Positions 1 to 64,000 of a DNA stretch of 64,000 nucleotides are shown piece after piece. Within the stretch, counting starts at the first letter, position 1; each line of letters starts with the position of its first letter. The position numbers and the translations under genes were made by a program. A model generated the notes under the pieces. The model did no database searches, was not told the DNA's origin, and saw only the letters and a program-made list of their open reading frames with translations. Origin of the DNA: Rebecca billardiae RCC1528. Its lineage: Eukaryota; Protista; Haptophyta. The stretch spans positions 2,604,001-2,668,000 of the forward strand of contig OZ251228.1 of NCBI GenBank assembly GCA_965240325.2, written 5' to 3'.

Positions 1-543
1 AGCGCCGGCGCGCGCTCCCGCCCGCCGCCCGCCGCAAGAGCGCGATCTCGCCGCCAACTCCGTATGATCTCGAGGGGCGCGGGAGGTCTTCACTGGCGAT
101 CCTGTAAGCTCGAAGAAGTCCCGCTGTGGGACTTCCGAGCATGAAGTCGTGCCGCTGCGCTGCGCTGGCAACCCGGCAGCCGTTCGCGGACGCGAGTCTC
201 CCGCTCGAGAAAAAAGGCCGGATTAAAAAAGCGCACGCGTCTGAACTGGTAGTTGTTTGGAGATGGCGACTGGTCGTCCCTTCGGTCGGCTCGCCACAAG
301 GTGCACACCGCCCTCGCGCCGGCGACGCTCACGCGCGAGGGGAGTGCGCGCGGGGCTAGCGCGGGGCGGGGGGCGGGGCTACTCGACCCCGGCGACGCCT
401 CCAACCCGCTCGTGGCGCGCGCCCGCCCCCCGCCGCCGCTCGCCAAGCCGCCAAACTTAGGCTCCAACAGGGGCCAAAAAGCGGCAGGTGCTTATGCCGC
501 CGAGCGCGGCCTCGACTCATTCTATGGCGGGCCGTAGCCCGTA

Positions 544-1274
544 GGCTTGCAAACCAAGCCCCCCAAAGGCCTGGCTCAACGGTGACACAGGGGGCATACC
601 CCCCTGTGTCATCCGGGAGCTTTTTGAATACGATCTGCGCGTGCGCGGGCACTCCCGGACAGCCGCTGCGAAGGAGGCCAGCCTGCGCGCGCCCTCCGCT
701 CGTCCGCCGCGGCGCGTGCGCGTCGAGGCGCATGACGGGCTTTGCCGTGCACGTCGTGCCCGTGCTCGCGGCTCATGCACGCCTCACGACCGAGATGCAT
801 GTCTTGCGCGCCCTCCTTTGGCTCGCACTGCGGTCTCCTCGCCGACAGCCTTGTGATCACACGCGCCGCCATTTCAACCGGTTGCTGGCCTGCCAGCTGT
901 CGAGCGTGTGTGTGCGGTCTGATCGATGTCGGCATGGCTGCCGGCGAAGCAGTGATATTGAGTACACCCATGCCCATCTCGCAGAAGCGAGAAAGCCGAC
1001 CTTTGAATGTCCCAGGGGCGCACGCGTGCCCATCACGCTCGTCGGACAGGCCTTCTCCAGAACTGCGCTTGCCATCCGGCAGGTCTCTGCGCGCGGAGAG
1101 GGCGGCGAGGGCGTCGGCGAGGCGGCACGATTGCTGCCTACGGGTCTTCTGGCCCCCACAAAGTGCCCGCGCACGGCTGTCACGCCCGCATGCGGCCTTG
1201 GGAGCGCTGCGCAGGCGGGCCCTCGCGTCGCCCAGTGCTCGCCATCCCGTTTTGGGGGGCTTGGTTTGCAAGCC
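544..1274. mobile_element. MITE with 24-bp TIRs and 3-bp TSD (PIF/Harbinger-like)
   Basis: GGCTTGCAAACCAAGCCCCCCAAA at 544-567 has its exact reverse complement at 1251-1274. GTA lies directly on both sides (541-543 and 1275-1277). No credible ORF inside. Confidence 0.75.
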
Positions 1275-3193
1275 GTAGGTCCGCCCCTTGTAGTGCCCGG
1301 GAAAAAGATATTATAAGAAAAAGAAAAAGAAAAAAGAAAATCGCCTCGCAAAGAAAAGATAACCGTAAAGAAGAAATGGTCCGCGGCCGTCCGGCCGTGC
1401 TGCGCAAACGATGTCCTCGCCAGCAGCCCTCTGTCCACCGCAGTGCCGTGCGCGAGTGCCGTGGCCATCCGCAAGGTTCCGGCAACTTCTTAAGATCTCT
1501 GGTTCCGGCATAGGATTAGGAGAAAGTCGAGGTCGGGTACGTGAGTGGCCCATGGCCATGCAAGCGGACCAGCCGGCGTCCTCGTGTGGCGCCACCTGTG
1601 CAGCACGACCGTGTTGGGTCGCATCATAGCTTCCCCTTGGCTGTGCTCGTGCTGGCTAACCTGACTGACGCGCATGCATCATTCGGCTCTGACGTCTGCT
1701 GATAGGATACGCGGTAAACTATACTACGAATATTACGAACTCGCCCTGGTGCCGGCCAGGCGCCGCACTGCGGGCGAGCCAACCGCGCCGTGCACTGGCC
1801 GGTTGGCCCACCGAGTGGCCATACGGCGAGACGTCACCAGGCACCTGACGCACGAGTCGCACGTTAACGTGGTGCGCTCCCTCCGCCTCCCTGCCGATTC
1901 ATACTTGATGCCCGGCGTCACACCTGACACCAGCTCACTGCCCCAACGCCCAGATGTGCGAGGTAATGGAGCCAGGGCTGCCGGCCGGAGCCCATCAAGC
2001 AGGCACGCCTGCGGCTGCTGCAGCCGCAACGTGCTGGCGATGAGACAGGGGACCAAGACCACCCCGTCCGCACCAAGCCATCCGCGATTGTGGTCATCCA
2101 GCCGCCCGAGGAGCCAGCCTCGGGCGAGCAGGAGGCAGACAGCTGCCGCCCGACCACCTGAGCGCGGCACCTGGCAGCACATGCCACACAACGGTGGCGC
2201 AGCTGCCAAGGGCAAGGCAAAGCGGAAGGACGCAATCCTGCGGCCAGCGTCGCAGCGGGCATCCATCCAACCCACACGGGAGGCCCGCAGCCGCCTAGCA
2301 GCCCAGCCCAGCCCGTCACAGACAGTCACAGCATTGGCTCTCGTGCAGCATCCGCACCCTGCGAGCACGGAGAGTTCAGGACGCAACGTAGGGCGGCGCG
2401 CGCGCGGCAGACGAGCCGGGCCGTCACCGCCCGCCTCCACAAGCCGCCCCCGCGCGCGCGGCGCGCACCATCCGCCCCAGAGTGGTAGCGCGCAGCGGCG
2501 CGCGGCCGCGACCCTGGTCGAACCGGGACGCACTGCTCACGCCGTGGCGCGGCGCGACGGGCGCGGCGCGGCGAGGTCGCATGTGCTTCCCCCGGGGGCC
2601 TGATCGTACTGGCTGAGGCCCCCACGCGCGGCGGACTTCGTGCGCGCCCCGCCTGATGTGCGCGGCGCAGCGCGCGCCGGGCTTCCATGGGCCGGTGCCG
2701 GTGCGCCGTGCTGGCAGGCTCGGTCTCGTCAAGCGTTACCCGGCGGCCCCCTTTAGCTTGGTTCTCGACAGCGAGGCCAACCATCGACGCTTGGACGCCT
2801 ACGGCCGCGCCAAGCGACGGCGCCGAGCGGGCGCGCGCGCGCGGCACGAGAGGTAGACTCCCGTAGCGTGCCTCCACACCCCGCCCGCGCCAGCGCACCC
2901 GCTCCCGGCTCTCTTTCCGCTCCGCGGCGGCGCTCGGCACCCGAGCCGAACCGAACGCGTGCACGGCGCACGACGCAGCGCGGCGCGACGGGCGCGGCGC
3001 GGCGCGCTCGGAATTTTCTCGCCCGGGGCTCCGAGCGTACGGGCCGACGCGCCCACGCGCGGCGCGCTCCGCGCGCGCCCCGCCGAATGCGCGGGCAGGC
3101 GTGAGGTGCGGGTCGCCACCCTTACGCGCGGCGGCGCGGCCGTCGCGAGCCACCCGTCCCAGAAAGCCCGTGAGCCCGTCTTCGGCTCAGCGG

Positions 3194-3223
3194 GCTCAAA
3201 ACATTCCATGGAATGTTTTGAGC
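3194..3223. repeat. Perfect 30-bp palindrome within a 13-bp inverted-repeat frame
   Basis: GCTCAAAACATTCCA|TGGAATGTTTTGAGC. It is framed by CCACCCGTCCCAG (3150-3162) and CTGGGACGGGTGG (3308-3320). Confidence 0.9.
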
Positions 3224-5834
3224 TCAGTGATTATGAAATGGGCTGGTAACGAATAGCTGCGGGTATTTTCAAATACCATGGACTGGCGGGAGCCTTGACG
3301 TAGGGGGCTGGGACGGGTGGGGTCCCCGCGCTTGGCGGCGACGAGAAGCGTCCGGACTCTCCTTGATGTTGCACAAAGCCGCGGGGGCGGCACGGTTAAA
3401 TCCGGGCGTGCCCCCCCCGCGGAAAAATCGCCTCGCTCACTGCCGGGTCGCTTCGCTCACTACCGGGCGCCCTCGCAGCTCCCACTGGGGACGCTCGGCC
3501 GAAAAGTGGTTCGCCCATGGCGCGGAGCGCGTGGGCCGCGCGCGCCAAATCCAACGCCGGCGCGGACATCGCGCGGGGATTCCCGAACGGTGTTTTCGCC
3601 CGATTCGCGATTGCTGCCCTCGTCGTCTCGCGTGCAGGTCGAACGGGGGCTAAATCGACCCGTTTGGAGCGGTACGCTCGGCGCGTCGACACGATCGTGC
3701 GACCTGGGGCGATCCTCGCGCGACGTGCACGTCGAAAGCTCGCACCGGCCATATCATCATGCGCTGCGCACGATGGCCGCCTCGCGCGATCCACCGTCGC
3801 GCGTCGGGCTCGGTGCGGAAAGGCCCTCATCACGAGGCGTCTCGCGGGCGGGAAGCGCCATCGCACGCGACGCAAGATATTTTTGGCGCGGCCTTCTGTG
3901 TGGTTGATGGCCGCCCCCTGCCCCCGCGGGCGCGAGGCGGCGGCGCCGCGTGCGTAGGCACGACCCCCGCAGCCTGCGCGGTCACGCATGACGGAGTGGG
4001 GAGACCCTGTCTGCCCACCCTTTCTCCTCCCCGAGCCGCTCGCTCAACCAGCCGCGCTCGCCACTGCGCAGAGCACATCGACAATGCGCACGCGGCCGAC
4101 GCGTTTCGACGACCTTGACTTTGACAAGACCCCACGGCTCGCAGACGGCACGAGGCAGGGCCGGCAGCGCCGTGGAGTACAGTCTGGCCCTCAACATGCT
4201 CCTTCCAGCGCGCAGCCGTGCCCCAACGCGCAGGCGGCGCCCGTGCTGGCGAGACGGCAGCCCTCGGCCAGGCCCACGAACGTGCTCGACGAGTCCATCC
4301 AGTCCATGGGTTGCAGGCTCAGCCCGCTGAGCCTGCGTAATGCCCACCCAGCCGCCCGAAAGGGCCCCATGCCGGCCTACACTGGCCTTAAACGTGTAGC
4401 CCTCACCGGCTTAAAAGGTGTACCGCCCGACTCTCCAGCCCCTGTGCGGCACCATGGGCATGGCACCGCTGGCAGGGACGACTGCTCTGCGCTGCCCATG
4501 CGCGCGCCTACACATCAGCTGCACTGGGTGCGCAGTGGCAGCGTTGTAGGTGCTAGTCCGGGGCAGACAACAGGGAGGCAGGTGGCCTGTGATGCAGGTG
4601 GGCCCGGGGCTGGCCCGAGGGCCCGAGAGCGCCCGACCGCTACCCTCGACGCCGGCGTCCCTGCCCGCGCTACTAGTCTCCGGCGCTCGGGCTGCAGCGG
4701 TAGTGCGAGCTGGCTAGACGAAGATGCGGGTAAGAATGGTAACGGTTGGGTGCGGGTGGGCGCCCGGAATTCGTCCCGAGTGCACCGCCGAAGTGCTGGA
4801 TTACAGGTGAGGTCTCCTCCAGGTGCGGTCAAGGTGAACCGTGAGCCTGATGCACGCACTACAAAATGGGGGAGATACTATTGTCTCGCGACTGAAGCGT
4901 TTGCGGATGGTGGTGACAGCGGTTCGTCTGCCTACGGTTCCTATCGGTTGGGCAAGTCTTGCGGCGAGGCTTGCCGTCCCGCAGGCTTGTCAGAGCAGGA
5001 CGGCGGCTGCTCCAGCGCGGCCCACCGTGACACGCTGCTGCGACGGCAGATGGAGACCCGGCGGCCGCGCGACGTCGATGGCGTGGGCGCGGATGCCAAC
5101 ATGAGTGACGCTGAGGAGAACGACCCGCCACATACTCCGTTGGGTAAACGGCGCCGCGGGGCGCGCGCGCAGCGGGCCGGTGCTGGTGCTTGGGCCAAGA
5201 CGCCTGACGCGGGGGCGCAGGCATCGGCCGAGCCGGGATTGCTGAGCGCGCACGTGCGCGGCGCCAAAGGCAACGCCGTCATTACTCTCCCCGATGACAG
5301 GATGCGAAGGGCGGCAGAGGCGATGGCCGAGGAAACGGGCCGCATGCGGCCGCATGACATGGCCTCCACGGCCGCCGTGCTCGCTGGCGACCAGGCGGCG
5401 GAGAAGGTAAATGCCGAGGTGGGCACTTCGTCTCGCCTCATCGCTTTCGACCACGCTGCCAGGATCGTATGGCTGGCCCACGCTGTGGTGGCAGCACTGC
5501 TGGTGTTGATGCAGATCACACGGATGCCGGCTGCTGGCTGCTTGACTGGGCTGGGCCTGGCCTCCCTGCCCCCCGCAGCGTGGCTGACGTTCACCGTCGT
5601 CGTGCAACCACGGCCAGCACTGGCAGCAGCAGGAGTAATGGCTGAGGTGCTTGTCTGGCTACTGCTGTTGGCACTGCGCAGTCGCCCCGCTTTGCCCCCC
5701 GCCACAGCAGTGGTCGTCTGTGATGATGATTGCTGTGACGTGAAGCTGTCTGCCACGCAGCGCTGCACTGGCACTGCGCGCGGTCGAGAGGAGGCAGCGG
5801 CGGTGCCAGCCCGCCGCTGCCTCCTCTCGACCAG

Positions 5835-8191
5835 GGGACCGCAACTACTGCATCTTCCACGCGCTCGTCAACGCGTTCGGCGAGGGCAACACCGTGCTCA
5901 TGGAGCGCGTGCGCGAGCTCGTCGGTGACGAGAAGCTCAAGAAGATGGCCGACCTCCAGGGCGTGAAGGTGGGCGAGCGCAACAAGCGCAAGTTCCTCAC
6001 GGGCGTGTGGCTCTTCGACTCGCCGGTCAACCACTTCATCTACCGGCTGTGCATCTACCTGGCGCCGCACTCGGACAAGGACTGGGCAAAGGGCATGCGC
6101 TTCATCGAGTGGGTGCTCGCCAACTGCGAGCTGGGCGAGGACGAGAAGTACGTGCTCGAGGGGCTGAGCGCCATCCACGGCTCGCGCAACGGCGTCTTCT
6201 GGGTGAGCGCGCGCGCCCCCGCGCGCGTGCTCGCCTGCGCGCACGCGCGCGCGCGCACGCGCGCCCGGACTCTGGGCACGAGCGGACCACCGCCCCAGCT
6301 GCGCGGGCGCGACGTGACCCGCGCATCCGTGCGCGCCCTCCGCCGCTCGCGTGCCCCGCGCCGGCCCCAACAGAAGAACGCGGTTGCCGTCTTCTTCTGG
6401 CGCGACCGCATCATCCAGTTCCTCGAGCACATGCAGGAGGTGCAGACGGCGCAGCGCGGCGACTCGGGCGGCAAGACGCGCGACTACCTGCTCGAGATGC
6501 TGAAGGACGAGAACGTGTACAAGGCGATCGGTGTCATGGCGATGCACTACCTCGCCGTGTACATGCCCGCGATCGGCGCCATCACCCACGTGGAGCACCT
6601 GTACGACCTCGAGCGCGTCTGCAACGATGTCTACACCAAGATGTGCGCGCTCAAGGCGGACCCGCTCTCGCTCTTCCGCGGCGAGTTCAAGCTGTTCGAC
6701 GATTATCGCAACGCCGTGATCGCGCGCAAGCTCGCCGCCGTCACCGCCGCCTTCGCGCCCTCGGGCGCCGACTCGGTCGACGGCGACGTCCGGGAGATGG
6801 TCGGGCTCGTCGCGGGCGGGATCGCGGAGAAGTGGCACCAGCACACGCAGGAGTGGCAGCGCGTCGAGCACGTCCAGCCGGGCGAGGAGGGCTACGAGGC
6901 CGCGCACAGGGAGTGGGAGAAGCGCGGCTCGCTCCACCTGCAGCGGCCCGACTGGCAGCGCGAGCGGAGCTGCAACGTGAAGCCGACCGGCTGCTGCGTG
7001 GAGCGCGTGTTTGGGATCGGCAACTACATCGCCGACAAGACGAACTGCTGCCTGCGCGCCGACCGGCTCGAGGGGCGCGTGCAGTGCAAGTACAACGACT
7101 CGATCGAGTACGTCCTCACCAACGAGCTGTTCGTGCACCCGGCCGGCCCGCAGCGCGCCGCGGCGGGCGCCGCGCTCAACAAGACGCTGCGCGAGCTCCT
7201 GCAGCGGATGTGCCGCCGCCTCGGCACGATCTATGACATGCTGCGGCGCGCCGGGCTGATCGCGATGCGCCAGGACGAGGAGATGAAGGCGAAGGGCCGC
7301 GCAGCGAAGGAGAAGCGCGAGGCGGAGGCGGCGAGGATGCTCGCCATCGTGCTGCTCAACACGTGGGACGAGCTCAAGGACCTCACCGTCGAGCAGCTCA
7401 AGGAGCAGGTGAGGGCGCGCAAGTTCCGCGGGGCGAGCGTGCTGCTGCGCGATGCGGCGAGCGGGAAGTCGTGCCTGCGCACGCTCAACAAGCTCCTCGG
7501 GCTGGGCGTCCCGGACGCGCAAATCGCCGGCAACAAGCCCACGCGGGCGAAGAAGCGCAAGAAGGGGCCGGTGCAGTACTACGTCGAGCGCGTGCACGCG
7601 GCCCTGGTCGTCGACGGCCAGCGCGTGTACCTCGTCGAGTGGAAGGGCTATCCGGACGAGGCCGACTACACCTGGGAGATCATGTCGAACTTCATCTCGG
7701 ACGGGGCCATCCACGCCGAGACGGAGCAGCAGATCGTCGAGCTCGACGCGGTGACGGAGGAGGACGTCATCGCGCTCGACGAGATGGCGCAGCTGGTGGA
7801 CGAGGCGAGCGTCTGCGCGATCGACGCGGGCGCGCGCGTGGTCGTGGACACGGGCGAGTCCTGGCTGCCGGGCGCTGCTCAGTCGGCTCTGCCGCGCGAC
7901 GCGCGGCCGTCGGAGGTCGCGAGCGTGCTCGTGGACGGCGCTGCGCAGCCCGCGCCGTACGCGCGGAGCGCCCTGCTCGTCGTGCCGGCCACGACGCCCA
8001 TCCGCGTCGGCGCACTCGTCCGAGTCGCCTTTGCCGACGACCGCGCGCCCATCACCGGGCGGCGCTGGCAGTACGGCAAGGTGACCAAGGTGAGTGCGAC
8101 GACGCAGCTGTGCAGCATTGACTTCGACAACGGGGAGAAGATGGAGGACTGCCCGCTGTTCGAGGTGCAGCTCGTCCAGGCCACGCCCTAG
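5835..8191 (+). CDS. DDE transposase-like protein (CxxH clade) with SAP-like, chromo and Tudor-like domains; 5' part disrupted
   Basis: Strong coding bias. Motifs: NYCIFHAL (CxxH), HGSRNGVFW-KNA across an in-frame intron (6203-6373), and PTGCCVERVFG (catalytic E region). Chromodomain YYVERV...YLVEWKGYPDEADYTWE at ~7577-7696; Tudor-like IRVGALVRVAF...WQYGKVTKV...IDFDNGE at ~8000-8170. A possible upstream exon remnant (LAGDQAAEKVNAE) lies at ~5380-5418. Confidence 0.7.
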
Positions 8192-8468
8192 GTTGGCTCG
8201 AGTCGGCATGGCTCGGCCTGTCAGCTGCTGTGGTGCCAAGTGCTGGCACGCGGCGGCGCGACGGCCGGCTGTCCGACCGGCTGGCGGCTGGTCGGCGAGC
8301 ACCACTCCGCGCGCGCGTCACGCGCGGCGGCCTGTGGGTTGTAGATAGACCAAAAGACGGTACCGATGCCCTCCAGGGGTGCCCCTGGGCCGTCTCTCGG
8401 CGTCAGATTGATTCTGTCGCTGTCGCATGAGCATGACATAGTGTCACCGGGTCACTGCGGGTGGGCTG

Positions 8469-11400
8469 ATGGACCCCCTACGGGGTGAGTCTCCCTGCCC
8501 AGGCTGGCGACAGGCACGCAGGGCCCACCCGCGTGAGCTGATGCTGGTGCATAGCACAACATGGGTCGGACTGCCCAGGAGCAGAGCATGTAAGCAAACT
8601 CGCAGGCGCAGGTGCTTGGCCCTGCCCCAGTCCCAGTGGCAGTGGGGCAGGGCGCCCCAGCGGCACCACTGCCGCCACCAGGGGCAGTGCAATGGCAGGA
8701 CAGTTGCCGGGCGGAGTGCCTGCAGAGGTGCTGCCTCGGCCAGACGCAGGCGTCAGCAAGCGCCACATAAGCAGGCGGTCTTGTTTCTGATTACCATGCT
8801 CATGCATGTCCCCCCCGAGCACAAGTGGCACCTGCGTGTGAAGCACGACTATGATGCAGCCGGGCATAGCGGGGCAGCAGGCAGGGCAGGGCATCAGTGC
8901 TGTGAACCCACCCGAGCAGAGGACGCCACTTCCAACCAGCGTGTCGGCGACCCAGACAATGGCCAGCGCCAAGGCGAAGCCAAGAACCCAGGCCCTGGTG
9001 GCTGCAGGCAGCGCCTCTCCATTGCGTCAGTCAACGTGGGGGGCATAGCCAAGCTCTCCAGGAGGGCCATGCTCCAGACCCTGCTGGATGACCACCAATG
9101 GGACATAGTACTGCTCCAGGAGACAAACCTGCGGTCAGCCCTGGCCACACCAGACATCCTACAGGGGTACACCACATACCACAACCCCCTCCCAGCGCAC
9201 CATAAGAGCTCAGGCAAAGGGGTAGCGATTGCTGTCCGCCGGGACCCTGCGCGGCCCATGGCTGCGCTGGACATCCAAGTGCAGGGGGGCACCATGCACA
9301 AGTCAGTGGCAGGCCACCTCCTGATGGGCACCCTGATATTCGCCACAGCAGCAGGAGATGTCTACCACATCCAACTCACGTGCTTCTATATCCCATGCAA
9401 CCCAGCCATGCGCAGCGCGGTGCTCCCTGCCCTGCACCACACTCTGGAAATGCACTCGGACATGGTCACTGGGCGCACAGATGCCCTGTGGATGGCAGCA
9501 GGTGATGCAAACGCAGTCTGGGCGCAGGGGGAGGCTGTCGCCCTGGACCCTCGCCGGAGGCACCAGAACAAGTCCCCATGCACGTTCCGGAATATGATGG
9601 AGTCATTGACAGGCATGCACAACATGAAGCCACCGGGCACGTTTGACCCCGCTACGGAGTACACCCACGTGTGTGGCAATACCGCCTCGCGCATTTCGTA
9701 CATGCTCTCGAACAGAGCTGACCTGGCCTGCCACGTCAGGCACAGTGACCCTGCTGCAGCGCTCGGCATCCCGCTCCAGACCACCGGCGAGGGTCGGAGC
9801 ACCCACTTCTTCATGATCGCAGACATACCCGTCGACAAGCTAGGCCACATACGACGGCCAAAAGTGCATGTGCGATGGCAGCCCCACCGGTTTTATTTCA
9901 GCGCCTCTGACCCACAGCATCGGGCCAAGGTGGTACAGGCCCTCCGCGGCCCAGCAGCTCAAACCCTGGCCAGAATAGCTGACGACAGTGGCACCATGCA
10001 CCAGCTGTACAATGACAATAACCTCCTTGACTTCCACGAGCACATGGATGCAGCAGCACGCGCTGCGGCAGAGCAGGCCCTCCCGGACACGTTGGCGGAG
10101 CTTACCAGCCTCGCTGTGGACGGAGTGGGGGCGGCTGACCCAGCACAGGCCCCCAAAGAGCCGCTGCGCCCAGTGGGCGGGCCCCAGAACAGGGCAGTGG
10201 ACCCCCAGGCACAGTCCCACCTGACCATGCACAGAGTGTATAGGGGAATGGTGGCCACCGTCACTCGCATCCTGCAGCTGCACAGGGCCCACAGACACAC
10301 CGAGTGCCTTGAAGGCCTCACCACTGCAGCACAGCGGGGGAAGATGATCCGCTCGCTGGCCATGCCTAACAGCAGGAGGGCAGTCCGCGCTCATGAGCAC
10401 ATATGGGGGGAGCGCGCCGCTCAACCCATGGCACAGCGAAACATGGGGGTGCCCCTGCCGGGTGGGGCCACCGCCCCGCCAGGTCAGGCAGGTGTCCCTA
10501 ACCTGTACGCGCTGTGGCAGCTGAGCCAGCGCGAGATCGCCTTGTGGCTGGCCGACCTTAAACAGATATGCACAACTTGCCTCATGGCCTTCGAGCGTGT
10601 CCAGCACAGATTTGAGACCGCTCGAATCAAGGAGCGCTATGCCAAGCTCACCCGTGAGATGCACCGGAAAGGTACTCACCACTTGCGGAAGGAGCTCCTG
10701 CCCAGGGATAGGCCATCTGGCTTCGAGCTCACCCTCCTCCGCACCACCGACCCCGCCACTGGCAGAGCAGTTGTCACAGACGACCCTGCACGGATAAAGG
10801 AGCTAGCTGCAGCCTACACTGCCTCGAACATCGGTCAGCCGGCAGAACGCACCCCAGGGCCCCACCCGTATGAGGACGACGCCATATGGAGGCCGATCAG
10901 GGACAGGTGGACCCCAGAGCTAGTGAGGGCGGTCACTGCACCCATGCGCGCCGAGGACCTCAAGCGTATCCTGGGCAGGGCCAAGTCCAACGGGGCCCCC
11001 GGGCTGGATAAGGTGCAAATCTGCAGCCTCAAACTGATACTAGAGGCACAGCCCGCGCTGAGGACAGTGTTGGTCAACTGCATCAACACTATCCTGCACT
11101 CCGCCTCTCCCCTCCCTGCACACATCACCCAGTCAGAGATTGTGTACTTCTACAAGAAGGGCGATGCCCTCGCCCTCAGCAACTATCGGGGGATCGCGCT
11201 GCAGAGCGTGATATACAAGATTGCTGCGGCCCACCGGGCCAACCAGATACAGCACGTCTGCGACAGGCTGGGGCTGCTCCGGCCCGAGCAGGCCGCGTCG
11301 CGCGCTGGCGGGCAAGGTGACCTGCACGTGGCCGCGCTCTCTGCCGCCATCGCACATGCCAAACGGCACAACCGCGAGCTGCACATCACAGCGTGCGACA

Positions 11401-14400
11401 TTGCCAAGGCATACGACAGCGTGCCCATCTCGTCCCTCAGGCAGGCCCTGGCCCTTCACGGGTTCCCGCAGCAGCTCATCGCCAGCCTCGATCGGCTGGA
11501 CGAAGGGTCCACAGCCGTCACTAGAACCCCACATGGCCTTACACACCCGGTGCCCATCCGGAGGGGATGCAAGCAAGGCTGCCCGCTGAGCCCCATCAAG
11601 TTCTGCCTGTTCATGAACATGTTCATCCAGTGGTTCACAGCCACGTCCGCCACCGGATACACATTCCAGCTAGATGCCACTGCCCGCCTCCCGCAGAGAG
11701 CCCCCCCGACAGCCTGCATCCAAGTGCAAGGGTATATGGATGACTTGGCCCTGGTGGCCGCCACTGCGGCGGAGAACACTGCCCAGCTCGAGGCCCTCCA
11801 TAAGTTCCTCGCTGCGCATGGCATGGTTCTCAATCACGCCAAGTGTGTGCACGCGTACAGGCCGGCGCGCGCCCCACGCGACGGGCGCGCGCGCCAGCCG
11901 GCTGGCCCAGCAGCCCCTCTGTTCCCCCGGGCCGGCCAGGCGGTGGCCACCGTCCCCACCCTGGACCCGGCGCACCGTGAGTCGTTCGCGTACCTCGGAT
12001 ACCACCTCAACATGGAGCTGGCCTGGGGCGCGCACTCTCGGAGAGTGGCTGAGCGCCTCCAGAAAGCTGCGTGGCGCGTGGGGGTGGCGGCCATGGACCC
12101 CTGTTGCCACACAGTGATGACAGGGACCCTCCTCCAGCACGATGTGGTGTCCACACTGGACTACAAGCTCAGTGCCAGCAAGCTCACCAAAGACGAGCTG
12201 CGCAGCATGCGCACCACGATCCTGCGCCCTGTGTGGCAGCGTGTTGGGCTGCCGCACGCGTCTGCACGCATCGCCGCGTGTGGCCCCGCCAAGACGTGGG
12301 GCATTGGCCCCGAGGATCCCCAGGCCCGAGATGCTGGGCAGAAGGTGACCACTCTGCTGAAGGCTGCGAACTCGCTGGCGGCGGATGGCCACCTGGCCCG
12401 GAGTGCCCTCGGCGAGTGGCACGCCGGCCTGCACTCGCCTGGGTTTGCCCCTGCAGCGTACCCCCCGTTCGTCGAGGGTGGGCTGCGCGCGCTGAACGCT
12501 TGCCCAGACTGTGCTGCGCGGTGGGCGCCAGCCACCTACCGTGAACTCGCGCTCCTCACTCTCAGGGAGGCGTGCGGCTCGCGTGTCGAGCACATCATGG
12601 ATACGTACGCCAGTAGGCTGTCTCGGCGGAAGCGCAGCAGCCGGACTGCCAGGCTCAACGCCATCCTCGACATGACTGTGGGTGCCACGATCGAGATGGC
12701 TGTGCCCAGGGCTGGCCCCAACCTGCCCGGCCATGCCCACACGAGCATGCTGGAGGAGAGCATCCTGCACGACGGTGGGACCTCCGCCGCGCAGATGATA
12801 CGCGCCACCAATGGGGGAGCAGCAGCAGCTGTCCTCTCCCTCTTCACAGCAGACGGCAGGAGGGCCCTCCATGCATACGACCCCGCACAGGAGTGGATGT
12901 GCGGTCGCCTGGCCCATGCCTTGCTGGATGGGCTAGTTGACAACTGGCTCACCGCCCCGGAAAATTTTCTGCTCACCGGGCACCTGGGCCCTGCGGACCG
13001 GGCTGCAGCCCACGAATGGGAAATCCCTACGGATGGCAGGCTGCCAGTGCGCGGCCTGCGGGCCGACACAGACAGGCTGATGGCCGGAGTGGATGGCTCC
13101 TACGTCCCAGGCAGGGGCCAGGGGGCAGCTGCTGTGGCATATGCGATACCCCTCACACCGGGCGGCGAGCGCCATGCCATCACCATCTTCACTGCCACGT
13201 ACCCCGGCGAGCAGTCGGCCCAGAACTCTGAGATTGCAGCTGCCACCCTGGGAGTGAAGGTGCTCTCTACTATTGGAGCACGGCACGCCCACATAGGGTG
13301 GGACTGCGATACTGCCCTGCACCACGCCCTCCGCGCCCGACCGGACTTGGTAGCCCCGGGAGAGTCTGTTCCCCGCCAGGGCACTGGCGCCGCAGCCAAG
13401 CTCCTCTCTGGCAGCCCCCACATGGTGCGCCTCCTCCGGCTCCTGGACATCTGCGTCCCGCCGGCGTCGGGTCACCAGTGGGCGTTTCGCCACCAACAGG
13501 CAGGTCATGCGGAACTAGACCGCCTGGTTGGCAACACCCTGGCCCCATGGTGGTCGGCCCGCGACAATGCCTTCTGCGTGAGCTCTGCCCAATGCGAAGC
13601 GCTGCTGCGCATAGTGCTCGGACATGCCCCTGGCACCCCTCACGAAGCTGCGCTCCGTACGGTCTGCAACCTGTGTGCGGATTGGGCCAGCAAGCAGGTC
13701 GCCAGGGGTGACCAGCAGGCATCGTTCGCGCTGGGGCCGATGGTCTGGCTGCCGTACAGAGTGTCACTGATGGAGCACGGCTCTGCCACGTTGCTACCAT
13801 CCTGCCCAAACCAGGTCCGCACCCGCGTCATGGACAGGGCGCGCAGGGCTGCGCTGGAGGCACATGCTGCCACGCCTGCTGCAGCAGCGAAGTACAGGCT
13901 CAAACTGGCTGGACCCGACAGTGACCAGGAACCCGACCACCAGGGCGATACCCCGCTCCCATGCGATGTCCGCGAGTCCACACACTCGCTTCAGAACCAG
14001 TGGTGCCGCGAGCGCATCAGTAAGTTTGTGCTGCGCTGCGCGGTCGGTGCACTGGTTTACAATGCGGATGCTGTGGCAGCCACACCGGCCCTGGCTGGTG
14101 TCCGGCGACGGTGCACCAGCTCGCGGGCGACCTATGCCCTGGGCACAGAGTGCCTATTCTGCCTGAAGGCGGGGGACCCGAACCCAGGGCCGGATAGCGT
14201 GCACCATGTCTTCCATCAGTGCCAGCACGCACACGCACAGCGGGACGCTGAGGACAGGGTGGGAGCTGCGATACGCAAGGCCTCGAATGGCGCCATCCCA
14301 CAGCTCGAAGCCACCCGACTCGCGGTCCAGGCGACGCTTCACCCCTTCTACTATGCTGGCAAGGTGACTGAGGCCACTGTCACTGCTGTGAAGCAAGCAC

Positions 14401-16697
14401 TGGCTGCCCACCAGCCGCCTGGCAGCCAGCCGGTGCAGTACGCCAGGGGGATGATCCACAATCCCTTGGCCCTGGCCGCCAGCAAAATCCACGACAAGCG
14501 CAGGGCGCTGAGCCTCAGCTCGGCATATGCCAAGACGTATGACTTGGATAAGTACTGGGCCCTCCTCCATAAGCAAGGGCGGGCGGCTGCCAGCCAGGCG
14601 GAGCCCGCCCCTGCGGCTGAGGTGGCAGAGCCAGACCCACCTGCTGAAGACTCGCCAGCCCCCAATGAGCTGCTGCAACAGCAGCCGGCCACAGGTGCAG
14701 CAGCTGCCCCACCGGCTGCAGATGCCCCCGCCAGCGATGCGCAGGCGCCAGCTGCGTTGGGGCCTGACCTTGCCCCAGCAGTCGCAGAGGCGAGCCACCC
14801 CCTGCCTGCACAGCTGCTGGGCCCGGTGCAGGAGGGCGCCGCAGCTGAGCCGCCAGCAGCAGCGCACGCTGGCCTGGCTGGCGCTGCGCTGCACGGCACA
14901 CAGCGTGGCAGCAGGCGGCGGCCCCGCTCGCCCGATGCAGACGCCCTGGCACACCAGGATGATAACGGTGTGAGTGGGCCCCCTGCCCAGCAGCGGCGGT
15001 TGGCAGCAGCAGCAGGCTCCACACCTCGCACTGCTGGCCCCCCAATCGACGATGTGGCTGCCGGCCACGCTCAGCACCCTACTGCAGACCGGCAGCCCGC
15101 AGTGCAGCTGCCACCTATGCCCGCCTACGTTGCTGTCCAGCCACAGCGGCGCGGGGCGGCCACTGAGCTGCTGGCAGCAGTGGGGCATGCTGTGTACCCT
15201 ACTTGCATGCATGGGGACTGCCTCCTGTTGGCAGCCATGGGCTATGTCGAGGAACGTGCAGCCGCAGTGGGCCCCTGCACCGCAGCCTACCAGGCAGTCC
15301 GCTTCCTCAGGGCAGCTGCTGTGGACTGGGTGCTCGGCACAGCACATCTCTCACGGACACACCGGCTTCAACTGGGGCTCGTGGATGCTGATGGACTGGA
15401 GGCAATCAGCATGTCTGACAGCTATAGGGCCACGTACCATGGGCAGGGTGCCCAGCCAACCCTGCACGAGTTCGCCGCGCCGCTCAGGGCTGCAGCGAGC
15501 TACGGGGTCGATGGCAGGCTCGCCGCCGGTGGGGCGTCGAGGTACTGGCCCACTGTCATGATACCCGCGGTTGCGGCCGTCATGGGGCGTGACATCGCAG
15601 TGTTCCAGCCGCGCGCCAGCCAGACTGCCCCTGCTGATGGGACAGCAGGCAGGCCAGAGAGCTCGGATGCAGTCGGGCACCTGGTGGCGTGCACGCTGTA
15701 TAGGCACGTGCCGCGGTGGTCCAGCATGAACAACCCAGTGTATACGGACCCCCAACGCTGGCAACACCCACAGGGGGGCCCTGCAGGTGCTCCCGCTGAC
15801 CCGCGCCAGCAACAGTCGGTACGCGAACGCCTCCTTGCGCGTGACCCAACTCTTGCAGCAGTGTACTTTGATGGCACCGGGCACTACGAGCCTGTGCTGC
15901 CGCTGCCGAGCCGACCGGGGCTCGAGCACAGGGAGCGCGGCCCCACAAGCAATCGGCGCGGCAAACAGCCCAGGGACCGGCCAGACGACTGCTCTGAGGA
16001 CCATGGCACAGGTGCTGGTGATGGGCAGCGGCGGTTGCCAGACAGCTCTGCACTGCCTCCTCCCAGCACTGCTGCAGGCACCGGCAAGCGCCCTGTGCAC
16101 AGGGGCTTCACAGGCAGCCCCCAGTCACCGGTGGCACGCGGCCCCCCGCTTGGACACCCCCCGGGGTGTAGCCAGGGAGGTGCCAGCAGCAGCGCCGGCG
16201 CGCAAGCACCACCAGTCGCGCCGCGTGGCGACCCCCCCGCTGTGGGGCGTGGCCAGCCGGCCAAACGGCGCAGCCCGGATTCCGATACCCTGCAGCAGCC
16301 TCTCTGGCCTGGCGCCCCCGCTCCTGACCAGCCCAGACCCCCGACGCCTGCGGTGCCTGAGGCCCCACCCCTGCGCAAGTCTGCCAGGCTGTGCCAGCGC
16401 CGCACGCGCGGAGCAGGCGCCACTGCAGCTCCTCACCAGCGAGACGACGCTTCGCGCGCACCCGGCGTGCAGGCACAGCCCGCCCTGGAGCAGCCCGCCG
16501 AGGCGGACCTTGGGCAGCAGCCATACATGCAGGTCGGCACACGCGGAGGGGTGGCACCAGTGCCGGCCCCAGCCCGCAAGCGCAAGCAGCCGGATGCCCC
16601 GGCCCTCGCCGCTGGTGAGCCAGCGAACCCTCCGGGCAACAGAACCCTGCCGCCGGCCTTGAGGCCGACACGCCATACCGGGGCACATATCACCTGA
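8469..16697 (+). mobile_element. Non-LTR retrotransposon ORF: APE-RT-RNase H-zinc finger-OTU-like
   Basis: Open 2742-aa ORF. APE: SVNVGG, DIVLLQET, GKGVAI, AGDANA. RT: APGLD, YKKGD..NYRGIAL, DIAKAYDSV, RGCKQGCPLSP, GYMDD at ~11733, YLG. RNase H: VDGSY, NSEIAA, WDC, NLCAD. Zinc finger: CLFC..DSVHHVFHQC. OTU-like: HGDCLLLA...GHYEPV. Element ends and TSD not resolved. Confidence 0.93.
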
Positions 16698-17064
16698 GGG
16701 CCAGGCCTTCTGTGTGATAAGCTACCCCAGTCATGCCGCTTGATACACGCCTTCCCCAACCGACAGTGGGGCTCCACGTTCCTTACTACATCCTCATCCT
16801 GTCGGCGCGCTGTTGCATCGGCGGCCAGTCGGCGAGTTCGGACGACGACGTTTTGTGGACGACGGTGGGGCGAGGACGACGGGCGCTGGCGCGCCGCGAG
16901 GCGGCCGCAGCCCTCATCCAGACCTCGCAGGCGGACGGCTGAACGAATTTTTCCGGCGGCGCTACCATCGGCGACGGCTTCATGGGCGGTGACAGTTGGC
17001 GGGCGTCAATCTCGCCTGCCTGAGCTGTGTGCGTCTCTTATTCTTAGTAAACTGTAACCGGAAT

Positions 17065-18211
17065 CAAGGGCGGTAAGGGCAAAGGGTAATTTAAGGGCTG
17101 TCAACTCCCAGTGGCGCCGAGTGGCGGAGGTTCCGTGCCCCTCAACTCGTGCGGCCTCGCGGCGCAGCGGCTAAGTCTCCTGGGGCGCCGCCCTGGAGGG
17201 CGCGTGGGGTGCGCACGCCGCGGGCTCCTGCGCCCGCGGCAGCGGCCGCGGACACGGCGCGCGTGGTTGGTCGCCTGCTAGACAGCACGTAGTACCCTCC
17301 CACGCCGCGCGCCGCGCTCGCCGGTGCCCTCGCCGCGCCTCAGGCCAGCCGCGCACGCGCGCCGCGCCAATGGCCAGCCGTGGCCACGAGCCAGCCGCCG
17401 GCGCGCGCGCGGTGCGCGGTGCGGTCGGCGCGGGTCGGGCGCGCGCCCGGGGCGAGGCTCGCGTATGATGGGCGCGCGTCATGCCGCCTCGCGCCGCCAC
17501 CCACGAGCTTGATCACGTTGCACGCGGCTGCTGAAGAGTGCTCGTCGAGCATTCCTCGGCCATCAGAAATGAGCTTGGATAAGTGGTTGTGAGCGCATCA
17601 GTGCGACGAACGCGGGCACTCGGGGACTTGCTTGCCATGACATGAGGCTGGCCGTGCACATATTAGTGGTCTGCGCTTGTCTATCACGCGTCGCTGCCGT
17701 CCCATGATCGTCTCAACGTGAGCATTTTCAAACATGGCAATGCACACTCGACAGCATGTATACGCGTGCGCGCCGACCCATGCGGGCGCCAGCGCGGCGG
17801 CGCGAGGCGGCATGACGCGCGCCCATCATACGCGAGCCTCGCCCCGGGCGCGCGCCCGACCCGCGCCGACCGCACCGCGCACCGCGCGCGCGCCGGCGGC
17901 TGGCTCGTGGCCACGGCTGGCCATTGGCGCGGCGCGCGTGCGCGGCTGGCCTGAGGCGCGGCGAGGGCACCGGCGAGCGCGGCGCGCGGCGTGGGAGGGT
18001 ACTACGTGCTGTCTAGCAGGCGACCAACCACGCGCGCCGTGTCCGCGGCCGCTGCCGCGGGCGCAGGAGCCCGCGGCGTGCGCACCCCACGCGCCCTCCA
18101 GGGCGGCGCCCCAGGAGACTTAGCCGCTGCGCCGCGAGGCCGCACGAGTTGAGGGGCACGGAACCTCCGCCACTCGGCGCCACTGGGAGTTGACAGCCCT
18201 TACCGCCCTTG
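17065..18211. mobile_element. Non-autonomous foldback element, P/Galileo-like, with CAAGGG termini and 7-bp TSD
   Basis: Inverted arms of 407 bp at 17092-17498 and 17796-18202, extending to CAAGGG...CCCTTG termini. CCGGAAT is duplicated at 17058-17064 and 18212-18218. Confidence 0.92.
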
Positions 18212-20081
18212 CCGGAATGCACACACCGGACTGTCGCGTGCCCCGTGGCTTATCTCCTAAACCCCTGGACGGGTAAATCCAGGTCCCCCACCCCCCCCCT
18301 GGAGTCCGGGAGGCCGCGACCAGTGTCGACGCTGAGTCCGGGCGGCGTCGCCACAGTCGCCAAGCGGCGGCTTGAGGAGCGACGGGCGCGTGAGCGTGGC
18401 GGCTCGCGGGTATCACCGGCCTTGTGGCACGTAGTCGCGCGTGTGCGCGCTGTCGCATTGCGTGTACAACACCAGACGCTGACTCCCATGCCATTGCCAC
18501 GCCCTGAAGACTGCCTCGGCACCTTGTGTCTGCGTTCAAATGCTCACGAAGCTGGCTCGCGGCGCTTGTGGCAGTGCCTAGCGTGCAAGAAGCTGCTACA
18601 AGTGGTGCCATAGCACTCAAGACCCGGCCGTCACGCATGGGGCTAGTCGGGTAGGCTAATCTGTGCTATGGGCGACCAGAAAAGCAGCTCGATCAGTGAT
18701 CCGTGACTCTGGTAATGTCGTGCGGCACACACCGTTTGAAACGCGAGAGCGCGGCGCGTGCCTAACGTGACCTCTTTCAGGCGGCGTGCGGGGTCGGAAG
18801 TCCAGCGGGCGTGTACGTATACATTGTGCATACATACCCCCACCTCCCCGAGCCGTCTAATCGCGCCCAGGCTCCCCACATGTCGAGTCGGCTGGCAGGA
18901 AGTGACCGCTCGGCACAAGCTCAAGCCCGCAAGTGGTTGCGCGCGCCAACCGCAAGGGCGACGAGCGAGGAGAGACATCAGTGGGCTGCTTTGTCGACGT
19001 TCCCCTACGTCTTGGAGCCCGCCCCGCCCAGCGTGCCGCCACGGAACGCCCCGCAATCGACCGCTAGGACGCTCGGCGAGCACGCACCCACCGCCGCCAC
19101 GGCAGCCGTCCCCCCGAGCCAGGGGTGTAGGGGACAAGCCCGTGGTGGCAAGGTCGGGCGCATGCAAATCCGTTTGCTACTACGGTCGGTGGTGTTCCAG
19201 AGCGAGCGCTCATCTTTCGCGCTCGCGAGCTCGCGGCCAAAGATCGCTCGGCGCTCGGGGGCCCACGTCCGGCCTGCATGCCGTCGACGGTGGCCAATCG
19301 ACCACGATGAGCTCCTTATCAGTACAATCAGTACGCGGTACTGATAGCGTTTACTCCTGCAGACGCGCTAGAATGATGCTCACATGAAGCTACGAACGCT
19401 TGCGTCGTCGCAAATGGACCCAGGAAGGGCATAGACCTCTTCCCAACCCGACGTCACCCGGTGTGGTGGCGTCGCGCGCGCGCGCGCGCACACGCGTACG
19501 CGTACTGATAACTTACTGATAACGTCCATAAGTACGGTCGCCGCGGGTGCAATGCACGCGTGCACACGCTCACAACGGGGTCGCTGACGGCTCTGCGCGT
19601 GCACAGGGCGGCTCCTACCTTCGGCAGGGCTGGCTCACAGCACCATGCCGCGAAATCCGCTCTGTTTTGACTCGTGCACGCCATCGTGGGCGACAGCTCC
19701 GCCAGCCGAGGCGACCGCCATGCTGAAATCCGGCTGCTGTCAGTACCGCTTCTGAGCGCGCCAAAAACCGCCCTCGGCCGGCAATGATGGCGCCGGATGT
19801 TGCCCACGCCCGTCCCTGCACGCCCCAGCGTCAAGGCCGCACGACGCCCGACCACAAGGGCTCGCCGCGAGCGATCGCCGTGGACGACAGCGCTTATCAG
19901 TACGAGGTACGTATAAGAGTACTTATAGTACTGATAAGCTCATAGCCGCAATGCGACGGAGGGGCAGCGCAAAGCGGCGTACGACGCGCACCGCACGCAC
20001 CTCCCGGGTTTGCCGCCGTGAAAGGAACCGCGCCTTGGCGAGTCGGCGACCGAGGCGACAGCGCGCTATAAGCGATCCCAG

Positions 20082-20520
20082 GTGCGCATCCGCGACGAGA
20101 TGAAACGTCGCGCGTGCAAGATCGCCGCGCCATCCTCCACCATGACTCGGGCGCTGCGGGACGAGGCCGACGTCGTGAAGCCGGTGGCGCATGCGCTGCG
20201 CTTCCTGTGCCTGCTCGAGCAGCACGTGCCCACCCTCGATCGCGAGTGGCAAACGCTCTCGCACTGCACGCGCGCGCGCTGCACCGCCGACAGCTCCTGA
20301 TACCGCCGAACGTGCGAGTGCCTGACCTGTCGCGCGAAGCGGCGAGCGCCGACGAGCGCTTGGACCTGGACGCGCTGTTGCGCAGCGTGGCGGCCGTGCA
20401 CGACGCCAACGCGACCTTCGCCGAGCCCATCGTGCCCGGGGCGGACATCGGCATCCTCGCGACACACGATCTCAGCTGGCGGCAGGAGGAGATGCTCACT
20501 CACGATCACCTCTGGCGGCT
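20082..20520 (+). pseudogene. Frameshifted coding-like fragment, unknown product
   Basis: Coding-like stretches in two frames (MRIRDEMKRR...LDREWQ and LLIPPNVRVPDLS...EEMLTHDHLW). No recognisable domain. Confidence 0.3.
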
Positions 20521-21039
20521 TTGTCGGCGGCGAGGCGCTCGACTACGTCATCGCGGTCGAGATGACCTAGGGACGTCGTTGCGATTCTCACAACTCTGGC
20601 GGCGGCGATCTAACCGGTACCCCTTATCCAGTTCATACCGTCTGCATGTCCGGAAAAAACGGCATGGAAAGCGCCTGCCGTCTTTCCCGGACGAGCCGGG
20701 TCGCCGGGGAAAAGCCACATTACTACCACAGCCATTAGTTATAGATCTTGAGAGCAGTGAGGCATGCCGCATAGTCCACATCGCGTGCACTGATGGCTGG
20801 TGCAATCGTCAACACCATCACACAGGATTCATGTACGATGTAACAGACCGCCCCGTCGAGTGTGCACTGATCGTAGTGATCGTGCGCTGATGGTGAGTCA
20901 GGTAGCTCACCATCATCTGTGTGGCGCATTGATATTATTCGTCATCCTGCCCGTCAAACCGCTAAAAGGCGCGAACCCGCTGGGGAAGTATTGCGACAGC
21001 ACTGGCACGGCCCGCCGACCCCCCCGCCCGCCAGGGCAG

Positions 21040-21139
<100 letters not shown>

Positions 21140-21155
21140 TTAACGACACAGGTTA

Positions 21156-23082
21156 CCAGGTCGTTCCCCCTGCACTGGGAATCCGCGGTTTCGCACTATT
21201 CAGAGCACGAGGCCGCGGCATAGCAACGCAGATTTATTCTTCCGCTTGCTCTATCAGACCACTTGAACGATCTAATCGAGGTTTCCAATTGAAAATGACG
21301 AAAGTACATCCATCCATTAGAGAACCCAAATCCCGAGCGGGGCAAAGCCGTGGAACGCAGTAATCAGCCTCGTCAGCGATAGTCCGCTCACGAAATCGAG
21401 GCGCTGGAAATGAGTTCTTCGCGTGCAACCGCGGAGGCGGGAGCCCTCCCGCGGGTGCGGAGCACCGATTCTGACCCGCCCCCTGCGCCTGCGGCCGGGC
21501 GGCGAGTGCGATGCAGCTGGCCCGGCGCTGGGGGGCGCGGATGTGCTTGCGGAGCCGGCGTGCGTGGACGGGCTGTTGCGGGAGAGTATCTGCCGCCCTC
21601 CTGCGCCGCGCGACTTGCGCCACGCCTCTTTCGCCTCGGCTCAGGGCAGCGCGCACGCGCGCGCCGCCTCCGGGGCCAGCCTTCGGCCTGCGCCGCAGCC
21701 GACCGCGCGCGCGCCGTGCGCGGCGTGGTCGGGAAGGAACGGGCGCGGCTGCCGGGCGAGATGGCGATATCATGTGCGCACGCCATGCCGCCCCGCCACG
21801 CCTTGCCGAGCGTGTCGCTGGTCCATTTGCACGCCTCTTCGAGTTGTCACAAATGGTGTGCACGCGGCCTCGCGGTCGTGACCGCTGGGGGCCGCGCCCG
21901 GGCCAGGGCGCTGCGGGCGCGGATGTGCTTGCGGAGCCGGCGTGCGTGGACGGGCTGTTGTGGGAGAGTATCTGCCGCCCTCCTGCACCGCGCGACTTGC
22001 GCCACGCCTCTTTCGCCTCGGCTCAGGGCAGCGCGCACGCGGCGCGTCGCCTCAAGGCCAGCCTTGCCTGCGCCGCAGCCGACCGCGTGCGCGCCGTGCG
22101 CGGCGTGGTCGGGAAGGAACGGGCACGGCTGCCGGGCGAGATGGCGATATCATGTGCGCACGCCATGCCGCCCCGCCACGCCTTGCCGAGCGTGTCGCTG
22201 GTCCGTTTGCACGCCTCTTCGAGTTGTCACACTATGAATGGTGTGCCACGGCCTCGCGGTCGTGACCCTTGCCGGGACGATCATTGAGACACAGAACAGT
22301 GCCAAGCGGGCACGCGGGATACTCTTACATGAATGTTCATCACCACGTGGTCGTGTAGAAGTGCTGGGTGCGACGCTTTCCTCGCGCGGATGCACTTTCA
22401 TCATCTTCTTCGAGCTCCGAGGTCTGGCTTCAGGCACGACAAGAAATCAGCACTCGTCAACAGCTGTGCGGATCCGTTATCGTGCCCTTTCGCGGCGCCG
22501 CGGGGCGGCATGGCGTGCGCACATGATGTCGTCATCTCGCCCGGCAGCACCCCCCGTTCCTTCCCGACCACGCCGCGCACGGCGCGCGCGCGGTTGCGGC
22601 TGCGGCGCGGGCACGGTGCGGCCCTGGCCTCCGAGGCGGCGCGCGCGTGCGCGCTGCCCTGAGCCGCGGCGAAAAGAGGCGTGGCGCGAGACGCGCGGCG
22701 CAGGAGGGCGCCATATACTCTCCCGCAACAGCCTGTCCACGCAAGCCGGCTCCGCGAGCACATCCGCGCCCGCAGCGCCGTGCCCCGGGCGCGCCGGCCG
22801 CCAACGGCGCTCGGCCGCCTTCGCCTGCCCGCCCTGCCGCCGAGGGCAAAGGTCAAGATTTGGTCGGCCCTCGCCTGCCGAGCCGCCACCGGCCGGGGGC
22901 TCCCTGCACCATCTATCTCATTGCGGCTCAATTTTGGGATTGCGAGACCAGCTCATCGATTGACGCACATCCGCACCCGCGAGACCTGAAAATCTTATTC
23001 GCGGGTAGCGACGGGTGCGTCCTGCGGCTGTTTTTCTCGTATGTCCAAACCGCGGATTCCCAGTGCAGGGGGAACGACCTGG
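21156..23082. mobile_element. Non-autonomous Tc1/mariner-like element with TA TSD and internal repeats
   Basis: Perfect 36-bp TIR CCAGGTCGTTCCCCCTGCACTGGGAATCCGCGGTTT at 21156-21191 and 23047-23082, with TA on both sides. An internal ~350-bp unit occurs twice directly (~21534-21882, ~21916-22267) and once partially inverted (~22500-22770). Confidence 0.88.
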
Positions 23083-23281
23083 TAATTAGGACGGCGCAGC
23101 GGCGTGGGCCCGCGTGGCCGGTGGCGCGATCGTGTGATGATCGTCAGCGCGCCGGCAAGCGACACTACCACTACTGGTGACACGCCCCACGGGTGGCACT
23201 GCCAGTCCGCAAGTTCCACAGCCACCTCACGCCTGGCTGCATGGCTCAGCGCAGTCTGACTGCCATCTGCATCAGCATCAA

Positions 23282-24451
23282 TCAGGAGTACACGGAGAAG
23301 CTGACGTCTCGGCCGAGGCCACCTGTGCGAATGACGCTGGTCGAGTCGCTGCGCCGCACCTCCAGCGGCGGCGCGCCGACCGACGAGCTGGACGGCGCCG
23401 CGCCGATCTCGCGCTCCAGCGCGCGCACGCGCCGCACGAGCTCGGCGTTGGTCGGCGTCGGCACGCCGGACGCCGCGCCGCGTCTCACCACCTCGCCGTT
23501 TAGATGGTCGATCTCGGTCTGGCGGCGCGCGTTGATGTCCTCGAGCATCGACGACTTGAACGTGTCGCTCCCGAGCGGGTGGCGACCGAGGACGGGCGTG
23601 AGAACCGCGCAGGCGGCGCGCAGCGCCCAGTTGAGCGCGCGCAGCGAGAGCGCGCGCGCCATGAAGGGCAGCCAGCGCGCGGCGCGCGGCTCCACGGCCT
23701 CGCCCTGCGCGCGGTACACGGCGGCGAGCTCGGCCATCGAGTCGGCGGCGAGCTGGCACGAGGCGCGGTCGAGGGCCATCCGGCCCAGGGGTAGGCGGCT
23801 CAGCGCGTTCGGCGCGTTCAGCATATTGAGCATCAGCTTGCCGCGCTGCAGCCGCGCAAACGGCTCGGGCGGCACGGAGCGCGTCGACACGTGCGCGGCA
23901 CTCAGCAGCGCGCACAGCTCCGGCTGGCCGTCGATGAGCAGGAGCGGGAGGATGCCCGAGCACACGACGCGGCCCTCGGCGTGGAGCATCGTCACCGAGA
24001 TCCGCACGACGGCGGCGTGGATCGGCCAGCCACGCGCGAGCTCGCCGATCAGCGCGCGCATCTCCTCGACGGCGCCGAGCCCGTTCTGCAGGAGGACGAT
24101 CGGCGTGCCGGCTGTGACGTGCGCGCCGAGGTGGGTGGCGACCTCGGCGTTGGAGTGGCGCTTGGTGGCGACGATGATCGCGCTCGCGCTGCTCAGCACG
24201 CTCGCGTCGTACGTGAACGCGCGCGCACAAATGCTCGGCGGCAGCGTGCGCCGAGCCGCGCCCGCCCCCTCCTCCAGCGTGAGGCCTCGCGTCGTGACGG
24301 CGGCGCGCAGCTCTTTGCCCGTCACCGACGGGCGCTGCAGGAAGGTGACGCGCGCGACGCCGCGCAGGGCCAGCTTGCCACCGACCCACGTTCCGATGGA
24401 CCCCGCACCGACAATGACGATGTGCCGCTCGGCGCCACGATCGTCGGCCAT
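23282..24451 (-). CDS. panE: Ketopantoate reductase (PanE/ApbA family)
   Basis: Rossmann motif IVIVGAGSIG, plus VATK, LLQNGLG, KLMLN and SSMLEDINARRQTEIDHLNGEVVRRG. Confidence 0.92.
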   Translation of the reverse strand: MADDRGAERHIVIVGAGSIGTWVGGKLALRGVARVTFLQRPSVTGKELRAAVTTRGLTLEEGAGAARRTLPPSICARAFTYDASVLSSASAIIVATKRHSNAEVATHLGAHVTAGTPIVLLQNGLGAVEEMRALIGELARGWPIHAAVVRISVTMLHAEGRVVCSGILPLLLIDGQPELCALLSAAHVSTRSVPPEPFARLQRGKLMLNMLNAPNALSRLPLGRMALDRASCQLAADSMAELAAVYRAQGEAVEPRAARWLPFMARALSLRALNWALRAACAVLTPVLGRHPLGSDTFKSSMLEDINARRQTEIDHLNGEVVRRGAASGVPTPTNAELVRRVRALEREIGAAPSSSSVGAPPLEVRRSDSTSVIRTGGLGRDVSFSVYS

Positions 24452-24639
24452 GGCTGACACGTGTTCGCGGAGGTGACTTTTGGCGACGGCAAATCCGGGC
24501 GCGCGGTGGCGGCCCAGTCCTGGCCCAATTTCCGCGAACCATCTTTATTCTTTTCCATCACCGCGAGCGTGCTACGTGCGGTGGCGTGTTGTCCGGCGCG
24601 ATACACACGCCGGTGACGAATGATGATGCACTTTTGAAT

Positions 24640-26130
24640 TCACGACCCCTGCGTGCTTTCGGGTGGCACTGGCATCCCCGCTGCCGTCATCTCGCGCAGC
24701 CGGCTCGTGCACCGCAGGATCATCCAGCGCAGCTCGCCGGTGGCGGCCGTCGTCGGCGCGGTAGCATCCACGGTGCCAGCGGCCACGCCCACGGCCGCGC
24801 TGCCAGCACCCCCGCCTGCTCCGGCACCGGCGGGATTCTCTCCGTGCAGCAGGGGCGCGAAGATGTCGCTCGGCTCCGCGCACGCGCTGCCGCACATCAC
24901 GAGCCGCACGCGCTCGTCGTACGCCACATCGACGAGCGAGATCAGCCGGCGCGCCGCCTCCTCCCCCTTCCGCCCGAGCTGCGGCACGGCCTCGACAAAG
25001 AGCGAGTCGAAGCGGCGCGCGAGCGCGTAGTAGTCGGGCGTGCCGCGGCCCGTGTCGCACAGCTGGTCGAAGGGGGCGCGCATCGCGCCGCCCGCCGCGC
25101 GCTCCGCCTCGATCGACCGGCCGAACGCCACCGGCACCGCCACCACCGCCTCGCCGCCCGCCAGCGCCACGCTTCGTCGCCACTCTGACTCGAACACGCG
25201 CTCACCCAGCGGCCCGCACAGCAGCTGGCCCGCGCGGCGGGCTCGGGCGGAGCGCTCGTTGGCCTCGCTCGCGAGCGCGCGGCTCGTCGCGCGCGGCGGG
25301 GCCACGGGTGCGGAGCTCGCGCCCTCTGCCCCGGCCGCGCGCGCGCGCGCGGCGGCAGCCTGGGCGAGCACCTCGCGATAATCGACGCCGCCCGCGCCCA
25401 CGCGAATGGGCACGCACCGCCGGCGGAGCAGCGCGGCGAGCGGGCCGACGAAGTGGCGCCTGTTGCGCCCCGACTCGAAGAGCTTCGCCGGCGGCTGGTT
25501 CGACGTGAACGCCAGCCGCACGCCCTCGTGCAGCAGCCGGTCGAGCAGCCGGCCCACGATGAGCGCGTCGGCCAGGTCGGTCACACACAGCTCGTCGAGG
25601 CAGATCAGCCCGTGCGCGCGCGCGAGCGAGTGCGCGACGTGCGCGAGCGTGTCGACGGAGGCGCTCCGCCCGCTCGTGTCCTCCGCATCGCCGTACACGT
25701 ACACGTCCAGGCCGGACAGCGTCTTGCGCACCTCCTTGGGCCGGCTCTGCTGCGCGGTGTGCAGCTGCTCGTGCGTGCGGAGCACAAAGTCGTGGAAGTG
25801 CATGCGCAGAGGCGGGCGGTCGGCGGGCGCGGCGTGCTGCTGCGACTCGAAGAAGGCGTCGAGGAGCATCGTCTTGCCCGAGCCCACCGGCCCGTAAAGG
25901 TAGGCCCACGGGCGTATCGCGCATGCGTCGGCGCGCGGTGTGGACGCATGCGCGTACGCGTCGAGCGCCGCGGCCGCTGCGCGCTGGCCCTCGTCGTCCA
26001 GGATGTCACCGCGTGCGATGCGCGCATCGAGAGCATGGACGACCCCGCTCTGCGTGCTCAGCGCTCGGCAGCGTCGGCCGCGGCGCGCGACCAGCGGCGG
26101 CCGCCACCCCCGGACAGCGAATCTCAGCAT
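24640..26130 (-). CDS. AFG1: AFG1/LACE1/ZapE-family ATPase, probably mitochondrial
   Basis: Walker A YLYGPVGSGKTMLLD, RMHFHDF, LICLDELCVTDLADA, TSNQPP, RRLISLVDVAYD and RCTSRLREM. Arg-rich transit-like N-terminus from the ATG at 26130. Confidence 0.92.
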   Translation of the reverse strand: MLRFAVRGWRPPLVARRGRRCRALSTQSGVVHALDARIARGDILDDEGQRAAAAALDAYAHASTPRADACAIRPWAYLYGPVGSGKTMLLDAFFESQQHAAPADRPPLRMHFHDFVLRTHEQLHTAQQSRPKEVRKTLSGLDVYVYGDAEDTSGRSASVDTLAHVAHSLARAHGLICLDELCVTDLADALIVGRLLDRLLHEGVRLAFTSNQPPAKLFESGRNRRHFVGPLAALLRRRCVPIRVGAGGVDYREVLAQAAAARARAAGAEGASSAPVAPPRATSRALASEANERSARARRAGQLLCGPLGERVFESEWRRSVALAGGEAVVAVPVAFGRSIEAERAAGGAMRAPFDQLCDTGRGTPDYYALARRFDSLFVEAVPQLGRKGEEAARRLISLVDVAYDERVRLVMCGSACAEPSDIFAPLLHGENPAGAGAGGGAGSAAVGVAAGTVDATAPTTAATGELRWMILRCTSRLREMTAAGMPVPPESTQGS

Positions 26131-26262
26131 GGCGGCAGGCCGTCGTGGGGTTGCTTGACCTTTTCGCGCGCTCGCTCGGGGCTTCGTCGCGGACAAACCG
26201 GTCGTCGTCATTGATGACGAAGCCCACTGATCGGACCCACATGTTTCGCACGGAACCGGCAG

Positions 26263-29021
26263 AGGCCACTCCACCGAAATCGGCCGCCGTCTGGCATCCC
26301 AGGTCCGCACTCGTCTGGGATGCATGCCAGACGGCGTCTGGGGTCGTCTGGGGTCGGTGCGCGCGGCACCGTGAGCGCGTTTCGCGAGCGTCTCTCGTGT
26401 CTGCGCGGGTGGCGCGCACTTTCGGCAGGTGCGCCCAACCCATTCGACCTCGCGCGCCGCTGGCTTCGCGTCTCTCCGCCGCTCGAACCGCTCGCCATGG
26501 GCGCGCGACTGTGCTGTTGGCCTGTTTGCCGCCGAGGCCAGCTGCGAGCGCGCACTTGCGGGCACAAGGTCGGCTGACGGCGCGTTGCGGGTGCGCTGCG
26601 CGCGGATCATGCGCACGTGTTCCGCCTAGCCCCGACCGTCGGTCGCGCACGCGGAACACGGCCCACTTGAGCGCGCGCTCAAGCTGCCGCGAGTGCCATG
26701 CAAAGGCCGTGACGATGCCACCAGCGCGGGCGAGCCCACGCGCCGGTAGTGCGCACGCCGAGGTCGTGCGACGAGCTGTGAGGTCGTGAATGGCCGTCCA
26801 CTCCCGCCATGGACAGTCCGTGGCCTCGCCCGCGCCAGCAGCTCGAGGCAACGACGCGCCGCGCCGCCGCCACCCTTCCGGGGCGCAAGCTGGGCAGGAG
26901 TGCAGCCGTTGCAGCGGGCACGGGACGGCTGCGCGCCACTCCGCGAGCACGAGGTCGGCGGCACGGGAGGCGTCGGTGGCGCGGGTTGATTGCGCACCAT
27001 CGCCCCGGCTTCGGCCATCCTGCTGGCGTCACAGACAGCACACGAGCGCTGACCGTCGTGACACCGTAGTAGCTCAACCCCCGGCCCCGTTCTCAGTCAA
27101 TGTGGCGCTCCTGCGATTGCAGCAGGCGCAGCCACTACCGTAGGCATGGGCACTGTCATCAGAGCAGCTCCTAACCTGAGAGCGGCAGGTATGTCACATC
27201 AGCAGGCACTCGATCGTGAACCGCATCAAGATCGCGGGCACGGGCATCGTTGACGACGGCGAGAGGCGCTGGTTGCGTTGGTACCCACGTGCACTCTTGA
27301 CAGCTGCGCTTGCTTGCGGCGCGCGCTAAGCAGTAAGTTGAATGGTGCCGCCTTGGCAGCCACTGGCTCAGCCTTGGCCTTGTGCAGGGCAGTCTTTGCC
27401 TTCGCTGCCGTGTGGCGAGAAGGTTGATCGTGTACGCCGCGTGGGGCTGTGCCTTTTCTTCACGCCCGGAGCGCAGCAGGCACTTGGCCCAGGGCTGCGC
27501 GGCCGGTGCTGTGCATGCGCCCGCACCAGTGATCGCGATACTCTCGGTACGGCAGGTGGCGCTGAGCCCGGAGGGCGCAGCGGCGGCGCGTTCATTTGAT
27601 ACCGGGACTTCCAGCGGCCGCGACACATCGAGCGCAGGCGGCTACGCAAAGACCGTAAGCCATCGATGCCGCGTCCAAGGCGCGCGAGGCGGTCGGCTGG
27701 CAGCGGATGCGAGAGCGCACCATGCCGTGATACACGAAGCGTTGTCGCCGCCGTGGTGCCAATGACGCCGTTCACTAGTGTGCCATCGCCGCACCGTCGT
27801 AGTCAGGGGCAGCAAAACAAGGCTGATGAGAGCTCTGGCTCATGAGATCAAAGGCTCAACCATAGGGCGCGAGCGCAATGTAGCACAGCCTTTGCTGCTC
27901 CAGGCCTTCCTGCGCGCAGTAGCCATCGCAGCAGGTGTCGATCAAGTCTGCCAAGCGCTCGCGTGCCGCTGCTCGCGTGCTTGCGGATGCTCACGTCTTG
28001 CATCGGCGAGCGGGTGCTCCGTCACATCACACCGTCGCTGCTTGCGCGTGGCGCACGCAGCCAGCCCGTACCAAACACGCGTGCACGATCAAATTGCACG
28101 CATGAACACAATCAGCTTGAGCATCTCAGTGGCAAGTCACTCGCGACAGCCCCAAACAAGGGCGTCAGCGCTCCCTGGCGCGTGATTGAGCTACCAGCAC
28201 CAACCTGACAGCTTCTACGGTATCACGACGGTCAGCGCTCGTGTGCTGTCTGTGACGCCAGCAGGATGGCCGAAGCCGGGGCGATGGTGCGCAATCGACC
28301 CGCGCCACCGACGCCTCCCGTGCCGCCGACCTCGTGCTCGCGGAGTGGCGCGCAGCCGTCCCGTGCCCGCTGCAACGGCTGCACTCCTGCCCAGCTTGCG
28401 CCCCGGAAGGGTGGCGGCGGCGCGGCGCGTCGTTGCCTCGAGCTACTGGCGCGGGCGAGGCCACGGACTGTCCATGGCGGGAGTGGACGGTCATTCACGA
28501 CCTCACAGCTCGTCGCACGAGCTCGGCGCGCGCACTACCGGCGCGTGGGCTCGCCCGCGCTGGTGGCATCGTCACGGCCTCTGCATGGCACTCGCGGCAG
28601 CTTGAGCGCGCGCTCAAGTGGGCCGTGTTCCGCGTGCGCGACCGACGGTCGGGGCTAGGCGGAACACGTGCGCATGATCCGCGCGCAGCGCACCCGCAAC
28701 GCGCCGTCAGCCGACCTTGTGCCCGCAAGTGCGCGCTCGCAGCTGGCCTCGGCGGCAAACAGGCCAACAGCACAGTCGCGCGCCCATGGGGAGCGGTTCG
28801 AGCGGCGGAGAGACGCGAAGCCAGCGGCGGGCGAGGTCGAATGGGTTGGGCGCACCTGCCGAAAGTGCGCGCCACCCGCGCAGACACGAGAGACGCTCGC
28901 GAAACGCGCTCACGGTGCCGCGCGCACCGACCCCAGACGACCCCAGACGCCGTCTGGCATGCATCCCAGACGAGTGCGGACCTGGGATGCCAGACGGCGG
29001 CCGATTTCGGTGGAGTGGCCT
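26263..29021. mobile_element. Large foldback DNA element with ~808-bp TIRs
   Basis: Inverted arms at 26262-27069 and 28215-29022 with about 9 mismatches by eye. CCGGCAG is duplicated at 26256-26262 and 29022-29028; the alternative reading is a 5-bp CGGCA TSD with GAG..CTC ends. The ~1.1-kb spacer is degenerate. Confidence 0.9.
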
Positions 29022-29891
29022 CCGGCAGGTCAGCGATCCACTAAAAAACGACAGGTTTCCAGCAAGGGACCAACCGGTCCAGAGGTACCTCAGGATTTGG
29101 GAAACTCGGAAAATGAGAGAAATTCAAAACCCGCCGCGTGCGCCCGCCACAGCCATCCGCCGCGAGGCGCCGCCCGCTGCCGCGCCGCCGCGGTCGTAGA
29201 CGTGCACGCGGCGATGGCGCACGCGGTCGGGCAGAGGCGCAGCACTGTTCTGCGCCGCCCTGCGCCGGGCGACTCGCGTCTGCCCATCTTCTCCGCGCCT
29301 TGAGCCCGCACGGACGTGTGCGCCGCCTCTCGGGCTTCAGCCGGCTGTCATCCCCACAAAATATACGCGCGCTGAGAGCAACCCGAGGCGCGCATCCCAT
29401 GAACGCGTGAGCCATGTTACAGTACGGTCGTAGACGCACGCCATGGTGCCCAGCGGCTTCCCGCGCGTGCGTGCCTCCCTGCTTCCTCGGCAGGCAAGGC
29501 GCCCATGTCTCTGGCTGAATGTGGCGGCGGCGCAAGCTCGCGCTCGCGCGGGCCTCAAGCTGACCTTCGAGGTGCGAGGGCGCAAAGTGCTGCGCCACGC
29601 GCATGCTACAGTAGTTCCCCGCCTCGCTACCGCCCCGCTGCGTCCCATCGGAAGCTCTTCTGGACATCGCGCGGCCTCGCCCTGGCGGCGGTAGGCGCGG
29701 GCGAGGTGGCGGCGGGCTGGCAAATCCCAAGGGAGGTCCGGGCCGGGAGCTCCCAGCGAGCGGCCGGCGCGACGTCACTGCAAAGTTTTCCCTGAGCGCC
29801 GGGCGGCGGCGGCGCGCCAACGGCACAGCGCGAAGGCGGGAGAGCGGAGTTCGTCGTCAGCCCGGGCGGCGCGAGCTCTTCACCTCGCGCG

Positions 29892-32576
29892 ATGGCGAAC
29901 GCCGACGCCGAGCAGCCGGCCGAGCAGCGTGCTGATACGAGTGTAGCTCCTGGCTCGATTCCCCGCACGCTTGCCCAGCTTCGACCGTCGACGGCGAACT
30001 CGCCGCCTCGAACGGGCGCAGGCGACGATGCTGCATGTGTCGAGCAGCCAGACATGTGCGTCGTGGAGCAGGCGATCCGAGGCGAGCTCGACGACGGCTG
30101 GACGCTCCAGAAGTTCGAGCAAGCAGACACTGGCTCCGCTGGGATCCCGAAGGCGATGACCCAGAAGCTCGTCGTCACGCGCATTGCGTTTGCACAGGAG
30201 TCAACGACCTTTGCGGCGGAGGGCATGCCCGCGATCACGCGGTGCTTCACGGTGGACTCGCACGGCCAGCTGCTTATTTGCATCGGCGGTTGCAAGCTGG
30301 GGCCCTCGTTCTTGTGCACATGCAGCACGCGCGATCTCGCCATCCGCGGCGACAACTGCATCTGCATCTCGGGCGCGGTGCAGGACATCGAGGCACGCGC
30401 CAGGGGCCTGCGCTCGGGGGCTATGTCTGACTCGGCGCTCTCGGCAAAGTGGAAGGAGATCACGGTGCTTCTCGTTGGCAGCGAAGTGTGTGCGGGCGTG
30501 CGCAACACCGAGTGGTACCGCAAGGCCGTCGAGGACCCATCGGAGGTGCGCAAACTAAGCGCGCGCGTGTGCGAGCAGTACACGGACGATGGCGCTGTTG
30601 TGCAGTGCTTCAAGTCCCCGCACTGCTCAGCGCTCGTCTTCCGCGGCTCCGGCGTCGGGCAGAAGGCGCACATGCTCAACGGGGCAAGTGTATGCGACCA
30701 GTGCTACAACCTGCGCAATATCCTTCGAAACAGTGCCATCGCCAAGGACACCGCGCGCATCCTCAGCGCGCGGACCGACCTTGGCCGCTGCTCGCGCGGA
30801 GTCGCGTGCGTTCAGCTCGTGCAAAGGCACGATCTCGCCCGCGAGGAGAACGCGGCGCTCAAAGCGGAGATCGCGGCATTGCGGCAGCAGATCGAGCAGA
30901 CCGGCGTGCGCGTCGCCACGGACAATCCGAAGAAGCAGGAGATGCTCGATTTCATGATGACCGAGGTGAAACGCTTTGTGGAGCAGCCGCAGGCAGTCGA
31001 ACTGATGACGTCGCAGGAGTACCGCAAGTACCGCGCGATGAAGGACTTGGAGTACAGCTATCGCCAGGAGCAGGGCACGCTGAGCGGCATGCGCTGGGAC
31101 AACCGCACGTTCGCGCTCGCGTGGAAGGCCACGGTCGACAACCCGTCCGCCGCCGCCGCGCTGCATCAGTCTGGCCTCTTCACGCTGCCCGACTACCGGC
31201 TGATGAAGCGCTACCGCTCGAAGCGCATCGCGCACATCAACGGCAATTCCGATGCCTTCTACTCGGAGCTCGGGGTCCGGACGGCGCACCTGACTGGGCA
31301 GGCTCGGCTCGGCGTGCTGGGCTTCGACGGCATTCACGTCGAGCAGGACGTCATCATGTCCAAGCTCGGCAACGGCGAGCTCGATTGGTGGGGCTCTGTC
31401 TCGCGCTCCGAGCAGGCAGAGAACGGCGGGCAGCTCGCGCTCGCCAGCGAGGCGCTCGTCTTCCTGTTCCAACCGCTGATGGAGAAGAAGAAGAAGAAGG
31501 GCGAGCGCCAGGAGTCGTACGTTGGCGGCGTCTTCCCGGGCTCCTCGTTCGACGCGGGCCGGATCGGCCACTTCGCCGATCAGGTCAAGGGCAACCTCTA
31601 CCTACTGGCGCGTCTCGAGGTGATCGCCCACTCGTGTGATGGCTTGGCGGCCAACCGACTGTACTTCAAGGTGGACACGGAGGGCATGAAGGCCTTCTGC
31701 TCGGGCGCGTACGAGTTCCGCATAGCGTGCGCGTCGAGCGCGATCACGGCTGGCGGCCGGGACGCGTACATCATGGATCCGACGCACAACGAGAAGAAGG
31801 CGGTCAGGTTGGTGATGAGCTCGCGTGTTGGCGGCCGACGATCCATGTACAACCCGCTGCTGGGCGAGTGCGGTTGGATCACGCGCGACACGATCATCCG
31901 TCTCGACAAGTGGCAGACGGACAAGTTGGTCAAGCTGTACCACACGCTGAGCAAGCGGGTGGTCGACTTCGAGAAGCGCGATGCGATGAGCGTGCCAGTC
32001 GCGCGCGCCCTCATGAACGAGGGCTTTCTCGAGACGATCGAGTGGGCGCGCGAGCACGGCTTCACCCACGCGCAGTTCACAGAGGGCTTCGTGGGATTCT
32101 TCAAGACGATGCTCGAGATCCACGAGCCGCTGCGCGGCGGTGGCAAGGGCTTCTCGAGCAGCAAGGACCCGCGGCTGCTGCAGATGATTGACGCCCTCGC
32201 CGCGCTCCAGGAGTGGCACGACAGCTTCGCCACAGCCAAGGCGCGCGCGCGCGGCTTCTTGTCGTCGCAGTTCTGGGCTGACCTGCACTACATGGTGCAC
32301 GGCTTCCAGGGGGTCCTCGTCGAGCTCGAGCGTCGATTCGGCGTCGGTGGCTTCGCACCGATCGACCCGACCTCGGCGGCGCAGGACCGGCTCGAGCGGC
32401 TCTTTGGGCAGGCGCGCGCGCTCAAGCAGGGTGGGCAGATCAACGTCTTTGACTTGATGTGCGGCATCCAGACGATCGTCGAGGACCAGCGCGCTGTCAA
32501 CGCGCAGTTCTCTTTGTGCGGGAAGCGCAGTCGTGAGAAGGGCAACTGCGGTGACGACATGACTAAGGACGGCTGA
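29892..32576 (+). CDS. P-element-type transposase (894 aa)
   Basis: Coiled coil, then GMRW, LPDYR, VLGFDGIHV (D), HSCDGLAANR (D), MDPTHNEK (DxxH), AMSV and QDRLERLFGQAR (E). The Cys-rich N-terminus has no canonical THAP motif. Confidence 0.92.
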   Translation: MANADAEQPAEQRADTSVAPGSIPRTLAQLRPSTANSPPRTGAGDDAACVEQPDMCVVEQAIRGELDDGWTLQKFEQADTGSAGIPKAMTQKLVVTRIAFAQESTTFAAEGMPAITRCFTVDSHGQLLICIGGCKLGPSFLCTCSTRDLAIRGDNCICISGAVQDIEARARGLRSGAMSDSALSAKWKEITVLLVGSEVCAGVRNTEWYRKAVEDPSEVRKLSARVCEQYTDDGAVVQCFKSPHCSALVFRGSGVGQKAHMLNGASVCDQCYNLRNILRNSAIAKDTARILSARTDLGRCSRGVACVQLVQRHDLAREENAALKAEIAALRQQIEQTGVRVATDNPKKQEMLDFMMTEVKRFVEQPQAVELMTSQEYRKYRAMKDLEYSYRQEQGTLSGMRWDNRTFALAWKATVDNPSAAAALHQSGLFTLPDYRLMKRYRSKRIAHINGNSDAFYSELGVRTAHLTGQARLGVLGFDGIHVEQDVIMSKLGNGELDWWGSVSRSEQAENGGQLALASEALVFLFQPLMEKKKKKGERQESYVGGVFPGSSFDAGRIGHFADQVKGNLYLLARLEVIAHSCDGLAANRLYFKVDTEGMKAFCSGAYEFRIACASSAITAGGRDAYIMDPTHNEKKAVRLVMSSRVGGRRSMYNPLLGECGWITRDTIIRLDKWQTDKLVKLYHTLSKRVVDFEKRDAMSVPVARALMNEGFLETIEWAREHGFTHAQFTEGFVGFFKTMLEIHEPLRGGGKGFSSSKDPRLLQMIDALAALQEWHDSFATAKARARGFLSSQFWADLHYMVHGFQGVLVELERRFGVGGFAPIDPTSAAQDRLERLFGQARALKQGGQINVFDLMCGIQTIVEDQRAVNAQFSLCGKRSREKGNCGDDMTKDG

Positions 32577-32698
32577 CTCTGATGACGATGATACGATTCT
32601 CGATTCTCTCTATCTTTCTCTCTCGATCATATGCATACGTATATATATCAGCAGCTCGCAAGACGGTAGTAGTGTCGTCACTGACGGCCCCTGCGGCC

Positions 32699-34726
32699 CT
32701 ACGACTCGGCATCCGCATCGCCGCCATCCTCGGCGTCCATCATGCTCGCATCAGAGTCGGTGTCGTCGTCATCGTCACCATCACGCGCCGATCGAGCAGA
32801 GGTGGGGCGCGTTCGCTGCTGCGTCGCCTTGCGGAGCTTCCCACGAAGCGAGCCCTTCAAGCTCTCAAGCGCGGAGCCGCTCGTGCTCGGCTTCTTCTTC
32901 TTCTGAGTCTTCTTCTTCCTCTTGGCCGCAGCCGCGCGCTTGGCCTTGAGCTGCTTCTCACGCGCGTCCTTCAGCTTGCGCGCCACGTACTTGCGGAAGC
33001 TGTTGTAGAAGCTGTTGAGGTACTGGCGCACGTACATGCGCCGCGCGAAGCCAAGAACCTCCGAGCTCTGCCACGATGCACACGCGGTGACCAACTGTCG
33101 CCACTTGCTCGACAGCGCCTGGTCGCAGAGCAGCATGGTCGTGCAGGCCTGCAGCTCGCCAGGCTGGATCAGCACGCCCGCCAGCTTGACGCGAGCGCGC
33201 TCCTCGAGCAGCACACAAAAGTCGACGAGCTCCTGCCGACACCGTGTCAGCTTGACGACGCGAGACCGGTCGACCATGTTGAGCATCTCCGTTTCCGCGT
33301 TGTGCACGTCGGTGCCACGCGTCACCGCACACGCTTTGAAGAACAGAATCAGCTCCTCGCGAGCGCTCCCGCCCTCGCCCTTGTCGAGACGCGCGTCCAC
33401 GGCGAAAAGCGCCCAGCCGCCGACGCGCCGGATCGCGGCGCGGTCGGCGAGGTCGAAGCTCTCGTCGGGATCGAACGCGACGCCGACGGTGCGCTCCAAA
33501 GGTGTGCACTGCCGCCCGAGCACCCGCTCCTCGGCCACCAAAAGCGGGTAATTCGCATCAAAGACCTCGATCTGGCAGCGCAGCACGAGCGCGCACACGA
33601 CGCTCGACCGAATGTTGAACTCGTTGCTGAACTCGACGATTTTCGGCGACTCGGGGGCGAAGTGCTCGCGCACCTCTTGGCGGAAGATAAGGCGGCAGGT
33701 GCGTGACGAGCGACCGTCGCCTTTCATGCCGAGATGCCGCGCGTACGCCCGCGGAAGTAGCTCGAGCAGCATCTGGTTCATGCGCTCGCCGACTGCAGCC
33801 AGATCGACCGATGCCAATTCCGGCGCGGCAGAGGGGAGGCGATCTTCCGTGAGTGGGTTGACGCCCAGCGCCTCCAGCTTCGACTGCCCAATGACGCCCT
33901 CGACGAGTCCGTTGACCACCTCGGCGACCTGGGCGTCGGCCTTCTCCTGCTGCGAGACCCTCAGCTTGCGCTTCTTGGCCGCTGGCGCGCCGGTGGCGAC
34001 CACGGCGGCAGCAGATGGTTGGCCGCCAGCATCAGCGTCGCCGCGCGGCGCGGCTGCCAGCTTGTCGGCGTGCTCGGGCATCCGCGCGCGGGCCTGTGCG
34101 CGCTCAAGAACCGCACGCTTCTGGTCCTCGCTCGCCATCGCGAGGTACGGCGCTCTCGCCTCTTCGTCGAGGGCGTTGTACGCGTCCTGTGCAGCCTTCT
34201 TGTCCTTGATCCAGTGGAACTTCTTCGCGGTGTTGCTCGCGGCGGCAAAGTCCTGTGCGAACTTGGTCTTGATGAAGCAGGTGAGGGCGCTCATCGCGTT
34301 CTTCACGCCCGTCGGCGCGTGCGCTTTCCGCTTCTTCGAGCTCGCCGGAGCCGCCGGAGCGCCCAGGTCTCCGCCGCGAGCCGAGCTGATCGAGCCATCA
34401 GCGTTGGCGTCGCGGGCTGCGGCCGGGACGAGTCCGGGCACGTCGCTCGGCAGGATCTCGGCGAGCGCGTCCGATCGACCAGGACCAGCACGAACACTCT
34501 CGTCGCCACCGCCGCCGCCGACTTCGAGCGCAGCCGCCGCCTCGGGCGCGTCTGCGCCCGGAGGCAGCTCGAGCGATCGCGCAGCTGGCGGCGGCAACGC
34601 AAGCGCCAGGATCTCGGCAGGTACGGCGGGCTTGCCCGTGGGTGCCAGCGGTGTACACGTACTCGCCAGGTGCGTCCGCTCGCTGCTGCCGTCCACGGCT
34701 CGCTCCGTGCCACCTGCGCCGCTCAT
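32699..34726 (-). CDS. Second P-element ORF: HMG-box-like domain plus region resembling the P-transposase C-terminal domain
   Basis: Intact 675-aa ORF inside the TIRs. KNAMSALTCF...YNALDEEARAPYLAMASEDQKR is HMG-like (~34095-34305). Also AIRRVGGWAL, VDRSRVVKLT and a basic tail ending SLRGKLRK. Confidence 0.8.
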   Translation of the reverse strand: MSGAGGTERAVDGSSERTHLASTCTPLAPTGKPAVPAEILALALPPPAARSLELPPGADAPEAAAALEVGGGGGDESVRAGPGRSDALAEILPSDVPGLVPAAARDANADGSISSARGGDLGAPAAPASSKKRKAHAPTGVKNAMSALTCFIKTKFAQDFAAASNTAKKFHWIKDKKAAQDAYNALDEEARAPYLAMASEDQKRAVLERAQARARMPEHADKLAAAPRGDADAGGQPSAAAVVATGAPAAKKRKLRVSQQEKADAQVAEVVNGLVEGVIGQSKLEALGVNPLTEDRLPSAAPELASVDLAAVGERMNQMLLELLPRAYARHLGMKGDGRSSRTCRLIFRQEVREHFAPESPKIVEFSNEFNIRSSVVCALVLRCQIEVFDANYPLLVAEERVLGRQCTPLERTVGVAFDPDESFDLADRAAIRRVGGWALFAVDARLDKGEGGSAREELILFFKACAVTRGTDVHNAETEMLNMVDRSRVVKLTRCRQELVDFCVLLEERARVKLAGVLIQPGELQACTTMLLCDQALSSKWRQLVTACASWQSSEVLGFARRMYVRQYLNSFYNSFRKYVARKLKDAREKQLKAKRAAAAKRKKKTQKKKKPSTSGSALESLKGSLRGKLRKATQQRTRPTSARSARDGDDDDDTDSDASMMDAEDGGDADAES

Positions 34727-35384
34727 CGCGCGACGAGCGCGGCGCGCGTCCGACGGTCGGGGTCCGCCTTCGCGCTGTGCCGTTGGCGCGCCGCCGCCGC
34801 CCGGCGCTCAGGGAAAACTTTGCAGTGACGTCGCGCCGGCCGCTCGCTGGGAGCTCCCGGCCCGGACCTCCCTTGCAAATCCCGAGGTCTGGACCGGTTG
34901 GAATGCCGGCGAATTCATCGCCAAGGCAATTTGGGCACGCGCCAGCCGTCCGCGATTTGCGCACCGCACAAGCTGGCCGGCATAAAGACTGGCCGATGTG
35001 GCGACGCTCCCATAGCTTTTTCTGACGGCCCGAGGTACGAGTGGTCGTTGGCCGCAAAACTACACGAAAATAAACATTTTGCTGCGTTTGCGGAAATGGC
35101 GACGCTCCCGGCCGCTCTGCCGCTGACTTCGCCCGCTGGCAGGCGCAGTGGGAGCCGACCACTCGTACCTTCGGGCGTCAGACAGGAGGTCGTGTACCGC
35201 CCGCGCGCCGCGGACTCGCACGGCGCGGAGAGGCCGCTCCAGGGGGCGACAGCCGCTTGGGCGCGGTCCACCTTGACGCCCTCGAGGGGCCCACAGCGCC
35301 GAACGCCCCTGCACGCTTCACCTCGCCGCGCGCGAGCGCGTTCAAAACGGCCTCCATCCTGAGGTCCATCCGCGGCCAGTCTTT

Positions 35385-36986
35385 ATGGTCGACGTGAGGA
35401 GCCCCAAGTGTGATCACGCCGGCTGCACCAAGGTGCCTTACTTCGGCATGCCGGGCGACGCGCGCGCCAGCCGGTGCGCTACGCACAAGCTGGCAGGCAT
35501 GGTCGACGTGAAGAACCCCAAATGTGATCACGCCGGCTGCACCACGCAGCCTTACTTCGGCATGCCGGGCGACGCGCGCGCCAGCCGGTGTGCTACGCAC
35601 AAGCTGGCCGGCATGGTCGACGTGAGGAGCCCCAAGTGTGATCACGCCGGCTGCACCACGCAGCCTTACTTCGGCATGCCGGGCGACGCGCGCGCCAGCC
35701 GGTGCGCTACGCACAAGCTGGCAGGCATGGTCGACGTGAAGAACCCCAAATGTGATCACGCCGGCTGCAGCACGCAGCCTTACTTCGGCATGCCGGGCGA
35801 CGCGCGCGCCAGCCGGTGTGCTACGCACAAGCTGGCCGGCATGGTCGACGTGAGGAGCCCCAAGTGTGATCACGCTGGCTGCACCAAGGTGCCTTACTTT
35901 GGCATGCCGGGCGACGCGCGCGCCAGCCGGTGTGCTACGCACAAGCTGGCCGGCATGGTCGACGTGAGGAGCCCCAAGTGTGATCACACCGGCTGCACCA
36001 CGCAGCCTTACTTCGGCATGCCGGGCGACGCGCGCGCCAGCCGGTGCGCCCCGCACAAGCTGGCCGGCATGGTCGACGTGAAGAGCCCCACGTGCGATCA
36101 CGCGGGCTGCGCCAAGCGGCCTTCATTCGGCATGCCGGGTGATTCGTGCGCCAGCCGGTGCGCTACGCACAAGCTGGCCAGCATGGTCAACGTGGTGAGC
36201 CGCAAGTGTGATCACACCGGCTGCACCAAGGTGCCTTCCTTCGGCATGCCGGGCGAGCGGCGCGCCAGCCGGTGCGCTGAGCACAAGCTGGCCGGCATGG
36301 TCGACCTGAATATTCGCATCAAGTGTGATCACACCGGCTGCACCAAGGGGCCTTCGTTCGGCATGCCAGGCGACGCGCGCGCCAGCCGGTGCGCTACGCA
36401 CAAGCTGGCCGGCATGGTCGACGTGGTGAGCCGCAAGTGTGATCACACCGGCTGCACCAAGGTGCCTTCCTTCGGCATGCCGGGCGAGCGGCGCGCCAGC
36501 CGGTGCGCTGAGCACAAGCTGGCCAGCATGGTCGACCTGAATAATCGCATCAAGTGTGATCACACCGGCTGCACCAAGGGGCCTTCGTTCGGCATGCCAG
36601 GCGACGCGCGCGCCAGCCGGTGCGCTACGCACAAGCTGGCCGGCATGGTCGACGTGGTGAGCCGCAAGTGTGATCACGCCGGCTGCACCAAGGTGCCTTC
36701 CTTCGGCATGCCGGGTGATTCGCGCGCCAGCCGGTGCGCTGAGCACAAGCTGGCAGGCATGGTCGACGTGAAGAACCCCAAATGTGATCACGCTGGCTAC
36801 ACCACGCAGCCTTCATTCGGCATGCCGGGCGACGCGCGCGCCAGCCGGTGCGCTGAGCACAAGCTGGCCGGCATGGTCGACGTGGTGAGCCGCAAGTGTG
36901 ATCACGCCGGCTGCACCAAGGTGCCTTCCTTCGGCATGCCGGGTGATTCGCGCGCCAGCCGGTGCGCTGAGCACAAGCTGGCAGGC
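35385..36986 (+). repeat. Coding minisatellite with 114/117-bp unit
   Basis: Near-identical nucleotide units, with a higher-order dimer (units 8-9 nearly equal 10-11). Confidence 0.97.
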
Positions 36987-37445
36987 ATGGTATGCAGTCG
37001 GCTCGCCGTCCCCAAGCGCAGGCTGGAGCATGGCACCGGTGACCAGGGCACGCGCGCCGCGGAGCGACGGCACAAACATAGCAGCCACATTGCCGCCGTT
37101 TCGGACGTCGCGCCTCGGCTATCGCCACCACCGCCACTGGTCGCAGTCGGCATGCCACTGGCAGCAGGCAGCATCGTCCGCTGGAGCTCGCCAGATGGCA
37201 CGAGCTATTCGGTTGGCGACGGGGTGGTCAACGGTGGTGCCCTGGGCCTGGGCGAGCAGCATCTGTCTGGCAACGCAGGTGACGCAACCCGGGCTGCCGC
37301 TGGCTGGTCTGGCATCTACGACCAGGGAGTCCAGGGACTACCAGCAGGCATCATCAACACCACACCGCTGCGCCAGGACTACCATCATCATCGATGGCGG
37401 CGGGAGCACGACAGCAGCAACCGCCGCAGGTCATGCCTGTGGTGA
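35385..37445 (+). CDS. EsV-1-7-type Cys/His repeat protein with 14 tandem repeats
   Basis: 14 units of 38-39 aa with C-x4-C...FG...C-x2-H-K..GMVDV at 35385-36986. The C-terminus homologous to the paralogue lies in another frame ending at 37648, so this copy may be frameshifted or spliced. Confidence 0.85.
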   Translation: MVDVRSPKCDHAGCTKVPYFGMPGDARASRCATHKLAGMVDVKNPKCDHAGCTTQPYFGMPGDARASRCATHKLAGMVDVRSPKCDHAGCTTQPYFGMPGDARASRCATHKLAGMVDVKNPKCDHAGCSTQPYFGMPGDARASRCATHKLAGMVDVRSPKCDHAGCTKVPYFGMPGDARASRCATHKLAGMVDVRSPKCDHTGCTTQPYFGMPGDARASRCAPHKLAGMVDVKSPTCDHAGCAKRPSFGMPGDSCASRCATHKLASMVNVVSRKCDHTGCTKVPSFGMPGERRASRCAEHKLAGMVDLNIRIKCDHTGCTKGPSFGMPGDARASRCATHKLAGMVDVVSRKCDHTGCTKVPSFGMPGERRASRCAEHKLASMVDLNNRIKCDHTGCTKGPSFGMPGDARASRCATHKLAGMVDVVSRKCDHAGCTKVPSFGMPGDSRASRCAEHKLAGMVDVKNPKCDHAGYTTQPSFGMPGDARASRCAEHKLAGMVDVVSRKCDHAGCTKVPSFGMPGDSRASRCAEHKLAGMVCSRLAVPKRRLEHGTGDQGTRAAERRHKHSSHIAAVSDVAPRLSPPPPLVAVGMPLAAGSIVRWSSPDGTSYSVGDGVVNGGALGLGEQHLSGNAGDATRAAAGWSGIYDQGVQGLPAGIINTTPLRQDYHHHRWRREHDSSNRRRSCLW

Positions 37446-37911
37446 TGGCGAGCAGGGCCCTGGTCGATGCTGGCGGCTCAGAAGCGCGTCACACTCACAG
37501 CTTCGGTCCCGGAGTCTCGACGCTCGAGAGAGGCAACGACGGTGCGGGTTGCCTCGGAACAGTGCTGCCACCACACGGTGACACAGAAACTGAATCTGAC
37601 GACCGTTGGACCGTGCTGTCTTACGATCTGTCGTCAGATGAGTCGTAAATGTAATTGGCTCCAGCTCCGGTAGAGCCCCCTACGGCTACTAAGCTCCGTT
37701 ACGTCGTCAATTAATGGCCCGCGCCTGGCGTCGGACTCGGGACTGGCCCTGAGCCGAACGGTCCGAACCCGCGAAGTCCGGGACCATGGGCACTATGATG
37801 CAGCCGACTGCCGAGTGACCCCCTCGGCCCTCCGAGTCCGACCCCTGATGACATTGGCGATTGATGATACTACTTCAACGACGACGAGAAATGGGCCCGT
37901 AGTATGGGTCA

Positions 37912-38072
<161 letters not shown>

Positions 38073-38199
38073 TCGTCAGAGTCGACGTACTCCACACCTC
38101 CCAATAGACTGTGACTCAGACTCGTCTGCTATTTTCACTAAGTAATTACCCGCCCCTACTCAGGTTTCAGCACAGTCCGGGGGCGATCCGGATGACACC

Positions 38200-38201
38200 T
38201 A

Positions 38202-38294
<93 letters not shown>
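38200..38294. repeat. (ATCT)n + (AT)n compound microsatellite
   Basis: Seen directly in the sequence. Confidence 0.98.
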
Positions 38295-38297
<3 letters not shown>

Positions 38298-39232
38298 CGA
38301 CGTGGTATGCAACGGACAGGCGTCAGAGTCAGCAAGCAATGTAGCAGCAGATCGAGCAGCAGAGACAAACACCAGCAGGATGTATATATGATGCGAATAA
38401 AATGACGCCCGGCCTGGGTATAGTTAAAAAAGAAAATAGAGTCTGAACCTATTGGAGGTTTGGCTGATGATGATCCATCTGGCCGTCATTTCGATTTTCG
38501 TCCAAGGGACCGCCTGGGTTGGTCTAGGACTAGTTATAGGGGCGATTGTAGATCATCAGGGGCGGCGATCCCGCCGATCTCCATGTCAAGATGTAACGCT
38601 CCAGTGACCGGACTTAGGGGGTTCAACCGAAGCAGGAGCCAGCAATTACCCATCGTGCGTCTCTAATTATTCTGTTCGTTAGTCGTAGCAGTATTGAACG
38701 ATGTCAGCAGCAGTAATCAGGCCGAAGGGGCCCGAAGGCGGCGAGCCGTGAGTCTACTGAGTCATCTACAGTACTAATAAACTAAGAAATCGTGGGCCTG
38801 CTAACTATAAACTAAGTTACGTCGCGGCTCGTGTCGGTCCAACCAAGGCGCGTGCCCGTGGGAGGCGCGGCGCGCCGGCCCGACTACGAGTAAGCTACAG
38901 GCCAAGTCCACTTCTCCTGTAACTGAGTCCGCTGGCCAACGGACAACGGTGCCACCTGGCACATCCATGCAACTATCGTCGTCAATCAAGCCAGATTTGC
39001 TCCAAAAGGCCCAAACTTTTCTTCGGACTCAGCGGGGGGCTCTGCGGCCCTACCCCCCCCCCCCCCCCCCCCCCCCCCGCGCGCGCGCGCCTTAATGCGC
39101 GGCGGGCGGCCCTAGCTAAAAAAACTGACACTCCATAGGCGCTCGCCGGATGAAGTTAGCAGCGTGCGAGGAGGAGGCGCGGCGCGTGTCCGCAGCTGGC
39201 GAGAGGCGTCCGGACCGTGACGTTATCGGCCC

Positions 39233-40326
39233 CAAGGGTGTCCAGGGTCCGCAACTCGCAGTGCGCAGCGCGGCAGAGGCTGTGTCATCGCAAGGTCGCC
39301 GCTCGCCAGTGGGACTCGCCCGCCCGCCGCCGTGCACGGCGGCGGGGCCGCTCGCGCCGTGCGCTCCTGCGGCCGTCGGGTCGGGCTGCGGAGGCGGCGC
39401 GGGGCTTCGGCCGTAGCAGAGCCACCCGGCACCCCTCGCTGCGCCGCGCGCCTTCCTCGTCCTCGCCTCCTCCGCGCCTTGAAGCAGCACGCACACGCGC
39501 GGCGCCGCACAAGCGCAGCGCAGGCGCTCGCGTGCAAGCGCGCGCGCGCAGCGCGCGCCGGGCTCGACTCGGGGCTCGAGCCGCTGCGGGGGCATGCAGT
39601 ACCATCGCCTACGCGCGCGACACCACCTCGAGCCTGCGCATCGATGTGCTGGTCACGCGCCAAATGCTCACAGGTCCTCGTGTTAATGTAGGCGCAGCCT
39701 GACCAGAAGCTGCTGCATGCGTCTGGACGATTTCTTAGGCAAGGCACGATCACAGCCACGCTCATGGCGCTTCTCAGCAAGTGTACACATCCCACGAGAA
39801 GAGCCCGCAAGCGTGAAAGCCTCCGCATCGATCGCATCTGCGCACTCAAAGCCTGTTGTTCATGCTTCACGCGCACGTGTGATGATGCCAGGTCAGAGCA
39901 TTTTGTATCGTGCATCAGCGTGCACTGCCGGTCAAACGGGTAGGCTCGAGGTGGCGTCGAGCGCGCAGGCGATGGTACTGCATGCCTCCGCAGCGGCTCG
40001 AGCCCCGAGTCGAGCCCGTCGCGCGCTGCGCGCGCGCGCTTGCACGCGAGCGCCTGCGCTGCGTTTGAGCAGCGCCGCGCGTGTGCGTGCTGCTTCAAGG
40101 CACGGAGGAGGCGAGGACGAGGAAGGCGCGCGGCGCAGCGAGGGGCGCCGGGTGGCTCTGCCACGGCTGAAGCCCCGCGCCGCCTCCGCAGCCCGACCCG
40201 ACGGCCGCAGGAGCGCACGGCGCGAGCGGCCCCGCCGCCGTGCACGGCGGCGGGCGGGCGAGTGCTCACCACTGGCGAGCGGCGATGCGCACTGCGCTGG
40301 CGAGTTGCGAGGCACGGACACCCTTG
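39233..40326. mobile_element. Older foldback element with CAAGGG termini (P/Galileo-like)
   Basis: Termini CAAGGGTGTCC and GGACACCCTTG. Inverted arms ~39233-39635 and 39942-40326 carry scattered mismatches and indels. The flanks share CGGCCC (degenerate TSD). Confidence 0.85.
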
Positions 40327-40347
40327 CCCGGCCCGCGTCGGTCGACG

Positions 40348-42874
40348 ATGTTCGCACTCCGCGCGGTGCTCGCGGCGCCGACGTTCGAGCGCGCGGCGCT
40401 GCTGCGCCTTCCGCAGCGGATGCACCTGGCGCAGAGCAGCGGGCGCTTCCCGCGCTCCGCCGGGCGGGGCACCTCCGCGCGCGCCGCCGAGCCGATGCGC
40501 GCGCGCATGCTCGCGCGCACGCAGCCGCCGCCGCAGCACTCGCGCGGCCCGCCGCCGCGCTGGTCGAGGCTGCCGCCAAAGTCGCGCAGCCGGGTGCAGG
40601 CGGCGGCGCAGGTCATCTCGACCGTCCGTCACCGCGAGCGCGACACGCCGCGCCCGGCCTCCGTCCAGCGGGTCTTCTGCCACGTCGCGTCGCTCGTGGG
40701 CAAGATGAGCCACGCGGAGCGCGCCGCCTTCTTCGACGCGCACATGCTCGAGTTCGCGTCGCTGCGCGAGCGGCTCGTCGCGGGGCTGGACGAGCTGGAC
40801 GACGTCGAGCTGAGCGACATCGCGCTCGCGTGCGGCCGGCACGGCGGCGCCGAGTGCCACGACGTGCTGGGCGAGGTCGAGGCGCGGCTGGCGCCGCAGA
40901 TCGGCGCGCTCGAGCCGCGCACGGTCGCCATGCTGCTCTGGGCGCACACGGCGTCGGGCACGGGGTCGATGGCGTTGTACGAGGTGGCCGAGCCGGCCGT
41001 GCGCGCGCGCGTCGCCCACTTCGAGCCGCACGGCCTCTCCTCCATCGCGTGGGCGTACGCCAAGCGCGGGCAGCTGCGCGCGCCGCTCGCGGACGAGCTG
41101 GCGACCGAGGTGGTGCGCCGCACGGGGCTGGGCGCGGACGGCCCGCGCATCCTGGCGACGATGGCGTGGGCGTTCGGCAACGCGCCGCCCTCGGAGGCGC
41201 GCGCGCGCGTGCTCGACGTGCTCGCCGCCGAGGCCGTGCCCATCGCCGCGCAGATGGGCGCGCGCGACCTCGCGCAGATCGTGTGGGTGTACGCCAAGGC
41301 GGCGCACGACGCGCCCGAGCTCTTTGCGGCGGTCGAGGCGGTGGCGCCCGCGCAGCTGCACCGCTTCAACTCGCAGGACTTTGCGAACGTGACGTGGGCG
41401 TTCGCCTCGGCGGGGGTCGACGCGCCGGCGCTCTTCAGCGCCGTCGCCGTCGCCGTGCAGCCGCGGCTCGACGAGTTCACGCCGCAGGGCCTCGCCAACC
41501 TCGCGTGGGCGTTTGCCAAGACGGGCGCGCCCTCGGCCGAGCTGCTACTCGGCGCGATCGGCGACGGCTTGGGCGCGTGGCTGCCCGCGCTCGACGCGAA
41601 GCACGTGTCGCAGCTGGCGTGGGCGTTCGCGAAGACGGGCGTGGACTCGGCTCGCGCGCTGCGCGCCATCGCCGCCGAGCTCGACGCGCGCCCCTCCGTG
41701 CACGACTTCGGCGAGGCCGAGCTCACGCAGACGGTGTACGCGTACGCGGCCGCGCGCGTCGAGGCGCCCGCGCTGCTGCAGCGGCTGTTTGGCCGGATCA
41801 TCACGCGGCTCGACTCGTTCGAGGCGCAGTCGATCTCCGTCGCGGCGTGGTCGCTCGCGCGCTCGAAGGTGCACGCGCCCGGCGCGTTCGCCAAGATCGC
41901 CGCCGAGGTGCAGCGCCGCGGCGAGGCGCACTTCTCCTCGCAGCACGTCGCCAACCTGATCTGGGCGTTTGCCACCATGGGCGAGGATGGCCAGGAGCTG
42001 GTGGCGGCGACCGGGCCGGCCATCGTGGCGCGCGCGCGCACGTTCAAGGCGCAGGAGATCGCGAACGTGGCGTGGGCGCTCGCGGTGATGCAGCTGCACC
42101 CGCCCGACGTGCTGCGCGCCGTGTTCGACGCGGCCGAGTCCTTCTTTGACGAGCCGAGCGTGCGCGCGCCGCGCGCGCACGCCCGCGGCCGGCCGCTCAG
42201 CCGCTGCGCCGCACGCCCTCGCGCTCGCGCCTCCCCGCACGCGTGCCGGCGCACGTGCCCGGCGCCGCCCCTCTCTCTCCCTCTCTCTCTCTCCCTCTCT
42301 CTCACCCGGCATCTGCCCCCCCTCCCCCCGCGCGCGTGCGCAGTGGAAGATCGGCGGCACCGAGTCGCTCTGCCAGCTGCACCAGGCGAACATGGCGATG
42401 CGGCTCGAGGCGCCGCAGCTGGGCATCGAGCTGAGCGCGCAGATGCGGCAGCGCTGCTACGAGTCCATGCGCAACTCGGCGATGGGCGACTTCAAGCTCT
42501 CGCGGCTGCACATGTCGGTGTCGGAGAAGCTGTCCAAGCTCGGCGTGGAGCACACGAACGAGGTGTGCCTCCCCGTCCTCGGCTACCACGTGGACGTCGT
42601 GCTGCACGGCCACAGCACGGTGATCGAGGTGAACGGCCCGGCGCACTACGCCGAGGGCGGCAAGCTCCACCCGACCATGCAGATGAAGATCCGGCACATG
42701 CGGCAGATGGGCTGGCACGTGCTGACCGTGCCGCACTGGGAGTGGGCCGAGGCGTTGTCCGATGGAGAGGGCATGGCGTACCTGCAACGGCTGCTCGACG
42801 CGGCGGAGCGCGACGTTGCCGCCGCCGCCGCCGCGGACTCGACGGAGTCGTCGCGATTCGAAGCGGGTAGCTGA
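40348..42874 (+). CDS. Helical-repeat (OPR/FASTK-like) protein with C-terminal RAP domain; exons 40348-42159 and 42344-42874
   Basis: Repeated F.PQ.LAN.AWAFA units of ~37-38 aa. RAP motif GYHVDV..IEVNGPAHY..K.RHM...GW.VLTVPHWEW. A phase-0 GT-AG intron joins the two frames. Confidence 0.9.
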
Positions 42875-43287
42875 TGACGGAGGTGCCTTACTACGCGCAA
42901 TGTTGAGACAGCGGTGCGAAAAGGACGAATCTGTATTCGTTGATGGGATTACTCATCCGTACGTTATTTCGATCGCAAAACGCGCAAGACAGGGGCTGGC
43001 CAGGGTAGGGCTGGAGGCTTCGGCCGCCAGCCTGATCACCCGGAGCCCGTTATAAAGGGGAATTTAAAAAGTCCGGAAACCGACCAAGAATATTCGACAC
43101 CGTTCTCGCTTGCTGCCGTGACTCCCCCGTTGGCCCCTGGAGTGAACACGCGCGCCGAATGCGGGTTGGATTGCCCGTGGCGCAGAACGGGCGCGTGGCG
43201 CGTCACGCGCCTATGCGTCGGGTCACCCGGCTGGCCGTGGCCGCACACCGCGGGGCTCGTACATCGTCTCGCCACGCGCGCGCGAGG

Positions 43288-44484
43288 ATGCAGCTGTCGC
43301 GCGCACTCCGACTGGCCGCACTGGCGCTGGTGCTTCTGGTGGCTGTGGCTCGTGCGGAGGGCGAGCACGAGGGCGAGCATCACGCGCACGACGAGCACGA
43401 CGAGCACGACGAGCACCGCGACGAGGATGAGCACCACACGCCTCACGAGGACGGCGAGCACACGAGGGAAGCCATCCCGCAGCAGGTCTGGTCGGCGACG
43501 ATGGGCTCGTGCGCGGTTGTGAGCATGGTCACCTTCATCGGCGTGCTCCTGCTCGCCTTGCCCGCAGGGCGTAACCTCGTGCAGTCCCCGCGCGCCATGT
43601 CGGTGTCGGTTGGCTTTGCCGGCGGCGCGCTCCTCTCGGCGGCTGTCCTCCTCTTGCTCACAGAGTCGATGCGCATCCTGATGGTGGAGGGCATGGCGCA
43701 CAGCGAGCACGGCGATGATCCGCACTCGGCGGACAGTTTCATGTGGCAGTGGGGCGTGTGCGTGCTCGGCGGCGTCTTCCTGGTGATGCTTGTCGACGGC
43801 CTCGTCTCGAGCGCCGTCAAGCTCCACGACGGCCGCCGCACCGCGCCGCAGTCGCACGGCCGGATCACAGACGGCCCCCGTGCGGTGGATACGGCGGCGG
43901 AGGTGGAGGCGGCGGAGGCATCGGCGACGACGGCCACGACCACCAGCGCGGCGACGAGCGAGAGCGCGGAGACCGACGACAAGAAGGCGCTGCCCCTGCG
44001 CCGGCGCGCGCGGCTCTGCGTCGCCATCCTCGTGGGCGACCTCGCGCACAACTTCACCGACGGCGTCTTCATCGCCACCGCCTTTCTGGCGTGCAACTCC
44101 GTGCTGGGCTGGGTGGTCGTCCTCGGCACGGTGGCGCACGAGCTGCCGCAAGAGCTCTCGGACTACATGGTCCTCACGACGACCGCGCGGGTGACGCCGG
44201 CCACGGCGCTCCTGTGCAACTTTGGCGCCGGGCTCGCCGTCTTCCTCGGCGCGCTGCTCGTCCTCACGGTCGAGGTGTCCGCGCACGCGACCGCGCTGCT
44301 GCTCGCGCTCGGCGGCGGCTTCTACATTTACACGGCCCTCGCCGAGTGTGTGCCGGCCATGCTCAACGCGGAGACGACGGCGGAGCGCGCGGTTAGCCTC
44401 TGCGCGTTTGTCTTTGGCGCGACGGTCATCGGCCTTGTGCTGCTCAACCACCAGCACTGCGAGGTTGGCCATGCAGAGCACTGA
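43288..44484 (+). CDS. ZIP (SLC39, LIV-1-type) zinc transporter
   Basis: Signal peptide, His/acid-rich N-terminus, GFAGGALL, GDLAHNFTDG, HELPQELSD, GGFYIY and multiple TM segments. Confidence 0.95.
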   Translation: MQLSRALRLAALALVLLVAVARAEGEHEGEHHAHDEHDEHDEHRDEDEHHTPHEDGEHTREAIPQQVWSATMGSCAVVSMVTFIGVLLLALPAGRNLVQSPRAMSVSVGFAGGALLSAAVLLLLTESMRILMVEGMAHSEHGDDPHSADSFMWQWGVCVLGGVFLVMLVDGLVSSAVKLHDGRRTAPQSHGRITDGPRAVDTAAEVEAAEASATTATTTSAATSESAETDDKKALPLRRRARLCVAILVGDLAHNFTDGVFIATAFLACNSVLGWVVVLGTVAHELPQELSDYMVLTTTARVTPATALLCNFGAGLAVFLGALLVLTVEVSAHATALLLALGGGFYIYTALAECVPAMLNAETTAERAVSLCAFVFGATVIGLVLLNHQHCEVGHAEH

Positions 44485-45399
44485 CCGAGCGCTGGCGTGG
44501 CGTCGCGCGCCACGCGGCGGGCGGCTCGGCTGGCCGGCGGATGCGCCGCCGCTCATGCAGCAATACGCGCGCACGGCCTGCGCTCGCTGCCTCAATCAAT
44601 CACCGCGTGCGGCGCGTGCCATCGGCTCCGTGCGCGCAGTACGCCCTCGCGTCGCGACACCTTACATCGTCATCTGCGCGGATGTCGTACGCGTGTTGCC
44701 AGTTGACAGTGACGAACTTTTGCGCGGGCTGGCATGGCGCACATTGCCGCGTCGCACACGATGACACATACTGATCTGACCGTCTGGCGTCCCGGCCGTC
44801 CGGGCCGCCGGGCGGCGTCGCTCTTTGAGTCTTGTTGGCTCTTCGATTCTTGCAGCCTACACTTACAGTTTGTTTGATGAACAGTCACAGACTACTCTTC
44901 ATTCAGTACTTGCAGCCTATCTAGCAAACGGTAGTACTAGTAGTATATCTCTAAGCGTCGACGAATCATACGGGCCGTGGTCGCTTAATTAGAGCTTATG
45001 CTGTCAGAGCATCATATTATTGTCATAGTAAGACGCAGTCACCGTAGTATTATTAGTAATAATTAAATTTAAAACTGTTCATGATGATATATGCCTATTG
45101 CCATTATTGTAATTTGTATTGCCTGTTGGTTGGCAGCGGCGCAGCGACCCGCGATTACCGCCGCCGGTGTCGCGTGCTACATTTAACATTAAGGCCTGCT
45201 GCCAGTGCTCAGGCCTGACTTCCTTCGGGGGAACAGCACGGTCTCGGACTCGGTCGCAATCTCCGTGTCCGTCACACGTGACACGCCGCGCTGTCACGCC
45301 CCGACGTCGATCATCGATGGCGACTCGGAGTCTCTGTCACGCCAGTCGCGGTCCAACTCGTGAGTCCGGCGTCTCGGGTCGCCGTCTGGAGAGCGGGAG

Positions 45400-64000: not shown

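What the first reader, a model, noticed from the sequence alone, without database searches (positions are those of the whole stretch)
29728..34875. Two-gene P transposon: an apparently split transposase, with an HMG box plus C-terminal-domain-like region on the convergent gene
Seen: both ORFs are intact, start 53 and 38 bp inside identical TIRs, and converge on a 122-bp spacer. The transposase ends ~60 aa after the catalytic QDxLE motif and has no canonical THAP. Known: Drosophila P and THAP9-type transposases are single proteins with an N-terminal THAP and a C-terminal domain containing YIAGY and RGGL-like motifs, while convergent TIR-driven gene pairs are the MuDR mudrA/mudrB layout. Inference: ORF2 motifs AIRRVGGWAL and VDRSRVVKLT resemble that missing domain, and its HMG box could supply DNA bending as host HMGB does for RAG and Sleeping Beauty. 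This would be a two-subunit P transposase that carries its own bending factor. Perfect TIRs and TSD suggest a recent insertion.
Basis: partly seen in the sequence, partly recalled or inferred. Interest (0 to 1): 0.85.

Follow-up and report, generated by a model that had tools for sequence, protein, structure and literature searches.

The report
Two-gene P-like transposon with HMG-box gene
This is an intact, recently inserted cut-and-paste transposon in a GC-rich eukaryotic genome, carrying a divergent P-element-type transposase plus a second gene for an HMG-box DNA-binding protein; the idea that this second gene supplies a missing piece of the transposase could not be supported.

Summary
A 5,148-bp element (29728-34875) has perfect 112-nt terminal inverted repeats and a perfect 7-9-bp target-site duplication. 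It carries two intact convergent ORFs of 894 and 675 aa, separated by a 122-bp AT-rich spacer. Both ORFs show strong coding periodicity.

ORF1 is most likely a very divergent P-superfamily DDE transposase:
- The only transposase families in Pfam that it or its one relative touches are P-type, and all these hits are sub-threshold.
- It has the D-D-[D(2)H]-E signature with P-like spacing.
- It has no THAP finger and ends 59 aa after the catalytic E. Its only known relative, from a freshwater metagenome, ends at the same place, so the short C-terminus is a lineage trait.

ORF2 contains a genuine but divergent HMGB-type HMG box, followed by an orphan ~265-aa region, a very basic helix and an acidic tail.

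The claim that ORF2 carries the missing P C-terminal domain has no support. Pfam gives no hit, 1.84 billion proteins contain no homologue of that region, and the structure model there is uninformative. The one relative shows no second gene where ORF2 would lie.

Best reading: an autonomous P-like element with its own HMG-box accessory or bending factor, at moderate confidence. It is a new variant of a known kind, resting on a single copy.

The parts
29721..29727 (.). Left copy of the target-site duplication (CAAATCC). The identical 9-mer GCAAATCCC spans 29720-29728.
   Evidence: read directly from the sequence.
29728..29839 (+). Left terminal inverted repeat, 112 nt, starting CAAGGGAGG. It contains the palindromes GGGAGCTCCC and GGCGCGCC and has no ATG.
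   Evidence: I1, 100% complementary; 0 matches expected by chance.
29892..32576 (+). ORF1, 894 aa: a divergent P-superfamily-type DDE transposase. It has no THAP finger and no P-type C-terminal domain.
   Evidence: GC3 0.87. PF21788 E=0.1; homologue P0001 at 1e-93 over residues 50-887. P0001 hits PF21788 at 1.4e-4 and PF21787 at 0.063.
30315..30704 (+). Conserved Cys-rich N-terminal region (residues 142-271). It holds CxC-x11-CxC and C-x17-C-x22-CxxC, all invariant with P0001. Inferred to be a non-THAP zinc-binding, end-recognition domain.
   Evidence: invariant C142, 144, 156, 158, 227, 245, 268, 271; no C2CH pattern; no Pfam family.
30840..30899 (+). Heptad-like helical stretch (residues 317-336, REENAALKAEIAALRQQIEQ). 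It sits where P transposase has its leucine-zipper dimerisation segment.
   Evidence: The position relative to the catalytic core is an inference.
31326..32396 (+). Catalytic core: D479, D583, D629-x-x-H632 and E835 (within QDRLE). About 200 aa of helical insertion lie between D(2)H and E.
   Evidence: all invariant with P0001. The spacing was compared with DmTNP D230/D303/D339/E531 and hTHAP9 D304/D374/D414/E613 (PMC8230255). PF21788 hits fall at residues 663-741.
32577..32698 (.). 122-bp AT-rich spacer between the two stop codons. Presumed to be the shared 3'-end/terminator region of the convergent genes.
   Evidence: sequence. The function is inferred.
32699..34726 (-). ORF2, 675 aa: an HMG-box protein with an orphan C-terminal region.
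   Evidence: GC3 0.82.
34088..34336 (-). HMG box of HMGB/NHP6 type (ORF2 residues 131-213), preceded by the basic KKRK motif.
   Evidence: phmmer E=2.1e-5 and 5.4e-4 against 1.84 billion proteins. Both hits are bona fide HMG_box proteins. PDB NHP1 E=0.0033. AlphaFold pLDDT 68-92. Foldseek HMGB1 A box prob 0.99, target TM 0.59-0.72. Pfam itself is sub-threshold (E=0.037).
33062..33856 (-). Orphan region of ORF2 (residues 291-555). No detectable relative or confident fold was found.
32702..33061 (-). Very basic helix and tail (residues 556-650; 31 K+R; pI 11.7; KRKKKTQKKKK), followed by an acidic tail (residues 651-675; 13 D/E of 25).
   Evidence: (terminal helix pLDDT 75-91).
34764..34875 (-). 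Right terminal inverted repeat, 112 nt.
   Evidence: I1.
34876..34882 (.). Right copy of the target-site duplication (CAAATCC).

Best explanation
This is an autonomous, recently inserted cut-and-paste DNA transposon of a deeply divergent lineage of the P superfamily, sitting in non-coding DNA just upstream of an EsV-1-7 repeat gene of a GC-rich eukaryote.

ORF1 is the DDE transposase. In order, it has a conserved Cys-rich (non-THAP) N-terminal region, a short coiled coil, and a split RNase H core (D479, D583, D(2)H629-632, E835) interrupted by a ~200-aa helical insertion domain related to the P GTP-binding insertion domain. It has no C-terminal domain, and this is a trait of the lineage and not a truncation.

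ORF2 is an element-borne accessory protein. It has nuclear-localisation-like basic motifs, one HMGB-type HMG box, an orphan middle region, a long basic helix and an acidic tail.

Inferred mechanism:
- Each gene is transcribed inward from its identical TIR and ends in the shared AT-rich spacer.
- The HMG-box protein binds and bends the long TIR DNA and helps the transposase build the paired-end complex. Host HMGB1 does this for Sleeping Beauty and RAG1/2.
- The transposase then makes staggered cuts that give a 7-9-bp duplication.

Shown: the anatomy, the coding signal, the DDE signature, the HMG box and the conserved short C-terminus. Inferred: TIR promoters, DNA bending, any requirement for ORF2, and activity.
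For: - Anatomy: perfect 112-nt TIRs plus a perfect TSD.
- Coding: both ORFs have strong third-position GC periodicity, and their antisense ORFs do not.
- Start codons: each ATG is the first ATG read inward from its terminus, and both share the context TCGCGCGATG.
- Spacer: AT-rich.
- ORF1 family: the only transposase families in Pfam touched by ORF1 or P0001 are P-type and collinear. These are PF21788 at E=0.1 and 1.4e-4 (22.7 bits against a cut-off of 24.8) and PF21787 at 0.063.
- Signature: D-104-D-46-D(2)H-~200-E, invariant between ORF1 and P0001. This compares with DmTNP D-73-D-36-D(2)H-192-E and hTHAP9.
- TSD: 7-9 bp fits the P superfamily, where Galileo/1360 give 7, P gives 8 and BuT5/D. 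buzzatii P give 8-9.
- Short C-terminus: P0001 ends at the aligned position, with a conserved REK..NCG end.
- HMG box.
- Precedent: host HMGB1 is a bending cofactor recruited to Sleeping Beauty TIRs and assists RAG1/2 (PMC7827188).
- An intact HMG box requires translation from M1, because the next in-frame Met lies inside the box.
Against: - All Pfam hits for ORF1 are below the curated thresholds.
- Neither ORF1 nor the ORF1/P0001 profile hits any PDB chain meaningfully at E<=10. The ORF1 model is unusable, with pLDDT 35.
- Only one copy and one relative exist in all collections searched. No co-occurrence or conservation test of ORF2 was therefore possible.
- The relative shows no ORF2-like or coding-like sequence within 633 bp downstream or 3.2 kb upstream. 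This argues that ORF2 is not a universal part of the lineage.
- The HMG fold prediction used an alignment containing two HMG-box proteins, which biases it toward that fold.
- No expression or activity data exist.
Confidence: 0.5

Rival explanations
1. One reading: a split P transposase. ORF1 supplies the catalytic core. ORF2 supplies in trans the missing DNA-contacting C-terminal domain, plus an HMG box for bending, so that transposition needs both subunits.
For: - ORF1 and P0001 both lack the ~185-aa CTD that DmTNP has at residues 566-751.
- In the DmTNP structure the CTD is all-helical and joined by a flexible, disordered linker. [quoted passage not shown] Delivery in trans is therefore sterically conceivable.
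- The ORF2 C-terminal half is predicted to be mostly helical and ends in a long, very basic helix.
Against: - No detectable similarity. There is no Pfam family, including Tnp_P_element_C, for ORF2 or its pieces at E<=10. There is no PDB sequence hit other than HMG boxes. No P-transposase chain appears among the top Foldseek matches, although the model is unreliable there.
- That region has no homologues at all.
- The one relative has the same short transposase and no second gene where ORF2 would lie.
- The orphan region plus basic tail (~360 aa) is about twice the size of the CTD.
- ORF1 has ~250 extra conserved N-terminal residues that could equally compensate.
- The motif resemblance was recalled from memory and could not be tested.
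Confidence: 0.1
2. ORF2 is a passenger: a host-derived or otherwise acquired HMG-box gene picked up by this one element or young family. It would have no role in the chemistry of transposition, and at most a regulatory or host-directed role.
For: - ORF2 is an orphan outside the HMG box.
- The relative lacks it in the equivalent position.
- The nearest HMG-box matches are ordinary cellular or giant-virus HMG proteins with no transposase nearby.
- Codon-position GC does not distinguish ORF2 from a host gene.
Against: - ORF2 is a complete, intronless 675-codon ORF.
- Its first ATG lies 38 nt inside the TIR, mirroring ORF1, with the same ATG context and a shared AT-rich 3' spacer. That is not the fragmentary layout typical of captured host DNA.
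- No paralogue occurs in the 64-kb window.
- The rest of the genome could not be searched.
Confidence: 0.3
3. ORF1 is not a P-type enzyme but belongs to another superfamily with C/D(2)H-type DDE cores. A Mutator-like element is one candidate, given the long TIRs, a possible 9-bp TSD and MuDR-like convergent genes. hAT is another, given a possible 8-bp TSD.
For: - The TSD can be read as 8 or 9 bp.
- 112-nt TIRs and convergent genes recall MuDR (established knowledge).
- All P-family Pfam hits are sub-threshold.
Against: - No MULE, Transposase_mut, hAT-dimerisation or other transposase family appears, even at E<=10. Only P-type families do, in the correct order.
- The ~250-aa distance from the second D to E, with a ~200-aa insertion after D(2)H, matches P and THAP9.
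- The motif around the second D (VIAHSCDG) resembles the THAP9 motif GITVLAVTSD.
Confidence: 0.1
4. ORF2 is not a real gene but a chance open frame in 68% GC DNA.
For: Long spurious ORFs are common here. Examples are the 374- and 457-aa frames antisense to ORF2. The first ~100 codons of ORF2 have weak periodicity.
Against: - GC3 is 0.81-0.89 and GC2 is 0.40-0.52 across codons 100-600.
- There is a significant HMG-box match in this frame.
- The amino-acid composition is protein-like, and an AT-rich spacer begins right after the stop.
Confidence: 0.03

Closest known systems
P superfamily transposons (Drosophila P element, THAP9/Pdre2, Galileo, 1360)
   Same: - Cut-and-paste TIR element with a 7-9-bp TSD.
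- DDE core with a D(2)H motif after the second D and a ~200-aa helical insertion domain before E.
- Coiled coil upstream of the core.
- Weak, collinear Pfam matches to the P-type RNase H N-terminal and GTP-binding insertion domains.
- Long TIRs also occur in Galileo.
   Different: - No THAP C2CH finger; a different conserved Cys-rich region takes its place.
- No C-terminal domain; the protein ends 59 aa after E.
- The first and second D are 104 residues apart instead of ~70.
- A second, convergent gene is present.
- Sequence similarity is too low for any curated threshold.
MuDR (maize Mutator) two-gene layout: mudrA and mudrB
   Same: Long TIRs with two convergent genes, each starting just inside a TIR and ending in a short shared intergenic region. 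The second gene is lineage-restricted and has no enzymatic motif.
   Different: There is no homology to MURA or MURB. The DDE spacing and the Pfam signal point to P and not to MULE. The second gene here has a recognisable HMG box.
PIF/Harbinger (transposase plus a Myb/SANT-like DNA-binding protein)
   Same: A two-protein system in which a separate element-encoded DNA-binding protein assists the DDE transposase. This is the nearest functional analogy for the preferred model.
   Different: A different superfamily with a 3-bp TSD and short TIRs. The accessory protein has a Myb/SANT domain and not an HMG box. No homology.
Host HMGB1 as cofactor of Sleeping Beauty and RAG1/2
   Same: An HMGB-type box that bends DNA to help assemble the synaptic complex on composite or long terminal repeats.
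   Different: In those systems the factor is a host protein recruited by the transposase. Here an HMG-box protein is encoded inside the element, and its function is untested.

Membership tests
P superfamily DDE transposase | DDE triad with P-like spacing: second D to E about 230-250 residues | tested here: met
   D479, D583 and E835 are invariant between ORF1 and P0001. The spacing is 104 and 252, against 73 and 228 in DmTNP and 70 and 239 in hTHAP9. The assignment rests on motif and alignment, not on structure.
P superfamily DDE transposase | [C/D](2)H motif shortly after the second D, marking the start of the insertion domain | tested here: met
   D629-P-T-H632 in ORF1 and D-A-T-H in P0001, invariant, 46 residues after D583. 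The figure is 36 in DmTNP and 40 in hTHAP9. The motif is shared with some other superfamilies.
P superfamily DDE transposase | Insertion domain homologous to the P GTP-binding insertion domain (Pfam PF21788), plus the RNase H N and C halves (PF21787, PF21789) | tested here: inconclusive
   PF21788: E=0.1 (13.4 bits) in ORF1, and E=1.4e-4 (22.7 bits, cut-off 24.8) in P0001 at the homologous place. PF21787: E=0.063 in P0001. PF21789: not seen. No PDB sequence hit to P transposase.
P superfamily DDE transposase | N-terminal THAP (C2CH) zinc finger | tested here: not met
   No Pfam THAP hit at E<=10 on residues 1-303. No C-x2-4-C-x30-60-C-x2-H pattern in ORF1 or P0001. Conserved CxC..CxC and C-x17-C-x22-CxxC motifs are present instead.
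P superfamily DDE transposase | C-terminal domain after the RNase H fold (DmTNP 566-751; Pfam Tnp_P_element_C) | tested here: not met
   ORF1 ends 59 aa after E835, and P0001 ends at the aligned position. No Pfam hit on ORF1 residues 800-894 or on ORF2 pieces.
P superfamily DDE transposase | TIRs and a 7-9-bp target-site duplication | tested here: met
   112-nt perfect TIRs. A flanking direct repeat readable as 7, 8 or 9 bp. Family values are 7, 8 and 8-9 bp.
P superfamily DDE transposase | GTP-dependent transposition | not testable with these tools
   This needs biochemistry. No reliable alignment to the DmTNP GTP-contacting residues could be made.
HMG-box domain (Pfam PF00505) | Significant sequence similarity to HMG boxes | tested here: met
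   ORF2 residues 131-223 match P0002 (E=2.1e-5) and P0003 (E=5.4e-4) in a 1.84-billion-protein search. Both carry PF00505, at 6.5e-64 and 1.4e-18. PDB NHP1 gives E=0.0033. The Pfam model itself is sub-threshold (E=0.037, 14.9 bits against 25.4).
HMG-box domain (Pfam PF00505) | L-shaped three-helix fold | tested here: met
   AlphaFold pLDDT is 68-92 over the box. Foldseek matches HMGB1 A box (prob 0.99, rmsd 2.7 A over 67 columns), HMGB2, Sox11 and UBF box 5, with target TM 0.59-0.72. Caveat: the input alignment contained two HMG-box sequences.
HMG-box domain (Pfam PF00505) | Binds and bends DNA | not testable with these tools
   This needs EMSA, circularisation or bending assays.
MuDR/Mutator-like elements | MURA-type transposase (Pfam MULE / Transposase_mut) with ~100 residues between the second D and E | tested here: not met
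   No such Pfam family appears at E<=1 for ORF1 or E<=10 for P0001. The distance from the second D to E is 252 residues. Only the gene layout is alike.

The most novel reading that the evidence does not exclude
The element encodes a two-subunit P-type transposase. ORF1, which lacks the C-terminal domain, would need ORF2 in trans. ORF2 would combine a functional replacement of the DNA-contacting C-terminal domain with a built-in HMG-box bending module. It would be the first P-superfamily element with a split enzyme and the first eukaryotic transposon shown to carry its own HMGB-like cofactor.
Probability: 0.1. Interest if true: 0.8.

Novelty: new variant of a known kind. Interest (0 to 1): 0.45.

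Why it matters
P elements are a textbook transposon family, and as far as I know every described member encodes a single THAP-bearing protein. My literature searches found no P-type element with a second gene and no DNA transposon encoding an HMG-box protein.

This element points to a protist lineage with three departures:
- it replaces the THAP finger;
- it dispenses with the C-terminal domain;
- in at least this element, it carries an HMG-box gene.

If ORF2 proves to be a dedicated accessory factor, a transposon would have internalised the DNA-bending help that Sleeping Beauty and RAG borrow from host HMGB1. It would also give a compact two-protein system in which to study how P-type transpososomes assemble on long TIRs.

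If ORF2 is only a passenger, the element is still a useful, apparently active representative of a barely sampled branch of the P superfamily.

Tried and rejected
- **Word-indexed protein searches.** Whole ORF1 and whole ORF2 found nothing. Restricting ORF1 to residues 420-894 found one relative, P0001.
- **Exhaustive phmmer.** ORF2 residues 125-600 against 1.84 billion proteins gave only two HMG-box hits and nothing for the C-terminal region.
- **Locus scans.** The ORF1/P0001 alignment re-found the same contig in metagenome contigs and nothing in viral contigs or genome contigs. The ORF2 C-terminal region found nothing in genome contigs or viral contigs. The TIR DNA found nothing in viral contigs.
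- **Exact look-ups.** ORF1 and ORF2 are not on record.
- **PDB sequence searches.** ORF1, the ORF1/P0001 profile and P0001 residues 380-834 gave no meaningful hit and no P transposase.
- **Structure prediction.** ORF1 with a 2-sequence alignment gave pLDDT 35, so it was not sent to Foldseek. ORF2 residues 125-600 were confident only in the HMG box and the last helix, so the Foldseek result says nothing about the C-terminal region.
- **Pfam on pieces.** The ORF2 C-terminal region, the ORF1 N-terminus and the ORF1 C-terminus gave nothing at E<=10.
- **TIRs in the relative.** No inverted repeat above shuffle level was found in L001-L003, and there is no similarity to the window's TIR.
- **ORF2 against ORF1 and P0001.** BLASTP found nothing.
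- **A hidden C-terminal exon of ORF1 on the + strand over ORF2.** Rejected, because those frames only mirror ORF2's codon pattern.
- **Insertion into an exon of the neighbouring EsV-1-7 gene.** The reconstructed empty site shows no open frame across the junction.
- **Context of the HMG relative P0003.** It lies on a giant-virus-like contig with no transposase nearby.
- **The YIAGY / RGGL motif comparison.** It could not be checked, because no tool gave me a P or THAP9 C-terminal sequence, and I did not type one from memory.

Full report

Yes. The arms 29728-29839 and 34764-34875 form a 112-nt inverted repeat with 100% complementarity (I1). A 30-nt probe from the terminus occurs only at these two places in the 64-kb window, against zero expected from shuffles. 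The element has no other copy or fragment in the window.

Between the repeats lie two ORFs. ORF1 is 29892-32576 on the + strand (894 aa). ORF2 is 32699-34726 on the - strand (675 aa). Their stop codons are 122 bp apart. The spacer is conspicuously AT-rich in a 65-70% GC context.

The start codons lie 53 and 38 nt inside the inner TIR ends. Each is the first ATG met when reading inward from its terminus, and both sit in the context TCGCGCGATG.

Long open frames are cheap in DNA this GC-rich; frames of 374 and 457 aa run antisense to ORF2. I therefore checked codon-position composition:

| Frame | GC1 | GC2 | GC3 |
|---|---|---|---|
| ORF1 | 0.62 | 0.46 | 0.87 |
| ORF2 | 0.69 | 0.50 | 0.82 |

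This pattern is sustained in sliding windows, whereas the antisense frames only mirror it. The first ~100 codons of ORF2 are weaker. However, the next in-frame Met lies inside the HMG box, so an intact box requires M1.

One correction concerns the target-site duplication. The flanking repeat is CAAATCC. However, the 9-mer GCAAATCCC occurs at both 29720-29728 and 34875-34883 and overlaps the terminal C/G of the TIRs. The duplication can therefore be read as 7, 8 or 9 bp.

Perfect TIRs, a perfect TSD and intact ORFs fit a recent insertion. The reconstructed empty site shows no reading frame across the junction. The element sits about 80 bp from a degenerate EsV-1-7-like unit and 510 bp upstream of a 14-unit EsV-1-7 repeat gene.

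**2. What is ORF1?**

Direct evidence is thin but consistent.

- Pfam gives only a sub-threshold match to the P-type GTP-binding insertion domain, PF21788, at E=0.1 over residues 663-741.
- Restricting the word-indexed search to residues 420-894 found one relative, P0001. It is 834 aa and comes from freshwater metagenome contigs. It is 30% identical over ORF1 residues 50-887, with tblastn E about 1e-93.
- P0001 hits the same Pfam family at the homologous position with E=1.4e-4 (22.7 bits; cut-off 24.8). It also hits the P-type RNase H N-terminal domain, PF21787, at E=0.063, upstream of the first hit and in the correct order.
- No other transposase family appears for either protein.

The alignment A1 shows these residues to be invariant:

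- D479 (GFDGIH in ORF1, NHDEIH in P0001)
- D583 (SCDG / SSDG)
- D629-x-x-H632
- E835 (QDRLE / QDRTE)

The P-superfamily signature is DDE plus a [C/D](2)H motif after the second D (PMC8230255). The spacings compare as follows:

| Protein | Catalytic residues | Spacing |
|---|---|---|
| DmTNP | D230, D303, D339, E531 | 73 - 36 - 192 |
| hTHAP9 | D304, D374, D414, E613 | 70 - 40 - 199 |
| ORF1 | D479, D583, D629, E835 | 104 - 46 - ~200 |

The sequence around the second D (VIAHSCDG) also resembles the THAP9 motif GITVLAVTSD listed in PMC10824691. TSDs of 7 (Galileo, 1360), 8 (P) and 8-9 bp (BuT5, D. buzzatii P) are the family values.

Against a firm assignment: no curated threshold is reached. The PDB sequence searches do not find P transposase. 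The AlphaFold model from the two-sequence alignment is useless, with mean pLDDT 35.

I put P-superfamily affiliation at about 0.75. A Mutator- or hAT-like alternative is suggested by the long TIRs, the convergent genes and a possible 8-9-bp TSD. It is disfavoured by the absence of any MULE or hAT Pfam signal and by the 252-residue distance from the second D to E.

**3. The missing parts of ORF1**

There is no THAP finger. Pfam gives no hit on residues 1-303 at E<=10, and neither protein has a C2CH pattern. Nine cysteines are conserved instead. They include CxC-x(5-11)-CxC and C-x17-C-x22-CxxC, followed by a heptad-like helix at residues 317-336. I infer a different zinc-binding end-recognition module followed by a dimerisation helix.

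According to PMC10824691, the RNase H domain of DmTNP ends at residue 566 and the C-terminal domain spans 566-751. ORF1 ends 59 residues after E835. P0001 ends at the aligned position with a conserved REK..NCG terminus. The short C-terminus is therefore an inherited feature of this lineage and not a truncation of this copy.

No + strand frame downstream of the stop looks coding.

**4. What is ORF2?**

Its architecture is:

| Residues | Feature |
|---|---|
| 1-125 | Acidic, Ala/Gly/Pro-rich low-complexity region |
| ~130-134 | KKRK motif |
| 131-213 | HMG box |
| ~216-290 | Linker with a second KKRK |
| 291-555 | Orphan region (pI 5.8) |
| 556-650 | Extremely basic stretch (31 K+R) forming a confidently predicted long helix |
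| 651-675 | Acidic tail (13 D/E of 25) |

The HMG box is real:

- phmmer against 1.84 billion representatives returns exactly two proteins, both aligned to this segment, at E=2.1e-5 and 5.4e-4.
- Both are bona fide HMG_box proteins.
- The PDB sequence search gives NHP1 at E=0.0033 and NHP6A at 0.17.
- The AlphaFold model has pLDDT 68-92 over the box.
- Foldseek matches HMGB1 A box (prob 0.99), HMGB2, Sox11 and UBF box 5, with target-normalised TM 0.59-0.72.

There are two caveats. Pfam's own model is sub-threshold (E=0.037). The alignment fed to AlphaFold contained the two HMG-box hits.

The best matches are HMGB/NHP6-type, that is, non-sequence-specific bending boxes.

**5. Does ORF2 carry the missing C-terminal domain?**

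Nothing I could run supports this.

- Pfam finds no family in ORF2 or in residues 276-600 or 376-500, even at E<=10.
- The exhaustive search finds no homologue of that region anywhere.
- Back-translated pattern scans of genome and viral collections find nothing.
- The model there has pLDDT <50, so the absence of a P-transposase match in Foldseek is uninformative.

What can be said in favour is only plausibility. In the DmTNP complex the CTD is all-helical and tethered by a disordered linker. [quoted passage not shown] A trans-acting substitute is therefore conceivable, and ORF2 ends in a long basic helix.

The one available comparison counts against it. The P0001 contigs are three near-identical assemblies. 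Only the transposase ORF there shows codon periodicity. There is no ORF2-like sequence within 633 bp downstream, where about 170 codons of ORF2 would lie in the window's layout, or within 3.2 kb upstream. Because no TIRs could be found in those contigs, the element's limits are unknown, and this evidence is suggestive only.

**6. Most likely mechanism**

I favour an autonomous P-like element whose second gene encodes an accessory nuclear DNA-binding and bending protein (confidence about 0.5). Under this reading:

- Each gene is read inward from its identical TIR and ends in the shared AT-rich spacer. This is a MuDR-like layout without MuDR homology.
- The HMG-box protein helps bend the 112-nt ends for synapsis. 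Host HMGB1 does this at Sleeping Beauty TIRs and for RAG1/2.
- The DDE enzyme then performs excision and staggered integration.

The mirrored placement of a complete intronless ORF just inside the TIR argues against a casual capture of host DNA. Even so, a passenger gene remains a serious rival (0.3). The split-enzyme model is a minority possibility (0.1).

**7. Novelty and verdict**

My literature searches found no description of a P-type element with a second gene, and none of a DNA transposon encoding an HMG-box protein. As far as I know, the combination of features is new.

It nevertheless rests on one copy and one distant relative.

I classify it as a new variant of a known kind, with interest 0.45.

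Noticed in passing
window 35385-37445 (+); also 34958-34983: Immediately right of the element lies a 686-aa ORF made of 14 tandem 114-bp units (88% matches) encoding EsV-1-7 cysteine-rich motifs (PF19114, E=1.6e-86). A degenerate unit (CAPHKLAGI) lies only ~80 bp from the insertion site, so the element sits in the 5' region of this repeat gene.
   Followed up: partly
window 5744-8188 (+): An 815-codon open frame with an extreme coding signature (GC3 0.95) and a chromodomain (PF00385, E=3.7e-6). It could be a chromatin protein or part of a chromovirus-type retroelement.
   Followed up: no
window 37915-38294: An (AT)78 microsatellite followed by (TATA)24. Together they lower the local GC to 0.45 in an otherwise 65-75% GC region.
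   Followed up: no
window 23285-24544 (-) and 43036-44481 (+): Ordinary host genes: a ketopantoate reductase (PF02558/PF08546) and a ZIP zinc transporter (PF02535). Few other long coding-like frames exist in the 64 kb, which suggests that host genes are intron-rich. The two transposon ORFs are intronless.
   Followed up: partly
L005 10001-10513 (also L006-L010): P0003, one of the two proteins closest to the ORF2 HMG box, lies on densely packed ~53% GC contigs. Its neighbours include a PIF1 helicase, an RNA polymerase Rpb1 fragment, glutaredoxin, ATG8 and arginase. That gene set looks like a giant virus. No transposase is nearby.
   Followed up: partly
L001 1910-2654: Upstream of the P0001 transposase gene are two pairs of ~75-80-bp direct repeats (84% and 77% identity). 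These may be subterminal repeats of that element. Its ends could not be located.
   Followed up: partly
window 35021-35047 / 35156-35182: A 27-nt inverted repeat (89% complementary, 108 nt apart) lies in the right flank, between the element and the EsV-1-7 gene.
   Followed up: no
window 54000-60000: A block of very high GC (0.72-0.81) with strong negative AT skew, unlike the rest of the window.
   Followed up: no

Follow-up and report, generated by a model that had tools for sequence, protein, structure and literature searches.

Can an array of zinc-finger-like units, encoded by a minisatellite and varying at a few places of an almost fixed scaffold, serve as a modular reader of nucleic acids? 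The question is raised by a locus of the haptophyte alga Rebecca billardiae RCC1528, for which the original prediction had proposed a rapidly reshuffled array with a PRDM9- or TALE-like code, possibly used in surveillance of viruses or transposons, or carried as transposon cargo. The locus was analysed within a window of 64,000 nucleotides (contig OZ251228.1, positions 2,604,001 to 2,668,000 of the forward strand; about 67% G + C) and against the genome as a whole, a 72 Mb assembly of 41 contigs. Coordinates are window positions except where a contig or locus is named. The units carry the EsV-1-7 domain, which constitutes the largest orthogroup of brown-algal genomes, includes the developmental regulator IMM, and has to our knowledge no known ligand.

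The array and its family

A single array was reported by TRF, at 35385-36991, with a period of 114 bp, 14.0 copies, 88% matches and a score of 2379; it lies inside an open frame of 686 codons in the ORF list (35385-37445, plus strand). Unit borders were set by cutting the array translation at each Met, which gave 14 units at 35385-36986 on the plus strand, 12 of them 38 amino acids long (114 bp) and two, units 9 and 11, 39 amino acids long (117 bp), with the pattern M-x7-C-x4-C-x16-C-x2-H-x4. In the Pfam search, PF19114 (EsV-1-7 cysteine-rich motif) matched 14 stretches of the protein (E value 3.3e-198, 641.6 bits for a cut-off of 25) and no other Pfam family passed its cut-off, so that the minisatellite array of 14 units and its identification as EsV-1-7 repeats, both put forward at the outset, are correct. 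The long ORFs that cross the array on the minus strand (307 and 222 aa) were considered as repeat artefacts and rejected as genes, because the PF19114 match fixes the coding strand.

The tandem C-x4-C-x16-C-x2-H spacing is kept in 13 of the 14 units. The exception is unit 13, where a Tyr codon, TAC, replaces the second zinc-ligand Cys (36798-36800, plus strand); apart from this loss the zinc ligands are invariant across units, and from these ligands we infer that each unit presumably binds one zinc by its Cys3His set. Unit 7 carries an Arg-to-Cys change. The array is basic, with a pI of 9.2 and 80 Lys and Arg residues for 46 Asp and Glu.

The EsV-1-7 motif has been described as a possible novel zinc finger, encoded by 31 to 335 genes per genome in brown algae or their sister groups; these genes show tandem clustering, include the developmental regulator IMM, and are probably of viral origin (bioRxiv 10.1101/2024.02.19.579948; bioRxiv 10.64898/2026.04.27.720984). 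The literature searched on EsV-1-7 made no mention of position-specific hypervariability, a code, haptophytes or a nuclease fusion.

A six-frame PF19114 search of the whole genome returned at least 2,267 first-look candidate EsV-1-7 units; 150 of the 2,267 were scored, and all were far above the cut-off and located in arrays on many contigs. On the contig of the window, EsV-1-7 loci form a loose cluster that begins about 66 kb upstream of the array and reaches to about 230 kb on its downstream side. The non-repeat tail that follows the array in the window has at least 50 paralogous copies, with 70-82% DNA identity. The paralogues are laid out as a half-unit (..PPGDARASRCA.HKLAG), directly followed by MVDV.., 4 to 18 units in all, and a tail that contains a basic patch as well as a stretch rich in proline; there are several classes of tail, some with an acidic end. 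The end of one neighbouring paralogue (locus L031, 8 or 9 units in total) is found at 63438-64000 on the minus strand, where the last two units and a short acidic-ended tail are visible and the gene runs past the window; the variants TKVPN and TTVPA, attributed beforehand to a paralogue, were located in it (63774-63965, minus strand). In the tail of some other paralogues there is a second coding minisatellite (L042, G000:C30:517865-518758; L044, G000:C7:3479492-3479893), in which a unit of 123 bp, coding for about 41 residues (EHGTGDQ..SPPPPLVAV), is present in 4 to 8 copies.

In the databases, the array protein has relatives that are at best just 45-59% identical to it; they come from metagenomes, a dinoflagellate, green algae, Nannochloropsis, and brown algae or their sisters. 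For the intronless HSP90 of the same genome, identity is 87% with Chrysochromulina, 83% with Diacronema lutheri and 88% with Emiliania huxleyi, which places the host among the haptophytes. The neighbours of the array protein in the ESM Atlas are PF19114 clusters, mostly of Nucleocytoviricota. Additional Pfam names attached to the database relatives (Zf_WRKY19, DUF2769, Rieske and others) were discarded as sub-threshold overlaps on the repeats. The locus is thus an additional member of the known EsV-1-7 family, which is very large and loosely clustered in this haptophyte alga.

Variable positions and unit turnover

Each of the variants listed in the original prediction was found in the array: TKVPY, TTQPY, STQPY, AKRPS, TKVPS, TKGPS and TTQPS after the second Cys, RSP, KNP, KSP, VSR, NIRI and NNRI in the linker, and DAR, DSC, ERR and DSR together with ATH, APH and AEH at the other two sites. 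The accompanying claim, that changes cluster at four places, stood for the clustering and fell for the number of places. Over the 14 units, amino-acid variation affects 18 of 39 codon columns, and synonymous variants occur in 11 columns. A minimum spanning tree of the 14 units gave 38 non-synonymous and 22 synonymous codon events; 25 of the 38 fell within 8 columns, a concentration above the uniform expectation (p 0.003), and the 22 synonymous events were likewise clustered.

For a family-wide profile, 419 distinct canonical units from 47 arrays (from the window and 50 loci) were numbered with the first Cys as position 1. Entropy was highest at positions 9, 35, 36, 37, 11 and 25, followed by 38, 33, 34, 4 and 18, and the profile of the window array correlated with that of the rest of the family (Spearman rho 0.79, p 3e-9), which extends the fixed scaffold with few variable positions from one locus to the family. 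Changes were then counted along those edges of a minimum spanning tree that did not exceed 10 nt, 351 in number, with a global pS of 0.069 for scaling. The pN/pS ratio exceeded 1 at seven positions, namely 3.56 at position 9, the third residue after Cys2 (bootstrap 3.02-4.15), 1.92 at position 35, 1.69 at position 11 (the fifth residue after Cys2), 1.59 at position 4, 1.57 at position 36, 1.54 at position 25 and 1.35 at position 37, for 0.36 in the remaining positions pooled as scaffold; these values derive from recombining units, an approximate tree and a GC3 of 0.85, and position 9 is the only one that would survive a two-fold error in pS.

At position 9 the codons are almost all NNG, and 88% of the units have Q, R, G, V or W there; P, L, E, K and T are rare though each is one nucleotide change away. 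The first two codon positions change there about 5 times as often as an average third position. CpG hypermutability was considered as a cause of this turnover and rejected, CpG transitions representing just 36 of 194 nucleotide changes. The comparison was extended to 66 EsV-1-7 proteins of other organisms, each with at least 5 canonical units, and within-protein variability was again highest at positions 9, 11, 36, 35 and 25, with a correlation to the haptophyte profile of rho 0.69 (p 2e-6). Because the outside proteins vary likewise, the hot spots are considered a property of the EsV-1-7 domain and not of the window array.

Pairwise, the mean difference is 13.8 nt between adjacent units (lag 1) and 8.4 nt at lag 2, i.e., a two-unit higher-order repeat. 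Units 1-2 are 98.2% identical to units 3-4, units 8-9 are 98.7% identical to units 10-11, and unit 12 shows no difference from unit 14. About 8 independent units thus stand behind the 14, amplified via recent dimer duplications, a pattern characteristic of unequal crossing-over. A mosaic make-up is seen in unit 13, whose 5' half carries markers of units 2 and 4 (including a synonymous AAA) and whose 3' part carries the GAG of units 8, 10, 12 and 14.

For 36% of the family units the nearest unit is in their own array, for a chance expectation of 2%. Units of the window nevertheless have twins only 2-5 nt away (of 114) in arrays on other contigs, for example the L058 array, in genes whose tails are just about 75% identical (70-82% across the tail paralogues). 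Resemblance is therefore far closer between the units than between the genes in which they lie, which indicates that units have probably been transferred, or converted, among loci. The reshuffling of variant blocks among units, anticipated from the array itself, is supported by the two-unit duplications, by the mosaic unit 13 and by the near-identical units of diverged paralogues, and the value of the locus lies in showing array evolution through dimer duplication and inter-locus exchange of units.

These observations bear on an explanation that dispenses with any code. The variable sites would be unconstrained loop or linker residues, and the pattern would result from purifying selection on the scaffold, homogenisation through gene conversion, and block duplication that amplified a few old variants, in a pseudogene drifting neutrally. 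It would accommodate the small number of independent units, the clustering of synonymous changes in the window array and the state of this copy (MITE, frameshift and lost Cys, see below), and most of the site omegas lie between 1.3 and 1.9, possibly from a pS lowered by codon bias (GC3 0.85). Against it speaks position 9, where turnover is 3.6 times the synonymous rate, CpG effects are no explanation and the spectrum is limited to five main residues, which is not a neutral pattern; so does the fact that the same positions are most variable in unrelated hosts and in viruses. This explanation is considered unlikely.

Flanks and integrity of the window copy

Directly upstream of the array, at 34984-35384, there is a MITE of 401 bp with 12-bp terminal inverted repeats (AAAGACTGGCCG), flanked AT/AT inside cATg and located exactly between a half-unit ending in ..KLAG and the Met of unit 1. 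When the element and one AT are removed, ..KLAG-MVDV.. is obtained, i.e., the normal unit junction is restored. At least 40 further copies of the MITE were found in the genome, three at 100% identity, and in 9 of the 9 copies examined the flanks read ..AT/element/ATg, with cAT on the left side in 8 and aAT in 1. Among the copies, one lies at the corresponding place in front of an EsV-1-7 array on another contig (C5:3514884-3515291).

Several side features of the element were recorded. Two of the 9 copies, that of the window locus and C5:3514884-3515291, sit exactly before the first Met of an EsV-1-7 array, and the flanks read ATGGC.., resembling a start codon, in 7 of 9 (window 34984-35384; loci L032-L039). 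Candidate splice sites are present (GT at 34998, AG ending at 35379), whose use would leave 19 nt of the element plus the duplicated AT, i.e., 21 nt, in frame. Inside the element (35030-35180), CCGAGGTACGAGTGGTCG and its complement form an inverted repeat of about 18 bp with a distance of about 100 bp, and GGCGACGCTCCC is present as a direct repeat.

The half-unit (..CAPHKLAG; 34925-34981, plus strand) was recognised by comparison with the starts of the paralogues and is degenerate, its last 26 nt being unit-like and the remainder diverged with indels. It is held in a 108-bp piece (34876-34983) that is unique in the genome. A P-like transposon with perfect terminal inverted repeats of 112 bp and a target duplication CAAATCC (29728-34875) was inserted 50 bp upstream of the half-unit, and a third repeat element of about 645 bp (29070-29716; at least 40 copies, about 91% identity) ends 11 bp before it. 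No upstream exon or promoter could be reconstructed in this flank, which consists of nested transposons and the unique 108-bp remnant. With nested transposons making up the 5' side, the ATG at 35385 is the Met codon of unit 1 itself, and translation may or may not begin there. As seen from this locus, EsV-1-7 arrays are frequent landing sites for transposons.

Downstream, about 1.5 kb from the array gene, are the arms of a foldback-type element (39116-39600 on the minus strand and about 39717-40100 on the plus strand). The repeat concerned, of about 368 bp, has 296 first-look candidates at 93-95% identity, which occur in inverted pairs about 375 bp apart, an arrangement that suggests a foldback-type element. 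Copies are also found directly upstream of the EsV-1-7 arrays L031 and L049, where they look as if the ORF were extended at its N-terminus; the sequence ..ASCGPWTP.. that precedes some paralogues was accordingly rejected as a common 5' exon, being an arm of this high-copy element. The window also contains perfect or near-perfect AT/TA dinucleotide microsatellites of 46 to 85 repeat units (37915-38070, 38200-38294, 21044-21136 and 52154-52323), which stand out in surroundings of 67% G + C; one pair lies just downstream of the array gene.

With three transposable elements less than 6 kb upstream and the foldback-type element 1.5 kb downstream, the proposal that the array is the cargo of a transposable element, or encoded by one, had some ground in its position. 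Each neighbouring element, however, is bounded by inverted ends and a target duplication of its own, with the array outside every one, the 108-bp stretch separating the two upstream elements is unique in the genome, and the transposon copies are 91-100% identical, compared with 70-82% for the array-plus-tail paralogues, which occur in local tandem clusters. The proposal was consequently abandoned as very improbable.

The non-repeat tail, read in the frame of the array, spans 36987-37445 on the plus strand, and PKRR and RRHKH form a basic patch in it. The 27 residues that precede the TGA (stop at 37445) are off-frame and unrelated to the family. DNA alignment with the C21 paralogue and a three-frame reading located a 2-nt surplus at 37356-37370 (plus strand) that shifts the frame: before it the family frame reads ..GLPAGIINTT, and after it this frame continues in another frame as AAPGLPSSSMAAGA... 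All of the more than 25 paralogue tails compared hold one frame (..INTTAAP.LPSSSMAAGA..). The conserved acidic C-terminal end (..ESDDRWTV..SSDES stop; 37394-37648, plus strand) is readable in the window copy only in the shifted frame, where it matches the C-terminal ends of the C21, C7, C18 and L031 paralogues. The algal tail matched no family in Pfam, NCBIfam or PHROGs.

Taken together, the MITE at the first Met, the two other transposons close upstream, the Cys loss in unit 13 and the frameshift of the tail lead to the conclusion that this copy is probably recently damaged or dying, a reading to be taken with the possibility of an alternative start, natural variation between tail classes or an assembly error. 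Against advanced decay, the array units are closer to the scaffold than the family mean (0.38 against 0.91 deviations per unit, over 22 scaffold positions). The window locus itself is an ordinary, probably damaged member of its family.

Candidate ligand and known systems

Indications about the ligand came from giant viruses. A giant-virus contig of IMG/VR encodes a protein of 414 residues with six PF19114 repeats and a C-terminal domain of 170 residues. This domain is present at 19 viral loci, and in 7 of the 10 distinct giant-virus ORFs scanned, 5 to 7 PF19114 repeats precede it. It returned nothing in Pfam, NCBIfam or PHROGs; match scores were middling, but the match list was uniformly PD-(D/E)XK, and the domain is accordingly referred to here as Vsr/PD-(D/E)XK-like. 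The viral arrays are just 38-43% identical to the window array. On the AT-rich IMG/VR giant-virus contig L041 (1889-4245), two adjacent EsV-1-7 genes were noted, one encoding an array only (205 aa, 5 repeats) and the other an array, a Cys4 knuckle and a Vsr-like nuclease fold (414 aa).

In the window protein and the algal tail, searches of Pfam, NCBIfam and PHROGs detected no nuclease domain. When the unit profile was searched against PDB sequences, no meaningful match and no solved structure related by sequence came up, and an AF2 model of units 1-3, built from a 78-row in-register alignment, was unusable (pLDDT 45.7, pTM 0.23). Homing endonucleases couple a targeting domain to a cleavage domain, and the viral association of an array with a nuclease fold would correspond to such a layout of targeting module and cleavage module. 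Nucleic-acid reading by the array is plausible, the viral array-nuclease proteins being the one pointer to it.

The reading preferred here, whose probability is placed midway, is that of an EsV-1-7 family copy, probably damaged, in which the hot spots set specificity and the ligand is most likely DNA. The array grows and shrinks by unequal crossing-over of one- and two-unit blocks and trades units with other loci. Its scaffold stays near-fixed, and the positions that outpace synonymous sites are above all the third residue after Cys2, but also the fifth, the one that separates Cys3 from His, and the linker leading up to Cys1. These positions would set the specificity of binding, with one element of a composite surface supplied by each unit. 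DNA would be the likeliest ligand because the giant-virus relatives place their arrays before a Vsr-like nuclease fold.

A more specific proposal goes further, and is regarded as possible but on the unlikely side: EsV-1-7 units would be a modular DNA-recognition system new to science, with one target element per 38-residue zinc module. The element would be specified mainly by position 9 (Q/R/G/V/W), helped by four or five fixed positions; hundreds of such readers would be diversified in algae through shuffling of the minisatellite, and in giant viruses they would direct a Vsr-like nuclease to its target. If true, it would provide a new programmable binding scaffold and explain why the EsV-1-7 family is common to giant viruses and algal hosts. 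The DNA-reader hypothesis is directly testable, given a uniform scaffold that exposes the specificity candidates, hot spots found across hosts and the viral coupling to a nuclease.

Repeats that bind proteins are just as typically under diversifying selection on a fixed scaffold, and the arrays could instead be protein-binding scaffolds, their hot spots diversifying in an arms race against proteins of viruses or transposons, or could bind RNA by PPR/PUF-like recognition. The strong link of the family to Nucleocytoviricota is consistent with this, as is the fact that the algal proteins carry no nuclease or other DNA-related domain. It is nevertheless rather unlikely in view of the viral arrays, coupled to a Vsr-like nuclease fold in an architecture typical of DNA-targeting enzymes, of the strongly basic character of the array, and of the basic patch of the tail, which resembles an NLS by composition only.

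Compared with known systems, the preferred reading of a DNA-binding EsV-1-7 array finds partial parallels. Membership in the PRDM9 or TALE groups, raised as a possibility at the start, did not hold, the array protein having no C2H2, SET, KRAB or TAL repeat. Like TAL effectors, the window protein consists of near-identical units (of 34-38 residues over both systems) with hypervariable residues at fixed positions. By eye, a basic patch follows the repeats in the paralogue tails and some of these tails have an acidic end, which may recall the NLS and acidic activation domain of TAL effectors; the tails match no family, and the acidic end is out of frame in the window copy. Its units differ in having 38-39 residues with Cys/His ligands, not helical hairpins of 33-35 residues, in matching no TAL family and resembling TAL repeats neither in sequence nor in predicted fold, and in having hot spots at six or more separate positions instead of one di-residue (positions 12-13).

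With PRDM9 and KRAB zinc-finger arrays the locus has in common that zinc modules are encoded by a minisatellite, that units turn over through unequal recombination, and that variation is concentrated at few residues with omega above 1; this likeness (omega 3.56 at position 9, 0.36 for the scaffold) concerns the mode of evolution only. The window units are C-x4-C-x16-C-x2-H modules of 38 residues, compared with C2H2 fingers of 28, they are 88% identical rather than more than 95%, and the protein is without SET or KRAB.

Vsr-like homing endonucleases (I-Bth0305I) and the viral fusions provide the third comparison, the viral EsV-1-7 relatives having the array at the N-terminus and a Vsr/PD-(D/E)XK-like domain at the C-terminus; that domain belongs to the viral relatives only, and the window tail is without it. 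The closest correspondence is with the EsV-1-7 proteins themselves (Ectocarpus virus EsV-1-7, Ectocarpus IMMEDIATE UPRIGHT and those of brown algae), which have the motif, its spacing and the tandem repeats in common with the window protein and resemble it in the lack of other Pfam domains, in tandem gene clusters and in the link to giant viruses. The window protein differs from them in its haptophyte host, in a far more uniform scaffold and in a conserved tail of its own, within a genome of at least 2,267 candidate units.
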